NCBI GenBank assembly: GCA_041739995.1 | Contig: JBGSMV010000052.1 | Location: forward strand, 1 to 51,411 | Length of the DNA: 51,411 nucleotides | From: Bdellovibrionota bacterium | GTDB lineage: Bacteria; Bdellovibrionota_C; UBA2361; JBGSMV01 | Direction: 5' to 3' | Part shown: positions 1 through 51,411 of the stretch, piece after piece | Numbering within the stretch: the first letter of the stretch is position 1 | Layout of the letters: the number at the start of each line of letters is the position of its first letter | Program-made: the position numbers and the translations under genes | Notes under the pieces: generated by a model | The model's input: only the letters and a program-made list of their open reading frames with translations | Databases searched by the model: none | Told to the model about the DNA's origin: nothing

Positions 1-5
1 AAGAG

Positions 6-1133
6 GTGCGAATGGTTCAGGACGCGGCGCGGGAGTTCGCCCAGCAGGAGGTTCTTCCCCTCGCCGCACGCATTGACCAAGCGCATTATTTTCCAAAGGA
101 GCTCATTCCTAAAATGGGGGCCCTTGGCTTTATGGGGGCGACCGTTCCGACGGAGTGGGACGGCTCTGGGCTTAGTCAGCTAGCCTACTGTCTTATCATC
201 GAGGAGCTCGCCGCCGCTTGTGCCTCCACTTCAATCATCGTGAGCGCTCACCACTCACTTTGTCTCATGCCTATTCTAGACTTTGGTACCGAAGCGCAGC
301 TCGGCAAATACGTGCGCCCACTCGCCAAGGGTGAGCAGCTAGGGTGCTTTGCGCTTTCAGAGCCGAGCACTGGTAGCGATGCAGCAGCGATGACCTGCAC
401 GGCGAAGAAGGACGGCAACGACTTCATTATTAACGGCACCAAGAATTGGATTACTAATGGGCCTGAAGCGGATGTGTGTGTGTTGTTTGCTCAACAAGAC
501 ACCAGCAAAGGGCACCGTGGAGTGTCTGCCTTTGTACATCCGATGACGCTTCCTGGCATCGTGCGTGGAAAGAAAGAGGATAAGCTCGGAATTTGTGGCT
601 CTCCGACTTGTAGCCTTACCTACGATGGAGTGCGGTTGTCGCGCGAGCATCTGTTGGACAAAGAAGGAAGCGGTTTTAAGGTGGCGATGTGCACGCTTAA
701 TGGCGGGCGCACCGGAGTGGCGGCGCAAGCAGTTGGCATCGCACGAGCCGCGCTGCGCGATGCACTGGCTTATTCAAAAGAGCGCAAAACATTCGGGAAA
801 TTCATTCATGAACACCAATCAATAGGGAACTATTTGGCAGATATGGTAACGCGCCTCGATGCCGCGCGTTATTTGACGCTGTCGGCAGCGCACCTAAAGG
901 ACCAAGGAAAGGATTTTTCCCGACAGGCAGCTATGGCGAAGTTGTATGCCTCAGAGGTGGCCACATTCGTATCTGATCTTGGAGTTCAGATTCACGGTGG
1001 ATATGGATATGTAAGAGATTTTCCTGCGGAGCGTCATTTGCGGGATGCAAAGATAACCCAGATTTACGAGGGAACCAGTGAAATCCAAAGGCTCGTCATC
1101 AGCTCAAGGCTCGTCGAAGAATCTTCGCGCTAA
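6..1133 (+). CDS. Acyl-CoA dehydrogenase, short/branched-chain type (true start probably upstream of the window)
   Basis: ACAD motifs [38 protein letters not shown] (catalytic Glu). ORF begins at the window edge. Confidence 0.93.
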
Positions 1134-2949
1134 ACAAGTGCGTGCGAAGGCGAAGCGAGTGAGCAGTTCGAATGGCAAGCTGAGCGTTGTCCGCGAGCGG
1201 CCTGCACGTGCACGGCTGTCTCAGGCGAAGCCTGATCCTGCTGTGCGAAAGAGCGCTGTGCGAAAGAGTGCGACACCGAAAAAAGCCAGGACTCTCGCGC
1301 CCGTGGTGAAATCTAAGGATTACTCCGAGTGGCATCGCGCCCGCTATCTGAAGCAAAGTGAGCGCCGCAAAAAGTTTCAATCTATAAGTTTCAGAGACCA
1401 ACCGGCACTGGTTACGCCTGAGCATCTGACGAAATTCAAGGCTGCTGAAGAGCTGGGGTACCCTGGAGAGTTTCCGTTCACTCGCGGCGTTCAGCCCAGC
1501 ATGTATCGCGGCCGACTTTGGACCATGCGGCAGTTTGCCGGATTCGGCTTGGCTGAAGACACCAACAAGCGTTTCAAGTACCTGCTTGAGCATGGGCAAA
1601 CGGGACTTTCTACTGCATTTGATATGCCAAGTTTGATGGGCTACGACCCTGATCATCCTAAGTCCAAAGGCGAGGTGGGACGCGAAGGCGTGAGTGTCTC
1701 AAACATCGATGACATGAATTTACTGTTCGACGGAATTGCGCTCGACCAAGTCACGGTGTCCATGACCATCAACTGTAGCGCGACAGCGGCAATGGCGATG
1801 TATTTCGCTCTGGCGCGGCGGCGTGGCATTCCGTTCGAAAAAATCGGCGGGACCATTCAGAACGACATGCTCAAAGAGTTCATCGCTCAGAAAGAGTGGA
1901 TCTGTCCACCTGAGCCTTCAGTAAAGCTTTCGTGTGATGTGATCCAGTATTGTGCTGAAAATGTGCCGAAGTTTAACCCGATTAGTATTAGCGGGTACCA
2001 TATTCGGGAAGCGGGAGCGACCGCGGTGCAAGAGCTGGCGTTTACGTTGGCTGATGGGCTGGCCTATGTCGAACATTGCGTAAATCGCGGCATGCATGTC
2101 GACAGTTTCGCGCCACGACTCTCATTCTTCTTCGACGTGCATAATGATTTTTTTGAAGAGATCGCTAAATTCCGTGCGGCACGAAGAATTTGGGCGAGAG
2201 CGATGCGGGAGCGCTTCGGAGCGAAGAGCGAAAAGTCCATGATGCTGAGAACCCATGCGCAGACCGCAGGGGTAAGTCTCACCGCACAGCAGCCAGTGAA
2301 TAATGTTGCGCGTGTGGCGGTGCAGGCCCTTGCCGCCGTGTTAGGTGGGGTGCAGTCGCTGCATACTAATTCGATGGATGAGACGCTGTCTTTGCCTACC
2401 GAAGCGGCCGCCAAGGTGGCGCTTCGCACCCAGCAAATTATTGCCGAAGAAAGCGGCGTGACTAATGTCGCAGACCCGCTGGGAGGCTCGTATTATGTGG
2501 AGCAGCTTACCAACCAGATAGAAGCTGAGGCGCTTGCCTATATTGAACGCATTGATGATTTAGGAGGCATGCTGCATGCAGTAGAGGCGGGGTATCCTCA
2601 AAAAGAAATCGCCGAGGCGGCCTACCGTTTCCAACTTGAGACGGATGCCAAGGATCAGCGCGTGGTGGGAGTGAACTGCTACCAAGATGAGCAGGAACAA
2701 GAGATTCCGACGCTGCACATCGACTTTGAAGGCGAGCGTAAGCAGATAGCGCGCGTAAAAGCCTTCAAGGCCAAGCGCAATGCGGCGCGCCATCGTAAGG
2801 CCATGGAGAAGATCGAGCGAGTGTGTCGAGAAGGCGGGAACGTGATGCCGTCGCTCGTTGATGGCGTTGATGTAGGAGTCACCTTGGGCGAGATTTCGGA
2901 TGTGTATCGCAATGTCTTTGGGATCTACACCGATCCAGGATTAATCTGA
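1078..2949 (+). CDS. icmA: B12-dependent acyl-CoA mutase large subunit, isobutyryl-CoA mutase (IcmA)-type; start uncertain (alternative GTG at 1138 or about 1303)
   Basis: [18 protein letters not shown] (Phe at the MCM Tyr89 position), [14 protein letters not shown] (Gln at the MCM Arg207 position), [18 protein letters not shown]. No fused B12-binding domain. Confidence 0.8.
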
Positions 2950-2962
2950 GAGTAGTAATAGT

Positions 2963-3553
2963 ATGGCCAAGTCTGCGAGAACTAAAGCACGCTCAAAAAA
3001 ATCTTCGGTGAAGAAGCCAACTCATCCGCGTGGCAGTAGAAAAGTCGCGAGTAAGAGGTTGGCAGTGAAGCGAAAATCTACCAAGAGCGTCGCCCCGAGT
3101 GCTCCTCGTAGTACCTCTCCCGGGACTCCTCCCAGTGCCAGTGTTTTTCCCGGTACAACCCCAATCCGTGTCCTGGTTGCAAAGCCCGGGCTTGATGGTC
3201 ACGATCGTGGCGCTAAGGTGGTGGCACGCGCACTGCGGGACGCGGGCATGGAGGTAATTTACACCGGGTTACATCAGACTCCTGAAATGATCGTGCGCAG
3301 CGCTTTACAAGAAGATGTGCAGTGCATTGGGATGAGTATTTTGTCAGGCGCTCACATGACGCTTTTCCCGGAAGTGATGAATCTTCTTAAGCAACATGAT
3401 GCGGGAGATATAGTGGTTTTTGGTGGCGGGATTATTCCTAAGGCTGATGTGGAGAAGCTCAAAAAGCTTGGGGTCTCGCAGATCTTTCTGCCCGGCACCT
3501 CCACGCATGCAATTATTGACTGGATTCGTAGCTCAGTCCCTTCTCGGGAGTAG
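2963..3553 (+). CDS. icmB: Cobalamin-binding small subunit of acyl-CoA mutase (IcmB-like) with basic N-terminal extension
   Basis: [14 protein letters not shown] (DxHxxG), SILSGAH, GGIIP. Starts 13 nt after the large subunit. Confidence 0.85.
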
Positions 3554-3760
3554 CGCGCCCTTACCCACGCGTTGTTTGTGATTGGTGCCTGAGTTCGGGC
3601 CTTTAGCCCTTTCAATCTGCACTTTTACCTTCCCGAAAGAGCATCTTGAAAGCCTTCCCTAGCTGAAACGGGGTGTTTTTCGTACAGTATCGAAAGGTTG
3701 TGGTGTCGTGTTCGAATAATTTCAGGAGTAAATCCATTCGTGAGTTATTAGAGGGGGGGT

Positions 3761-4075
3761 ATGCCGAGCGGAAAAGATTTCATGCAATCAATTACGATCA
3801 TTGCGTTTGCCTCGGCAATTGTTGCGCTTGGTGCCCAAGAGCTTTACCAACGACATGGCAAGCGAACTATTTCGTCGGGGCGTAATGCTCCCGGGATGCT
3901 TCAGGACCTACTTGGTCCAGATGTGCGAGCCCGAATGTCTCCGGAAGCAGCGGGCCAAGCTGCGGATCGAAGGAAAGCAGAAGGCTCAGCCCAGAAGGCC
4001 GACGTTCCCAGAGATCAGCTTACCAAGGAAGACCGCAGTGAGCTCGACTCGTTGCTGGATGGCCTGTTGAAGTAG
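3761..4075 (+). CDS. Hypothetical N-terminally anchored protein
   Basis: G-rich RBS before ATG, hydrophobic ITIIAFASAIVALGA, collinear with neighbours. Confidence 0.65.
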   Translation: MPSGKDFMQSITIIAFASAIVALGAQELYQRHGKRTISSGRNAPGMLQDLLGPDVRARMSPEAAGQAADRRKAEGSAQKADVPRDQLTKEDRSELDSLLDGLLK

Positions 4076-4150
4076 AGAAGTTTTTGTCGTCTGCGATGCG
4101 ATGGTGTTATTAGGCTCGAATCAAGGACATTGCAGGCTAAAGAGGTGTTG

Positions 4151-4627
4151 ATGAGAATTTGTGTGCGCGTGGTCTCTCGTGGTGTTTCTGTCGGCGTTGC
4201 GGTGCTGCTGATGCTTTCACTTTCCGGCTGCTTTCTTGCGCCATTCATTGGGGCCTTTAAGCAGGCTGGGGTTACTCAGTCAGATCGCGAAGCACTACTT
4301 CCGAAGGATGTGAAGCGTTTCACTGACGCACTGTTTTGGGGCACTTCGGGGCCGATCATGGAGATGGTTGATGAGCCAGCAAAAAAACAGGTGAGCCAGC
4401 AGGTAGCCGAGGCTACTGATGTGGAGCGGGTCGTCGAGAGCAAGGTAGTGAGCATCGATTTTGGCGACGGCTCTTACACCGCGCAAGTTGACTTGAAGGT
4501 CAGATACTACCGAGTGCCGTATTACATGGTGCAGGACCGCGTTGAGATTCAACAGTGGCAATTTTCGTTTAATGATGGGTGGCAGATCACTGATCGAAAC
4601 CTTAACACTCCAGGGAAGCTTGGTTAA
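4151..4627 (+). CDS. Putative lipoprotein
   Basis: GAGG RBS before ATG 4151; signal peptide ending in lipobox LSGC. Confidence 0.7.
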   Translation: MRICVRVVSRGVSVGVAVLLMLSLSGCFLAPFIGAFKQAGVTQSDREALLPKDVKRFTDALFWGTSGPIMEMVDEPAKKQVSQQVAEATDVERVVESKVVSIDFGDGSYTAQVDLKVRYYRVPYYMVQDRVEIQQWQFSFNDGWQITDRNLNTPGKLG

Positions 4628-4754
4628 CTAAGAGAAGAACCGTTCAGCCGGAACAGTTTTCGTCAAGTCTCAGTGAAGCAAAGAGGTGTTCTTGCAACTC
4701 TCCCCACATCCATTGAGCAGGGCAGGTACACTTCTTCTGGGTTGGAGAAGCGTC

Positions 4755-5582
4755 ATGCGAGCCTTATTAGGTTGCGGGCGGACAGGACCGATCGTACTGA
4801 GACTACTGCCAATTCTTTTGCTCGTATTATTTCTCGGGGCGTGTAGTCAGAGCGCCTCGATCGATCCTATCGAAAAGCTGAGTTACTCAGAAGCCGAGAG
4901 CCCGACCATCGAGCTGGAGGAGCTCGCCAATGACGGGCGGATACTTCATGTGGTGGTTAATGTGCGTGGACTGGGCCAGGCAAGAATGAGCCAGGCGGTG
5001 CTTCGACTCTCGGGGTACGGAGATGGAAAAGTTGTCCGTCAACGGACTGAGCCGTTAGAGTCAGTACTTGTCCATTCAGAGCAGGCGGATGATACCGAAG
5101 AAGGCTCTTTGCGCGCTTACCTGGCGTTGCCTGTGTCGGATCTGTCTAGCTACCAAGTTGAGTTGCTTTGGGGCGGAGACGCCTTGGCTGCAAGTTCAGG
5201 CAGTGTGTCTGAAGGATCGAACAAAGGAACTTTAGTAGTTCGCTCGGCTCATTTTGAGGGCGATCCTCCGCCATGTCAGGCCGATAAGTGTGACGATGCA
5301 CGGCGCATTCGGGTTGAGCTTTATAATTCAGGCACTTCAGCGGTAATTGAGGCCAGCGTATCGCTTGCCCTGCGTGATGAAGCTGCCGTTGGGGAGCCGC
5401 TTAAGACCCCAGCGGGTAGATTAATTCGAATGAAACCGCTTAATATCCCTCCTGGTGGGCAGCAGGTAGTTCGTCTGAAGGTTCCCGGAAGCCTTATCGA
5501 AGAACATCAGAGCCGCTCGGGCGGTCCAGTTGTGCCGGAGGTGAAGGTCACCGAGGTGAAGTTCGCTGAGTCTCCTGCGTAG
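4755..5582 (+). CDS. Putative lipoprotein with beta-rich domains
   Basis: GGAG RBS before ATG 4755; hydrophobic stretch ending LGAC lipobox. Confidence 0.65.
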   Translation: MRALLGCGRTGPIVLRLLPILLLVLFLGACSQSASIDPIEKLSYSEAESPTIELEELANDGRILHVVVNVRGLGQARMSQAVLRLSGYGDGKVVRQRTEPLESVLVHSEQADDTEEGSLRAYLALPVSDLSSYQVELLWGGDALAASSGSVSEGSNKGTLVVRSAHFEGDPPPCQADKCDDARRIRVELYNSGTSAVIEASVSLALRDEAAVGEPLKTPAGRLIRMKPLNIPPGGQQVVRLKVPGSLIEEHQSRSGGPVVPEVKVTEVKFAESPA

Positions 5583-5641
5583 GGGCGGCCTTTCCGGCGC
5601 GATAGTCAGCGGTGAGCCTTGGGCTCACTAGGCAATTATTT

Positions 5642-7141
5642 ATGAGTTCGACTAATTCAAAACCGCAGGAGGGCTCGAAACCGCAGCATGGCGAATCGTC
5701 GCAGGATTCTAGCGGGGTGTCGTCGTGCCAAAGCGCATCGGAAAATTCAAGCACCAGCAAGGGCAAGGTCTACATTAAGACCTTCGGCTGCCAAATGAAT
5801 GAATATGACACTCAGAAGCTCTTCAAAATTCTCGAGCCTTCATTTGATAAAGTGCTTCGACCAGAAGAAGCCGACTTAGTGTTGATCAACACGTGCAGCG
5901 TTCGCGAAAGGCCTGAATATAAACTCTACAGCATGCTCGGCGAGCTCAGAGAACTTAAGGAAGAGCGACCCTCTCTCATGATTGGAGTTGGGGGGTGCGT
6001 GGCGCAACAAGAGGGCGCCAAAATTGTTAAACGTGCTCCCGGGGTTGATTTTGTTTTTGGGACACACAACCTTTCGCTTGTGCCTTCATTAATAGAGCAA
6101 CGCAAAGCTGGCCTGCCCCCTCAGGTGGCGGTCAATTATCGTGAGGAGTGGGAGTCTGTTCCGCTTGGGCTTACAGGCGAGGGGAGAGTCTCTGTGTTCG
6201 TCTCAATCTCTCGAGGCTGCAACAAGAACTGTACGTATTGCATCGTGCCGACCACTCGCGGCAAAGAGGTCTCTCGACCATTGGACGAAATCCTGCGCGA
6301 GGTTCGTATCGCTGTGCATCGCGGTGCAAGGGAAGTAGTGCTTTTGGGGCAGACGGTGAACTCTTATGGGCTCGATCTGCAGAACAAGCTCAAGTTCAGT
6401 GATCTACTAAAGGCGGTCGCTGAGGTTGAGGGACTTGAACGCATTCGGTTTACGAGTCCTCATCCGCAGGAGATTAAGGCGGATTTTATCTCGCTAGTGA
6501 CCGAATGCAACAAGGTCTGTCGACATATTCATATGCCGCTTCAGTCGGGAAGCGATAAGATCTTAAAGGCGATGAACAGAAATTATCGTCGCGACCGATA
6601 TCTCCGAATTATAGAGGAGCTACGTGCCAGAGTTCCGGACATGTCAATTTCGACAGATATCATTGTTGGGTTTCCTGGTGAGACCGAGGAAGATTTTCAA
6701 AAAACTCTTGAGGTGATGCGAGAGTCGCGCTTCTACACGTCTTATTCGTACATGTTCTCGTCTCGTCCTGGGACTCCCGCAGCGCTGATGGAGGATGATG
6801 TTTCGCCTGAGCAGAAACTGGAGCGCTTGCAACGGTTGCAGGTATTGCAGGACGAGATGACGGCGACGTTCTTGCAGGAGTTTGTGGGGAAGGAAGTGGA
6901 AGTTCTGCTCGAGGGTGCAACTGCTTTTAATCCCATGGCTCTGCAGGGAAGAAATTCTCAGAATATTGTGGTGAACCTCGACCAGGAGTACCCGCGACTG
7001 TCGCCGGGTAAGTTAGTAAAGGTGAGGGTCACAGGGACGGGGCGCTTCACTCTGCGTGGTGAGCCGGTTGAGCTGGACGAGGGGGTTGAGCTATCGGCGG
7101 TTACTGACCAATCGTATGCGACTCAGGTATCGGCTGGCTGA
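5642..7141 (+). CDS. miaB: tRNA-2-methylthio-N6-dimethylallyladenosine synthase
   Basis: TFGCQMN and NTCSVR (UPF0004 domain), radical SAM GCNKNCTYC, LLGQTVNSYG, RIRFTSPHP, C-terminal TRAM domain. Start taken at ATG 5642. Confidence 0.95.
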   Translation: MSSTNSKPQEGSKPQHGESSQDSSGVSSCQSASENSSTSKGKVYIKTFGCQMNEYDTQKLFKILEPSFDKVLRPEEADLVLINTCSVRERPEYKLYSMLGELRELKEERPSLMIGVGGCVAQQEGAKIVKRAPGVDFVFGTHNLSLVPSLIEQRKAGLPPQVAVNYREEWESVPLGLTGEGRVSVFVSISRGCNKNCTYCIVPTTRGKEVSRPLDEILREVRIAVHRGAREVVLLGQTVNSYGLDLQNKLKFSDLLKAVAEVEGLERIRFTSPHPQEIKADFISLVTECNKVCRHIHMPLQSGSDKILKAMNRNYRRDRYLRIIEELRARVPDMSISTDIIVGFPGETEEDFQKTLEVMRESRFYTSYSYMFSSRPGTPAALMEDDVSPEQKLERLQRLQVLQDEMTATFLQEFVGKEVEVLLEGATAFNPMALQGRNSQNIVVNLDQEYPRLSPGKLVKVRVTGTGRFTLRGEPVELDEGVELSAVTDQSYATQVSAG

Positions 7142-7184
7142 GATGTCGGCCTTTCTGAGCGTACCCCCGCGGTGCCCTAGGAGA

Positions 7185-7291
7185 CTGTGACACAGCCCTG
7201 TTTATGAGGGTCCGCCTTGGCCCACACGTTCCTGTGCTGCTACTTAATTCGAGGAGGCGTCGGCGGGACGTCGTCTGTGCCTGTGTCACAG
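7185..7291. repeat. Two copies of the interrupted palindrome CTGTG(A/T)CACAG, 96 bp apart
   Basis: CTGTGACACAG at 7185-7195 and CTGTGTCACAG at 7281-7291. Confidence 0.7.
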
Positions 7292-7292
7292 A

Positions 7293-7332
7293 CTTCTAGA
7301 TAAACGAGAAGGCTTCTAGATAAACGAGAAGG
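7293..7332. repeat. Perfect 20-bp tandem duplication
   Basis: CTTCTAGATAAACGAGAAGG x2. Confidence 0.95.
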
Positions 7333-7492
7333 GATTTTCGGCGCCTTTGATGATAAGAAGCCGAAACTTTTGAGTGAGTCGGCCCGGAAAGCTGGATCCT
7401 TTCTTCAAATAAGGATAGACGAGAGGAGGCCCCGATTGTAAAATCATTGTAAGTCTGAATGGTTAGATTGAGGTTGGTACTCAGGTCCCCTT

Positions 7493-8065
7493 ATGACGAA
7501 TGAAGATGCAGTAGAGATGTTTGTCGGCGGGCTCATGCTTGATCCCAATACGCAAGCACCGGTGGTGATTCTAAAAGATGAGAGTGGGAATGTGATTCTT
7601 CCCATTTGGATTGGCGTTGCAGAGGCTACGTCGATTGCCAGTGCAATTAAGCAGCTTGCCATGGCGCGCCCGCTCACGCATGACCTTGCCATGAATATGC
7701 TGCAAGAACTTGGGGCACGCGTAGAGCGAGTGGTCATCACTGAGCTCAAAGATTCCACCTATTTCGCTGAGCTTGTGGTCTGCGTGGGTGAGAAGGCTAT
7801 GATTTTTGATTCAAGGCCAAGCGATGCTATCGCGATGGCACTTCGAGCCACCGCCCCTATCTACGTAACACAGCAGGTGCTGCAGCAGGCAAAGGTAACT
7901 TTTGCGCAAGCCGAGGGAGATGAGGGAGTCACTGACTCGGCCGAGGGTAAGGAAGGCGAAGCAGATGGGCAGCCGAACGCGAAGAACTTCGCTACCGTTG
8001 ATAAATCGAAATGGACAGAGCTGCTTGATGATCTTGACCCGGATGACTTCAAATATAAGATGTAG
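7493..8065 (+). CDS. Bifunctional nuclease family (DUF151) protein
   Basis: LPIWIG, RPLTHDL, DSRPSDAIAMALR. Confidence 0.92.
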   Translation: MTNEDAVEMFVGGLMLDPNTQAPVVILKDESGNVILPIWIGVAEATSIASAIKQLAMARPLTHDLAMNMLQELGARVERVVITELKDSTYFAELVVCVGEKAMIFDSRPSDAIAMALRATAPIYVTQQVLQQAKVTFAQAEGDEGVTDSAEGKEGEADGQPNAKNFATVDKSKWTELLDDLDPDDFKYKM

Positions 8066-8130
8066 CGATACGGACTTGACCTGAGGTGAGCCGTACTTTT
8101 TCCCCCACAGTGTTGTTTAACCACAGTGCT

Positions 8131-8214
8131 GTTTTCACCACAGAGGGCGCAGGGGTCCACAGAGGAGGAGCCTCTCTGTAATCCTCTGATTCCTGTGGTG
8201 AAATTGAACGTTGG
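8131..8214. repeat. Palindromic intergenic repeat family B, copy 1
   Basis: TTTCACCACAG...CTGTGGTGAAA imperfect hairpin, homologous to 16101-16189. Preceded by a short tandem of CCACAGTG(T/C)TGTTT units from about 8105. Confidence 0.8.
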
Positions 8215-8269
8215 CGTTGTGTGTTTCTGCCAAGGATCGCCCAAGTATAGCAGAGTTGGAGATAATAGA

Positions 8270-9100
8270 GTGCAAACAAGTTCTTCACCATCAACGTCGA
8301 AAGCCTCCTCTAAGGGACCTTCTGGGGCACCGTCTCCTGGAGACGAAACCGACAACGATATTTTTACCGATCCTGCGATTGCGCGAGCAATGGTCGAAGA
8401 CCCACTGTTTCGTTGGCTCAACAATTCCTGGAAGCCGGTGCTCACTGTCGTGGTGGCTGTGGTGCTCGGCAGTTATGCCTGGAGCCAGTTTAAGCAGACC
8501 GAGCAAGCGCGCTTTGCCGAGTACGCGGAGCTCTATCAGCGCGGGGGGCAGCAGTTCGAAGAGGTTCAGGAAAAGGCGAAGGAGCTTTCTCAGCTGCGTG
8601 CTTCGTCGGTTGTCATGGATGAGGCAACCCAAAAGAAGCTTTCTGAGTTAGAGCAGGGACTGGCGCAGAGCCGATTGCGCCTTCAAGATACTCTCGCAGC
8701 GCTTGGTGATACCGGTGCCCCGTATGTGAATCTTGCGCAGCTCTATCGAGGACTCTCAGAGGCGACCGCGGGAGATAATGATAAGGCCATTGCGACCTTG
8801 GAGATTGGGGAGTGGAAGCAGGCCGCGGGGTCTGGTGCTCCCGATATCGCAGCTGAGCTCGCGGCACTCGCACGTGCGCGTGTGCTAGTTGATCAGGAAG
8901 AAACTTTTAAGCAGGGCTGGAGCGTGCTCAAAGAGTTAGCAACCAGCAGTAAGTTCGTTTTTGCTGGTGCGATGGTAACTCTTTCGCGAGTGGCCAGGAA
9001 TGATGAAGAGCGTGCTGAGGCGAGTGAAGTGCTCCGACAGGTTCGTGAGCAACATCCCGAGCAAGCAGAGCTGCTTGAGCAAGCGGTTTCTCGACTCTAA
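8270..9100 (+). CDS. Single-pass membrane protein with helical/TPR-like periplasmic domain (YfgM-like architecture)
   Basis: GGAGA RBS before GTG 8270; WLNNSWK followed by one TM segment and helical repeats. Confidence 0.6.
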   Translation: MQTSSSPSTSKASSKGPSGAPSPGDETDNDIFTDPAIARAMVEDPLFRWLNNSWKPVLTVVVAVVLGSYAWSQFKQTEQARFAEYAELYQRGGQQFEEVQEKAKELSQLRASSVVMDEATQKKLSELEQGLAQSRLRLQDTLAALGDTGAPYVNLAQLYRGLSEATAGDNDKAIATLEIGEWKQAAGSGAPDIAAELAALARARVLVDQEETFKQGWSVLKELATSSKFVFAGAMVTLSRVARNDEERAEASEVLRQVREQHPEQAELLEQAVSRL

Positions 9101-9149
9101 CTACCTTCCGGGTGCGTGATATTCTTGGACTCCTTCGCGACGGCCCTGC

Positions 9150-9378
9150 GCCTACTCACCGTCCGCTATAATAAATCTTCACCAAAATGCACGCTCATCC
9201 ACTAAAACCTCGCGTATCCATCCACTGAGTTCTCAGGTCGTTCAGGCTTTCTGGTTAATTTTTGTGTGCGCGGAGACCCCTGAGGGAGCGGAGGGAAAAA
9301 CAGTTTTCCTTGCCTAGATTCAGTCTAGGCAACCTCAACGATCTCTCCATATGCACCTGCGCCCTTCCACTAAAGTCC
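9150..9378 (+). repeat. Repeat family C, copy 1 (about 230 bp, segment order X-Y)
   Basis: 9168-9212 matches the reverse complement of 16840-16884 (38/45 by hand). 9210-9378 matches the reverse complement of 16918-17077. Lies between convergent genes. Confidence 0.9.
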
Positions 9379-9405
9379 CGCAATTCAATGGGCTAGGTTC
9401 CCCGG

Positions 9406-10755
9406 CTATTTCTTATTCTTGTTTCTTTGGGCCAACTGTTTGGCCTTTCGTGTGCTGACCGACTGCTCGGGAGATGGGGCATTCTTCGTGGGTGCTATCA
9501 TGCGGGAATCTTCTCGCGTAACTGTCTCAATGTGGGCCTCCCGAAGCGCTTCGAGGATGCGCGTTTTGTGATCTTCGTTTCGTACTTCAAGTTCAAAAGT
9601 GATATCCACATTTCCAGGGATTCGTGAAAACGAACGATCGTGAATGACCTCCAAGATATTCGCAGCTTCGCGTGCGAATATGGCGGTGGCAAACGCCAGA
9701 GACCCTGGTCGATCGGGCACTGAAAGTTGCATTCGAAGCAGGCGCCCACGCTCGCCCATGTCTCGTTCGAGAAGACGCGAGAGCACGTTGATATCGATGT
9801 TGCTTCCACAAGCGAGCAGAACGGTCCGGCGGCATTTTGGTGGAAGGTGGTTTGCCAATACTCCCGCGAGGGAAGCCGCCCCCGCGCCTTCGACTACCGC
9901 ATGCTCGTGTTCGATGTATTGTACGATCGCATGAGCAATCACAGACTCACTTACAGAAACCACTTTGTCGACAAGCTTCTCAATGAGCGGTCCGGTGACC
10001 TTGCCAATGCGCTTTACTGCGATACCGTCTGCAACCGTGGCGGGAGGGAGGCGGGAAAGCATCGTGAGTGAGGCGGGCGAGACCACTTTCTTGCCCGAGG
10101 AAACAGTCGATGGCGCGGATCGCCTGGCGCTTACTGCCCACTCTGATTGAACGCCAAGTATAAAAATGTCTGGGCGCTTTGCTTTGAGCACTGTGGCGAT
10201 ACCGCCAATGAGGCCGCCGCCGCCAATGGGAACCACAATCGAATCAAAGTCCGCGAGCTGATCAACTATTTCGATCCCGCATGAGCCCTGACCAGTCACC
10301 ACTCGCTCATCGTCATAGGCAGAGATGAACTCAAAATTCCTCTCAGTCGCAAGTCCCAGGCAATGTTGATAGGCCTCGTCCAGTGTGTGCCCGAACAAAA
10401 TCACTTCCGCGCCATAGTTCTGCGCTGACTGAACTTTTACCAGAGGAGCGGTTACGGGCATTACCACCGTACAGGGGACCTTGAGTCGTTGTGCGTGAAA
10501 ACTCAGTGCCATGGCGTGATTGCCGGCGCTGGCCGCGCAGACGCCGTTCTTACGTTGAGCGTCGGTCAGGCTCATGAGCGCATGTAAGGCTCCACGCTCT
10601 TTAAACGAGCCGGTGCGGTGCATGTTGTCCCATTTGATAAAAATCTCACGACCCAGTCGCTCCGAGAATGCGGCTGAGCGCAGAAGTGGCGTTACGTTAA
10701 GAAAGGGACGCAACTGCTTGGTAGCCTGCTCAATATCTGGAAGGGTAATAGCCAT
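9406..10755 (-). CDS. ilvA: Threonine ammonia-lyase with C-terminal ACT domain
   Basis: TGSFKERGA (PLP Lys), ASAGNHA, PIGGGGLIGG, ADGIAVK, ACT motif VPDRPGSL. Confidence 0.9.
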   Translation of the reverse strand: MAITLPDIEQATKQLRPFLNVTPLLRSAAFSERLGREIFIKWDNMHRTGSFKERGALHALMSLTDAQRKNGVCAASAGNHAMALSFHAQRLKVPCTVVMPVTAPLVKVQSAQNYGAEVILFGHTLDEAYQHCLGLATERNFEFISAYDDERVVTGQGSCGIEIVDQLADFDSIVVPIGGGGLIGGIATVLKAKRPDIFILGVQSEWAVSARRSAPSTVSSGKKVVSPASLTMLSRLPPATVADGIAVKRIGKVTGPLIEKLVDKVVSVSESVIAHAIVQYIEHEHAVVEGAGAASLAGVLANHLPPKCRRTVLLACGSNIDINVLSRLLERDMGERGRLLRMQLSVPDRPGSLAFATAIFAREAANILEVIHDRSFSRIPGNVDITFELEVRNEDHKTRILEALREAHIETVTREDSRMIAPTKNAPSPEQSVSTRKAKQLAQRNKNKK

Positions 10756-10994
10756 GCGACCTATATGATGCGGGTAAGCCTCTTGCTGAACGACCGAGTC
10801 GTATAAGCCTGTCTATAAGATGTACCTGCACTGCTACGATTTCGAAATTAGCTATCTTTAAAGGAGTGTTAGCGGGAATAGGCACGGCTTTGAGCTAGTG
10901 ACACGCTGTCTCTGCAGGGATAGAAAGAAGGAAGAGGCCCGCAGGAACACCCTAAACGGGGAGCGAGGGCGTCTTGGGGATTACAGGAGCGGCA

Positions 10995-12008
10995 ATGGCA
11001 CTGCCAAAGCGTGTATATATTCGTGAAGTGGGGCCTAGAGAAGGGTTGCAAATCCTAGGGCGAGACTCGTGCGGATCGGGAAGCGAAGGAGCCTTATTTT
11101 CTACCCAAGAGAAGAGTGAGCTGATCTCCCGCTTAGCTGCTACAGGAGTGCCGGAGATTGAGGTTGCCTCGATGGTTCGGGCCGATCGGGTGCCGCAGAT
11201 GGCGGATGCGGATGAACTCATTGCATCGATGTCGGTAAACCCTTTGGTGCGCTACACCGCACTCTATCTAAATCCGCAAGGGTTCGAACGTGCTGAAGCA
11301 CTCGGCAAGTTGAGGAATCAAGGCTGGCTCTACACCGCAACCAGCGACAGTTTTCTCTCAAAGAATGCAAATACAAGCAGAGCAAAGATTATTGCCGGTC
11401 TTGATGCTTGGTTGGAGTTATTTAAGCGCCACGGAAAGGTGTTGCATGGAGTCATGATTTCTACCGCCTTCGGGTGCGGGTATGAAGGGCTTGCCGCGAG
11501 CGATCGATTGCTCGAAGTCAGTGAAGAAATTCTTGGAGCGTTAGCGGAGCGAGGAGTGGTGCCTGCCGAGCTGTCCTTTGCCGATACGGTGGGGCTTGGC
11601 TCACCCGAGCTTGTGCGCGAGCGAGTTCAAGGTTTTCGAAGTCGTTTCCCAAAAATACGTCTGTCGCTGCATTTGCATGATACCAGAGGTTTGGGCATCG
11701 CTAATGCCTATGCTGGACTTCTTGAAGGTATCGATTGTTTCGATGCGTCATTGGGGGGCATGGGAGGCTGTCCGTTTACTCCGGGGGCGGCTGGAAACGT
11801 GGCGACGGAAGATCTCCTCTACCTATGCCAGCAGCTTAGGATTGAGACTAGTATTTCGCTTGATGCCTATGTGGAAACCGTGCGCTGGTTTTCTGCGCTT
11901 TTGGAGAAGAAGCTTTTAGAGTCAAGGGGAAAAGACGGATCAAAGGATGCACTGTTGATGCGATCTTCGGCTCTCTCCGGTAAGTATTTTCGGGCACATG
12001 GTGTCTAG
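10995..12008 (+). CDS. Hydroxymethylglutaryl-CoA lyase family protein
   Basis: EVGPREGLQ, FADTVG, HLHDTRG, GGMGGCPF, GNVATED. AGGAG RBS before ATG 10995. Confidence 0.88.
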   Translation: MALPKRVYIREVGPREGLQILGRDSCGSGSEGALFSTQEKSELISRLAATGVPEIEVASMVRADRVPQMADADELIASMSVNPLVRYTALYLNPQGFERAEALGKLRNQGWLYTATSDSFLSKNANTSRAKIIAGLDAWLELFKRHGKVLHGVMISTAFGCGYEGLAASDRLLEVSEEILGALAERGVVPAELSFADTVGLGSPELVRERVQGFRSRFPKIRLSLHLHDTRGLGIANAYAGLLEGIDCFDASLGGMGGCPFTPGAAGNVATEDLLYLCQQLRIETSISLDAYVETVRWFSALLEKKLLESRGKDGSKDALLMRSSALSGKYFRAHGV

Positions 12009-12036
12009 TGTCTTAAGTTAAGAGTTCAATGGACAA

Positions 12037-12112
12037 TTCTCGCCGAGCTCGTCGAGGTCTTAGTGAATATATTTAATGAATTACACAATGAGTTCAGCGA
12101 GAACAGCGAGAA
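12037..12112 (-). repeat. Palindromic intergenic repeat family A, copy 1 (76 bp)
   Basis: Reverse complement reads TTCTCGCTG..CTCGCTG..CTCATTGTG-TAATTCATTAA...CGAG..CGGCGAGAA, matching 13125-13200 and 41092-41167. Confidence 0.9.
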
Positions 12113-12225
12113 AAATGCTGGGAGGCATTCCAACTCAATACACTAACGCTATCAAGGCGCTTGTGTCCTCTATGGTGGAGCGTTATTGAGAAGGGAGCAT
12201 TTAGACGAAACGGGAGGTGAAAATC

Positions 12226-12516
12226 ATGAAAAGCTTCTTTGTTCCGTTTAGTTCAGGCGAGCCAGCAACGATCAGTGTAAATGGGCACCGCTTAGTTCTG
12301 CTGTCTCGGAGCTCTCGATTGATCTCGGAATCACTCCCGCATCTTGGAGCTGATTCGATTCGACGTTTGCGATGCAGCAAGACACGCGCGGCAGAGGAAC
12401 GCTTACTTCAACGAGTTTCATCCTGGGCGAAGGCGGGAATTGTAATTGCTCCGAAGGGAGTTGAGCTGGCTTCTGTGATCGAGAACTTAGAATCGGAGCT
12501 ACCGTGGATTCAGTAG
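12226..12516 (+). CDS. Hypothetical protein
   Basis: GGAGG 8 nt before ATG 12226; overlaps the next ORF. Confidence 0.7.
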   Translation: MKSFFVPFSSGEPATISVNGHRLVLLSRSSRLISESLPHLGADSIRRLRCSKTRAAEERLLQRVSSWAKAGIVIAPKGVELASVIENLESELPWIQ

Positions 12517-13034
12517 AATGCGGGGAGCTTCCGCTGTTAAGGCTTGCGCAAAGGAGTGCTGTGCGAGTTGTGCTGAGCGCATTCTTCGTCGCCTACCTCA
12601 CGGCCTGTACTCCTGACGTGAGGGATCGACCTCCTGGGTTTATTCGACTGGCACCTGTCTGGGCCTTGGTGCGTCCGGAGACAATTATCGAACGATCTGC
12701 GGTGATGGTGCGTTACGACGAACAGGGCTTTTCGGTGATGAGCACGCTTTCGACCTATGACTTAAGCCGTTTGCAACGGGTTAGGGTGGGAGAGAGCTGG
12801 CATTGGGCCTCAAAGACCGATGGAAGCGAATTTGCCGCAGACGGCACGGTCCTTAAGGGGCCAGCGGTCGCGGCGCTGCCCTATTACGAGATGATAGTGG
12901 ATTATGGGGGAGTCGACAGCACACAACCCGAGACCTTGTACGCAAAACTCGGAAGTCAGAAACCACCGACTTATCGTCTCAAGCCTCCGGAGCATCTGTT
13001 GATTTCTCCAGATGCCGCAACCCCGCCGCCATAG
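12504..13034 (+). CDS. Lipoprotein with a Rieske-like fold lacking all Cys/His ligands
   Basis: Lipobox LTAC. STLSTYDLS and SKTDGSEFAADGTVLKGPA..ALPYY align with Rieske CTHLGC and CPCHGSxFxxxGxVxxGPAxxPLxxY. Confidence 0.7.
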   Translation: MDSVECGELPLLRLAQRSAVRVVLSAFFVAYLTACTPDVRDRPPGFIRLAPVWALVRPETIIERSAVMVRYDEQGFSVMSTLSTYDLSRLQRVRVGESWHWASKTDGSEFAADGTVLKGPAVAALPYYEMIVDYGGVDSTQPETLYAKLGSQKPPTYRLKPPEHLLISPDAATPPP

Positions 13035-13124
13035 AGCAAAAGCCAATTGGAAGCGCACTACAATAACTTCCCCGACGCACAGGTTTTTTCGCGAGCCTGC
13101 TGTTGTCCCTAGTTGGCAGTTTCT

Positions 13125-13200
13125 TTCTCGCTGCCCTCGCTGGACTCATTGTAGAATTCATTAAGATTATTCACAAAGAGATCAGCGAGCACAGCGAGGG
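13125..13200 (+). repeat. Palindromic intergenic repeat family A, copy 2
   Basis: TTCTCGCTGCCCTCGCTGGACTCATTG...AATTCATTAA...CACAAAGAGATCAGCGAGCACAGCGAG; between convergent genes. Confidence 0.9.
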
Positions 13201-13258
13201 GCATTCATCGATCGCTTAGACCGAGATACTAGAAATTTCGGAATCAGAACACGAGAAC

Positions 13259-14737
13259 CTATTCGATGTCTGCCGGAGCAGTTGAACTAAGAATCTGGTC
13301 CATCGGAGTGCGAGTGCTGGTTTCGAATGAATTGGCGACATGAGGTTTCGGCAGTGCGGCGATTTGGGTGCCCCCGTACCATAGGTGCATCTCTGAAGTT
13401 TCAGGCTTTGGTTCCAAACGTTGATCAATAAAAATGAGTTGAAGCGAGAGTGGCCCGGATTGTACCGGGAAAAAGACTCGCACGTCAGTCGGAGCTCCTT
13501 CGATCATCGCCATATGGGGGAACGCTGCCCAAACAGGCTCTCCGTTCGGACCAGTGACTCTAAACTGGAGTGGGCGAAAACCACGGAAATTAAATTCAGG
13601 ATCTGAAGCTTCAAGATCGAGGTGGAGTGCCTGTTGCTCGTCAACCCAGGCTCTTTCAAGCTTCAGCGAAGGACTTGGAGGTAGGCCTGACACTCGTGCA
13701 ACGTTGGCTGCCCACAACAAGGTGCAGATTCCGAGTATTTGGCAAGCGCGTCGTGGTGGAAGCAGCCATTCTACAGAGCGTGCTACAAACGATCCCTCTG
13801 AAGTGAGCTGAGCATGACGGTGGAAAGTCTCTTTAGATGATGCTGAATCGCCTGTAATTTTTTGCCATTCTGCCTCCGACAAAAGATGAAGACCAAAGCT
13901 GGTGGTCAGTAGAGAGCAGAGCAACCATTGAACTCCGCTGAACAAGTCAGCAAGGAGACAAAGCCCCAGGGAGCGACCGTCCGGATAGGGTGCAAGGAGT
14001 AGGAGCACCGGCAGGAACTGGAGTGCCGAGGGAGCAAGTACAGACTTGATGGGTGACCATGGATCGCGTGCGACCAGTTCGCGGCAAAGGCTGATTCGCT
14101 CTGGCAACGCCATGCCTGGCAGTGGAAGCGTAAAGCTCCAATAGTAATGAATGTACCAAACAAATCCCGCCGGTAATGCCATGAAAAGAGCGGGTCCGAT
14201 TCCTCCGGGGCTGCCTGCCGTCCAGAGGATCTCCAGCGGTATCACTCCCGAGGGGCACAGCAGCGTGACCCATGAAATGAGACCGACGGCGAAGAATATG
14301 AAACATGAGAGTAGCATGGCCTTGGGGCGGCGCTTCTGTAGCGGGTTAACCTGAGCAAGGGCGAGGTGGACTATTGCGAGTAGAACTCCAAGTTCGATGA
14401 GGCGCTCCGCCAGTCTGAGCGCAATTAAAACTCCTGGATTGGAAGGACTAAAGAGGGTCAATGCCAAGCGTGGCAGAACGAGCAGGAGATACAGCGAGGC
14501 AAAAGTGAGACGAGATTCCGCCAGCAGGGAGAGGGCACCTGAGTAGGGGCTGTGAGGCGCTCTTTTGGTGCTTAGCGGTGGCTTGATGCTTGGCAGTGAC
14601 GGATCTGTCCTCCCAGCCGCTTGTGATTCGCCCGCGTGCTTAGTCGAGGCTGAATCAAGCTCTGTAATCTGTGATGTCGCCGCCATTTCAGGAGGCTGTG
14701 TTCCCGTCTGATTCCCGCGTTTATCTCTCGTCCCCAT
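13259..14737 (-). CDS. Hypothetical multi-pass membrane protein with C-terminal soluble domain (start uncertain)
   Basis: Long ORF with roughly 7 hydrophobic segments; fills the gap between neighbours. Confidence 0.7.
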   Translation of the reverse strand: MGTRDKRGNQTGTQPPEMAATSQITELDSASTKHAGESQAAGRTDPSLPSIKPPLSTKRAPHSPYSGALSLLAESRLTFASLYLLLVLPRLALTLFSPSNPGVLIALRLAERLIELGVLLAIVHLALAQVNPLQKRRPKAMLLSCFIFFAVGLISWVTLLCPSGVIPLEILWTAGSPGGIGPALFMALPAGFVWYIHYYWSFTLPLPGMALPERISLCRELVARDPWSPIKSVLAPSALQFLPVLLLLAPYPDGRSLGLCLLADLFSGVQWLLCSLLTTSFGLHLLSEAEWQKITGDSASSKETFHRHAQLTSEGSFVARSVEWLLPPRRACQILGICTLLWAANVARVSGLPPSPSLKLERAWVDEQQALHLDLEASDPEFNFRGFRPLQFRVTGPNGEPVWAAFPHMAMIEGAPTDVRVFFPVQSGPLSLQLIFIDQRLEPKPETSEMHLWYGGTQIAALPKPHVANSFETSTRTPMDQILSSTAPADIE

Positions 14738-14790
14738 AGTGCTGTTCGTAACTCAAATAGCTGAAGGAAGGTAGACGGGTAGCGGGGGGA

Positions 14791-16029
14791 GTGGCTACAC
14801 TCTCGCCTATGGAAGAATTGAGAGACACCATCGCGGTGCTGGGCTCTCCAGAGGAAAAACTGCTTCGGCTGCTTGCCAAGCTAGGGTACCGCCTGGAACA
14901 GGCCAACGAGAAAACGCCATTGAGTACCCTTTTGGATACTCGAGTGGTTGATCTCATCTTGATCGCCGCTGATAGCGTACCTGAGTTCCGAGATATTGTG
15001 GCACATCTTCGCCAAGACGAAGCAACCAGGCGTACCCCAGTAGTCATCAGTGGTATCTCCGCGGCGCTGATGAAGGAGCTTGCCACCGAAAAGGTAGACA
15101 AGTGCGAGTTCATACCTCAAGGGGCACCGATCGCGAGTGTTTCCGTTAAAGTGGCCACTCTACTGCGTCTACGAAAAATGGCCGGCGGAGACTCTCAGAG
15201 CGCTAGTGTCGGCGAGGCGAACGCCATGCTGCGTGATCTTAACACGCGCTTCCAAAAGGAGTTGGAGGAAGCAAAGAAAATTCAGTTGGGATTGCTTCCT
15301 CGCGTATTGCCAAAGGGCTCGGGGTTTGATCTGGCGGTGACCTATCAGCCGCTCGATGGGGTTGGAGGAGACTGGTATTTTGTCAGAGAGGTTCCTGGGG
15401 AGAAGCTCTCGATTCAAATTGCGGATGTGACCGGCCACGGACTCTCCGCGGCTTTCATTTGTAGTATGACAAAGCTGGCACTGACTGCCGTTGTTCAGGG
15501 CGGTGGCATACAGAACGGAAGTGCAGGGGGCGCTGGCGTGGAGCTTGACCGAGAGCAGCCTGAAGTTTTGCTTGAGCGCATGAACTCGTTGCTTGCCCCA
15601 CAGCTTCCTGACGAGCGCTTCGTTACCGCAGCTACGTTGCGCTATCATCCCGCTTCCGGAGCACTTGAATATGCGCGTGCGGGCCACCCACCAGCAATTC
15701 TTTTTCGACGAAGCGACAGTTCCTTTAGCGAGCTTAAGGGCAGCGGTTTTGCGCTTGGGTTTATGGACGAGGCTCAATATGTTCCGGTCAGTGAGAAGCT
15801 CGCTCCTGGCGATCTTTTGGTGCTCTATACCGACGGTATCACCGAAGCGCAGAACCGAAGTCTTGAACTGTACGGTACCGAGCGCTTAGTTAAAGTACTG
15901 CAGCGCAGCACCGGTGAAATGTCGGCCGAGCAGGTGCTGCAAAGTATGCTTGAAGATTTCACTGCTTTTTCGGATGGGCGTATTTTGAAAGACGATGTGA
16001 CGGTTGTGGTGCTTAAACGAGTCAGTTGA
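14791..16029 (+). CDS. PP2C/SpoIIE (RsbU-like) phosphatase with degenerate N-terminal receiver-like domain
   Basis: IQLGLLP, VGGDWY, IADVTGHG, YARAGHPP, LYTDG, DDVT. Confidence 0.9.
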   Translation: MATLSPMEELRDTIAVLGSPEEKLLRLLAKLGYRLEQANEKTPLSTLLDTRVVDLILIAADSVPEFRDIVAHLRQDEATRRTPVVISGISAALMKELATEKVDKCEFIPQGAPIASVSVKVATLLRLRKMAGGDSQSASVGEANAMLRDLNTRFQKELEEAKKIQLGLLPRVLPKGSGFDLAVTYQPLDGVGGDWYFVREVPGEKLSIQIADVTGHGLSAAFICSMTKLALTAVVQGGGIQNGSAGGAGVELDREQPEVLLERMNSLLAPQLPDERFVTAATLRYHPASGALEYARAGHPPAILFRRSDSSFSELKGSGFALGFMDEAQYVPVSEKLAPGDLLVLYTDGITEAQNRSLELYGTERLVKVLQRSTGEMSAEQVLQSMLEDFTAFSDGRILKDDVTVVVLKRVS

Positions 16030-16100
16030 GCGGGGTGAAATGATTCAGCTGATTCATTTCGATGGGGTCCTCGCAGGTTGAGTTTGATCGTGAAGGCACG

Positions 16101-16189
16101 GTTTTCACCACAGAGGACGCGGAGTTACGCGGAGGGGGACTCCTCCCTTTGTGATTCGCTGAGTCCTCGGTAGTGAAGTGAAACGTTGG
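16101..16189. repeat. Palindromic intergenic repeat family B, copy 2
   Basis: GTTTTCACCACAGAGGACGCGGAG...GGTAGTGAAG..AACGTTGG, homologous to 8131-8214. Confidence 0.8.
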
Positions 16190-16267
16190 TGAGATAAAAC
16201 GCTCTGGAGTTCACCGTCAGTTGAATATCTAGTTTCTCAGATTTTTGATTAGCTTGTCACCTTGCCA

Positions 16268-16759
16268 ATGAACTCTATACTCACCGATCACTTGCACTCC
16301 TCCCTTACGGTATTCCCTTCAGCCACGCTTACTTTAGCACTCCTTTTTGAATGCTGGGTTGTCTTTTATCGCCAGAGCACCATGCGATTGGTCGTCTTGG
16401 TGTTGGTGACGGTGGGAACGCTTGGTGTTATCGCCGCATTTGTATCCGGCTATGTTGCTGCGGAGGGCGCAGATCGTTTCTTCCTCGTGCCGGACGAAGC
16501 AATAAGCACGCATCATGAAACGGGACGCTTCCTCTTGTTTGGATCGATTGCGATGTGCGGCCTGTGGTGGATTGCTCGATTCGCAAAGGTGAAGGCGGAA
16601 GTCTTTCAGTGCTGCGCACGTGTTTTGTTGGTCGTTGTCGTTGGACTATGTGCGTATACGGCCTTTCTCGGTGGCGAACTGGTGCAGCACTACGGTGCAG
16701 GGGTGCATGCGACCGGGGCGGTGATTAATAGCAGCACCGCTCAAGGTGCAAACCAGTAA
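16268..16759 (+). CDS. DUF2231-like 4-TM membrane protein
   Basis: Four hydrophobic segments; H..L.VFP at the N-terminus, HH, and C-terminal GGELVQHYGAGV. Confidence 0.65.
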   Translation: MNSILTDHLHSSLTVFPSATLTLALLFECWVVFYRQSTMRLVVLVLVTVGTLGVIAAFVSGYVAAEGADRFFLVPDEAISTHHETGRFLLFGSIAMCGLWWIARFAKVKAEVFQCCARVLLVVVVGLCAYTAFLGGELVQHYGAGVHATGAVINSSTAQGANQ

Positions 16760-16839
16760 TCAGAGTTATTTGCGACATCGTTTAGGTAGCAAGTCGTCAA
16801 GGGGGAATCCCGCGATTCTTCTCAACTACGGCGCCTGGA

Positions 16840-17078
16840 CGATGCTTTAGTGGGTGAGCGTGCCTTCTGGTTAGGATTTATTATCGTGGGGACAAGGAGA
16901 GAGCGGAGCGTAGGCTAGGACTGTATCAGGAATGCGCACGTGCATATGGGGGGGCTGGCTCAGTCTGAATCTTAGACAAGAAAACCAGTTTCCTTCCGCT
17001 CCCTCAGGGGTCTCCGCGTAAATGAAAAATAACCAGAAGGCGTGAAGGACCTGAGAACTCAGTTGATGGATACGCGAT
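16840..17078 (-). repeat. Repeat family C, copy 2 (239 bp, order Y-X on the minus strand), bounded by CGAT direct repeats
   Basis: CGAT at 16840-16843 and 17075-17078. Internal perfect 12-bp inverted repeat GCCTTCTGGTTA (16862-16873) / TAACCAGAAGGC (17030-17041). Homologous to 9150-9378. Confidence 0.9.
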
Positions 17079-17151
17079 CTGACGGCTACCATTACGCCAC
17101 GAAGGTAGAAAATTGTGGTTTACTGAGGTTCCTTGGGTATTTTTCGTGTTG

Positions 17152-17802
17152 TTACGATCGTCGTAGGCGATTCGGGCGTTTTTTCTGCGCCGTGACACCG
17201 CCTTGCACTTTGGTTGGAGCGCCGCCCCCGGGAACCCAGAGATATTCAGGAGTTTTTGTGCGCGCCGATTCGTAGCGTGCCATGGCGAAAAGAAGGTCGC
17301 TCAGTCGATTGAGATAGCGAATCGGCTCCCGCAAACGCGACACCTTTTTTCGTTCGGCACGCGCTAGTGAGAGCACTCGACGTTCTGCACGCCGACACAC
17401 CGCTCGTGCGACGTGCAACGCCGCATTCATCGGCGAGCCGCCGGGCAGGACGAAAGAGCGTAGTTCGGGTAAGTTTCCTGAAAGCTCATCAATTAAATGC
17501 TCAAGATGCTGTACCGCTTGAGGCGCGGTCTTCTTCATTTGAGGCCATTCTTTTCCCGCAGGTGTGGCAAGTTCAGCTCCGAGGTCAAAAAGTTCATTTT
17601 GAAGCTGCTCGGTAATAGCGATTATGCGCTTGGCCTTGATGCGTACCGCTTCAGTGCGAATCACCCCAAGCCAGCAATTGAGTTCGTCAACCTCGCCATA
17701 AGCTTCGACTTGGAGCGAGTCCTTAAGAATTCGGTCGCCTCCGACTAGCCCAGTGGTGCCGTCATCGCCGGTACGTGTATAAATTCTATTTATTTTCACC
17801 AT
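17152..17802 (-). CDS. pduO: Cob(I)alamin adenosyltransferase, PduO type
   Basis: IYTRTGDDGTT, YGEVDELN, FVLPGG, CRRAER, YLNRLSDLLF. Confidence 0.93.
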   Translation of the reverse strand: MVKINRIYTRTGDDGTTGLVGGDRILKDSLQVEAYGEVDELNCWLGVIRTEAVRIKAKRIIAITEQLQNELFDLGAELATPAGKEWPQMKKTAPQAVQHLEHLIDELSGNLPELRSFVLPGGSPMNAALHVARAVCRRAERRVLSLARAERKKVSRLREPIRYLNRLSDLLFAMARYESARTKTPEYLWVPGGGAPTKVQGGVTAQKKRPNRLRRS

Positions 17803-17811
17803 GGAAAGAGC

Positions 17812-18114
17812 TTACTCGATCTTTTGTTCGGCGAGAACTATGGCGAGTGCGCTATCGCTGGCTTGGTCAAAAACCTTACGAACGGCGGTTGCGATCGCTT
17901 CAGTGAGGAGCTCTTGCGCTGGTGCAGGAAGGGACGCAGCGCGAGTACGGATGGCGTCAATGACCTGCTGAATGGTGGTGTCCGATATGCACACCAGGAG
18001 TCCGCGTGAGGGGTCCAATTCAAGGCCCAGTTTGTTCTCTCGTAAGAGGTGACACAGCACGGCATCGGAGAGGCACAGTTGACGCTGAAATTGACTAAGT
18101 TCGATATGCGTCAT
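17812..18114 (-). CDS. Hypothetical protein
   Basis: Start overlaps the upstream stop (ATGA); ends 9 nt before pduO. Confidence 0.7.
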   Translation of the reverse strand: MTHIELSQFQRQLCLSDAVLCHLLRENKLGLELDPSRGLLVCISDTTIQQVIDAIRTRAASLPAPAQELLTEAIATAVRKVFDQASDSALAIVLAEQKIE

Positions 18115-19688
18115 GATTCAGTCCGTATTGGAAGTTTTCTCAGCAAGAGCTCTCTGGTCGCCGCTGCATGCTCATTGCAGAGTTCGAGCAGGAGCGGGTC
18201 ATCTCCTACAATCTCCGCCGCACGCGTGATATCGCCACCACAGGCAGCGACTGCCCCGAGCCGTGTATGTTCGATCAGCGATTCAATGGAGCGTTGCAGA
18301 GAGGAATTCTCGCCCTGTAGCGCTTCTCTGGAGACCAGTGCCGCCGCCTGTGAAATAACGTCGGCTCCTGTGCTGGCAGATCCTCTGCTTCTTTGTTCAA
18401 AAATTGAGGCGACCATGGCCTCGCTGATGATTTGCTGTTCTTCAAGGTCTGCAATTTCGCTCAATTGCGCCACGGTATTCTCGAGTTGCCGGAGATTTCC
18501 CGGCCAACGATGACTAAACAGCAGACGATAGGCGCCTGGGGTAAGACCGTATACCAACAGCGCCTGAGGACGCTGCCTACGGACCTTCGCGAGCGCATGT
18601 GCCAGACCCGCGGCGATATCGAGGCGTCTCTCGGAAAGCGGAAGAAGATCGAGCTGCACTCGCTCTAGTCGGTAGGCGAAGTCATGACGAAGCACGTCAG
18701 ACTCCATCATGTCGTATAGTTCTCGATTTGAGGCGAAGACAAATCGCACGTCGGCGTCAATGCTTTCTGCACTGCCGACACGGCGATACGATTTATTTTC
18801 GATGAAGGTGATGAGCTTGCCTTGTAGGTCCTTATCGATACTTTGAAGTTCGTCGATAAACAGCGTGCCCTTCTCGGCACTTTTCACTAGACCCCACTTA
18901 TCTACGGCTCCAGTGTATGCGCCTGCAACCGCTCCGAAAAGCTCCGCTTGAACGAGCTCCGAGCTCGAAAAATCTCGCGGGGTGATGCTTACGAACTGCC
19001 CTTTGCGTCCAGAAAGCAGATGAAGCGCGTAGGCAAGATTAGTTTTACCAGTACCCGTCTGACCGATGATTATCGGGTTTTCGTTTAAGTAGCTGGCGTA
19101 TCTCGGAAGCCAACGCATCCACAGCGCGCGGCTGCTTGGATCCGCAAGTGACTGCACCCATCCGAATTCGCCGAGTGAGGGAAGCGGAATTTTACCCTGA
19201 GCGCGGCGCTGCATTTCTGATTGCCCAAGCCGGATAGTTTGGACAGCTTGTTCGATCAGGGAGGGCAATCCTCCAATCAATGAGGGCGGACTTGCGATGA
19301 ATGAGTCAACCCAGCCTGAGGCATTGAGGTCGTGCTCGTCGGCAAACAGCAGATCTCCGCCAAAGAACAACTTTGCCGGGTCGCTCAATGCGACGATGAC
19401 GTACACTTCCTTTTTGTATCTGGTACGCAACTCGCGCAGTATCTCGCGCAGCTGCACGTGGGCACGGTCGGAGTAGCGCAGTCCAATTTCAAATAGGAGC
19501 ACAGACGGTCTGTTTGAGAGAATATTGCTCCAGGCTTCGCTCAGCAGTGCAGTAGAGACTTGTAGAGCAGGGGTGGATTCGCGACCGTCCTTGCTTGGGA
19601 TCGCCGCCGCGAGCGCGCTCGCAATCCGGCGCGTGGTCTCGGGTGAGCCGAACAGTGCAATACGGGTATCGGTATTCTTCTCGTTCAT
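18111..19688 (-). CDS. Sigma54-dependent enhancer-binding protein with GAYTGA loop and atypical N-terminal domain
   Basis: Walker A GQTGTGKT, ELFG..GAYTGA, Walker B LFIDE, RFVFASN, WPGNLRQL, Fis-like HTH (CGGDITRAAEIVG). Confidence 0.9.
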   Translation of the reverse strand: MNEKNTDTRIALFGSPETTRRIASALAAAIPSKDGRESTPALQVSTALLSEAWSNILSNRPSVLLFEIGLRYSDRAHVQLREILRELRTRYKKEVYVIVALSDPAKLFFGGDLLFADEHDLNASGWVDSFIASPPSLIGGLPSLIEQAVQTIRLGQSEMQRRAQGKIPLPSLGEFGWVQSLADPSSRALWMRWLPRYASYLNENPIIIGQTGTGKTNLAYALHLLSGRKGQFVSITPRDFSSSELVQAELFGAVAGAYTGAVDKWGLVKSAEKGTLFIDELQSIDKDLQGKLITFIENKSYRRVGSAESIDADVRFVFASNRELYDMMESDVLRHDFAYRLERVQLDLLPLSERRLDIAAGLAHALAKVRRQRPQALLVYGLTPGAYRLLFSHRWPGNLRQLENTVAQLSEIADLEEQQIISEAMVASIFEQRSRGSASTGADVISQAAALVSREALQGENSSLQRSIESLIEHTRLGAVAACGGDITRAAEIVGDDPLLLELCNEHAAATRELLLRKLPIRTES

Positions 19689-21055
19689 GTTCGTCTCGCC
19701 TGTCCCTTTGTTGCTACCGCTTCCGCAGCGTGGCCATCAGTTAAGCGTGCCAGGAATTTGCGAGTGGGGAGGCCCATGAGTGCTGCGGCAGCTCGATACT
19801 GATGTCCGCATAGCTCTAGGGCATGGGCTAACGTAAGAGCAGTGCCTCCCTCCTGTGTTCTCTCAGTGGCGTCGCCCTTCGATAGGAACTCGTTGTTCCA
19901 TTGCTCAAGTTGCTGCTCGAGAAGTTGAGCAAGAGTCTTGTCTTTTGTTCTTGCGGCGCGTAGCGCGGCTTCGATGGTGACGGCACGTAATTGTCGCACG
20001 TTCCCGGGCCACTCCATGGTGCCGGCCCAACGAAGTGCGGCGGCATCGAATGCTTTTAGCTTCTCGCTGCTGAGCGCAGCCGCATCGTTACAGAAACGCT
20101 GCATCAGCGGTGCGATGTCTTCGTTTCGCTGTGAAAGAGCAGGGATTGAGATTCTTCTGGCGCTCGGGATGGCACGCGCCCAGGCTTCCGCAACTGAGGC
20201 ATCTGCGGTGCAAATGACAAGAAACGAGTCAGACTTAGCCGACCACATGTTGTCTGTCCGAGAGGAGATTTGTTCAAGTAGAGCACCGTCATCCTCTTCC
20301 GCATGCAGAATGGTAAGGTTGAGGTCGACCCCAAGTTTTGGACCAACGCGATTCTGCGCATGGCCGATGATTGCCTCCGCGGACTCGGTACTTAGGCGTA
20401 GATCGCATAGACGAGGTGTCGCCTCGCCTTGGCGGAGGTTAGCGTACGCGCGCGCCCAGGATTTTTTCCCGCATCCGTTCGGGCCATCGAGAATGAGAAT
20501 ATGCGTCGGAGCCTGAGCTAGAGTTTCTAATTGTGAGCGGGCCGCGGCGGTACTTGGAGCCTCAGCGATAAGATCATCGATTCGAGTTGGCTCGGTTGAG
20601 ATCGGGCAGGACTTTGCGTTTGCTTGCAAGGTCATGATTGACAGGATTTCTTTTTGCACCGCGCGTGCCAGCTTTTGGATCGATTGGGGATGGTCTACTT
20701 CCATATAATCGAGAGCTCCGTGCTGCATGGCCTGGACTGCCACCGGAACGCTTGGTTCATCAGTAAGAAAGAATACTCGGGGGCGCTCGTCTGAATCGAG
20801 TGATTCGATACGGGAGAGAATATCGAGACCGGTGCTGAAGTCGCCAAGAAGATAGTCCAGCACGACGATCAATGGCTGACGCTTTACTACGACCTGTTCG
20901 ATCTCTTCGGTGACAGGGACGCGCGAAGCGGTAACCCCCAAATCTGAGAGAGCTGACTGCAGCGCTTCAGCGGCGCGAGCCTTCAGAGGCTCTCGCTCAT
21001 TTAGAACGATGGTTACTTGTTCTCGCATCATATTCTTTTCAGAAACAGTCGACAC
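19685..21055 (-). CDS. Receiver domain + degenerate sigma54 AAA+ domain + HTH
   Basis: REC (VVLDYLLG, FLTD), GPNGCGKK, IPALSQRNEDI and WPGNVRQL retained. No GAFTGA loop or Walker B DE. Confidence 0.8.
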   Translation of the reverse strand: MSTVSEKNMMREQVTIVLNEREPLKARAAEALQSALSDLGVTASRVPVTEEIEQVVVKRQPLIVVLDYLLGDFSTGLDILSRIESLDSDERPRVFFLTDEPSVPVAVQAMQHGALDYMEVDHPQSIQKLARAVQKEILSIMTLQANAKSCPISTEPTRIDDLIAEAPSTAAARSQLETLAQAPTHILILDGPNGCGKKSWARAYANLRQGEATPRLCDLRLSTESAEAIIGHAQNRVGPKLGVDLNLTILHAEEDDGALLEQISSRTDNMWSAKSDSFLVICTADASVAEAWARAIPSARRISIPALSQRNEDIAPLMQRFCNDAAALSSEKLKAFDAAALRWAGTMEWPGNVRQLRAVTIEAALRAARTKDKTLAQLLEQQLEQWNNEFLSKGDATERTQEGGTALTLAHALELCGHQYRAAAALMGLPTRKFLARLTDGHAAEAVATKGQARRT

Positions 21056-21174
21056 GCGATCTCATCTGATTAGTGAGATGATTGGTGACGGTGACTGATT
21101 CACCCAGCTTTGCAAACGGCGTTTAATTAAATTGAGTTGTAGTCATCTATCTCAGCAGGAGGCCTTGGTACCCG

Positions 21175-21774
21175 ATGAAAGACATTTTGATTGTTGAAGA
21201 TGGCGCGCAGGAGCGTGAAAGACTGGCGAAGCTGCTTTCTGAGGCGGGCTATGCGGTTCACGCCAGTGCCACTGTGGCTGACGCCGAACGAGCGGTACAG
21301 ATGGAGAGCTTTCGAATTGCGATTCTCGACATTGGACTGAGCGATAAATCAGGGTCTTATCTTTTTAATTTGGTGCGTCGAGGCGGACGTATCGCCTATG
21401 TGATTATTTTTACTGGGAACCCATCGGTTCATTTAAAGCAGCGCTTCCTTGATGAAGGCGCCGTTGACTATATCGTAAAGGGTTCTCCTCAGGCACAGAA
21501 TGAAGCCTTTCTTGCCCGGGTGAGTGATTTGATTGGGGCTCCAGAGAAGCGGACTGCCAATGGCATTCCGCTCGAGGAGTTTCTCACTCGCTTCGTTGAG
21601 GATTCTTCTCGAAAACTTTTCTTGGATCTCGAGAACAATTACCCACCATGTAAGGAATGCAGATCTCAAGACTACGTGGTGGTATTCTCGCATAAAACGC
21701 AGGTTCCTCCCGAAGTGATGGGGAGAGTGGTTTGCGCTGCATGCGGGAAGCCAATGGATCTTGAGGTGGGATAA
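21175..21774 (+). CDS. Response regulator with C-terminal CxxC...CxxC zinc-ribbon-like domain
   Basis: IVED, ILDIGL, IFTG, YIVK; C-terminal CKEC and CAAC; AGGAGG RBS. Confidence 0.85.
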   Translation: MKDILIVEDGAQERERLAKLLSEAGYAVHASATVADAERAVQMESFRIAILDIGLSDKSGSYLFNLVRRGGRIAYVIIFTGNPSVHLKQRFLDEGAVDYIVKGSPQAQNEAFLARVSDLIGAPEKRTANGIPLEEFLTRFVEDSSRKLFLDLENNYPPCKECRSQDYVVVFSHKTQVPPEVMGRVVCAACGKPMDLEVG

Positions 21775-21780
21775 TTCCTC

Positions 21781-23979
21781 ATGGGAACCGCTTGGTTCAA
21801 AAGCAACGCTGTTCTGGTCCCTCCGGGCAGAAACACAGATCCTCATCGGGTAGAGGCTGAAGCGCTCTTGCGACGATTCGAGCGCGATCTACTGCGTGAA
21901 CGACGTTCGATCTTTCTTTCGCGTTTGATTGGTTTGCACGTTCTGTTTGGGGCCCTTTCGCTTGCGAGGGTGCTTGGGTTTACGGAACAAGCGGACGGGA
22001 CGCTTGTGGCATGGCTCGCTCTGATTGTAGCAGGGACGGCGAGTTTTTGGGTGCTCGCGCGTGCGCGGCGTAACATTGCGATTGAATTAACCGCCGCGAT
22101 CTCCGCCGTTTGGGTTGGCGCATGGTTATTCCCGTTGCTTATTCTCGCAAGCAGCGATGGATTAGAAATCGGTATGGGCATCACGCTCTGGGCCGTTGGC
22201 GCACTTCACCTGCCGTTCTCTCTTCCGACCGCAGCGGGGATAGGAGTGGTCATTCTTGGCGCGACTGTCGGGCTTGCCGACATGGGGTTGCTTGGTTCTG
22301 GAGTAAGCCAGATCACTTTCCTTTGGCTCGGGGTAGTCTTCACGCTAATAGTGGCAGGAGTACTTTCTGCCCGATCCGCTTCTCTACGGGCGGCTACCCG
22401 CACAGCCCATGCCTCCATCAACGAATACTGCAGCTCTGCCAGTTGCTCAGCGCTTGCAACCATTCGTCTGGTGGCAGCTGGTACGAAGGCGCTCGTGGAG
22501 ACGCGACGCGCGGTGATTGTGACCGTTTCTGGAATGAGTGAGATCGTTGAGGGCAATTCCGTGCGAGTTCCAAAAGTAGATCGTGCATTTGCCAAAGCTC
22601 TTGGTGAGCGCATTGCGGGCGAAGGGAGATCGGTCGGGACGCTCTCTGTGCGGACGCTCGGCGAGCAGTTCGTTGCCCCCATGCATGATTGGTTTGGGCG
22701 ACGGCCTGCGACGTTGATGTACATGCGATTCCTAGTGGTGCTTGAAGAGCGCGAGCAAGTCGCGTTCGTTCTCATTCCGTTCCAGCTTCCGTTGCGCCTG
22801 AGTGGAAAGAGGGCTGTGGCCGAAGCGCTAATAAGCATTCGAGGTCTGGCTGAAGTCTCCTTCGCTGCGGCGCGAGGACGGTTCTTGGCTTCTGATGCGC
22901 TTTTACTGAGCCAACGGGCTGCAGTGGAAAGAGAGCAGGATCTCAATGAGTTGGTGCATTTGGTCAACAACGTGGTGCAAGACATTTCAGTCCAGTGTGA
23001 AACGATTGAGCAGGCGCTCATGCGCGAGGCGAAAGAAGGGGGGAATGAAGAGCTGCGCCATGAAGTGAAGCGAGGTCTCCGGGACTTGGAGTCGAGCGCA
23101 CGCTACCTCTCAGCCGGCGTGTCCGATACGACACTACTCAGTGAGCTTCTGAGAATCCGGTCATTTTCTAGGCAGGAAGATGTTTCTCTGAAGAGTGCGA
23201 TAGAAGATTTGAGTAATTACGGAAACTACTATGCGCGTCGTCGCGGCAAGACTTGTAAGATCGTTGGACATCCGGACGGAGAAGTAACCCTTGGGGTAAC
23301 GAGCCGAGAATTTCTGGACACATGTTTGCGCGCGTTGCTGAAGATGAGTTTCGGTTCTTCCGCTGAAGCTGCCGAGGTATCGGTGCGGGCATTTAGCGAT
23401 GAGAACCGCATCGTGGTTGAATTCTCTGGATTTGCCGCCGTTGAAGACCTCGGCGGGGAAGGATGGGCACCTCCACTGGTCGCCACTCAGCGCTTCGCCG
23501 AACTCAGCGGCGGAAAGTTATATGTGTTTCCAGGTGAGGGGTCGTACGCCAGTCGACTCTTACTCGTACTGGCGCGCGGACTTGGTCTGAAGAAGAAGTC
23601 CAACGCGCGCGGGAAGTGGGCGCTTTTTGTAGATGACAACCCCCAGGTGACGGCTTTTTATGGGCGGATTGCGGAAGCGTTTTCAGTGCCATTTCATACT
23701 GCTGCCTCAGTGACGGAGGCACTCCGTATTCTTGAGCAGGAGGGACAACCGCGTTTTGTGCTCACTGACCTTCAGCTTGGGGAAGAAAGCGGCCTAGACC
23801 TTGTGCGTGTGCTTCGAGAGCGCTTTGGGCGAGATCTCGCGGTGCTTGTGATCAGTGGAAACGTCTCCGAAGACGTACGCTTAAGTGTCCAAGAAGTGGC
23901 TGCGACGAAGTTTCTTTCGAAACCGGTCGGGCGTGCGCGCCTGGTGGCCGAGATGCAAGGGCTGCTCGGAGGGCACTAG
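21781..23979 (+). CDS. Membrane hybrid sensor-like protein: TM helices, degenerate HisKA/HATPase, C-terminal receiver
   Basis: About 5-6 TM segments; ELVHLVNN H-box-like; QRFAELSGGKLYV HATPase tail; REC FVDDNP/LTDLQL/ISG/FLSKP. Confidence 0.75.
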   Translation: MGTAWFKSNAVLVPPGRNTDPHRVEAEALLRRFERDLLRERRSIFLSRLIGLHVLFGALSLARVLGFTEQADGTLVAWLALIVAGTASFWVLARARRNIAIELTAAISAVWVGAWLFPLLILASSDGLEIGMGITLWAVGALHLPFSLPTAAGIGVVILGATVGLADMGLLGSGVSQITFLWLGVVFTLIVAGVLSARSASLRAATRTAHASINEYCSSASCSALATIRLVAAGTKALVETRRAVIVTVSGMSEIVEGNSVRVPKVDRAFAKALGERIAGEGRSVGTLSVRTLGEQFVAPMHDWFGRRPATLMYMRFLVVLEEREQVAFVLIPFQLPLRLSGKRAVAEALISIRGLAEVSFAAARGRFLASDALLLSQRAAVEREQDLNELVHLVNNVVQDISVQCETIEQALMREAKEGGNEELRHEVKRGLRDLESSARYLSAGVSDTTLLSELLRIRSFSRQEDVSLKSAIEDLSNYGNYYARRRGKTCKIVGHPDGEVTLGVTSREFLDTCLRALLKMSFGSSAEAAEVSVRAFSDENRIVVEFSGFAAVEDLGGEGWAPPLVATQRFAELSGGKLYVFPGEGSYASRLLLVLARGLGLKKKSNARGKWALFVDDNPQVTAFYGRIAEAFSVPFHTAASVTEALRILEQEGQPRFVLTDLQLGEESGLDLVRVLRERFGRDLAVLVISGNVSEDVRLSVQEVAATKFLSKPVGRARLVAEMQGLLGGH

Positions 23980-24066
23980 TTGCAACGGTGCGAAGACTTT
24001 AGAGCAAGGGGAACTTTGAAATACTAAGGTCGAAACAAGGGAGCTACAGAGGAGTGGAGATACGTT

Positions 24067-24504
24067 ATGAGCCAAAACTCAAATTCGAATAAGTTGGATG
24101 AGCTTGTTGATCAGCAAACCAAGACATGGGTCATGACGATCGTAGAAGCTGCCGCGCAACGCGAGCATGACGGATTGGTGGCCATGTTGGTGCAGAAGTT
24201 GCGTGGAATTAGTGCTTCACCCACTGTGGTAGATAGTGCGGGGGTAACGTCTGAATGGGTGGGAATCGAGTCCTTGTCACGACTGCGCAGTGTCGTGGGT
24301 GGGAGATTTCAGAACATCAAAAAGAAATGGGTAGATGCCGGCTTTCCTCTGCGTGAGCATCGCGGAGACCGTTGGAAGGAGTTCGAAATGGATCGAGATG
24401 CCTGGCTCGAACTTGCCGCCTGGATAGCCAAACAAGGATATGAAGCTCGCCTGACACCAGAGAGCGAAGAATTTATTTTCCAGTTGAAGGCGCAGTCTAA
24501 ATAG
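24067..24504 (+). CDS. Hypothetical protein
   Basis: GGAG RBS, 145-aa ORF with ordinary composition. Confidence 0.75.
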   Translation: MSQNSNSNKLDELVDQQTKTWVMTIVEAAAQREHDGLVAMLVQKLRGISASPTVVDSAGVTSEWVGIESLSRLRSVVGGRFQNIKKKWVDAGFPLREHRGDRWKEFEMDRDAWLELAAWIAKQGYEARLTPESEEFIFQLKAQSK

Positions 24505-24936
24505 AACCACCAAATCATGCGCGTAGGGCTACGAGAATCTCGGAGAGGGAAGCTGAGCGTGCGTTCTGGGTGGGCCAGGCATTCCGAGAGACAGGAGATC
24601 GGAGAGCTTTTGACTCAAGATAGCACTTCCAGAAGCGACCTCCAGTAAAACACTATTATCCTTAAGAAAATGAACATCGGGGCTATGAAGAAAAACTCGT
24701 AGTCTGCCGAAAGAGTTGTTGAGAGGTTTGGATCATTAGATCTAACTCTCTGAAGTTACGTGAAGGTTCGCCAAAAGCGACACCCTTTGTGGTGATTTGG
24801 CGTGCGTCGAAGTTCTTCCGGTTCAACTTGTCTGAATCGAGCGTCGGGACGAAAGCCCGGCAGTGCCTGGGGAGAATAATTGACGGAAAGAGCCTCCAAG
24901 TTGGGTGCAGGACGGGAGTCAGGGGAGAACAGGGGA

Positions 24937-25911
24937 ATGCTTTTGGGGCAGTCAGAAAAAGGCAGTCGAGACGACCTTGTCAGCGAAGAGGATCGAATGG
25001 TCCCGGCTGCAATTACCGACACCGGCTGCGAGCGCGAGCTCAACGAAGACCGCTATGCGGTTGTTGAGGGCGCCTCGGGTCTCGCGTGGATCGTATGCGA
25101 TGGAATGGGAGGAGCAACTGGCGGAGAGTTGGCCGCGCAGCTCGCGATTGATGCTATTCGCAGAGATCTTGAAAATCTTCCCCCGCGACCTTCTGGGGAT
25201 GCGTTACGCGATGCGATCCTTGAAGCGAATCGAATCATTGTGCTTCGTAGACAGAATCAGGCCTTTGCACAGATGGGAACCACCATCGTAGCGGCAATGT
25301 TTGACGGGCCTGAGGTTGCGGTCGCAAACGTAGGCGATTCACGCGCATATCTCATTCGCGAAGGTGCAATTCAACAGCTCACTACTGATCACACTTTTGT
25401 TCAAGATCTGGTGGACCGCGGGCAGATTCAGCTCGAAGACGCACTTTCCCATCCACAGGCGCACATCCTTACTCGCGCAATTGGTTCTGAGCCTGCGCTC
25501 GAAGTCGATCTCACGCGGTATTGGGTCTGGGACTCCGAGAATGGGGAGCAGCCCGACGTTCTCGTCCTTTGCACCGATGGACTCTATAGCCAGGTGAGCG
25601 AAGTAGAGGTTGCGGCGATTGTTACCGACGAAACGCCGCAGAGCGCATGTGTGAAAATGGTTGAGTTGGCGAAGGCGCGAGGAGGATTCGATAATATCTC
25701 ACTTGCCATCGTTCCCCTCGGGGGCCAACTGCGACAAGAGCCTCCACCAGGATTTGACCCGCAGCGTGCCCTTGAACGGAAAATGCCCAAACGTAAGTCG
25801 CGCAATAACGCGAGAAGTCTACTCAGAACGATGCTGATCGTCATGGTACTTTCGATTCTAGCGGCGGTGTTGACAGTTGTTGGGGTCCTTACTTTTGGTT
25901 TCGGCCAATGA
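24937..25911 (+). CDS. Stp1/PrpC-type PP2C Ser/Thr phosphatase with C-terminal TM
   Basis: NED, CDGMGG, MGTT, NVGDSRAY, TDH, ILTRAIG, CTDGL, DNIS. Confidence 0.93.
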   Translation: MLLGQSEKGSRDDLVSEEDRMVPAAITDTGCERELNEDRYAVVEGASGLAWIVCDGMGGATGGELAAQLAIDAIRRDLENLPPRPSGDALRDAILEANRIIVLRRQNQAFAQMGTTIVAAMFDGPEVAVANVGDSRAYLIREGAIQQLTTDHTFVQDLVDRGQIQLEDALSHPQAHILTRAIGSEPALEVDLTRYWVWDSENGEQPDVLVLCTDGLYSQVSEVEVAAIVTDETPQSACVKMVELAKARGGFDNISLAIVPLGGQLRQEPPPGFDPQRALERKMPKRKSRNNARSLLRTMLIVMVLSILAAVLTVVGVLTFGFGQ

Positions 25912-25991
25912 CTTTGAGGCAGTGATTTCAGGGCGATGATTTTTAGACAAAGAACACGGGGCGTTGGGAAGTTGGTTTAAAGGAGCGAACC

Positions 25992-26729
25992 ATGGCAAAC
26001 GACAAAAACCTCCATTTTGACGAGGGTGCAAGCGAACATGATGGTGAAAGTGACACTGAACATGCGCCGCGAGCCCGCAACCGCACGGTAATGCTCACCC
26101 CAGACATTACCGGACAAGTACGAGCACGACTTGCGAAGGAACTCGATCCTGCTTCTGGGCATGGTGGCGAAGGCCTGCATGGTGGCGGAGCCGGCGGAGG
26201 CTTTGTGCCAGTAGCGCCACGACGCGGCAATGTCGAGGCACCTGTGGCAAGTCGAGCGCCGGCAGCTCCGGCACATAGCGAACCGAGGCCCCTAGGTCGT
26301 GCGGCACCCGCCTATTCTGAACCGCCGAAGCAGGTAGCTGTCGCTCATGCTCCCGACGGAGATCTGATGGAGTGGAAGAAACTTGCCCCAGTAGTGGGCG
26401 TTTTAGTGACCTATGACCGAGATCCTAACGGAGAAATTTACCCGCTGAGAAGTGGTCGTTTGATTGTAACTTCAGAGATGCCTTCGGGAGGAAATTTTCT
26501 TTACCTCGAGGATGAGAGCGTCTCTTCCATGCATGCCATCATGCGAATAAGCGACGACGCAAAACTGCAGGTGCTCGATCAGCTCTCTGAGCATGGCACT
26601 CAAATTCGCAGAGCAGATGGATCGGAGGAGGTGAGACTCTCAGGCGACAAGGCTGAGGTGCATCACGGCGACGAGATTTCGTTCGGTGAGCGGCGTTTCA
26701 CTGTGTGTATTCTTCCGAAGCGCGACTAG
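25992..26729 (+). CDS. FHA-domain protein with disordered N-terminus
   Basis: VSSMHA, DQLSEHGT, VHHGDEISFG; AAGGAG RBS. Confidence 0.8.
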   Translation: MANDKNLHFDEGASEHDGESDTEHAPRARNRTVMLTPDITGQVRARLAKELDPASGHGGEGLHGGGAGGGFVPVAPRRGNVEAPVASRAPAAPAHSEPRPLGRAAPAYSEPPKQVAVAHAPDGDLMEWKKLAPVVGVLVTYDRDPNGEIYPLRSGRLIVTSEMPSGGNFLYLEDESVSSMHAIMRISDDAKLQVLDQLSEHGTQIRRADGSEEVRLSGDKAEVHHGDEISFGERRFTVCILPKRD

Positions 26730-26790
26730 GGCGAACTATAGTTACCCGAGAAGTTATTAAGGCATTCGAGGTTGAGAGTGGTACCAAAAC

Positions 26791-28434
26791 ATGGCGGATG
26801 AGCACCTCATTAGCTTGCAACCCGGGACAGTGATCGCCGGGCGCTACGAAGTGGTGAAGTGCCTTGGTCAAGGCAGCATGGGACTCGTGTATGCATGCCG
26901 CCACCGAGAGCTTCAGGGTCACCTGTTTGCGCTTAAGGTGTTGTTCCCCGAGGTTGCGCAAGATCGGGTTGCCGCTCAGCGCTTTATGAACGAGGTGGTA
27001 GCTTCGTATAGTGTCTCGCACCCGAATGTAGTGAGAGCCTACGAATATATTCGAGACGGCGATTTAGTTGCTTACGCCATGGAGTATGTCGGCGGGGGAG
27101 ATCTCGCGGACCGACTGGGAAATCGCGAGCAGCTTCTCACCATTCCTGAAATAGTGCGGTTGGTGAGCCAGATGTGCCTTGGAGTACAGGCTATTCATCG
27201 CGCCGGTATTGTGCACCGCGATCTTAAGCCCGAGAACATTTTGATCACCAAAGATGGGCAAGTGAAGATTGCTGACTTTGGTATTGCACGTACGGGTCAT
27301 GGGCCGAAGCTTACCGAACATGGCGGAGTGGTCGGGACTATCGACTATGTAAGCCCAGAGTACATGTTGAATGCGCAGGTAGATTGGCGTTCAGATATCT
27401 ACGCGCTCGGCATCCTCGCCTATGAAATGACTACCGGCGAATCGCCGTTTCGCGGTGACAGCGTGTACGCCACGATGACCAAGCGACTAAAGTCCGATCC
27501 GGTTCCGCCGAGTCAAATCCGTTCTGAGTGTCCTCCAGAGTTGGATCGTATTATTTTTCGAGCAATGCACCGCGAGGTGGAGCAGCGCTATCAGGCCTCC
27601 TTTGAGATGTATGAAGATCTTGCACGGTTTATGCCTGAGCAAGTATCGAGGATGGGAGTCGAACCCCTTTCCTATGCGGGGCAGCCGTCCACAGCGTCGG
27701 TTGGAGACGGGGCGCGCGCAGCCAACAGCGTATCAGAGCACGCGCATGGAGCATCCTCAGGTGGAGTGGGCATGGGGGTTTCACCAGGCGGATTCATTGC
27801 CCCTGGCCTCGGAGCTGATTCCAGAGGAGTGGCGCTGGCCTCGACGCCATTTGACGATACCCAGATAGAAACGTCGACCGAGGGAGGACGGGCACCACGT
27901 TATTCGTGGGAGCGAGAGCAGCGTAGGGGCGGTCCGGTAGAGAGTAGAAAGACTTCACCTGAGCCGCGGGTGGCGGCTGATACACAAATCAATAACATCG
28001 CGAAGCAGTTCGCTGACGAGGATCCTGACGCCACTTTGCATGAACCGGTCAAGATGGAGTCCATGTTGTCGCCAAACGTTGTGGCGGATACATGGGATCG
28101 CGAGGGACGTCCTTCGCCGGTTATAAGAATTCCCTCCACCGGAATATCAAACGATCGGATGCGACGTCTTTCTCAAGAGATCGATCAAGGAAGCCGGTCC
28201 ATGTGGGTGGATGCCGTTACTTTGCTGGTGGCGATTGTGATTGGAATTGGCGTTGGATTTGCTCTCCTTAAGATATTCGCCCCGCATTTGCTGAGTCGAT
28301 CGGTGGCGGTTCAGGCGCAGGACGGCCCTAGTCGCTTGGCCCTTGGGGACCCTGTTTTTGCCTTCCAGGGAGGGTGCCAAGGCACAATTTTTGATTGCAG
28401 CGAACCTGTAGGCAGAGACGGGATAAATGCTTAG
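26791..28434 (+). CDS. Hanks-type Ser/Thr protein kinase, membrane anchored
   Basis: LGQGSMGLVY, ALK, HRDLKPEN, DFG, GTIDYVSPE, SDIYALG; TM segment near the C-terminus. Confidence 0.95.
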   Translation: MADEHLISLQPGTVIAGRYEVVKCLGQGSMGLVYACRHRELQGHLFALKVLFPEVAQDRVAAQRFMNEVVASYSVSHPNVVRAYEYIRDGDLVAYAMEYVGGGDLADRLGNREQLLTIPEIVRLVSQMCLGVQAIHRAGIVHRDLKPENILITKDGQVKIADFGIARTGHGPKLTEHGGVVGTIDYVSPEYMLNAQVDWRSDIYALGILAYEMTTGESPFRGDSVYATMTKRLKSDPVPPSQIRSECPPELDRIIFRAMHREVEQRYQASFEMYEDLARFMPEQVSRMGVEPLSYAGQPSTASVGDGARAANSVSEHAHGASSGGVGMGVSPGGFIAPGLGADSRGVALASTPFDDTQIETSTEGGRAPRYSWEREQRRGGPVESRKTSPEPRVAADTQINNIAKQFADEDPDATLHEPVKMESMLSPNVVADTWDREGRPSPVIRIPSTGISNDRMRRLSQEIDQGSRSMWVDAVTLLVAIVIGIGVGFALLKIFAPHLLSRSVAVQAQDGPSRLALGDPVFAFQGGCQGTIFDCSEPVGRDGINA

Positions 28435-28606
28435 ATTGTGGGAGAGTACCTGATTAAGTAAAGTAAAAAGAGGCGGAGCCAGCGGAAAGCCTCCGTCCTG
28501 GACAGGGACTTAGTGAAGCGCGCAGTGGGGCTATTCCATTTTACTGGGCGATTGTAGCGAGATCCTTCTTAAGAGTATTTTTTGCTGAACAAGTCGAAAT
28601 AAATTC

Positions 28607-29914
28607 ATGAAGCTTCTCATTGTAGATAACACCACCGAAGCGCAGGCGTTTTGCGCGAAGCGCATTGAGGCCTTTAACCAGGCTGACATGGAAATGCTTG
28701 ATCTGAAGGTCAAGCTCGTTGGCGAGCGCGAAGCGGGTGACCGCATCGCCGAAGCCGATGTGCTGGTTCTTGGAGCGGGGCTTTCCGATCGAGCAGTAGC
28801 TCTCGCTCGGCAGTCCCTCGCGGTCGCCCCTTGGCTTCATATTGTCATGTTCGTAACGGACGAAGCCTATGGTGGGGGAGCCTTTCGGCAGGCGCACTCG
28901 GCTGGTGTTCGAAAAGTATTCCCGGATAGCGCAAGCCCTCTTGATTTTCTCCAAGAGCTTGTTGCCATTCACGCAGAATTTCGCCGTGAAGGTAGGACTC
29001 GAGAAGGTAGGGTCATTGCGGTTACTCACGCCAAGGGTGGAGTAGGCGCAACCTCTATTGCCGCAGCATTGGGCGAAGTGTGTAGCGTCTATAATCGCCG
29101 CACTCTGCTTTGGGATCTCGACGTGGAGACGAGAGATTTAAGCCGATCTCTCACGGTTAATGGCGTTGAAGCCAAAGTCGTAAGCGCTTGGGTGAATGGA
29201 TCGAGAGAGATATCACGAGAGTCTCTGCGAGACGCAGTTATTCCTATCAGCACCGAAGTCTCAGTACTGATGCCGCCGGATCGCATGGCGGAGTCGATGG
29301 ACCTTGTCTGTCATACCGATGGAATGACTATCGCTCAGCGCGTCGTTGAACTTTCACGAGTGCTCTTCGATGTGGTGATAGTAGACACTGGGGGCAGGCT
29401 TGGACCTGCGACTGGGACCATCATGCGTCTTGCTGACGTAGTCTTAATAGTGATTGACGACACTATTCTGGGGCTCACTGCGGTGGATCTCTATCTGACC
29501 TTTGTGAAGACCCTGGTGGGAAGCACCGATCGGCTGATGTTCTTGGTTAATCCGTACTCTGGAGCCCTGTTGGGAGTCGAGCAGATAATGGCTGAGCTCG
29601 AACCGGCGCATCATCTTGGAGAGGCCCCTTGGCGGCTGCCCCCGGTGCCCAACGACCAAAAAGCAGCTCTATGGCCTGGAAGCGGGCGGACTTTGTACAG
29701 CATGGGACAGAAAGGCACTCGCGAAAAGCTAGAACGCATTGCGCGTGAGCTTGGAGTGATAGATCCCCGCGCAGGCGAGCAGGAAGGGGCTCCACCGCCC
29801 GGTGCGGCCGGTGGGGGCTGGTTACAGCGTCTTTTTGGTTCGAATCAACCTAAGAGGGGGGAGGGAGCTTCTAGCGGCTCTGGAAAAGAGGTTCCCCTTA
29901 TCGGTAATAAGTAA
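28607..29914 (+). CDS. cpaE: TadZ/CpaE: atypical receiver + MinD/ParA-like ATPase
   Basis: REC-like N-terminus; deviant Walker A AKGGVGAT; LLWDLD, VIVDTG; directly upstream of flp/cpaB/tadA. Confidence 0.8.
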   Translation: MKLLIVDNTTEAQAFCAKRIEAFNQADMEMLDLKVKLVGEREAGDRIAEADVLVLGAGLSDRAVALARQSLAVAPWLHIVMFVTDEAYGGGAFRQAHSAGVRKVFPDSASPLDFLQELVAIHAEFRREGRTREGRVIAVTHAKGGVGATSIAAALGEVCSVYNRRTLLWDLDVETRDLSRSLTVNGVEAKVVSAWVNGSREISRESLRDAVIPISTEVSVLMPPDRMAESMDLVCHTDGMTIAQRVVELSRVLFDVVIVDTGGRLGPATGTIMRLADVVLIVIDDTILGLTAVDLYLTFVKTLVGSTDRLMFLVNPYSGALLGVEQIMAELEPAHHLGEAPWRLPPVPNDQKAALWPGSGRTLYSMGQKGTREKLERIARELGVIDPRAGEQEGAPPPGAAGGGWLQRLFGSNQPKRGEGASSGSGKEVPLIGNK

Positions 29915-29922
29915 GCTCTGTA

Positions 29923-29939
29923 TTGGCCCACAAGTTGCT
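29923..29939 (+). promoter_or_regulatory. Candidate sigma54 -24/-12 promoter
   Basis: TTGGCCCACAAGTTGCT: GG-N10-GC, close to the TGGCAC-N5-TTGCW consensus; intergenic, facing flp. Confidence 0.5.
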
Positions 29940-30468
29940 TCTACTAAAGTTTTTGAGGCGAGCGGTCGAATTTGACTTGCAGCGCTACTCGGAAGCGGTA
30001 GTCTTACACTCGAGTTTGCTTGCGCACTTTATAGCTCAGAATTCTCTGTAATTTTGAGTGGTTGAGTGCAAAGTTGAAGGTGAATTTGAGCTATATTCGT
30101 TGCGATTGTGACGTTCGTAGCTCGCAGAATTTACCAGATACGCAAGTTTATGACTGTGTGGGGATTAGAGTAGCTCTGTGGGGCAGAAGTTGGTCCTCTT
30201 TCTAGTTCTGATGTGTTTTTCCAACTCAGCTGCGGCTGATGTGGCGACGTACATAAGGGGCTAGACGGTAACCAATTAGTCTCATAGACTTTTTGATCGC
30301 TGGCGCTCTTCTGTGCTGGGCTTGTAACTCTTGATCTCCGGAGGAGCTTTTAGGGCTGTTTCGGGGGTCTGGGAGGGGGTTCGGCGCTGTAGTGAAGCTA
30401 GATCGAAAGAGCGAAGCTAAAATTAGAAGATTGTCGGCGATTATTATGCCGCTTTGTAAGGAATACGT

Positions 30469-30663
30469 ATGGACGAGATGAAGAAAATTGAGAATGTGAC
30501 CGATATTAAACGTGAGAAGGAGCGTGCTGCCAGTCTTGTTGAGTACGTGCTGCTTGTAGTGCTTATCGCACTTGCTGCAGTAGTAGTGCTTCAACTGTTT
30601 GGACAGACCGTTTCTGGGAAGTTCTCGCAAATTAACTCGACGCTGACAGGAACTAACTCATAG
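30469..30663 (+). CDS. flp: Flp family type IVc (Tad) pilin
   Basis: 64 aa; charged leader, A|ASLVEY followed by a hydrophobic helix, ending KFSQINSTL; AAGGA RBS. Confidence 0.9.
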   Translation: MDEMKKIENVTDIKREKERAASLVEYVLLVVLIALAAVVVLQLFGQTVSGKFSQINSTLTGTNS

Positions 30664-30685
30664 TTCGAGTTTTTTGATTGCTCTA

Positions 30686-30718
30686 TCTCCGGTGGTTGGC
30701 ATGTCTAGCCACCGGAGA
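30686..30718 (+). terminator. Strong hairpin after flp (terminator or mRNA-stabilising stem)
   Basis: TCTCCGGTGGTTGG-CATGT-CTAGCCACCGGAGA: 14-bp stem with 2 GU pairs; no clear U-tract. Confidence 0.55.
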
Positions 30719-31029
30719 AGGGCAGATTTAATACTTTGGTTTGATGACTCGGCCATTAGTTTAGTTTTTGAGAGTCATAAAGTCTCAGCTCGTGCGATTG
30801 CTAGGCTGAGATTGTTATTGGCGGTCTTTTTGTTTTCTCTGACCGCATGCCCCTGAGGTTTTCAGGGAAGGTTTTTTGGGGAGTGCATAGGCTTTTGCGG
30901 CGCGAGTTTTCGCCTCGATTTTGTCTTTCGTCCAGTCGCAGTTGCTGATGGACGGAGCAGGTCGCGGTTAAAGTGAGCGGTGTAAAGTGACCGTTTGGCC
31001 ATAAAGGGTTTTTTGAATGACGGGGGCGT

Positions 31030-31917
31030 ATGTCAAGGCATTTTGGGACAATTGGAGTTTCGCGGAGATCTGATAAGACCAGGTTGATGGTCATTGTCGG
31101 AGTCTTTTTAATTGTCACCTGTCTCGCGATCGCGTTTCTCGCGCTCTATGCCGGAGCTTCCGCTCCCGCATCCGATCCAGTCAAAGCGGTTGATGTAGCA
31201 AACGAGCCGCCGCCGGTCAAAATGATCGACGTGCTTGTGCCCGCACGTGACATCGATGCAGGCGCTCAACTAGAGCCCGCAATGTTTAGAATGGAATCTC
31301 GACCTCAGGTAGGCGTTTCTCCTCGTGTGGTAGTGAGCTTCGAGGAGCTCAAAGGGCAGTTCGCCCGATCTCTTGTGGTAGGCGGCCAGCCCCTACACCG
31401 CGATTTTATGACCAGCGTGAGGCCGACGAGTGCCATCACGGCAAGCATTCCGGAAGGATACCGAGCAGTCACGATTAGCGTGGACGCCCGTAGTGCCGTT
31501 GAGGGTTGGGTAAGGCCTGGTGCCCGAGTCGACGTGATGTGGCTCTCTAACGTGCGAGGCCGAGGCGGCATCACTCGAATTGTGCAGAATGCGCGCGTGC
31601 TGTCAGCTGAGCGCCAGACGCAGACTAATCAGCAACAACCCGGCATGCCGATCCCATCTACGGTGACGCTACTGGTGACCTCAGAGGATGCGGCGAAGAT
31701 CAGCCTCGCGGTTACTAACGGGAGCATCACTTTGCAACTTCGTGGCGATACCGACGTTAAGGCTAGTGAGCAATCGACGGTTATCACTATTGACGATTTG
31801 CTTGGAAAGACTGGCCCCGCAGGCCCCACCAGTGACTGTGAAGGCACTGTAGTTATCGGAGGCGCTCGCTATTGCGTAAAAGCAGGCGGACGTCTTGAGC
31901 CGGAAGCGGGGAACTAG
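31030..31917 (+). CDS. cpaB: Flp pilus assembly protein CpaB/RcpC
   Basis: N-terminal TM, SAF domain (VLVPARDIDAG), IPEGYRAVTI, GWVRPGARVDV, VTLLVT..A.KI.LA...G.I.L.LR. Confidence 0.92.
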   Translation: MSRHFGTIGVSRRSDKTRLMVIVGVFLIVTCLAIAFLALYAGASAPASDPVKAVDVANEPPPVKMIDVLVPARDIDAGAQLEPAMFRMESRPQVGVSPRVVVSFEELKGQFARSLVVGGQPLHRDFMTSVRPTSAITASIPEGYRAVTISVDARSAVEGWVRPGARVDVMWLSNVRGRGGITRIVQNARVLSAERQTQTNQQQPGMPIPSTVTLLVTSEDAAKISLAVTNGSITLQLRGDTDVKASEQSTVITIDDLLGKTGPAGPTSDCEGTVVIGGARYCVKAGGRLEPEAGN

Positions 31918-32139
31918 GATAGGAGTCGTGATGGCGCGGGGGTGCTTTTCACGCGGGCCGTAGAGTTACGAGACTCCTGGCTGGCATAAAAGGTTGTTGG
32001 AGAGAATCTTGCACAGGCTTTAAGCAGAGCAATCTGTTGAGCCCCGCAGGATCGGTTTTAGGGGAGGCATGCTCGGGAGTCGTGTTGACGTTCGGTCAAT
32101 GCGCAAGAGCATGCACGGGTTGAATGAGAGGTTTTGATC

Positions 32140-33660
32140 ATGAGTGGCACAGAGGATGGCCGACCCGGCGGGGATCGTGATTCACTATTAGACCTGTTCT
32201 CTACCCGTGGAAACGGGAAGGGAGAAAAGGGCGGACCTCAAGCCAGCGCTTCCAGTGCCGCGATGTCGAGTGCGGTGGCCACGCGTGCATCGTCCAATTC
32301 ACTTTCCATGGGCGGATCGGCCCCAAGCACCTCGCGCCAAACAGCAGCCACGCGCGGAAAGCTTTCTCCCCTAGCCAGTACCATTCTTCGCGAAGCTCGC
32401 AGAGAACTCGGAAGTGAGTTTAATCTCGGATCTGCTGATGGCAACGTCAATATTGCTGAGTCAACTATCGCCGCGGCGGTAGACCGGGTTCTTAGGAAAC
32501 GCTCAGAGGCGATAGATGACCTAGAGCGCGCACACGTCATTATCCATCTCCAGAAAGATCTGATGGGGTGGGGCGTATTACAGCCTTTGATTGATAACAA
32601 AGAGGTTACGGACATTCACGTCTATGACTATCAAACCGTAGTACTGCAGCGCGGAAAGATAAGTGAAACCACCGGTCTGCATTGGCCGAACGCGCAAGCA
32701 TATAATGCCTTCCTTGATCGGTTGTTGATGCGGCTTGGTAAGTCGCTGTCCACTCAGCAGCACACTGTGGACGGCTCCTTCCCGAACGGCATACGTATAT
32801 GCGCGATTCATGAGAGCGTGTGCGGTACGCGTGGCCCGCTTCTTTGTATTCGTGTTCCTCGTATCATGGAAGTGACCCTCGAGAGCTTGGTCACCTACCA
32901 GGTAGCGCCGCCATTCATTGTGCAATATCTGGCAGCCTTGGTGAGAAGTGGTTTGGTCACCATGATGATCGCAGGAGAAACGGGTACCGGTAAAACTACT
33001 CTTGTAAAGTGTCTTGGGACTCAATTCGGTCCTGATGAGTCGATTGTGTCTGTAGAAGATACCCCTGAAGTAAACTTCTCTCATCCCTACTTTCGCTCTC
33101 TGGTGTCTCGGCCACCGAACATCGAAGGAATTGGTGAAGTGACTCTTCAAGAGCACATTAAGACCACGCTTCGTATGACACCGACTCGAGTTATCTTGGG
33201 AGAAATGAGAACGCCATTTTCGGCCGAAGCGTTTCTAGAAAGCGCTCAGACGGGACACGTCGGGATGTCCACAGTGCATGCCAGAAATGCGCGTGAAACC
33301 CTTGTGCGTTTGGAGAGTTTGCTTGGTCGAGCTCAGAAATCAGTATCGATTGACATCATACGCCAACAGATTGCCTTAGCGGTGGATGTGGTGGTTTGGA
33401 TGTTCCGAGAGAAAGGGCTGGGTAAGCCGCGAATTGGTGAAATCGTGGAAGTAGGACACTTCGTAGAAGGACAAGTTCAGGTCAGACCTATGTTCTCGAT
33501 TTCTCGCACCGGGGAGCGACCATTGTGGAGAGTCGACTCTTGGACAAGCTCATTTGAAGAAGTACTTGAGGCCAACGGGATTCGCCTCGGCGATTCACCA
33601 CCTGAAATTGGATTTGGGAGCACGGCCGATGGTTCAGGAACACGTACTGCACGGCGATAG
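32140..33660 (+). CDS. tadA: TadA/CpaF pilus assembly ATPase
   Basis: GWGVLQPLI, Walker A GETGTGKTT, Asp box EDTPE, Walker B ILGEMR, His box TGH..STVHA. Confidence 0.92.
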   Translation: MSGTEDGRPGGDRDSLLDLFSTRGNGKGEKGGPQASASSAAMSSAVATRASSNSLSMGGSAPSTSRQTAATRGKLSPLASTILREARRELGSEFNLGSADGNVNIAESTIAAAVDRVLRKRSEAIDDLERAHVIIHLQKDLMGWGVLQPLIDNKEVTDIHVYDYQTVVLQRGKISETTGLHWPNAQAYNAFLDRLLMRLGKSLSTQQHTVDGSFPNGIRICAIHESVCGTRGPLLCIRVPRIMEVTLESLVTYQVAPPFIVQYLAALVRSGLVTMMIAGETGTGKTTLVKCLGTQFGPDESIVSVEDTPEVNFSHPYFRSLVSRPPNIEGIGEVTLQEHIKTTLRMTPTRVILGEMRTPFSAEAFLESAQTGHVGMSTVHARNARETLVRLESLLGRAQKSVSIDIIRQQIALAVDVVVWMFREKGLGKPRIGEIVEVGHFVEGQVQVRPMFSISRTGERPLWRVDSWTSSFEEVLEANGIRLGDSPPEIGFGSTADGSGTRTARR

Positions 33661-33675
33661 CGAGAGGGGAGACGC

Positions 33676-34659
33676 GTGACAATCGGACTAGTAATCGTTC
33701 TCGTAGCAGTGGCGCTGGTAGCGACCATTGCGCTGGTGGTGCTGCTTGGCACCGGTTCTGGTGCGCGCGCAGGCTTGGGTGGAAGTTATAAAAATCTAAA
33801 GGCCAGTCAACGCTTCGGCACATTTGCTGACGATGGAGACTCAAGTGGCGCAAAGAAAAAAGATAAGCCTGATATTTATAGCGCGGTCGGAGCTGAGCGA
33901 AAGGTTGCGAGCGCGAAGCTCACTCTGAAGCGTCGCCTAAAATATGCGCAACTTGCGATTCCGGTGGTGGCCTTTCATGTGCTGGAAGTGGGGATTAGCC
34001 TCGTCGCGTTCATTGTAGTGAATTTGTATTTTAACGTGATCCTGCAGCTGGCCTCCTTGTTGGTCGGTCCAATCATCATGCGTTGGCTGGTGAATACCAG
34101 AATCGACCGACGAATGAAGCGTTTTGATGCAGATTACCCGCAGTTTCTTTTGTCCCTGGTAGGTCTTTTAAAGACAGGCATGAACCCGGTTCAAGCCCTT
34201 GAAGCTGCTGCTGCAGGCCTAGAGGGCACATCTCTCGTTCGCGAAGAGGTAGAGATGATGATTGATCGCCTTAAATTTGGCGTGAGCGAGGATAAGTCCA
34301 TTGGTGCTTTTGGCGAGGACATTTACCATTCTGAGATTGAACTCTTCGTACAAGCGCTACTGCTTAGTAGGCGAGTGGGTGGAACTCTTTCCGACACGCT
34401 TGAGCGTCTGGCAAAACAGGTACGCAAACGACAGTTTTTTAGGTCTCAAGCGAATGCTGCGGTGGGTATGCAACGCGGATCGATTTACATCATTATCTTC
34501 ATGCTCATCTTGATGCAGTTTTACATGTACTACGTATATCCGTCGATGATTGAAGCAGGCTTGAAGAGCGACATGGGTTGGCAGATTTGGCAGGCCGGTA
34601 TCATAGTCATTCTTTTGGGAATTTTCTGGGTACGACAGGTAACCAAGATTCGAGTGTAG
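33676..34659 (+). CDS. tadB: TadB inner-membrane platform protein (T2SSF domain)
   Basis: TM pattern; L.SL.GLLKTG.N, RRVGGTLSDTLERLA; follows tadA. Confidence 0.85.
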   Translation: MTIGLVIVLVAVALVATIALVVLLGTGSGARAGLGGSYKNLKASQRFGTFADDGDSSGAKKKDKPDIYSAVGAERKVASAKLTLKRRLKYAQLAIPVVAFHVLEVGISLVAFIVVNLYFNVILQLASLLVGPIIMRWLVNTRIDRRMKRFDADYPQFLLSLVGLLKTGMNPVQALEAAAAGLEGTSLVREEVEMMIDRLKFGVSEDKSIGAFGEDIYHSEIELFVQALLLSRRVGGTLSDTLERLAKQVRKRQFFRSQANAAVGMQRGSIYIIIFMLILMQFYMYYVYPSMIEAGLKSDMGWQIWQAGIIVILLGIFWVRQVTKIRV

Positions 34660-34717
34660 AGAAGGTCTGTAGCGTAAAGGCTACGGAACTTAGAGAGACC
34701 GAAGGTTTTAGGAGAGT

Positions 34718-35641
34718 ATGGAAGGCGTTTCGCTCATAGGACTAGCTGCTATCATGGGAGCCTTCCTTTCTGGAGGTTTCCTGCTCTATTTTCTTATACC
34801 GAAACGCCAAACAGATCTCCGCTCTCTCATGAACTCAGGAACTGCGGCTTATTCTGCGGGAGCCGCTCCGCGCAAGCGCAGCGAAACCGCAGAGGATGAT
34901 TTTGCGCGAGCCAAGGCACAGGCTAAGAAGAAGGCTAAAAAGAAGGATCCGGTTACTCTTGCCGAGAGGTTCTTCCATGCAGGAATATTTAGTGACCAAG
35001 AGCGTAAGCAGTTTCAACAACTTCGAATGCTCGCGCCCATTGTGTTGCCGGTGGTGATGGGACTGGTGATTGCAACCGTAAATTTGCAGTACGCACTTTA
35101 TGCGGCAGTTCTGGGGCTGCTTCTGGGGCTGCAATTGCCGTTTTCAATTCTTGATCGACGAATTAAGCAGCGTGCAGAAGACATTCTGTTCTTTTTACCC
35201 TTGGTGGTTGAGCAGATAGTAATTGGAGTGAGTAGTTCACTGGACGTAGGTCCGTGCTTGCAGCGCGTGGTGCAGATGGCGGATGAACGCGATAGCCATA
35301 ACCCGGTGACCGAAATGCTGCGACATGCGCAAACATACGCTAAGTCGGGCACTTCGATGAGTGACGCTTTGATGGATGTGGGGCGATTGTCCGGAAATAC
35401 AGAACTAAAGCATACCTTCATGTCGTTGTCGCAAGTATCGAAGCATGGTGGTGAAATCACCAGGCAGCTTCAGGAACTGGCGGACGCAGTTGCCGGACAG
35501 CGAGAAACGAAAATTGAAGCCAAGATTAAGCGCCTTGAGTTGGAAGCAACCGGTCCCGTAGGTCTGGTGTTCATGGGATTCATGTTGATTTTCACCGTTG
35601 GCTTCATAATCCAACTTATGGAAGCATTCGCAAAGACTTGA
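34718..35641 (+). CDS. tadC: TadC inner-membrane platform protein (T2SSF domain)
   Basis: LP..VEQIVIGVSS, LSQVSKHGG.I..QL.ELA; TM pattern; follows tadB. Confidence 0.85.
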   Translation: MEGVSLIGLAAIMGAFLSGGFLLYFLIPKRQTDLRSLMNSGTAAYSAGAAPRKRSETAEDDFARAKAQAKKKAKKKDPVTLAERFFHAGIFSDQERKQFQQLRMLAPIVLPVVMGLVIATVNLQYALYAAVLGLLLGLQLPFSILDRRIKQRAEDILFFLPLVVEQIVIGVSSSLDVGPCLQRVVQMADERDSHNPVTEMLRHAQTYAKSGTSMSDALMDVGRLSGNTELKHTFMSLSQVSKHGGEITRQLQELADAVAGQRETKIEAKIKRLELEATGPVGLVFMGFMLIFTVGFIIQLMEAFAKT

Positions 35642-35773
35642 TGCGCGTATGCTCGACCTAGACCGCGATCTGGTGAGCGCCGGAACTACCCGCCATAATA
35701 TGCGGGGAGAGTATTCGGAGATGAGGGTATTCGGGAGGAGACGCAAGGCTACAGGGATGGTAGGTTTTTTGCT

Positions 35774-37876
35774 GTGAGACGACTACGTGTTAGCGACTTT
35801 CTTCTTGCGGCTTTCCTCATCGCGGTCACCGCGCTCTTGCTCGTGCCGCTTCCGACTCTACTGCTCGATTTGCTACTGGTAGTGAACCTTTCATTTTCCT
35901 TGGTGCTCTTGCTCGCGGGGCTGTATCTCCCCAATGCGCTGGCCTTGCTCGCATTCCCCAGCATTTTGCTTCTCACCACTCTACTGCGGCTCAGCCTCAA
36001 CGTCGCCTCGACTCGGCTGATCTTAAGTCAGGGCGACGCCGGAGAAGTCATTCAATCCTTTGGAACCTTTCTGGTCGGGGGAGAGATCATTGTTGGCGTC
36101 GTCATCTTTCTGATTCTGACCGTGGTGAACTTTGTGGTGGTGGCGCGTGGATCGTCTCGTGTTTCAGAGGTAGCGGCTCGTTTCGCGCTTGACGCGCTTC
36201 CCGGGAAGCAAATGGCCATAGACGCTGATTTGCGCGCAGGCTTGATCACTTCACTAGATGCGCAGCGCCGCCGCGAAGATCTAAGAAAAGAGTCTCAGTT
36301 GTATGGCTCCATGGATGGCGCCATGAAGTTCGTTCAGGGCGATGCTATCGCAGGGCTCTTCATTATTGCCGTCAATATTATCGGAGGTATGTATCTCGGA
36401 GTTCGCGGAGGAATGTCGATCACTGAGGCGGTTAGTGCGTACACTACCCTGACCGTCGGCGATGGTCTCGTACACCAGATTCCCGCCATTCTTATTTCTA
36501 TTTGCGCAGGAATTATCGTCACGCGAGTTTCCTCAGGCGAAGGATCTTCTTTGGGGAGCGACGTTCAGACGCAGCTCTTTGCGCGACCTGGCACTATCGT
36601 GTTTGCAGGCGGGCTTATTATTGTGCTTGGGTTGACCCCTGGACTACCCCCATTGCCGTTTCTGGTAGTTGGAATCTGTTTGGGCGGAACTGGAGTGTTT
36701 CAGCTCTATCGACAAAAAATGCAGTCGCCTGCCCCGGTTGGCGCCGAGACTTCGATTGTGATTGCGGAGCAATCAGCGCATGGCATGCAGACTCTGGACG
36801 GCAGGAGCGCTGAGGGTGAGCGGCTCTTACAAATCTCGGTCTCGACAGGTGAGCTATATCGAATCTTTCGTGCAGAACAGAACAGCTACCGTGCTTGGTG
36901 GCAGAGGCTGGAAACTGATTTCTTCCAGGAGAGCGGACTAAGGCTTCCCCCGTTGCGCTTAGGTTCCGATCCGTCGCTTGGCTTTGGAGGATATCGCATC
37001 ATCGTGCGTGGCACGGTTGTCCTGCAGGACCAGGTGATCCCGGATGCTTCGATTGTGGAAGTGAGTCCGCATGCGGCGCATGAGTTTGGTATGCAAGTTG
37101 CCGCCGAGGTTCCGCATCCCGTAAGTGGTAGTTTGGTCTCATGGGTAGTGCTATCCAGCGCAGATCGGTTGGTGTTGGAAGCCGCGGGGATTGCTTCCTT
37201 TGATCCCATTCAGTACATCGCGCTGCGTTCAGCAATGTTTTTTCGAGCCTTTCCCGAGGAGCTGTTGTCTGTATCCGAGGTCATGGAGATCGAAGCGATG
37301 CTAGAGAAGCAACATCCGGGACTGCTCTCTAGAACCTTCAATAGAGAATTTATCTCGCCGGCACGTTTGACCGAAATTCTACAGCAGTTACTTCGCGAAG
37401 GTGAGAGTATCCGAGAGTCCAAGCAGATCGTTGAAGCGATAGCGACGTATTGTTCGACAGAAGGTGCATCGATGGCACGTGAGGGCGATTTTGATCTAGA
37501 TGATGTGGTTTCGTTCGTGCGACGTTCTCGACGGCGGCATCTGGTGGGCAGGTATTTGTCCCCACGGCGTACCCTACGAGTATTTTCTTTACGTGACGAT
37601 ATCGCTGAGGGCTTTTTGATGGCGCCGGCGGTTGAGCCACACGGAGTGGTGGCGCTACGTCCAGAGGACAGTGAGCGTACCAAGCAGAGTCTTAAGCAGG
37701 CCCTTTCCAACCTCGGACGTTCGGGGGCCGGAGGGGCTGTATTGGTGGTGGATGCGGAAATCCGGGCTCGCGTGATTGCCTTTATTCGACAAGTGGGGTT
37801 GCAGCTACCAGTTTTTACACCAGCCGAGCTTGATCCTTCAATCCCGATGGAACCGGTCGGGGTTGTGGGGCTCTAG
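35774..37876 (+). CDS. sctV: FHIPEP-family type III export gate, injectisome SctV/LcrD-type
   Basis: RVSEVAARFALDALPGKQMAIDADLRAG, KESQLYGSMDGAMKFV.GDAIAG, LTVGDGLVHQIPA. Lacks the FlhA N-terminal extension and the GHxG insert. Confidence 0.85.
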   Translation: MRRLRVSDFLLAAFLIAVTALLLVPLPTLLLDLLLVVNLSFSLVLLLAGLYLPNALALLAFPSILLLTTLLRLSLNVASTRLILSQGDAGEVIQSFGTFLVGGEIIVGVVIFLILTVVNFVVVARGSSRVSEVAARFALDALPGKQMAIDADLRAGLITSLDAQRRREDLRKESQLYGSMDGAMKFVQGDAIAGLFIIAVNIIGGMYLGVRGGMSITEAVSAYTTLTVGDGLVHQIPAILISICAGIIVTRVSSGEGSSLGSDVQTQLFARPGTIVFAGGLIIVLGLTPGLPPLPFLVVGICLGGTGVFQLYRQKMQSPAPVGAETSIVIAEQSAHGMQTLDGRSAEGERLLQISVSTGELYRIFRAEQNSYRAWWQRLETDFFQESGLRLPPLRLGSDPSLGFGGYRIIVRGTVVLQDQVIPDASIVEVSPHAAHEFGMQVAAEVPHPVSGSLVSWVVLSSADRLVLEAAGIASFDPIQYIALRSAMFFRAFPEELLSVSEVMEIEAMLEKQHPGLLSRTFNREFISPARLTEILQQLLREGESIRESKQIVEAIATYCSTEGASMAREGDFDLDDVVSFVRRSRRRHLVGRYLSPRRTLRVFSLRDDIAEGFLMAPAVEPHGVVALRPEDSERTKQSLKQALSNLGRSGAGGAVLVVDAEIRARVIAFIRQVGLQLPVFTPAELDPSIPMEPVGVVGL

Positions 37877-37972
37877 CCTAGGGAGGGGGAGCCTGAGGAA
37901 CGGGATTTGTATGCAACCCGTCGATCTGAGCTCTGTTGGCAGGAACAGTCCTAGAGTATATGTAATCGAGAA

Positions 37973-40477
37973 ATGACTGAAATTGTTCGTAAATCACCGG
38001 TGGTGAAGGGGGTAGTCGCCGACTACTTCAATATTGAAGCGCCGCTGCTCTCAACTCGATCTGGAGATCTTGGTCGGGCGGTAGATCGATCGAGGGAAGA
38101 GCCAGTTCTGCTTTGGGTGATGCGGCATAGCCTCTCTCTGCAAACTGACGCCGCTGATCGGTTTCTTTCTCGCCTTCAAAATCTTCAGGGAGTCTCCCCC
38201 ATCGGGCAGATGTTGTTGAATTTCGCCGTGGATAGCACTGGAGTGGGTTTTGCTTCTCTCAAGCCGCTCGATGGAGGCCCGCTAGAGTCCGGAATCAAAG
38301 GGGAAAGTCCTAGCCGCGCAGGGTTGGCTGAGGGAGAGCGCCGTTTCGTCGGTGCCGTACGCCTGATTGAATCTATCCATCAAGCAGGGCAAATCTGCGG
38401 CGATATCGCTCCCGGCTCATTCTGGGTGGACCGAGCGGGTGAGCTTGTGTTTATTGGCGTGCTCGGGGCTTTTGATAGTGATGCGCAGGCTACCTCGATT
38501 CTTCCTTCTCCTGACGTTGCACAGTTTCTTGCGCCTGAGCAGGTTACCGGCGGACTTTCTCCTGCAAGCGATGTGTTTGCGTTGGGCGTTCTTGGGTATT
38601 TTCTTCTGTCCGGAATGTTTCCATTTGGATGGCAGGCGTCGAATGTGGCTGAGGGAGAGACCGCTGGAGGTCTTGGTTTCCAGCCATTGTCAGAGGTAGT
38701 CGCAGGCGCGCCTTTATGGGCAGATGAAGTGATGGCGCGTTGCCTCGATCCTGATCCAGCCGCTCGTTTCTCCACAGCGGGGGAAATGTTGAAGGGAATT
38801 GCGGAGGCGCGTCAGAAAGCTTTCTCTCAAGCGGGCCTCCCGGTTCGCAAGTCAGGGCAGCTTACTGCTTCTCGCAGTGGCTCGGCCGCCAATGTGACTA
38901 CAAGTCGATCCGTTGGGCCTCGTTCTGGCACGGAAAATTCTCAATCCGGCGCGCCTTCGGCAAATGAGGACGGCAAGCCCTCTAGTTTATTCGCCAGATT
39001 GCGACTTCCTATCTCGGTTGTGGCGGTCTTTGTCATGTCAGCAATCGTTGGTGCTCAGCTTACCTCGCGAGGGGCGGGTTCTTCGTCCGAATCTTCGCCG
39101 GACGCTGGGCAGCATAAGGAAGTGCTCACCGATAACGCTCCGATGCAGCGTGCTTTGGACGCGGTGGGGAGTAGCGAAGCTGAACTTAGTGATGCCGCGG
39201 CCCGTTTCGATTTGCTGGTATCTTCTGACGATCCGCTTGCGCATGTGGTGCTAGTCAAGAGCGCCGTCGAAGCCCGGTCGCCACAGCTTAGGAATCTTGC
39301 GGAGCGTTCTCTCATTCAGCGAGTTCGAAGACTTGGTATGCTGCGCAGCGCGGAGCAGCTCAATCAGTGGTTACGGACCATCGCTTCGGGCGCGACTCCT
39401 GCGGCGTATGAACCATTGCTTAAGGCGCTAAACGCCACTTTGCCGCTTGATGCTCGCACTGCCGAACTTCGTCGTGCCTACATCGCAGACGCGCGAGTGA
39501 CACTCAGAATGGCGGCTTCAATTGCCTTGGATTCTCAGGACATGAACGAATACCAGGAGTTGCTGTCTCAGCTGGTGGGAGATTCGCTTGGACTGGAGGA
39601 CGCCGCTTCGCATGCACCGCTCGCCCTAATTATGGGACACCCTGAGCTCGCTCTGATCTTTGGGGATGATGTTGTTCAGCGGCGCTCAGAGTTGTCTGAC
39701 GCTGACGTACTTTGGCTTTTGGGGGTGCTTGGGACCCGTAATGATTACAATGTCCGCGCGTTTGCAAGTTTGGCAGTAGAGCGTGGTGTCCTTGCGCCGC
39801 TTCGACAGGAATACCTTGAGTTGGTACGAGATCGACAAGACGTACCTCCTGAGGTTTTGAATGCTCTGGTGAAAGGGGCAGCCGGATCTATCAGCGCTGA
39901 AGATATTGGTGCAATTGGAAGGTGGTTCGATAAAGATGTCGAGCGCATTTTGCTGGTTGTGTGCGCAGATGTAGCCGACGAGAACTTAAAGATCGAGGCT
40001 TTTGATACTCTGGCGGGCAAGACGATGACGATTCAGCCAAGTGCGATGCTGGTCGACTGGGTACGTCGCAATGCCTGGGAAAATCGCGCGCAATTTGTGC
40101 GGTCAATTGGGGTCCTTGGAAATCTCAACAGAGTGCCTCAGGAAGAGGCAAAAGAAGCGTTTCGTGCGTTCGAGCCGCTGCTTAAAGATTCGCGCGTAAT
40201 TAACGCAATGCTCGATACAAAAGACCCATTCATTACTAAGCTCATTCTTGAGCGTTACTCGAGTTCTCTCGGACTTGGTGCACTTCTGTCTATGCTTCGA
40301 AATGATGATCCAAGTGTTCGCATATTGGCGCTACAGTCTCTAAAGAACTTCAATGACGTTGGGGCGTTGAAACTCCTGCTTGATAGCTACGAGAAGGAGA
40401 AGGACGAGTCGGTAAGGAAAGTATATCGAGACAATTTCTGGATGATTCGAGAACGCGAAGCAAAGAATGCCAATTAG
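37973..40477 (+). CDS. Membrane pseudokinase: degenerate Ser/Thr kinase domain, TM, large helical (HEAT-like) extracytoplasmic domain
   Basis: FLAPEQ, SDVFALG, G..PF and CL..DP..RF retained. ICGDIAPGS replaces HRDLKPEN; no DFG or VAIK. TM at ISVVAVFVMSAIVGA. Confidence 0.8.
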   Translation: MTEIVRKSPVVKGVVADYFNIEAPLLSTRSGDLGRAVDRSREEPVLLWVMRHSLSLQTDAADRFLSRLQNLQGVSPIGQMLLNFAVDSTGVGFASLKPLDGGPLESGIKGESPSRAGLAEGERRFVGAVRLIESIHQAGQICGDIAPGSFWVDRAGELVFIGVLGAFDSDAQATSILPSPDVAQFLAPEQVTGGLSPASDVFALGVLGYFLLSGMFPFGWQASNVAEGETAGGLGFQPLSEVVAGAPLWADEVMARCLDPDPAARFSTAGEMLKGIAEARQKAFSQAGLPVRKSGQLTASRSGSAANVTTSRSVGPRSGTENSQSGAPSANEDGKPSSLFARLRLPISVVAVFVMSAIVGAQLTSRGAGSSSESSPDAGQHKEVLTDNAPMQRALDAVGSSEAELSDAAARFDLLVSSDDPLAHVVLVKSAVEARSPQLRNLAERSLIQRVRRLGMLRSAEQLNQWLRTIASGATPAAYEPLLKALNATLPLDARTAELRRAYIADARVTLRMAASIALDSQDMNEYQELLSQLVGDSLGLEDAASHAPLALIMGHPELALIFGDDVVQRRSELSDADVLWLLGVLGTRNDYNVRAFASLAVERGVLAPLRQEYLELVRDRQDVPPEVLNALVKGAAGSISAEDIGAIGRWFDKDVERILLVVCADVADENLKIEAFDTLAGKTMTIQPSAMLVDWVRRNAWENRAQFVRSIGVLGNLNRVPQEEAKEAFRAFEPLLKDSRVINAMLDTKDPFITKLILERYSSSLGLGALLSMLRNDDPSVRILALQSLKNFNDVGALKLLLDSYEKEKDESVRKVYRDNFWMIREREAKNAN

Positions 40478-40556
40478 TAGCGCCAACTAGTAATGTCGAA
40501 GAGTGAGCTCCCCACAGAAATCACCAACTGAAATCTATTTTTATATTTGGATTCTT

Positions 40557-41060
40557 ATGAAGAATTTAGTTCTCGCATTAGTCATCATTTTCCCCCTGTG
40601 CCTGATGGGTTGCTCCTCAGGAGTCAGCAGTGGCGCCTTAGTGGGGCGACCTGCGCCTTCCTATACTCCGTTCTTTATGGTCGGTGAAGACGCCTTGGTG
40701 CTTGAGCATCTGCGCGGGAAGAATGTGATTGTGCTGTTCTGGGCAAGCACGTGCGCGAAATCTCATACGGTAATTGAGGAGCTCAACTCTTACGTAAAGG
40801 CGCATCGTAAAGATCGTAATCTAGAAGCCATTGCGGTGAGTATCGATAAGAATGAGAACTTTGAGCGAGTCGAGCGCAAGATCGGAATTGGAAAGGTTGG
40901 AGAGTTGCGACACTCGTTTTCAGGAAATGATGACTATGATCAGGCCAAGGTTGCTTTCGAAGTGGACATTCTGCCAAGCCTCTTCGTGATAAACGAGGCA
41001 GGCACCGTAATCGCCTCTGGTACCGACATGGATACGGTGCGAGAGGCCCTCGGAAGCTAG
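40557..41060 (+). CDS. TlpA/ResA-like thioredoxin-fold lipoprotein with CxxS
   Basis: Lipobox LMGC; RGKNVIVLFWASTCAKS, AVSID, ILPSLFVINEAG. Confidence 0.8.
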   Translation: MKNLVLALVIIFPLCLMGCSSGVSSGALVGRPAPSYTPFFMVGEDALVLEHLRGKNVIVLFWASTCAKSHTVIEELNSYVKAHRKDRNLEAIAVSIDKNENFERVERKIGIGKVGELRHSFSGNDDYDQAKVAFEVDILPSLFVINEAGTVIASGTDMDTVREALGS

Positions 41061-41091
41061 CGTTCTGAGCGAGAAGTTCATTCGGGTATTC

Positions 41092-41167
41092 TTCTCGTTG
41101 TTCTCGCCGCACTCTTTGTGTAATTCATTAAAGATTTTCACAAAGAGATCAGAGAGCGCAGCGGGAA
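41092..41167 (+). repeat. Palindromic intergenic repeat family A, copy 3
   Basis: TTCTCGTTGTTCTCGCCGCACTCTTTGTG-TAATTCATTAAAGATTTT-CACAAAGAGATCAGAGAGCGCAGCGGGAA; between convergent genes. Confidence 0.9.
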
Positions 41168-41242
41168 TCGCTCATCGAACGTCTCATTCAGGACATTAGA
41201 GAGGTTAGGACCGCCGGCTTGAGATTGATAGTGAAGTGATCC

Positions 41243-43471
41243 TTAAGGAACGCCCGCAAAACGTAATAGAGTCGCAATCCGTTGAGCTGCGTAAAGACCT
41301 TCGTCTACATGCGACGTAGCACCTGAGTGAGTACCACCCGGAACGAGCTGCAGGAGTACTAGTCTTTTATCGGAAGAGATTCTTTTCTCCTCGGAAACCC
41401 ACCGCAGTATGTCAGGGACGGACACCGCTTCGTCCGCAGTTCCTATGCTTACCAGCAACTGAGGCAATCGACTGGAGTAAGCTCGTGCGTCCCGATCCTT
41501 TTCGAGGATGTTGGCATGCGTGAGAGAACTCCAGAAGGCGCGTACTTCTGGAATGTTGGGGTTCCCCCATTCAAAATACTCTCGGACCGTTGAGGGACGA
41601 GAATATTCATCAAGAGTGGAGAGCACGTCGAGGAAAGGGGCTTCTAGGACCATCCCACTGAGCAGAGGTCGGGAGTTTGGGTCCTGTTCCAACTCCAAAG
41701 AAAGTAGGGCGCTCACTGCCCCCGCGCTTCTGGTGTACAGCACGGATTCCTTCCTAAAGAGTTCATACAGCCGCGCTGCTACGGCCGAGAGGTCTTCTGC
41801 TCCGCGTGTGCGGTTCGTACCCACTGCAGCGTGGTGCCAGCTTTGCCCGAATTCTCCACCACCTCGAATATGCCCAAACGCCACAGTGGCGCCAGAATCC
41901 AAAAGTGTAGCAATTTCAGGACGAAACTCAGGGTCGAGGGAAACGCCGTAAGCGCCGTAGTTGATCAGGATAGGTGCTGAAGGTTTGACTTCACCCGATC
42001 GACCGAGAATGGAAATAGGCACTCGGGTGCCGTCCATGCTTACCGCTTCCTCTCGGCGGTAAGTATAGGAGGGGGGAATTGCGACCGGCAGCGAACACTC
42101 TATCCGGGCGCGGAGCACAGAAAGAGTGCATATCTGACTTCGTTCAAATGGAGTTCCGACTCGTACTCGAGCCTGCGGAGATTCAAAATCTTGTACGGGC
42201 GCAAAGGACAGATTAGTTGCCCCAGAGGGGGTGTCAGTCATCTGTAGATCGCCGGTTCTCGTGAGCACTGCAAATCGTGGCAGTCCCTTATCTCGAACGA
42301 GCAAAGCGATAAAGGAGTGGAAGCCAAGAGCCTCAACAACCGGGGTATCCGCTGCAATTTTGATTGCGGAGGTCTTTCCGAAGTTGATTGGGGTGCTATC
42401 AGAAGGGTTTGGCAGTGCGCGAAATTCCGTCGCGCCTGAAGGTAGGGACGATTGCAGGAACCAGGAATTAAATGCACGCAGCGCCTTCACTCGAGTCCCC
42501 TGGGTACGTGCGCTTAACGGTCGTAGTGACGAGTCAGCTATATTTCTATCAAGCATCCAAACTTCAGTGGAATCTAGGCTGTGCGCGAGAATGATGAGCG
42601 ATTGACCATCGCCTGAGGTAGTAAGAGAAAGAGAGAATGCCGGGTCACTTTCTTCGAGCAGTACTTTCTCAGGTTGCGTTGAGTCGATGGGAATTCTTAC
42701 AACCCGCAATGCGCGACCGTTCTCATACTCAGTGACAAAAATGCTGCTGCAGTCGTTGTTCCACGCAGCGCTACTTATCTGCTCCGTTTCTTCACACGTG
42801 ATAGGCGGGGTGACTTTTCCGGTTCGGGGATCTTGCGGAGGTTGAGGTGTGCGTAGGCAACGAACCTTAAGTGGTCCTACGGTGCCGAAGAGCGCGACCC
42901 GACCGTCGAGCGGGCACACCGCGAAGTGCTCAAGGAGTAGGGGGTAGCCGTCCCTTCCAAAATCAGGACTGTAGACAAGCTGAGCGGGTTCTCCTTGTCT
43001 GCTGCGCCAAAGTTCCGATTGTGCCGCCCCCAGCGCGGAGCGCTCAGAGTATTGGTAATCGCCAAGGACGAAGGGATCGCGGGGCGCGGATACGGCAGTT
43101 GCGAGGTGTGAATGGTAGGCCTTTCGAAGTGATCGGATGCGATCTAGGTCGGTCTCGAACCAACGCTCAGCATCATGCGCAGCTTCTCGAATTCGACGTC
43201 GATCGCCAATGCTCAGCTCACCAGAGCGCAAATTGTTGCGCAAATCGTTTGTGGCAGGAAGTTCCCGGGAGCTATCTTGAACCGCGCTTTCATGCGGAGT
43301 TTGATTGTGTTGATTGGGATTGGCGTCGTGAAGCTGAGTGGAACACGCGCTAACAAGGAACGTGAGCAGCAACCCAACGATTGGTGTGATGAGCGCTCGT
43401 TTGTTTGTCTGGAATTGCCTCGATGGGCACTGGTCTATTGGGGAATGGAATTTCAGGGGAAAGGATTTCAC
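41243..43471 (-). CDS. S9A family (oligopeptidase B-like) serine peptidase, predicted lipoprotein; start uncertain
   Basis: DGTRVPISI, YGAYG, HIRGGGEFG..W, TRSAG (Ser), PFLDV, EYFEWGNP, ADEAV (Asp), GTHSG (His); lipobox VSAC. Confidence 0.85.
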   Translation of the reverse strand: MKSFPLKFHSPIDQCPSRQFQTNKRALITPIVGLLLTFLVSACSTQLHDANPNQHNQTPHESAVQDSSRELPATNDLRNNLRSGELSIGDRRRIREAAHDAERWFETDLDRIRSLRKAYHSHLATAVSAPRDPFVLGDYQYSERSALGAAQSELWRSRQGEPAQLVYSPDFGRDGYPLLLEHFAVCPLDGRVALFGTVGPLKVRCLRTPQPPQDPRTGKVTPPITCEETEQISSAAWNNDCSSIFVTEYENGRALRVVRIPIDSTQPEKVLLEESDPAFSLSLTTSGDGQSLIILAHSLDSTEVWMLDRNIADSSLRPLSARTQGTRVKALRAFNSWFLQSSLPSGATEFRALPNPSDSTPINFGKTSAIKIAADTPVVEALGFHSFIALLVRDKGLPRFAVLTRTGDLQMTDTPSGATNLSFAPVQDFESPQARVRVGTPFERSQICTLSVLRARIECSLPVAIPPSYTYRREEAVSMDGTRVPISILGRSGEVKPSAPILINYGAYGVSLDPEFRPEIATLLDSGATVAFGHIRGGGEFGQSWHHAAVGTNRTRGAEDLSAVAARLYELFRKESVLYTRSAGAVSALLSLELEQDPNSRPLLSGMVLEAPFLDVLSTLDEYSRPSTVREYFEWGNPNIPEVRAFWSSLTHANILEKDRDARAYSSRLPQLLVSIGTADEAVSVPDILRWVSEEKRISSDKRLVLLQLVPGGTHSGATSHVDEGLYAAQRIATLLRFAGVP

Positions 43472-43565
43472 TGAGAGGCGCCCCTGTGAGCTCTCGGCGG
43501 CGAGATCTTTCGAAGCAGAATTAGAATTATTGCTGTGGCCACTATTGGGAAGATTAAAGAAAAAA

Positions 43566-43646
43566 TGCGGGAGGGGGGACTTGAACCCCCACGCCGTAAG
43601 GCACCAGATCCTAAATCTGGCGTGTCTGCCATTTCACCACCCCCGC
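43566..43646 (-). tRNA. tRNA-Leu (TAG)
   Basis: Reverse complement GCGGGGG-TGGTGAAATGGCAGACACG-CCAGA TT TAG GA TCTGG-long variable arm-GGGGGTTCAAGTCCCC-CCTCCCGCA; CCA not encoded. Confidence 0.95.
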
Positions 43647-43764
43647 ATGAGTACCCGTGCTGACTGCAAACTGCGCGACTTCAAACTAGACTGCGAAGCC
43701 AAAGACAAGACCGTGAAGCCAAGGCGAGGTCGCGCCGAATTAAATGCCATCAATGGTCGGGTGC

Positions 43765-43793
43765 TTGACATTAGGCAGGGCGCCTCGAATAAT
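43765..43793 (+). promoter_or_regulatory. Candidate sigma70 promoter facing tig
   Basis: TTGACA-N17-AATAAT. Confidence 0.5.
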
Positions 43794-44174
43794 CAAGTGC
43801 TTTCAGCTATTAAGGGCATTGTCCGCGGTAATGAAATATTGTGTCACGACAATACAAGAGGCCGCGAACCGTGCTATTTAATCCCGGAATGGCGCGCATT
43901 TCAGATCGGTCTGTGGGCTATGTTTCACTTCCGAATCTGCTTGGCGAATCTGCTTGGCGAACCGAATGGCTGACTGATTGGGCCCTTTGGACATTTCCGA
44001 GGCTCTTTTTTCACAGAGCGGGGCTCTCGAGAGTTTCTGAGGACGTTCGCGTAAGCGTTCGAAATTGAAACAAAAAGCTTTTACGAAGGGGATTTCGTAG
44101 GGCCGCAGGCTGAGGTCGCGGTGTCGATCTTAGCGAGCGCGAGCGGTGATGCCTTTGGGTCGTGACCGCGAAAG

Positions 44175-44216
44175 ATTAATGAATCGTACTATTAATGAAC
44201 CGTACTGATGAACCGT
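44175..44216. repeat. Imperfect 16-bp tandem duplication upstream of tig
   Basis: ATTAATGAA(T/C)CGTACT x2 plus partial GATGAACCGT. Confidence 0.8.
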
Positions 44217-44237
44217 GCGGGGTAGTGGAGCAAAAAC

Positions 44238-45554
44238 ATGGATTTTACCTCAAACATAGAAGACGTAGATTCGGTAACGAAGCTGATAACCGTTTCAATT
44301 CCATCGAAGAATGTTGAGCAAGAGCTCGCGAGCTCCCTTGATCGAGTCTCAAAGCAAGTAGCGATAAAGGGCTTTCGTCCCGGAAAGGCGCCAAAGGATC
44401 TCGTGCAAAAGATGCATGGGGATATGGTGCGTGGCCAAGTCGCAGAGAAGCTTATCGGCGACTCACTCCAAGGTATCGTCAAGCAGCATGAGATTGACGT
44501 TATTGGTTCTCCGCAAATTGAGGGAGGTTCGGTCGAATCAGGGAAATCTCTTGAGTTTAAGGCGAGGGTCTCCGTGTTTCCTAAGCCAGAGCTCAAGGAG
44601 TATGCCAAGTTCGAGTTAAAGGTCGGAAAGAAGACGCCCACTGACGAAGACCTCAATCAGGTGGTCGAGCGCATGCGGCATGCCAAAGCTTCGGTAAAAC
44701 CGCTGGCTTTTCGTGATGTTGCCGCTAAGGGCGACGTGGTCGAACTTGGATTAGTTACCGCGCTTGAAGGCGAACCCGAGGGACGACCAGAGCCAGTGTC
44801 TATTGCATTGGGTGAGGGTCAGCTCCCGGTGGAGCTTGAAGACGGCATCGTTGGGATGAAAGTGGGAGAGACCAAGGACATCAACTCGATAATTCCGCAG
44901 GGCCATCGCGACGCTAAATTGCGTGGCAAGAGTGCGCTGCATCGCGTCACCCTGAACGGCCTTTCCGAGAAAGTGCTGCCAGAAGTGGATGATGACTTTG
45001 CGAAATCTCTTGAATTGAGCGTCGAGACTCTTCTTGAGTTGCGCATGAAGATTAGAGAGTCCCTCGAGCAGGAGACTGAGCGTCAATCAAAGATTGATTC
45101 AGAAGCAGCTATGCTCGAGCAGTTGGTCGAACGTAATCCGTTTGAGGTTCCACAAGTGTTGATCGACGAGGAAATTAGGGTGCTCGTTGCTCGTTCGGGC
45201 CTCACGGATGCGGCTAAGGTAAGAGATCCAAATTTCCCTGTGCAGCTATTTCGCGAAGGCTTGACCGAGCCTGCGGCAAAGCGCGTGAAGACCGCAATCC
45301 TGGTGGACCGCATTGCTGAGCTTGAGAAGTTGAGCGTGAACGAAGAGGAGCTAAAAGCTCGTATCAGCGAGATCGCCAAAGAAAACCAGGTAGGAGAGGA
45401 CGAGGTCCGCAAGTTCCTGTCTCAAGAAGGGCGCATGGTGAACCTGATGCTCGAAATGAGACGCTCAAAGACCATCACGTTTCTCATGGAACGAGCGAAG
45501 GTTGAGTTCTTTGAGAAGCCTGCTGAGGAGAAGGGAGAAGTGGCTGGCGCTTGA
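44238..45554 (+). CDS. tig: Trigger factor
   Basis: GFRPGKAP ribosome-binding motif, FKBP-like domain, upstream of clpP. Confidence 0.95.
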   Translation: MDFTSNIEDVDSVTKLITVSIPSKNVEQELASSLDRVSKQVAIKGFRPGKAPKDLVQKMHGDMVRGQVAEKLIGDSLQGIVKQHEIDVIGSPQIEGGSVESGKSLEFKARVSVFPKPELKEYAKFELKVGKKTPTDEDLNQVVERMRHAKASVKPLAFRDVAAKGDVVELGLVTALEGEPEGRPEPVSIALGEGQLPVELEDGIVGMKVGETKDINSIIPQGHRDAKLRGKSALHRVTLNGLSEKVLPEVDDDFAKSLELSVETLLELRMKIRESLEQETERQSKIDSEAAMLEQLVERNPFEVPQVLIDEEIRVLVARSGLTDAAKVRDPNFPVQLFREGLTEPAAKRVKTAILVDRIAELEKLSVNEEELKARISEIAKENQVGEDEVRKFLSQEGRMVNLMLEMRRSKTITFLMERAKVEFFEKPAEEKGEVAGA

Positions 45555-45934
45555 GCACCGGTCAGTCATGCAGGAGAGCCGCCTGCATAAGAGCCGGCAT
45601 GCTTGCCTAGATTTGGGGGGTTAGAGCTGACTTTTATTCCTCCTTGAACCGCGCTTGGTGAGGCCAAGAATCTACGGGGGCGATGGAGGTGTGCTCGCCC
45701 CCATAATAGTTCTATTAATTCAAATAGTTGGTCGAATCTTTGCGCTCGAGTTAACTTCTCGATTGAGGATAGAATTGTCGCACATACTGCGCTTTCTTCC
45801 GTTGTGGACCTTGGCTTCGGACCGTTATTCTCGTGGTTCGCATTAGTGAGCAGTTTTGATGGTTAAGGGTTGCGAGGGAGAGAGCCTCGGATTCCTCAAG
45901 GCCGCGTTTCATTTGGGACTTGATAGGTAGGTAC

Positions 45935-46567
45935 ATGACTTATATTCCGTTCGTTATTGAGCAGACCGGGCGCGGAGAGCGTTCCTTCGACATTTTTTCT
46001 CGACTTCTTAAGGAACGCATCGTGTTTCTTGGGTCTGAGGTGAATGATGCTATCGCCAATCTGATTATTGCTCAGCTTCTTTTTCTTGAAAGCGACGATC
46101 CTGAAAAGGACATTTACCTCTACATAAACAGCCCCGGCGGAGTGGTCTCCGCTGGTTTAGCCATTTTCGACACTATGAACTACGTGCGCCCTGACGTGTG
46201 CACGGTATGTATCGGCCAAGCAGCCAGCATGGGCGCAGTGTTGCTCGCTGGTGGCGCGAAGGGAAAGCGCATGGCGCTCCCGCATGCGCGTATCATGATT
46301 CATCAACCACTTGGCGGTTTTCAAGGTCAGGCCTCCGATGTGGAAATTCATGCGCGCGAAATGCTGCGCATCAAGCAGGAAATAAATAGAATCCTAAGTA
46401 AGGCAACCGGAAAAGAACTCAAGGCGTTAGAGAAAGACAGCGACCGCGACTTCTTTATGACGGCAGCTGAGGCGAAAGAATACGGGGTGATTGACGAAGT
46501 GTATGAGCGTCGGGCAGCCGCTGGAGGCCCCGGACCGACAGGCAAGAAAGATACCAGCGACAAATAG
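45935..46567 (+). CDS. clpP: ATP-dependent Clp protease proteolytic subunit
   Basis: [31 protein letters not shown]. Confidence 0.97.
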
Positions 46568-46607
46568 GGTCAAGAAAATAGAGGCGATAGACAGAGCGCA
46601 AGGGGGC

Positions 46608-46658
46608 ACAGTGGAGCCCTGTATAACAGTGGAGCCCTGTATATTGGAGCCCCGTATA
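46608..46658. repeat. 18-bp tandem duplication plus partial third unit
   Basis: ACAGTGGAGCCCTGTATA x2 then TTGGAGCCCCGTATA. Confidence 0.9.
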
Positions 46659-46798
46659 TTTGTTTTCGTAGTATCGGAATATCCGATAGAATGAAGGTAC
46701 GGCGCGAGAAGCGAAATTTCCCCTTAATGTGCGGATTTCGCGACTGAGGTAACAACGCTAGGATTCTAGAGAAGTCTGCGCCATAAGTAAGAGCAGCC

Positions 46799-48064
46799 AT
46801 GAGTAAGAGCAGCGACAAGAATAAGCACACCCTGGTTTGCTCCTTCTGCAGTAGGAGTCAGGAAGAGGTTCGCAAGTTGATCGCGGGCCCTTCGGTGTAC
46901 ATCTGCGACGAGTGCATCGATCTCTGTAACGACATTATTGCTGAAGAAGTTGAACAAGACGAAGTTCAGTCCACGCAGTCCCGCATTCCGCGACCAAAGG
47001 AAATCAACACATTTCTTGATCAGTTTGTGATTGGCCAGGACTACGCCAAGAAAGTGCTCGCCGTTGCGGTACATAATCACTACAAGAGGCTTGAGAGTCG
47101 TGATGCTTCGGATGCCACTGAAATTGGCAAGTCCAATATTCTGATGATCGGACCCACAGGTAGCGGAAAGACTCTGCTCGCCCAGACGCTTGCCCGAATT
47201 TTAAAGGTGCCTTTCACCATCGCGGATGCCACCACTTTGACGGAAGCAGGGTACGTGGGTGAGGACGTCGAGAATATCATTCTCAATCTCTTGCAGGCCT
47301 CTGACTACGATGTTGACAAGTGCCAGCGCGGCATCGTCTATATCGACGAAATTGATAAAGTTGCGCGTAAGGCAGAGAACCCCTCGATCACCCGAGACGT
47401 TTCCGGCGAAGGCGTACAGCAAGCACTGCTTAAAATGCTTGAAGGTACTGTGGCTAGTGTTCCACCAAAAGGTGGCCGTAAGCATCCTCAACAAGAGTTC
47501 GTCCAAGTCGATACCACTAATATTCTTTTCATTGTTGGTGGCGCTTTCGTTGGTCTTGAAGACATCATCCGTCGTCGAGTGGGAGAAAAGCGAATCGGAT
47601 TTGGTCGAGAGAAAGAGGGCCAGAAGAAAAAATCTCCTGAGAGCGACCGAGCAGCCTTGCTCTCAAAGGTAGAAACCGAGGACTTGCTAAAATTCGGTAT
47701 GATCCCAGAATTTATCGGACGTTTGCCAAAGATTGCCACCCTCGATGATTTAGACGAGGCAGCGTTGAAGCGTATTTTGGTTGAACCGAAAAATGCTTTG
47801 ATCAAGCAATACAAAAAGCTTTTCGACATGGAAGGCGTTCAACTGCGCTTTACCGATGAGGCAATTACAGCTGTGGCGACCCTTGCGCTCGAGCGCAAAT
47901 CAGGCGCACGTGGCCTTAGGGCGATTCTAGAAAGTGTCATGCTCGATATTATGTACGACGTTCCCTCAGACCCTGGCATCAAAGAGGTCGTTGTTTCGGA
48001 CGATAACGTCCTTAAGGGAACCCGGCCCGTGGTCGTGTATGAGACCAAAGCTGAATCCGCCTAG
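46799..48064 (+). CDS. clpX: ATP-dependent Clp protease ATP-binding subunit ClpX
   Basis: CSFC...CDEC zinc domain, [21 protein letters not shown] loop, GARGLR. Confidence 0.97.
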
Positions 48065-48461
48065 GCTAAGTCCTCCTACTTCGGGCCTTCACGTCGTCTG
48101 ACGTTTCTAAGACCTTGAAAGCCTCATTGTTAGTGATTAAACCCTACCAAAGGCATTCTTGGCGCTCTAGGAAGCCCATAGCTACGCTGTTTGGTGGTTG
48201 GTGGGCATGGTCGTGGGCACCTGTGGATAACTTTTTTACTGTGGTGCTGTTGTATTGCCGCCACTGTTGTATTTCTACAACGGGCCTAATAGCGGCTTTG
48301 AGGGCTTTCTGTAAGAAATGTGCATCCGCGTCTTTCTTATTGTGATCTTTTGAGTCGTTCTTTAGCATCAAATTATAGAGGCCTGATGTGTATCTTGAGG
48401 GTCCGTATTGAGCCCCTAGGGGTTTTCTAGGCGCTCCTTTGGCTGTCGTTAGTTGCACTAT

Positions 48462-48500
48462 GGTTTAGTGGAACGGTTTAGTGGAACGGTTTAGTGGAAC
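48462..48500. repeat. Perfect 13-bp tandem triplication
   Basis: GGTTTAGTGGAAC x3. Confidence 0.95.
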
Positions 48501-48653
48501 CACGATTTAATAGCACGACGATCATCGGGCTGGAGAGCGGAGACTCTTGGCTCGGAGGAAAGGGAGTTCTTCAAGGTACCGTTAGGCATGTTGTGGCTTG
48601 AAGGTTTATAGCGGCGCTTGTAGTTTTTGAGCGTCAGCAAAAGATGAAAACTT

Positions 48654-51116
48654 ATGAAAGCATCCTTCACAAATCCTGTTCCCCTTTTGGCGCTTCGAGA
48701 GTTGGTGGTCTTCCCCCAGCAGGTAGTGCCACTCTTTGTCGGACGCGAGAAAAGCGTACGCGCGATTGAAGAGTCGCAGAAGGAAGGGAACTACATCATG
48801 CTCGTCGCGCAAAAAGATGCGCGCACCAGTAACCCGAGCGAGAAGGACATCTACGCAGTAGGAACGCTCGGAGAGGTAGTGCAGCTGATTCGTCTTGCAG
48901 ACGGACCGATCAAAGTTCTCGTCGAAGGAAAGGGACGTGCGCGCGTTAAAAAATATGTGCGCGACGATGATTTTATAACCGTCGAAGTCGAGGAGATTCC
49001 TCAGTCAACCGAAGTGACCACAGAGCTAAAGGCGTTGATGCGCTCTGTGAATATGACCTTCGAGAATTACGTCAAGCTCGGGAAGAAGGTAAATCCTGAG
49101 ATGATCATGCAGGTCAATGCCATCGAAGATCCTTCGCGGCTTGCCGATGCCATTGTGGTGCAGCTCAATCTCAAACTTGAAGACAAGCAAGATATCCTCG
49201 AGACCCTTGAGCCTCAGCCGAGACTCGACAAGATACTTGGGCACATGAAGTCAGAGATAGAAATTCTTCAGGTCGAAAAACGCATTCGCAACCGCGTCAA
49301 GAAGCAAATGGAGAAGACTCAAAAGGAGTACTATCTCAACGAGCAGATGCGCGCGATTCAAAAAGAACTCGGCGAGAAGGATGACTTCCGCAACGAGGTG
49401 CAAGAGCTTGACGAGAAGCTGCGCGCTAAGGACATGCCGGACGAAGCTCGAGAGAAGACCGATAAAGAGATAAAGAAGCTCAAGATGATGTCGCCAATGT
49501 CTGCCGAGGCGACAGTGGTGCGCAATTACGTTGATTGGATGTTGGCGTTGCCTTGGAACGAGTGCTCGAGTGACGAGATCGACATTGATAAGGCACGCGA
49601 AGTCTTAGACGAAGATCATTACGGTCTTGAGAAGGTAAAGGAACGAATTCTTGAGTATCTCGCAGTTCAAAAGCTTGTGGGGAAACTCAAAGGACCGATT
49701 CTATGTTTAGTAGGCCCTCCAGGAGTGGGAAAAACTTCGCTTGGGAAGTCGATTGCGAAGTCTACAGACCGTAAGTTTGTGCGAGTTGCCCTTGGTGGTG
49801 TGCGCGACGAGGCAGAAATCAGAGGCCATCGACGTACCTACATTGGTGCGCTCCCCGGAAAGATAGTTCAATCGCTCAAGAAGGCCGGGACCAGCAATCC
49901 TGTGTTCTTGCTTGATGAGGTCGATAAGATGTCGATGGATTTCAGAGGAGATCCGTCTTCGGCGCTGCTTGAAGTGCTCGACCCTGAGCAGAATGACACG
50001 TTCAACGATCATTACTTGGACTGTGACTACGATTTGTCCAAGGTGATGTTTATCACCACGGCTAACTCGTTGCACACCATTCCGCAGCCGCTGCTTGATC
50101 GTATGGAAATTATTCGTCTCTCTGGATACACAGAGATGGAAAAGCTTGCGATCGCGAAGCGCTATCTTTACGAGAAGCAGGTCGCTGAGAACGGACTGGC
50201 GGTCAGCAATATCAACATTGAGGACAGTGCCTACACTGAAGTAATACGTCGCTACACCCGCGAATCGGGGGTACGTAATCTTGAACGTAATATTGCGACT
50301 TTGTGTCGGAAGGCTGCGGTTGAGGTTGTTGAAAAAGGTAAAGAGCATTCGGTTACGATCGAAGGGAGTTCGATTCCTAAGTTTCTTGGTCAGCCAAAGT
50401 TCCGTTTTGGTATTGGAGAGACCGAGCATCAAGTCGGCTTAACCACCGGACTTGCATGGACTGATAAGGGCGGCGAGTTGTTGGTTATAGAAACCACAGT
50501 GCTTCCTGGTAAAGGCCGTTTGCAGATCACCGGAAAGCTTGGTGATGTCATGCAAGAGTCAGCGCGTGCGGCATTGAGCTATGTGCGGTCGCGGGCGAGT
50601 GTTTTGGGTCTCCCACGCCATTTCTACGATCAAGTAGATATCCACGTGCATGTACCTGAAGGGGCTATTCCGAAAGACGGGCCGTCTGCGGGTATCACCA
50701 TGGCGACGTCTATGATCTCTGCGCTTACAGGTATTCCTGTGGATCGCATGGTGGCGATGACGGGTGAAATCACTCTGAGAGGCAACGTCTTGCCGATTGG
50801 TGGTCTTAAGGAGAAGGCGCTCGCAGCGCACCGTGGTGGTTTGAGGAAGGTGATTCTTCCCAAGGAGAATGAGAACGACATCGAGGAGATTCCTGCGATC
50901 ATTCGTAAGGACCTTGAGTTTATTCCTGCTGCGCATGTCGACGAGGTATTATTCGAGGCGCTGCTCTGTAATGGGGCCAAGACCTTTGAGGACCTGCTCG
51001 ACAATAAGCTGGTTCGGGACGAGCTCCTATTTGCCTCCGAGAAGAAGTCTGATGACGAATCGAGGATGGGCGGGAGCAAGGATAAGCCTGAGACCGCTGG
51101 TGTGGTTACCCATTAG
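48654..51116 (+). CDS. lon: Lon protease
   Basis: [31 protein letters not shown] (Ser), GGLKEK (Lys). Confidence 0.97.
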
Positions 51117-51149
51117 TCTTAGCGGCTCGTAATTCTTCGTCCCTTTGAG

Positions 51150-51177
51150 TTGACCATTTCAATAGGTGCGCTAAGGT
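51150..51177 (+). promoter_or_regulatory. Candidate sigma70 promoter for tRNA-Val
   Basis: TTGACC-N16-TAAGGT followed by a GC-rich discriminator. Confidence 0.4.
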
Positions 51178-51249
51178 AGCGGTCGGTTTTTGGCCATTGG
51201 GTCCTTGTACCCGGTGCCTTATTCCCATTCAGATTTGTAATCAGCATGG

Positions 51250-51322
51250 GGGCGTATAGCTCAGTTGGTAGAGCATCAGCCTTACAAGCTGGGGGTCACA
51301 GGTTCGAGCCCTGTTGCGCCCA
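51250..51322 (+). tRNA. tRNA-Val (TAC)
   Basis: GGGCGTA/TGCGCCC acceptor stem, TAGCTCAGTTGGTAGAGC D arm, TCAGC CT TAC AA GCTGG anticodon arm, GGTTCGAGCC T arm; CCA not encoded. Confidence 0.96.
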
Positions 51323-51411
51323 TGACTGTATTACAGCATTACTTCTATCGAAACTTTGCTCTGCAAAGATTTCGATGACGACCGGGGCAATGCCCCAGGA
51401 CCCCAAGATAC

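Follow-up and report, generated by a model that had tools for sequence, protein, structure and literature searches.

The window analysed here, a stretch of 51,411 nucleotides from the Bdellovibrionota bacterium genome GCA_041739995.1, contains two copies of a non-coding sequence, locus 1 and locus 2 (Table 1), each of which lies between convergent open reading frames (ORFs), as had been stated in an earlier note on this DNA. That note described the two loci as circular permutations of one self-complementary element composed of a shorter segment X and a longer segment Y. The order it gave is correct: X is followed by Y in locus 1, and on the minus strand of locus 2 there follow Y, the linker and X. 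Its estimate of about 235 bp for the unit was too low (239–246 nt measured), and of the extent given for locus 1 (9150–9378) the end stands, whereas a degenerate left arm moves the start to approximately 9143. A profile model of the repeat (R1) matches positions 9143–9303 of locus 1 with an E value of 2.9e-42.

Table 1. Positions of locus 1 and locus 2 and of their parts within the window.
Feature	Position	Strand	Description
Locus 1	9143..9378	+	approximately one unit in the common order, unit ~6 to 243 (consensus alignment)
Locus 1, left arm	9144..9188	+	A 9144–9172, B 9174–9188
Locus 1, hairpin loop	9189..9243	+	contains the X|Y junction, CTCG at 9209–9212
Locus 1, right arm	9244..9296	+	B' 9244–9260, A' 9263–9296; CGGAG-type repeats ~9 nt apart
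Locus 1, linker C	9297..9378	+	two small hairpins; near-palindrome around GCACCTGC
Locus 2	16840..17078	-	exactly one unit, permuted (76–246 followed by 1–79)
Locus 2, loop, 3' part	17044..17078	-	starts with ATCG (17078–17075)
Locus 2, right arm	16992..17043	-	B' 17027–17043, A' 16992–17024
Locus 2, linker C	16915..16991	-	placed between the two arms
Locus 2, left arm	16864..16910	-	A 16880–16910, B 16864–16878
Locus 2, loop, 5' part	16840..16863	-	finishes with ATCG (16843–16840)

Three stretches of the repeat can be paired between the loci: 9210–9298 with 16989–17077 (89 nt, 89%; the start of Y), 9163–9212 with 16840–16889 (50 nt, 82%) and 9347–9378 with 16918–16949 (32 nt, 75%). BLASTN finds 84.7% identity over 118 nt (E 1.7e-29) and, in a second segment, 84.4% over 45 nt (38/45, E 1e-6), which is the figure that had been obtained for X by hand. 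Locus 2 has 239 nt, is 87% identical to the consensus and is opened inside the hairpin loop. The ATCG reported to bound it is indeed present at both ends; it belongs, however, to the element's own sequence and is therefore a terminal redundancy of 4 nt, which need not be a target duplication. Joining the two ends restores, as had been proposed, a junction that is contiguous in locus 1 (where it reads CTCG) and uninterrupted in 17 of the 20 loci of the family. The left arm of locus 2 pairs with the right arm across the linker (31/35 Watson-Crick), and the DNA folds as a long hairpin or rod (z = −2.33). In locus 1, in which part A of the left arm is degenerate and carries a deletion, arm pairing is only 0.79 and there is no rod (z = −1.21), so that the predicted rod fold holds for locus 2 and not for locus 1 alone. 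Contigs from public sequencing runs span both loci (8965–9585 and 16146–17161) with zero differences; as a check on the assembly this is weak independent support, because these runs, all from one study, may include the genome's source sample.

A genome-wide search returned about 20 intergenic loci of one non-coding hairpin repeat of approximately 240 bases, and a single cyclic map of 246 nt, obtained with an HMM of the doubled unit and by pairwise alignment, fits 20 of 20. The map consists of a pair of inverted arms (~50 nt), each with three CGGAG-type repeats ~9 nt apart and an AT-rich part, a loop of 55 nt, which in the common unit order sits between the arms, and a linker of 80 nt, which comes after them; no gene is found in the 246 nt. 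The linker-to-arm junction is uninterrupted in 11 and the arm-to-linker junction in 14 of the 20 loci. X and Y are thus not independent repeats, since every locus keeps the one circular order. The two loci of the window thus both belong to a single DNA repeat, which is lineage-specific, non-coding and non-autonomous. Most members of the family are fractions of one unit with scattered ends, hairpin-only forms being in the majority, and one locus (C72) comprises ~1.3–2 units in head-to-tail form. The copies are 77–91% identical to the consensus, and many of their ends may therefore be secondary; the family is old and probably no longer active.

Of the 11 loci with an uninterrupted linker-to-arm junction, three differ from unit length by no more than 12 nt, and each of these is opened at a different point: locus 2 (C47b, span 250), C60 (235, or 240 by eye) and C36 (257). 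Under uniform spans the probability of three unit-length copies among 11 is ~0.04, which is a post hoc figure. Locus 1, with a span of 238, is a fourth near-unit copy. On the element strand of the consensus CTTG, GTTC and GTCC occur once each, ending at 179, 99 and 243, respectively, and the site at 76–79 is ATCG or CTCG. Both ends of C60 lie at 179|180, just 3' of CTTG, both ends of locus 2 at unit 79 (ATCG), and the 3' end of locus 1 at unit 243, immediately behind GTCC at the linker/arm border. C36 starts at 98|99, 1 nt off GTTC, its other end (unit 109) being away from such tetranucleotides. Each of the four unit-length copies is in this sense opened at, or not more than 1 nt from, a CTTG, GTTC, GTCC or ATCG site. 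The two ends of locus 2 and those of C60 coincide on the unit map within 0–4 nt, and there identity falls abruptly to random flanks. When all 20 automatically called 3' ends are counted, two end in CTTG, GTTC, GTCC or CTCG (CTTG in C60, GTCC in locus 1) versus 0.36 expected (P = 0.048), and three versus 0.46 expected (P = 0.011) if ATCG is added. Among the unit-length copies only locus 2 has a matching target tetranucleotide on its 5' side; the flanks of C60, C36 and locus 1 have none, and the ends of the hairpin-only copies are unrelated to these tetranucleotides. Several ends are at or near CTAG at unit 181–184 and 243–246 (C64, C74, C27). A target-site duplication was not recognisable at the ends of the 20 loci, many of which are blurred by decay. 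Among the assembled contigs no circle junction, no empty site and no polymorphic copy was seen, the relatives being too distant to reveal an empty site; contig joints that join back were considered as circle junctions and rejected, as they correspond to other genomic copies.

The window contains no mobilising enzyme, as noted before, and the same is true of the neighbourhood of all copies: none of 39 flanking ORFs is a mobility gene, and none of the copies adjoins a Y1 or Y2 gene. Elsewhere the genome has six matches to Y2_Tnp over the cut-off (IS91-type transposases), with one intact ORF (C77, 425 aa; Zn_Tnp_IS91 + Y2_Tnp), a multicopy Y1 HUH transposase (335 aa) and one reverse transcriptase gene (479 aa, RVT_1). 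In the flanks of the Y1 loci and of the reverse transcriptase locus nothing resembling the unit was found below E 0.1 (nhmmer --max), the ends of the Y1 element carrying an unrelated GTAG-tagged 15-mer repeat, and against the Y2 loci blastn-short gave chance 11-mers only. The Y2 copies of this genome have nothing but the gene body in common, and their ori and ter ends could therefore not be defined; no ori or ter end common to the unit and a resident IS91-like element was matched. An autonomous partner with the same arms was not found, since the genome-wide HMM search returns only the 20 loci and palindromic echoes and thus no element with these arms that flanks a transposase gene, but with the assembly 91% complete in 81 contigs such a partner could be unassembled. 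The presence of an enzyme is in itself uninformative because, among 91 genomes of the order, Y1 occurs in 79 and Y2 in 50.

The repeat resembles REPINs and BIMEs in being a non-coding intergenic hairpin made from two inverted repeats, with dozens of decaying copies and tandem clusters that include flanking sequence (C72 and the arrays in two other genera described below); where such units stand in an array, any two adjacent inverted arms can form a hairpin, whichever the phase. The genome also has a family of Y1 HUH genes, the kind of transposase (RAYT) that moves REPINs. REP sequences are, however, tagged imperfect palindromes of 20–40 nt, with GTAG or CGTC at one end (PMC3733652), whereas the arms here are ~50 nt long, contain direct CGGAG-type repeats, are not self-complementary and have no such tag. 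It also differs from REPINs in that it flanks no Y1 gene, the Y1 ends having a tagged repeat of their own, in its low copy number in this family and in the opening points of its copies, which fall within the loop or linker and not at module borders. With the rolling-circle insertion sequences of the IS91 family (IS91, IS801, IS1294) and their one-ended transposition it may have in common the absence of target duplications and ends next to CTTG-, GTTC-, GTCC- or CTCG-like tetranucleotides; such tetranucleotides are given as target and end cleavage sites of the IS91 family, ATCG not being in that published set, and transposition is described as proceeding without target duplication via single-strand circles (PMC13181058). 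Palindromes, products of variable length and Y2 transposases encoded in the same genome are further points of likeness to this family. In contrast, a match to an ori or ter end was lacking, the repeat has only 246 nt and no gene, and the related family in another genus (G014), which includes an array, occurs in a genome with no Y2_Tnp match. A further difference is the start, which is not fixed in the repeat. Known HUH elements have a fixed start (ori or left end), and several opening points would therefore be a departure.

Bacterial MITEs with long hairpins are represented by ERIC/IRU, Correia/NEMIS, RUP and Ypal. These elements are likewise non-coding, long imperfect palindromes of 100–250 nt that lie between genes near 3' gene ends; they have, however, fixed ends and target duplications, and a search of the full-text literature found no report of circular permutation in such MITEs. 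Eukaryotic satellite DNA and Helitron-derived tandem repeats form dispersed short arrays, with 0.5–2 units in variable phase, that are ascribed to circles or rolling-circle copies. The short variable-phase arrays scattered over the genome are similar, but by analogy only: domain of life, scale and enzymes differ.

The earlier proposal that the element spreads via a circular or tandem intermediate is partly supported, by the one circular map, the differing opening points and the head-to-tail forms; neither a free circle nor a rolling-circle product was seen. A spread via a circle or multimer is plausible. Our tentative preference, held at somewhat less than even confidence, is that the copies were made from a circular or head-to-tail form of the ~246-nt unit by a trans-acting single-strand HUH-type transposase, IS91- or IS200-like, which would have a choice of several short sites for opening the template. 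Copies of unit length would then be circular permutations of one another, locus 2 having been opened at ATCG in the loop and locus 1 at the linker/arm border, behind GTCC. Read-through may account for the longer copies, and truncation or later decay for the shorter ones. Against this preference count the absence of a strand bias relative to GC skew (12 copies in the same, 7 in the opposite orientation), the 5' flanks of C60, C36 and locus 1, the lack of similarity between the unit and the flanks of Y1 or Y2 genes, and the fixed start of known HUH elements. In a bolder and unlikely version the unit would be a DNA parasite that has no genes and is about as large as a viroid (~246 nt), a rod-like single-stranded circle or rolling-circle multimer that hijacks HUH transposases and would be cut after any of the four tetranucleotides ending at unit 79, 99, 179 and 243, each insertion then being a different circular permutation.

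A serious rival, somewhat less probable than copying by a transposase, is that the loci are what is left of tandem arrays in the chromosome: local duplication would have affected the hairpin together with flanking DNA, as it does in REPIN clusters and BIMEs, and whole arrays or parts of arrays, dispersed or inherited, would have been trimmed by deletions to different windows, with no circle involved. True arrays are indeed found in two other genera of the order, in families weakly related to this one (G014: period 203, 3.1 copies, 96% identical; G044: period 247, 2 copies, ~80%). The G044 linker is particular to its one locus and the G014 subfamilies have differing shared flanks; the many fractional loci here, with their scattered ends, and the strongly uneven preservation within C72, C27 and C74 point in the same direction. 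However, in this genome the linker is common to at least 11 dispersed loci and thus travels with the hairpin, two independent deletions would rarely give the coinciding, abrupt ends of locus 2 and C60, and ends at specific tetranucleotides are likewise not accounted for. That the family is an ordinary MITE mobilised by a DDE transposase, with the arms as long terminal inverted repeats, and that insertions next to or into older copies, e.g., at CTAG at the arm ends, produced a mosaic mimicking permutation, is distinctly improbable. The arms do act as inverted repeats and decay without compensation, hairpin-only copies prevail and several ends are at or near CTAG, but even clean ends have no recognisable target-site duplication, none of the listed HMM matches puts these arms beside a transposase gene, and nested or adjacent insertion explains neither the conserved linker-to-arm junction of 11 loci nor a copy split in its loop such as locus 2.

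Still less probable, and very unlikely, is a functional transcript or cis signal (a structured small RNA, a terminator or an mRNA stabiliser) that was selected and duplicated with its surroundings. In its favour, all 20 loci are intergenic and sit at 3' gene ends, 11 between convergent and 8 between co-directional ORFs, none between divergent ones and one not determinable, and conservation is highest from the 3' part of the loop to the end of the right arm. Against it, Rfam at gathering score found only two tRNAs in the window and, at E up to 5, two chance matches in six copy-bearing loci, both outside the copies; locus 1 and locus 2 have no sigma-70-like promoter or intrinsic terminator pattern; and circular permutation is not expected of a transcript. 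The covariation that the earlier note had suggested looking for was not found: of 579 cells (37 stem pairs in 18 hairpins) 447 are Watson-Crick, 29 G-T and 32 A-C, and 71 are other combinations; a double change occurs once, and there is thus neither covariation nor strand bias. The arms are decaying DNA and not structured RNA, and the rod fold reflects a DNA palindrome that decays without compensatory change. Searches of plasmid, phage and viral sequences with the repeat gave nothing. Lastly, retro-copies of a small circular RNA would be permuted and sometimes longer than one unit if the enzyme runs round the circle, and the genome has a reverse transcriptase gene; this origin is nevertheless the least credible, since neither ribozymes nor other RNA families match, pairing is not conserved in the manner of an RNA, poly-A and other hallmarks of retro-insertion are absent, and the nearest copy on the contig of that gene is ~68 kb away.

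Intergenic palindromic repeats are common, but for very few is their movement understood, and as a rule the ends are the same in all copies. When the members of a family are circular permutations of one unit, the genome itself holds a record of the intermediate. If the copies are trimmed arrays, this would be a further mosaic repeat confined to one lineage, and of modest interest. If, however, the parasite reading were true, it would be the first bacterial repeat family whose copies directly record a circular intermediate, and would imply relaxed start-site choice by a rolling-circle transposase. And if the openings are HUH cleavage sites, the unit would provide a simple assay substrate for Y2 and Y1 transposases, which are poorly studied, from an uncultured lineage resembling predatory bacteria, and a model for the origin and dispersal of tandem hairpin arrays such as BIME and REPIN clusters.

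The assembly to which the window belongs as contig C47 (G000; 81 contigs, 3.81 Mb, 52.4% G+C) contains 20 loci of one repeat, found with BLASTN and then with nhmmer using the head-to-tail doubled unit from contig C72. Iterated alignment of the copies yielded a consensus of 246 nt with two hairpin arms, a loop and a linker (C), which is numbered on a circular map (see table). All 20 loci align to some window of the repeated consensus, and from this fit and from the junction counts it follows that X and Y, the short and the long part shared by the two loci of the window, obey a single cyclic order. That they are independent repeats, the possibility against which the earlier note had set its interpretation, is therefore ruled out. 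The copies are 77–91% identical to the consensus, none of them being young, and span from 0.35 to about 2 units, the one on C72 comprising 1.3–2 units with a period of 222. A weak direct repeat within the unit, between loop start and linker end (common CCACTA.AG), may be due to chance, and CGCGGAG is not an unusually frequent heptamer in the genome (rank 32 of 105 heptamers of the same composition). On contig C6 (about 44680–44750) a short tandem run with a 14-nt unit (about GGCATTCCTGCACC), which resembles the linker end, lies directly upstream of one copy.

Features of the repeat unit and of individual copies (unit positions refer to the 246-nt consensus; copies are named after their contigs)
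Feature	Position	Remark
Left arm	A, unit 7–38; B, unit 40–55	
Loop	unit 56–110	
Right arm	B′, unit 111–127; A′, unit 130–163	
Linker C	unit 164–246	
X-Y junction	within loop	contiguous in 17/20 loci
Arm-to-linker junction		contiguous in 14/20 loci
Linker-to-arm junction		contiguous in 11/20 loci
Repeat pair, repeat search of window	9210–9298 and 16989–17077	89 nt, 89%
Repeat pair, repeat search of window	9163–9212 and 16840–16889	50 nt, 82%
Repeat pair, repeat search of window	9347–9378 and 16918–16949	32 nt, 75%
Locus 2 (C47b)	unit 76 to 79; opens at 79, both ends	ATCG; opening in loop
C60	unit 180 to 179; opens at 179/180, both ends	CTTG; start by eye, automatic alignment starts at 191
C36	unit 99 to 109; opens at 98/99, start only	GTTC, one base off; terminal redundancy 11 nt
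Locus 1	opens at 243, 3′ end	GTCC

In the window, locus 1 (about 9143–9378) read on the plus strand has the short X followed by the long Y, and locus 2 read on the minus strand (17078–16840) has Y, about 75 nt of further sequence and then X; the two main blocks match between the loci with E values of 1.7e-29 and 1e-6 (BLASTN). ATCG stands at each end of locus 2, and joining these ends recreates the X-Y junction of locus 1. Judged by the order of the parts, the ATCG at both ends and the junction restored on joining, the earlier description of two permuted loci was correct, and the phenomenon is broader than was first noted. Both loci are spanned without differences by contigs of public runs, which is weak independent support because the four DNA runs containing the stretch (no RNA run being listed) come from one study and possibly from the source sample of the assembly. 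The rod-like fold that had been proposed for the unit applies to locus 2, whose arms are still complementary across the linker (31/35 Watson-Crick) as in the permuted loci altogether, and which folds into a long hairpin (z −2.33), but not to locus 1, whose left arm is damaged (z −1.21).

The window also holds other repeats. A second small palindromic family, whose outer arms begin TTTCACCACAGAGG, is present at 8131–8214 and 16101–16189 and has about 10 loci in G000; a 33-mer of it is found with 91–94% identity on many contigs of a genome of the same genus (G001), the genes there being only about 64% identical, and the copy at 16101–16189 has two ACGCGGAG repeats like those of the main-family arms. 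Furthermore, inverted repeats of 117 nt (12004–12120 and 13117–13233, 72% identical) surround about 1 kb with two ORFs that belong to no Pfam family (12217–12516 and 12504–13034). In the public-run contigs the summed depth rises about ten-fold over the region of the left 117-nt arm, where loose ends are numerous, which marks this arm as a repeat of high copy number within the community.

All 20 loci of the main family are in intergenic DNA, the flanking ORFs being convergent at 11, co-directional at 8, divergent at none and undeterminable at 1. Relative to GC skew, 12 copies have the same and 7 the opposite orientation; the replication-strand bias is not significant. Among the 39 flanking ORFs (Pfam thresholds 1e-3 for four window ORFs and 1e-5 for the 35 others), 11 are without a Pfam family and none has a transposase, integrase, HUH or reverse-transcriptase domain, so that the lack of a mobilising enzyme, noted before for the window, extends to the neighbourhood of all copies. 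For one flanking enzyme the best named relative is from a Bdellovibrionales MAG (49% amino-acid identity).

Neither locus of the window shows a conserved ORF, promoter or terminator pattern, and Rfam gave no match at gathering score or at a relaxed E-value. A functional RNA is less likely: in 37 predicted stem pairs of 18 hairpins there are 447 Watson-Crick, 29 G-T, 32 A-C and 71 other cells and one double change, and the palindromes hence decay without compensation or strand bias. With covariation absent and G-T on a par with A-C mismatches, a structured RNA was rejected; uncompensated decay is in keeping with inverted repeats at the DNA level and not with an RNA fold under selection. An integron attC site was rejected by inspection, because the AAC/GTT-containing boxes adjoin the loop rather than the outer stem base and because a single fixed crossover point would not yield permutations. 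The exact gapped motif of the right arm had no match in genome_contigs or viral_contigs and two chance matches in metagenome_contigs, not recognised by the family HMM, and blastn of locus 2 against plasmids and phages gave none.

With BLAST, locus 2 was found in 0 of 30 relatives. Profile R1, built from 18 hairpin rows and in effect a sequence profile (its default structure has only 5 pairs), revealed weak but clear relatives in G014 and G044, genomes from two further genera of the order; with a cutoff of E 1e-4 and G000 included, it matched three of 124 genomes from the phylum. The arms of the three families are alike in having three CGGAG-type repeats 8–10 nt apart and, on the inner side, an AT-rich part. 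Loop and linker are not the same from family to family, and only in G000 is a linker common to many dispersed loci. About a dozen hairpins are scattered over G014, which also has a single array of hairpin plus linker (3.1 units, period 203, 96% identical; extracted locus L045, 1306–1928, contig C113) directly behind a gene whose Gly-Met-rich tail, by reading GroEL-like, is succeeded by a terminator-like hairpin. For G044 the count is about 7 loci, together with an array of two units (period 247, about 80% identical). Tandem arrays, which the earlier note had suggested looking for, are thus present in related genomes, and the head-to-tail state recurs in such repeats. In this they resemble REPIN clusters, which according to PMC3116915 likewise form head-to-tail arrays.

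That copies are opened at different points is seen in those of unit length. Of the 11 loci with the linker-to-arm junction, three differ from unit length by no more than 12 nt (P about 0.04 under uniform spans, post hoc), and each of them (locus 2, C60 and C36) opens elsewhere on the map, as had been proposed from two copies; to these locus 1, in the common phase from about unit 6 to unit 243, adds a fourth of nearly unit length. Precisely where locus 2 and C60 end, identity breaks off from about 85% to the level of random sequence. For the IS91 family, a 2026 paper (PMC13181058) describes transposition through a single-strand circle without target duplication, with insertion next to CTTG, GTTC or GTCC and ter-end cleavage at CTCG or GTTC. 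On its element strand the consensus has a single CTTG, a single GTTC and a single GTCC, ending at unit 179, 99 and 243, respectively; at unit 76–79 most copies read ATCG and locus 1 reads CTCG. The published set is found at 2 of 20 automatically called 3′ ends (0.36 expected, P 0.048) and, with ATCG added, at 3 of 20 (0.46 expected, P 0.011), which is a lead and no test, since the match was noticed only after the paper had been read. The end of C36 at unit 109 fits none of these sites, and a matching tetranucleotide in the 5′ flank is confined to locus 2.

We tentatively favor copying by an HUH-type transposase, which would have used a circle or a head-to-tail multimer as template and opened it at alternative short sites. 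Spread of a small element through a circle, as the earlier note had it, agrees with the one cyclic map; neither a circle nor an empty site was found. The contigs of the four public DNA runs contain no skipped form, and their joints that go back (17058 to 16839/16840 and 17078 to 16846) are not circle junctions because the inserted letters match other genomic copies; in four relatives only short gene fragments align at the empty-site comparison. Candidate enzymes exist in G000. A Y1 HUH (IS200-like) transposase of 335 aa is multicopy in the order, where 79 of 91 genomes have it and single genomes give as many as 23 matches; G000 has one full copy (C68, 1677–2681; L025/L072) and fragments at the ends of C42, C23, C55 and C32, and the ends of its element carry a GTAG-tagged 15-mer unrelated to the main repeat (three copies at one end, one inverted at the other). 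The IS91-family Y2_Tnp, present in 50 of 91 genomes, has six matches in G000 (C8, C77, C16, C42 and C67), alike in the gene body only (70–80% nt), with one intact ORF (on C77, 425 aa, Zn_Tnp_IS91 plus Y2_Tnp), and none in G014. In G000 neither sequence nor neighborhood ties the repeat to the Y1 element, the Y2 genes or the reverse transcriptase gene, and the phyletic correlation of Y1 or Y2 with the repeat across the order is uninformative.

A serious and only somewhat less probable rival is that the copies arose by trimming of local arrays like those of REPIN clusters or BIMEs; the arrays in G014 and G044 speak for it, and the fact that both ends of locus 2 and of C60 fall at one unit position speaks against it. 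A retro-copy is less likely, the sole reverse transcriptase ORF (479 aa, RVT_1; L027, 1042–2481, or about 47.9–49.3 kb of C36) being near no copy, and so is a DDE-type MITE, to which the palindromic arms might point. Whichever way they arose, the copies are windows on a circular map, several of them exactly one unit long, and the family is a new one, an old palindromic mosaic repeat that is probably inactive.

Follow-up and report, generated by a model that had tools for sequence, protein, structure and literature searches.

Gene content of the locus

The window, a stretch of 51,411 nucleotides from a Bdellovibrionota bacterium, was analyzed by ORF calling and by Pfam and NCBIfam profile searches. 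These placed cpaE/tadZ, flp, cpaB, tadA, tadB, tadC, a FHIPEP gene, and a pseudokinase gene on the + strand in that order. The first gene encodes a TadZ/CpaE-like ATPase of the ParA/MinD type that is extended at its N terminus (28607-29914; PF13614, PF01656); it scored 49.7 bits with the NCBIfam CpaE-homologue model TIGR03815, which is under the model cut-off, and is 60-76% identical to the copies in relatives. It is followed by a Flp-type prepilin of 64 aa (30469-30663). With 31.4 bits (E 1.6e-7) the prepilin falls 0.8 bits short of the PF04964 cut-off of 32.2, yet the Flp motif is present, with Ala replacing the usual Gly at the cleavage site. In 8/8 relatives examined, flp with a G|A(S/T/N)(L/M)(V/L)EY motif likewise lies between tadZ and cpaB. 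A consensus scan detected a terminator-like hairpin with a T-run 3' of flp (30851-30867, + strand), which may be an attenuator; the evidence is weak, because the regional count of such sites is not above the shuffled expectation.

The remaining Tad genes encode a CpaB/RcpC periplasmic component (31030-31917; PF16976, PF08666; TIGR03177 143.8 bits, cut-off 71), a TadA/CpaF-type secretion ATPase of 508 aa (32134-33660; PF00437), and the inner-membrane platform proteins TadB (33676-34659) and TadC (34718-35641), both PF00482. TadA scored 205.6 bits with TIGR03819, below the NCBIfam cut-off of 373, and its residues 1-189 gave no Pfam match at E<=0.01 and no FHA domain. The locus therefore has TadA, TadB, TadC, TadZ/CpaE, CpaB/RcpC, and a Flp pilin together. 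The FHIPEP gene, encoding an export-gate protein of 700 aa that we call V1 (35774-37876), starts 132 nt after the tadC stop; no promoter-like or terminator-like site was found in this gap. The next gene, psk, encodes a single-pass membrane pseudokinase of 834 aa, PsK (37973-40477; weak PF00069, PF13646). The gene order and spacing described in the initial annotation were thus reproduced. So was its statement on what the window lacks: in a Pfam scan of all ORFs of at least 150 aa, V1 was the sole T3SS or flagellar component, and neither a secretin nor an A24 (prepilin) peptidase or TadE/G protein was detected.

Three genes for signaling proteins precede tadZ on the + strand. A PP2C-type Ser/Thr phosphatase (24880-25911; PF00481/PF13672) has a C-terminal membrane helix, with a hydrophobic segment at residues 311-343, and a homologue lies 5' of the cluster in G047. 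An FHA-domain protein of 245 aa (25992-26729; PF00498) has homologues encoded immediately 5' of the kinase gene in L020, L043, G018, G047, and G055. The third is a Hanks-type Ser/Thr kinase of 547 aa (26791-28434; PF00069, 181 bits) with one membrane helix (residues 468-502); it looks active by sequence, and its gene is immediately 5' of tadZ in L020, L043, G005, G018, G047, and G055. On the other side, a thioredoxin-like protein of the TlpA/redoxin type, whose N terminus includes a hydrophobic segment (40503-41060, + strand; PF13905, PF00578, PF08534), is encoded by what is, in this genome's own order, the final same-strand gene of the locus. It is found 3' of psk in 16/23 own-order genomes examined, and also in L020 and L043.

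An AlphaFold2 model of PsK (mean pLDDT 85.6) has a kinase-like fold, for which the top Foldseek matches were the PknA/PknB kinase domains, and, on the far side of the membrane, a large HEAT-like domain made up entirely of helices. Catalytic residues were read by eye from the sequence and the consensus of 36 aligned orthologues. Trp occupies the beta-3 Lys position, the catalytic loop is H..G...GD instead of HRD...N, and G..G.F replaces DFG. Having none of the beta-3 Lys, HRD...N, and DFG Asp by this reading, PsK was rejected as an active Hanks-type kinase. In EssB/YukC of type VIIb secretion, a single membrane helix links a cytoplasmic pseudokinase to an outer domain, and the gene cluster includes FHA-domain partners. 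PsK is alike in topology and in being a fixed member of a secretion cluster, but its outer domain is a HEAT-like solenoid of 450 residues, and the Foldseek matches listed include none that resembles EssB/YukC in sequence or fold.

Identity of the export gate

V1 matched PF00771 over profile positions 3-655 of 657 with 584.9 bits (gathering score 29.1). Its best-scoring NCBIfam model was TIGR01399 SctV, at 564 bits under the equivalog cut-off of 692.25, ahead of TIGR01398 FlhA at 518.5 bits, also under its cut-off (772.1). The best PDB match was YscV (7alw; 388 bits, compared with 321 bits for FlhA). Both strings that the initial annotation had cited as SctV signatures, DADLRAG and ESQLYGSMDGAMKFV, are present in the protein. 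Motif residues were compared in an alignment of 122 FHIPEPs that included just 7 FlhAs. The first motif has its Arg in 74/74 other SctVs and 38/40 Tad-linked copies, whereas all 7 FlhAs have Asn; the Met of the second was found in 74/74 and 39/40, respectively, compared with Ser or Ala in 7/7 FlhAs.

Trees were built with FastTree (122 rows) and with the quick mode of IQ-TREE (50 rows), with only 6-7 FlhAs as the outgroup. Both gave 100% support to the split between FlhA and non-flagellar gates, and both placed V1, away from the FlhA of its own phylum, in a clade of its own (100% support), next to a clade comprising every other sampled SctV. V1 did not group with the ordinary FlhA of a full flagellar set. 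A flagellar assignment was rejected on the basis of the trees, the Arg and Met residues, the tad neighbors, and a separate flhA on contig C36. From the two trees, the motifs, and the YscV match we conclude that by sequence V1 is an SctV-type gate, as first proposed. V1 shares with YscV/LcrD of Yersinia the FHIPEP architecture, a full-length match, and the signature residues, but it is ~35% identical to YscV and lies outside the clade holding Myxococcota and all sampled injectisome SctVs. With the FlhA of its own genome it shares the family PF00771 and 33% identity, but it differs at both signature residues and branches apart.

V1 evolves much faster than TadA or TadZ, at 43-62% identity compared with 61-76% for the latter two. 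Across the phylum its identity drops to about 32%, and in family f28 only a motif is retained. This rate could also reflect relaxed or changed function.

Conservation of the tadC-sctV-psk junction

A tadC orthologue was found in 118/124 genomes of the phylum (E<=1e-25). Of the 124 species genomes, 111 have a FHIPEP gene directly after tadC; one genome lacks this arrangement and 12 were not assessable. These junctions were established by coordinates in 85 cases (median gap 65 nt) and from retrieved DNA in 26, and all 124 genomes belong to one phylum-level lineage and so are not independent samples. The adjacency, which the initial annotation had singled out for checking in relatives, is therefore not peculiar to this genome. 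TadB, TadC, SctV, and PsK were colinear in the 30/30 best loci, psk is invariably 3' of the FHIPEP gene, and nothing else in the region is as constant as the tadC-sctV-psk junction. The short gaps suggest that tad and sctV are co-transcribed. No paper describing a Tad-sctV arrangement was found in a literature search.

An old accident of gene order, left unbroken and having no functional meaning, would also produce a shared junction, the more so in a single lineage. We consider this highly improbable. The junction outlived divergence to about 30% identity while keeping its short gaps, although the order of the flanking genes has changed: the gene 3' of psk varies by lineage and may be an FHA gene, the thioredoxin-like gene, an S9 peptidase gene, or one with no match. 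Moreover, second Tad loci without SctV occur in G063 and G089; therefore, tadC needs no FHIPEP neighbor.

Partner genes elsewhere in the genome

The initial annotation regarded the gate as a lone one. V1 is not alone, because the partner half of a T3SS sits on contig C55, which encodes SctD-like FHA proteins, SctJ, SctO (FliJ-like), SctQ, SctR, SctS, and the N-terminal part of SctU; a 196-aa protein with four helices and no family match, at the position of SctT, is the SctT candidate. SctN and a FliH-like protein (SctL) are encoded on C36. All these Sct-like parts score below NCBIfam curated cut-offs. A second non-flagellar set is on C74/C5, its gate (V2) having its own SctJ neighbor on C5. 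The genome has full flagellar sets, and flhA is on C36 with flhB, flhF, flhG, and fliA. Searches of the whole genome thus located the sct partners, SctN/L, the second set, and the flagellum; it did not locate a secretin of the system or tadV. The 91%-complete genome gave no SctC secretin, PF00263 matching only GspD (by GspC/E/F/G) and PilQ (by PilMNO), and no RcpA/CpaC Tad secretin, since its two secretins are those of the T2SS and T4aP. Exactly two secretin matches were found in 102/124 phylum genomes. No match to PF09392 (needle protein SctF) was obtained, and control genomes likewise gave none. The search for a dedicated TadV/CpaA found as the sole A24 peptidase one with an A24_N_bact domain, of PilD type. 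TadE domains (PF07811) gave 20 matches, 16 over the cut-off, at no fewer than 10 loci outside the window, and TadE triads with VWA (TadG-like) or PF13400 proteins are present on C57, C64, and C79.

Counts of FliP-family and FHIPEP matches were mostly 3 and 3 per genome, or 2 and 2 where flagellar copies were missing. G058 has neither V2 nor the second set and retains V1 with a C55-type set. The matching counts and G058 point to one gate per RSTU set. These data bear on the idea that V1 has left type III export to become a Tad accessory, for example an ion-conducting or docking ring, with the C55-type RSTU working with V2 or idle. The rapid evolution of V1 (barely recognizable in f28), its score under the SctV equivalog cut-off, and some g31-genus genomes with three FHIPEP and two FliP-family matches are in keeping with such co-option. 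Nevertheless, we judge it quite improbable, because V1 is full length and without stops in all of the matches listed, the SctV motifs are kept in 38-40 of 40 copies, V2 has an SctJ neighbor of its own, G058 pairs V1 with the C55-type set, and in other orders a complete core cluster starts with V1.

Division of the cluster among orders

In most orders of the phylum, the Tad and T3SS parts form one same-strand cluster. In the orders other than that of this genome, the cluster runs on past psk into FHA/SctD-like genes, SctJ, SctQ, and SctRSTU; a C55-type FHA gene is directly 3' of psk in 20/20 assessable other-order genomes, and in G005 a single strand carries 23 kb of cluster from kinase to SctU. 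Tad/T3SS integration, guessed from the window, is therefore borne out at the genetic level. In the genome's own order, family f11, which is basal in the V1 tree, likewise has a C55-type FHA gene after psk. In the rest of the order the cluster breaks right after psk, so that sctV and psk remain with the tad genes; sctV stayed with tadC, not with sctRSTU, in 21/21 own-order genomes with the split. SctV in the window is thus one end of a broken Tad-T3SS supercluster. The split also indicates that the halves need no co-transcription to be kept.

The split could be read as the mark of two separate machines that never touch, whose genes lie together for shared timing or place (for example, an attack pole) under kinase, phosphatase, and FHA regulation. 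Neither half was lost after the break, and FHA, kinase, and phosphatase genes border both. In Myxococcus the comparable loci are separate (mxan_2434-2464 as against 3102-3108 and 4648-4661; PMC12075869), as the initial annotation had stated, and Kil assembles without T3SS*. Co-regulation alone, however, does not predict that sctV should remain with tadC in every split genome. Also against it is the constancy of the tadC-sctV-psk junction, unmatched in the region (111/124). We therefore regard two independent machines as unlikely, albeit the strongest of these three alternatives.

Proposed function and relation to known systems

The interpretation we favor, and think probable, is of an ancient gene cluster in two parts, Tad and T3SS, whose products act as a coupled, contact-dependent machine, with the Tad half lying in the window. 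TadZ, Flp, CpaB, TadA, TadB, and TadC would build a Tad/Flp-type pilus motor. SctV, SctD-like FHA proteins, SctJ, SctO, SctQ, and SctRSTU, with SctN/L encoded elsewhere, would form an export core with neither needle nor secretin. The SctV gate would be produced together with the Tad platform, both assemblies would act at one envelope site for coupled contact-dependent delivery, and the scattered TadE/TadG triads might serve as exchangeable pilus tips. Physical integration of the two assemblies and a role in killing are what we infer from this arrangement. That no secretin belongs to either half counts against this interpretation, as do the fast evolution of V1, the sub-cut-off Sct scores, the own-order split, and the distant TadA.

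The closest known system is the Kil pilus of Myxococcus with its needleless T3SS*, on which a 2022 study by Thiery is reportedly a further source. In M. xanthus, according to two reports (Seef 2021, PMC8460266; Herrou 2025, PMC12075869), the Tad-like Kil operates with T3SS*; the latter report describes the two as co-localizing, with Kil recruiting T3SS* and pilus tips needing T3SS*. The proposed mode of action would be similar. Like Kil/T3SS*, the present system combines a Tad-type motor with a type III core that has no secretin or translocon and may lack a needle (PF09392 gave no match here, nor in the controls), has many FHA-domain proteins, and has several minor-pilin sets encoded apart from the motor genes. 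Unlike in Kil, sctV is inside the putative tad operon, followed in most orders by the entire T3SS core on the same strand; there is no Kil-type secretin, and the set is extended by a constant further member, the membrane pseudokinase. The KilF ATPase carries a fused N-terminal FHA domain (PMC8460266), whereas TadA here has no such fusion, and it is other proteins that carry the FHA domains. The best Archangium gephyra/Corallococcus matches to TadA have only 28% identity (137 bits). With this low identity and no FHA fusion, the likeness to Kil is therefore one of functional analogy rather than close kinship.

The operon also resembles the Cpa system of Caulobacter and the Tad system of Aggregatibacter in having TadZ/CpaE, Flp, CpaB/RcpC, TadA/CpaF, TadB, and TadC together, and the genome encodes TadE/TadG-type minor pilins as in canonical Tad systems. 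It differs from these in the added FHIPEP and pseudokinase genes and in that neither an RcpA/CpaC secretin nor a dedicated TadV was found. The TAD operon of the hit locus of Bdellovibrio bacteriovorus includes RcpA (PMC5430801). Nor was an injectisome secretin found, which sets the core apart from injectisomes.

A further possibility, tentative and on balance doubtful, is that the Tad platform, SctV-RSTU, SctD-like FHA proteins, and PsK are components of a single composite envelope machine without a secretin. Such a hybrid secretion system would be ancestral to the phylum, and its type III gate would load effectors or tip proteins onto the Tad pilus, which would deliver them to another cell. 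If true, this apparatus would belong to a new class of secretion system, in which the cooperation that is only suspected for Kil and T3SS* of Myxococcus is hard-wired.

The PP2C phosphatase is likely part of a phospho-signaling module. Together with the kinase, FHA proteins, and PsK, it may set off assembly, or act as a scaffold for it, by way of threonine phosphorylation. In Pseudomonas aeruginosa, PpkA/PppA/Fha1 exert threonine-phosphorylation control over type VI secretion, as cited in PMC8460266. The machine is a different one, and a signaling role here is suggested by the domain set; as in the type VI case, FHA proteins are encoded along with a membrane-bound Hanks kinase and a PP2C phosphatase at the locus of what would be a contact-dependent envelope machine.

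Gene content of the window

The assembly (3.81 Mb in 81 contigs, 91% complete, 52% G+C) contains the window as one entire contig of 51,411 bp. ORF calls with Pfam and NCBIfam searches gave a run of thirteen + strand genes from 24.9 to 41.1 kb. The run includes, in order, genes for a PP2C phosphatase, an FHA protein, a Hanks-type Ser/Thr kinase and a TadZ/CpaE-like ATPase in its 5' part; a 64-aa Flp-like prepilin, CpaB, TadA, TadB and TadC in its middle; and a 700-aa FHIPEP protein (V1; 35774–37876, + strand), an 834-aa kinase-like membrane protein (PsK; 37973–40477, + strand) and a thioredoxin-like protein in its 3' part. A convergent S9 peptidase gene follows. When all ORFs of at least 150 aa in the window were searched with Pfam, no further genes of type III or flagellar systems were found, and none for secretins, prepilin peptidases or TadE/G proteins. 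The gene content, gene order and absent parts given in the initial annotation were accurate.

The tadC and FHIPEP genes are separated by 132 nt. A consensus scan of this spacer, which provides only weak negative information, detected no promoter-like or terminator-like site; promoter-like sites in the scan were fewer than in shuffled sequence. An Rfam scan of positions 24000–41500 at gathering thresholds gave no match. Transcription probably continues from tadC into sctV.

Several minor features were noted near the cluster. The sigma-54 pattern had 29 matches in the window versus 27 expected by chance; one −24/−12-like site with a single mismatch (29924–29939), just 3' of tadZ and ~530 nt upstream of flp, is a hint at best. 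Two sigma-54 activator-like genes lie at 18111–21055 on the − strand, and positions 21781–23979, upstream of the phosphatase gene, encode a 732-aa protein that has five membrane segments at its N terminus and a receiver domain at its C terminus. The Flp prepilin (30469–30663) has Ala at the usual cleavage-site Gly position (ERAA/SLVEY); the Gly was present in all 10 Flp copies of the 8 relatives examined (KG/ASLVEY). As judged from sequence, this substitution could affect processing or could be a quirk of the lineage.

Type of the export gate

The genome has three FHIPEP genes: a typical flhA on contig C36, adjoining flhB, flhF, flhG and fliA; V1; and V2, a 631-aa protein encoded on contig C5 next to an SctJ gene. 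V1 shares 33% identity with the FlhA of the same genome and 35% with V2. In the NCBIfam ranking V1 scored higher as SctV (564 bits) than as FlhA (518.5 bits), both under the curated cut-offs. Its best solved relative was Yersinia YscV (7alw, 388 bits), with FlhA entries reaching at most 321 bits. The possibility that V1 is a flagellar gate was rejected, because a complete flagellar set (on C36, C53 and C60) with its own flhA is present elsewhere in the genome.

FHIPEP trees were built with FastTree (n=122) and IQ-TREE (quick, LG+G4; n=50); they include few FlhA outgroups and some long branches, and their support values are SH-like only. In both trees Escherichia coli FlhA and the FlhAs of the phylum formed one clade and all remaining sequences, including V1, the opposite one (100% support). 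The Tad-linked copies formed a clade of their own (100%) inside the non-FlhA clade, beside a clade (98–99%) of SctVs from Myxococcota, Acidobacteriota, Chlamydiales, PVC and proteobacteria. V2 lay on a long branch without fixed placement in either tree.

The initial annotation had assigned the gate from two motifs, and this distinction held in the aligned sample. All 74 other SctVs had the diagnostic Arg of the first motif, as did 38 of 40 Tad-linked copies, with Asn in 7/7 FlhAs; the Met of the second was found in all 74 other SctVs and 39 of 40 Tad-linked copies, with Ser or Ala in 7/7 FlhAs. We conclude that the gate is of the SctV type.

Conservation of the tadC–sctV junction

The survey covered 124 species-representative genomes of the window's phylum, belonging to one class and 36 families. 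Matches to V1 were obtained in 123 of these and matches to TadC in 118 (E≤1e-25). From the combined match tables, TadC was followed by FHIPEP on the same contig and strand in 85 genomes (median gap 65 nt, range 11–582); the locus DNA of 26 further genomes showed the same adjacency. The total is thus 111/124, made up of 84/91 genomes of the window's order and 27/33 of other orders, so the junction is phylum-wide and not peculiar to this genome. TadB, TadC, SctV and PsK were colinear in 30/30 best loci by tblastn, and the psk gene followed the gate gene at every locus extending that far.

In one genome (G001) tadC is present, but the 5.5 kb downstream of it gave no match to FHIPEP or PsK. In the remaining 12 the contig ends right after tadC (4), no orthologue-level TadC match was obtained (6), or there were only paralogue-level TadC matches in assemblies 55% and 70% complete (2). 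No Tad genes stood beside the gate among the SctV loci retrieved from Myxococcota, PVC, chlamydial and proteobacterial genomes; the Archangium gate is located with sctRSTU.

The gene separating tadC from psk in family f28 encodes a very diverged FHIPEP relative of 574–685 aa that keeps little beyond the stretch RQSEV.SRFFLDALP. The Tad-linked FHIPEP of f28 genomes G013–G017 (loci L162–L166) matched V1 with only 62–68 bits, yet at full length. Going by its sequence, this gate may have changed or lost its function while keeping its place. Second Tad loci lacking FHIPEP were present in G063 and G089. Two other genomes have a flagellar fliP on the contig of the Tad-SctV cluster, 1–10 kb upstream of it (G044:C5 and G047:C2).

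Partner type III genes

The genome has three FliP-family genes, each with a matching set. One set is flagellar (C60 and C36). Another, at 41.7–53.3 kb of C74 (loci L013, L014 and L017, with C5), consists of a FliO-like protein, SctR, SctS, SctT, SctU-N, a GAF histidine kinase, the C-terminal part of SctU and an FHA protein. The remaining set, on C55, consists of three FHA proteins, SctJ, a FliJ-like protein, SctQ, SctR, SctS, a protein at the SctT position (196 aa, four helices) and SctU-N.

In other orders a homologue of the 450-aa FHA protein of C55 starts right after PsK, in 20/20 genomes with DNA past PsK. In one of these (G005) the gap is 21 nt by ORF ends, or 28 nt between matched stretches, and the FHA homologue is followed by a second FHA protein, SctJ, SctQ and SctR. 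The whole forms one 23-kb same-strand cluster of 19 genes: kinase, TadZ, Flp, CpaB, TadA, TadB, TadC, FHIPEP, PsK, a double-FHA protein, a zinc-ribbon/FHA protein, SctJ, SctQ, SctR, SctS, a 239-aa protein at the SctT position, SctU-N, a 168-aa protein and a TPR protein. The supercluster is thus contiguous in other orders and split in the window's own order, where the partner locus is on C55. The gate had initially been described as lone; it is instead one end of a broken supercluster.

The break was examined in 23 genomes of the window's order (the window's genome, 20 genomes of 19 families, G047 and G055). A contiguous cluster was found only in family f11 (G053 and G055; 2/23). A thioredoxin-like gene followed PsK in 16/23, and something else or no match in 5/23. 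Because f11 branches off first within the order's V1 clade in both trees, parsimony suggests that the contiguous form is ancestral and that a single break occurred after psk in the window's order. This dated rearrangement reveals which gene stays with which. A mere assembly gap between the window contig (C47) and C55 was rejected as the explanation, since PsK on C47 is followed by 11 kb of unrelated genes (thioredoxin-like, S9 peptidase, tig, clpP, clpX, lon). In a single-contig relative, G058, V1 and the C55-type set are 1.4 Mb apart.

Three results tie V1 to the C55-type set. G058 lacks V2 and the C74-type set, yet V1 is retained along with the C55-type set. Most genomes have three FliP-family and three FHIPEP matches. 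Families f4 and f5, from which the flagellar-type copies are missing, have two of each. Some genomes of genus g31 have 3 FHIPEP versus 2 FliP-family matches.

Families f4 and f5 (G040–G043) and genomes G005, G007, G022 and G028 each have two FliP-family genes, two FHIPEP matches in the V1 search and no high-scoring flagellar-type FliP; they seem to have lost the flagellum and kept both non-flagellar sets.

Other peculiarities of the non-flagellar sets were observed. Both SctU genes encode the membrane part only (C55:25468–26157 and C74:47018–47806), with the C-terminal domain, the counterpart of the autocleavage region in other systems, encoded by separate small genes (C74:43180–43479 and C42:68904–69116). 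On C74 the GAF histidine kinase (1176 aa) is inserted before the separate SctU C-terminal domain gene. Positions 11.5–18.2 kb of C5 encode a sigma factor, SctJ, V2, a TPR protein and small ORFs; V2 is shortened, with ~50 residues of its cytoplasmic domain absent. C36 also encodes an additional SctN-like ATPase and its FliH-like partner (17394–19518, − strand). This pair, the only extra one, is divergent and adjoins the flagellar flhB-flhA-flhF-flhG-fliA operon. A single SctN-like ATPase may serve two non-flagellar cores.

Pseudokinase and FHA proteins

An AlphaFold2 model of PsK, based on 36 orthologues, had a mean pLDDT of 85.6. It consists of a kinase fold (residues 9–288), a disordered Ser/Thr-rich linker (288–338), one membrane helix (340–364) and an all-helical repeat domain (379–833). 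Foldseek returned kinase-domain matches only, the best being the PknA and PknB kinase domains at ~21% identity; the outer helical domain matched generic HEAT-repeat clusters of a protein atlas at a score of 0.90. When read by eye, the protein and the family consensus lacked the beta-3 Lys, the HRD..N loop and the DFG Asp, which makes PsK a pseudokinase.

In the 450-aa FHA protein of C55, Pfam detects two FHA stretches; a membrane helix lies at its C terminus, and it has no outer domain. One might speculate that PsK and this protein together correspond in topology to an SctD divided between two proteins. PpkA, PppA and Fha1 control type VI secretion (cited in the accessible part of PMC8460266); by analogy, the kinase, phosphatase and FHA proteins could gate assembly here, placing it under phospho-control.

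Missing components and minor pilins

Two secretin matches were found in the genome, a GspD in a T2SS cluster and a PilQ after PilMNO. Among the 124 genomes there were two matches in 102, one in 18, three in 3 and none in 1. These counts indicate that neither the Tad half nor the type III half has its own secretin. The needle family PF09392 had no match in the genome, but control genomes were equally silent.

The only A24 peptidase of the genome is PilD-type. TadE-domain matches numbered 20, with 16 scoring above the cut-off, and were spread across at least ten loci (L194–L207). Triads of two small TadE-like proteins and one 500–780-aa VWA or TadG-like protein were found on C57, C64 and C79, and TadE-like pairs on C12, C23 and C40. 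In layout alone, the triads resemble the three-protein 'Tip' sets of the Kil pilus, as these appear in the accessible text of PMC12075869. One TadE-like pair adjoins a kinase-receiver fusion protein and another adjoins a GAF histidine kinase.

Comparison with known systems

Kil, the contact-killing system of Myxococcus xanthus, is described in PMC8460266 as Tad-like: its genes lie at two loci, FHA proteins are numerous, the ATPase is fused to an FHA domain and the secretin is short. The accessible part of PMC12075869 reports that Kil recruits the needleless T3SS* (mxan_2434–2464), that pilus tips need T3SS*, and that a larger complex is proposed; a review calls the association hypothetical (PMC12428579, in the part available). 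The likeness of the present cluster to Kil/T3SS* is functional and architectural and not one of close homology, TadA being 28% identical to its best Archangium/Corallococcus homologues. A match to the Bdellovibrio hit-locus TAD was rejected: that operon has an RcpA secretin, and none was found here. As far as the accessible text of PMC5430801 and PMC3818213 goes, the B. bacteriovorus TAD operon contains RcpA and no FHIPEP. No description of a tad-sctV linkage was found in the openly searchable full text, including the available parts of PMC10469934 and PMC11656739.

On the question of whether the Kil pilus and T3SS* form one complex in Myxococcus, the present lineage as a whole is a natural experiment, in which a type III gate gene is kept inside a pilus operon and both machines usually lie in one cluster; it lends a Tad–T3SS partnership genomic support that is independent of the Myxococcota. 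We infer that the Tad and type III halves assemble jointly and have a contact-dependent, possibly predatory, role. The cluster defines a minimal part list of ~19 genes that includes neither a secretin nor a needle, and offers two unstudied fixed components for testing: PsK, and the multi-FHA protein with its tail anchor. Because the V1 clade falls outside the clade of Myxococcota and all sampled injectisome gates in our trees, the system is also relevant to the early evolution of type III systems other than the flagellum.

Three loci from unclassified bacterial MAGs (L068, L088 and L096) contain SctV genes that are basal in the 'other SctV' clade. These loci lack Tad genes and have a PP2C phosphatase 4–6 kb upstream of SctV, with FHA proteins downstream in two; they may represent another lineage with a phospho-regulated, atypical T3SS.
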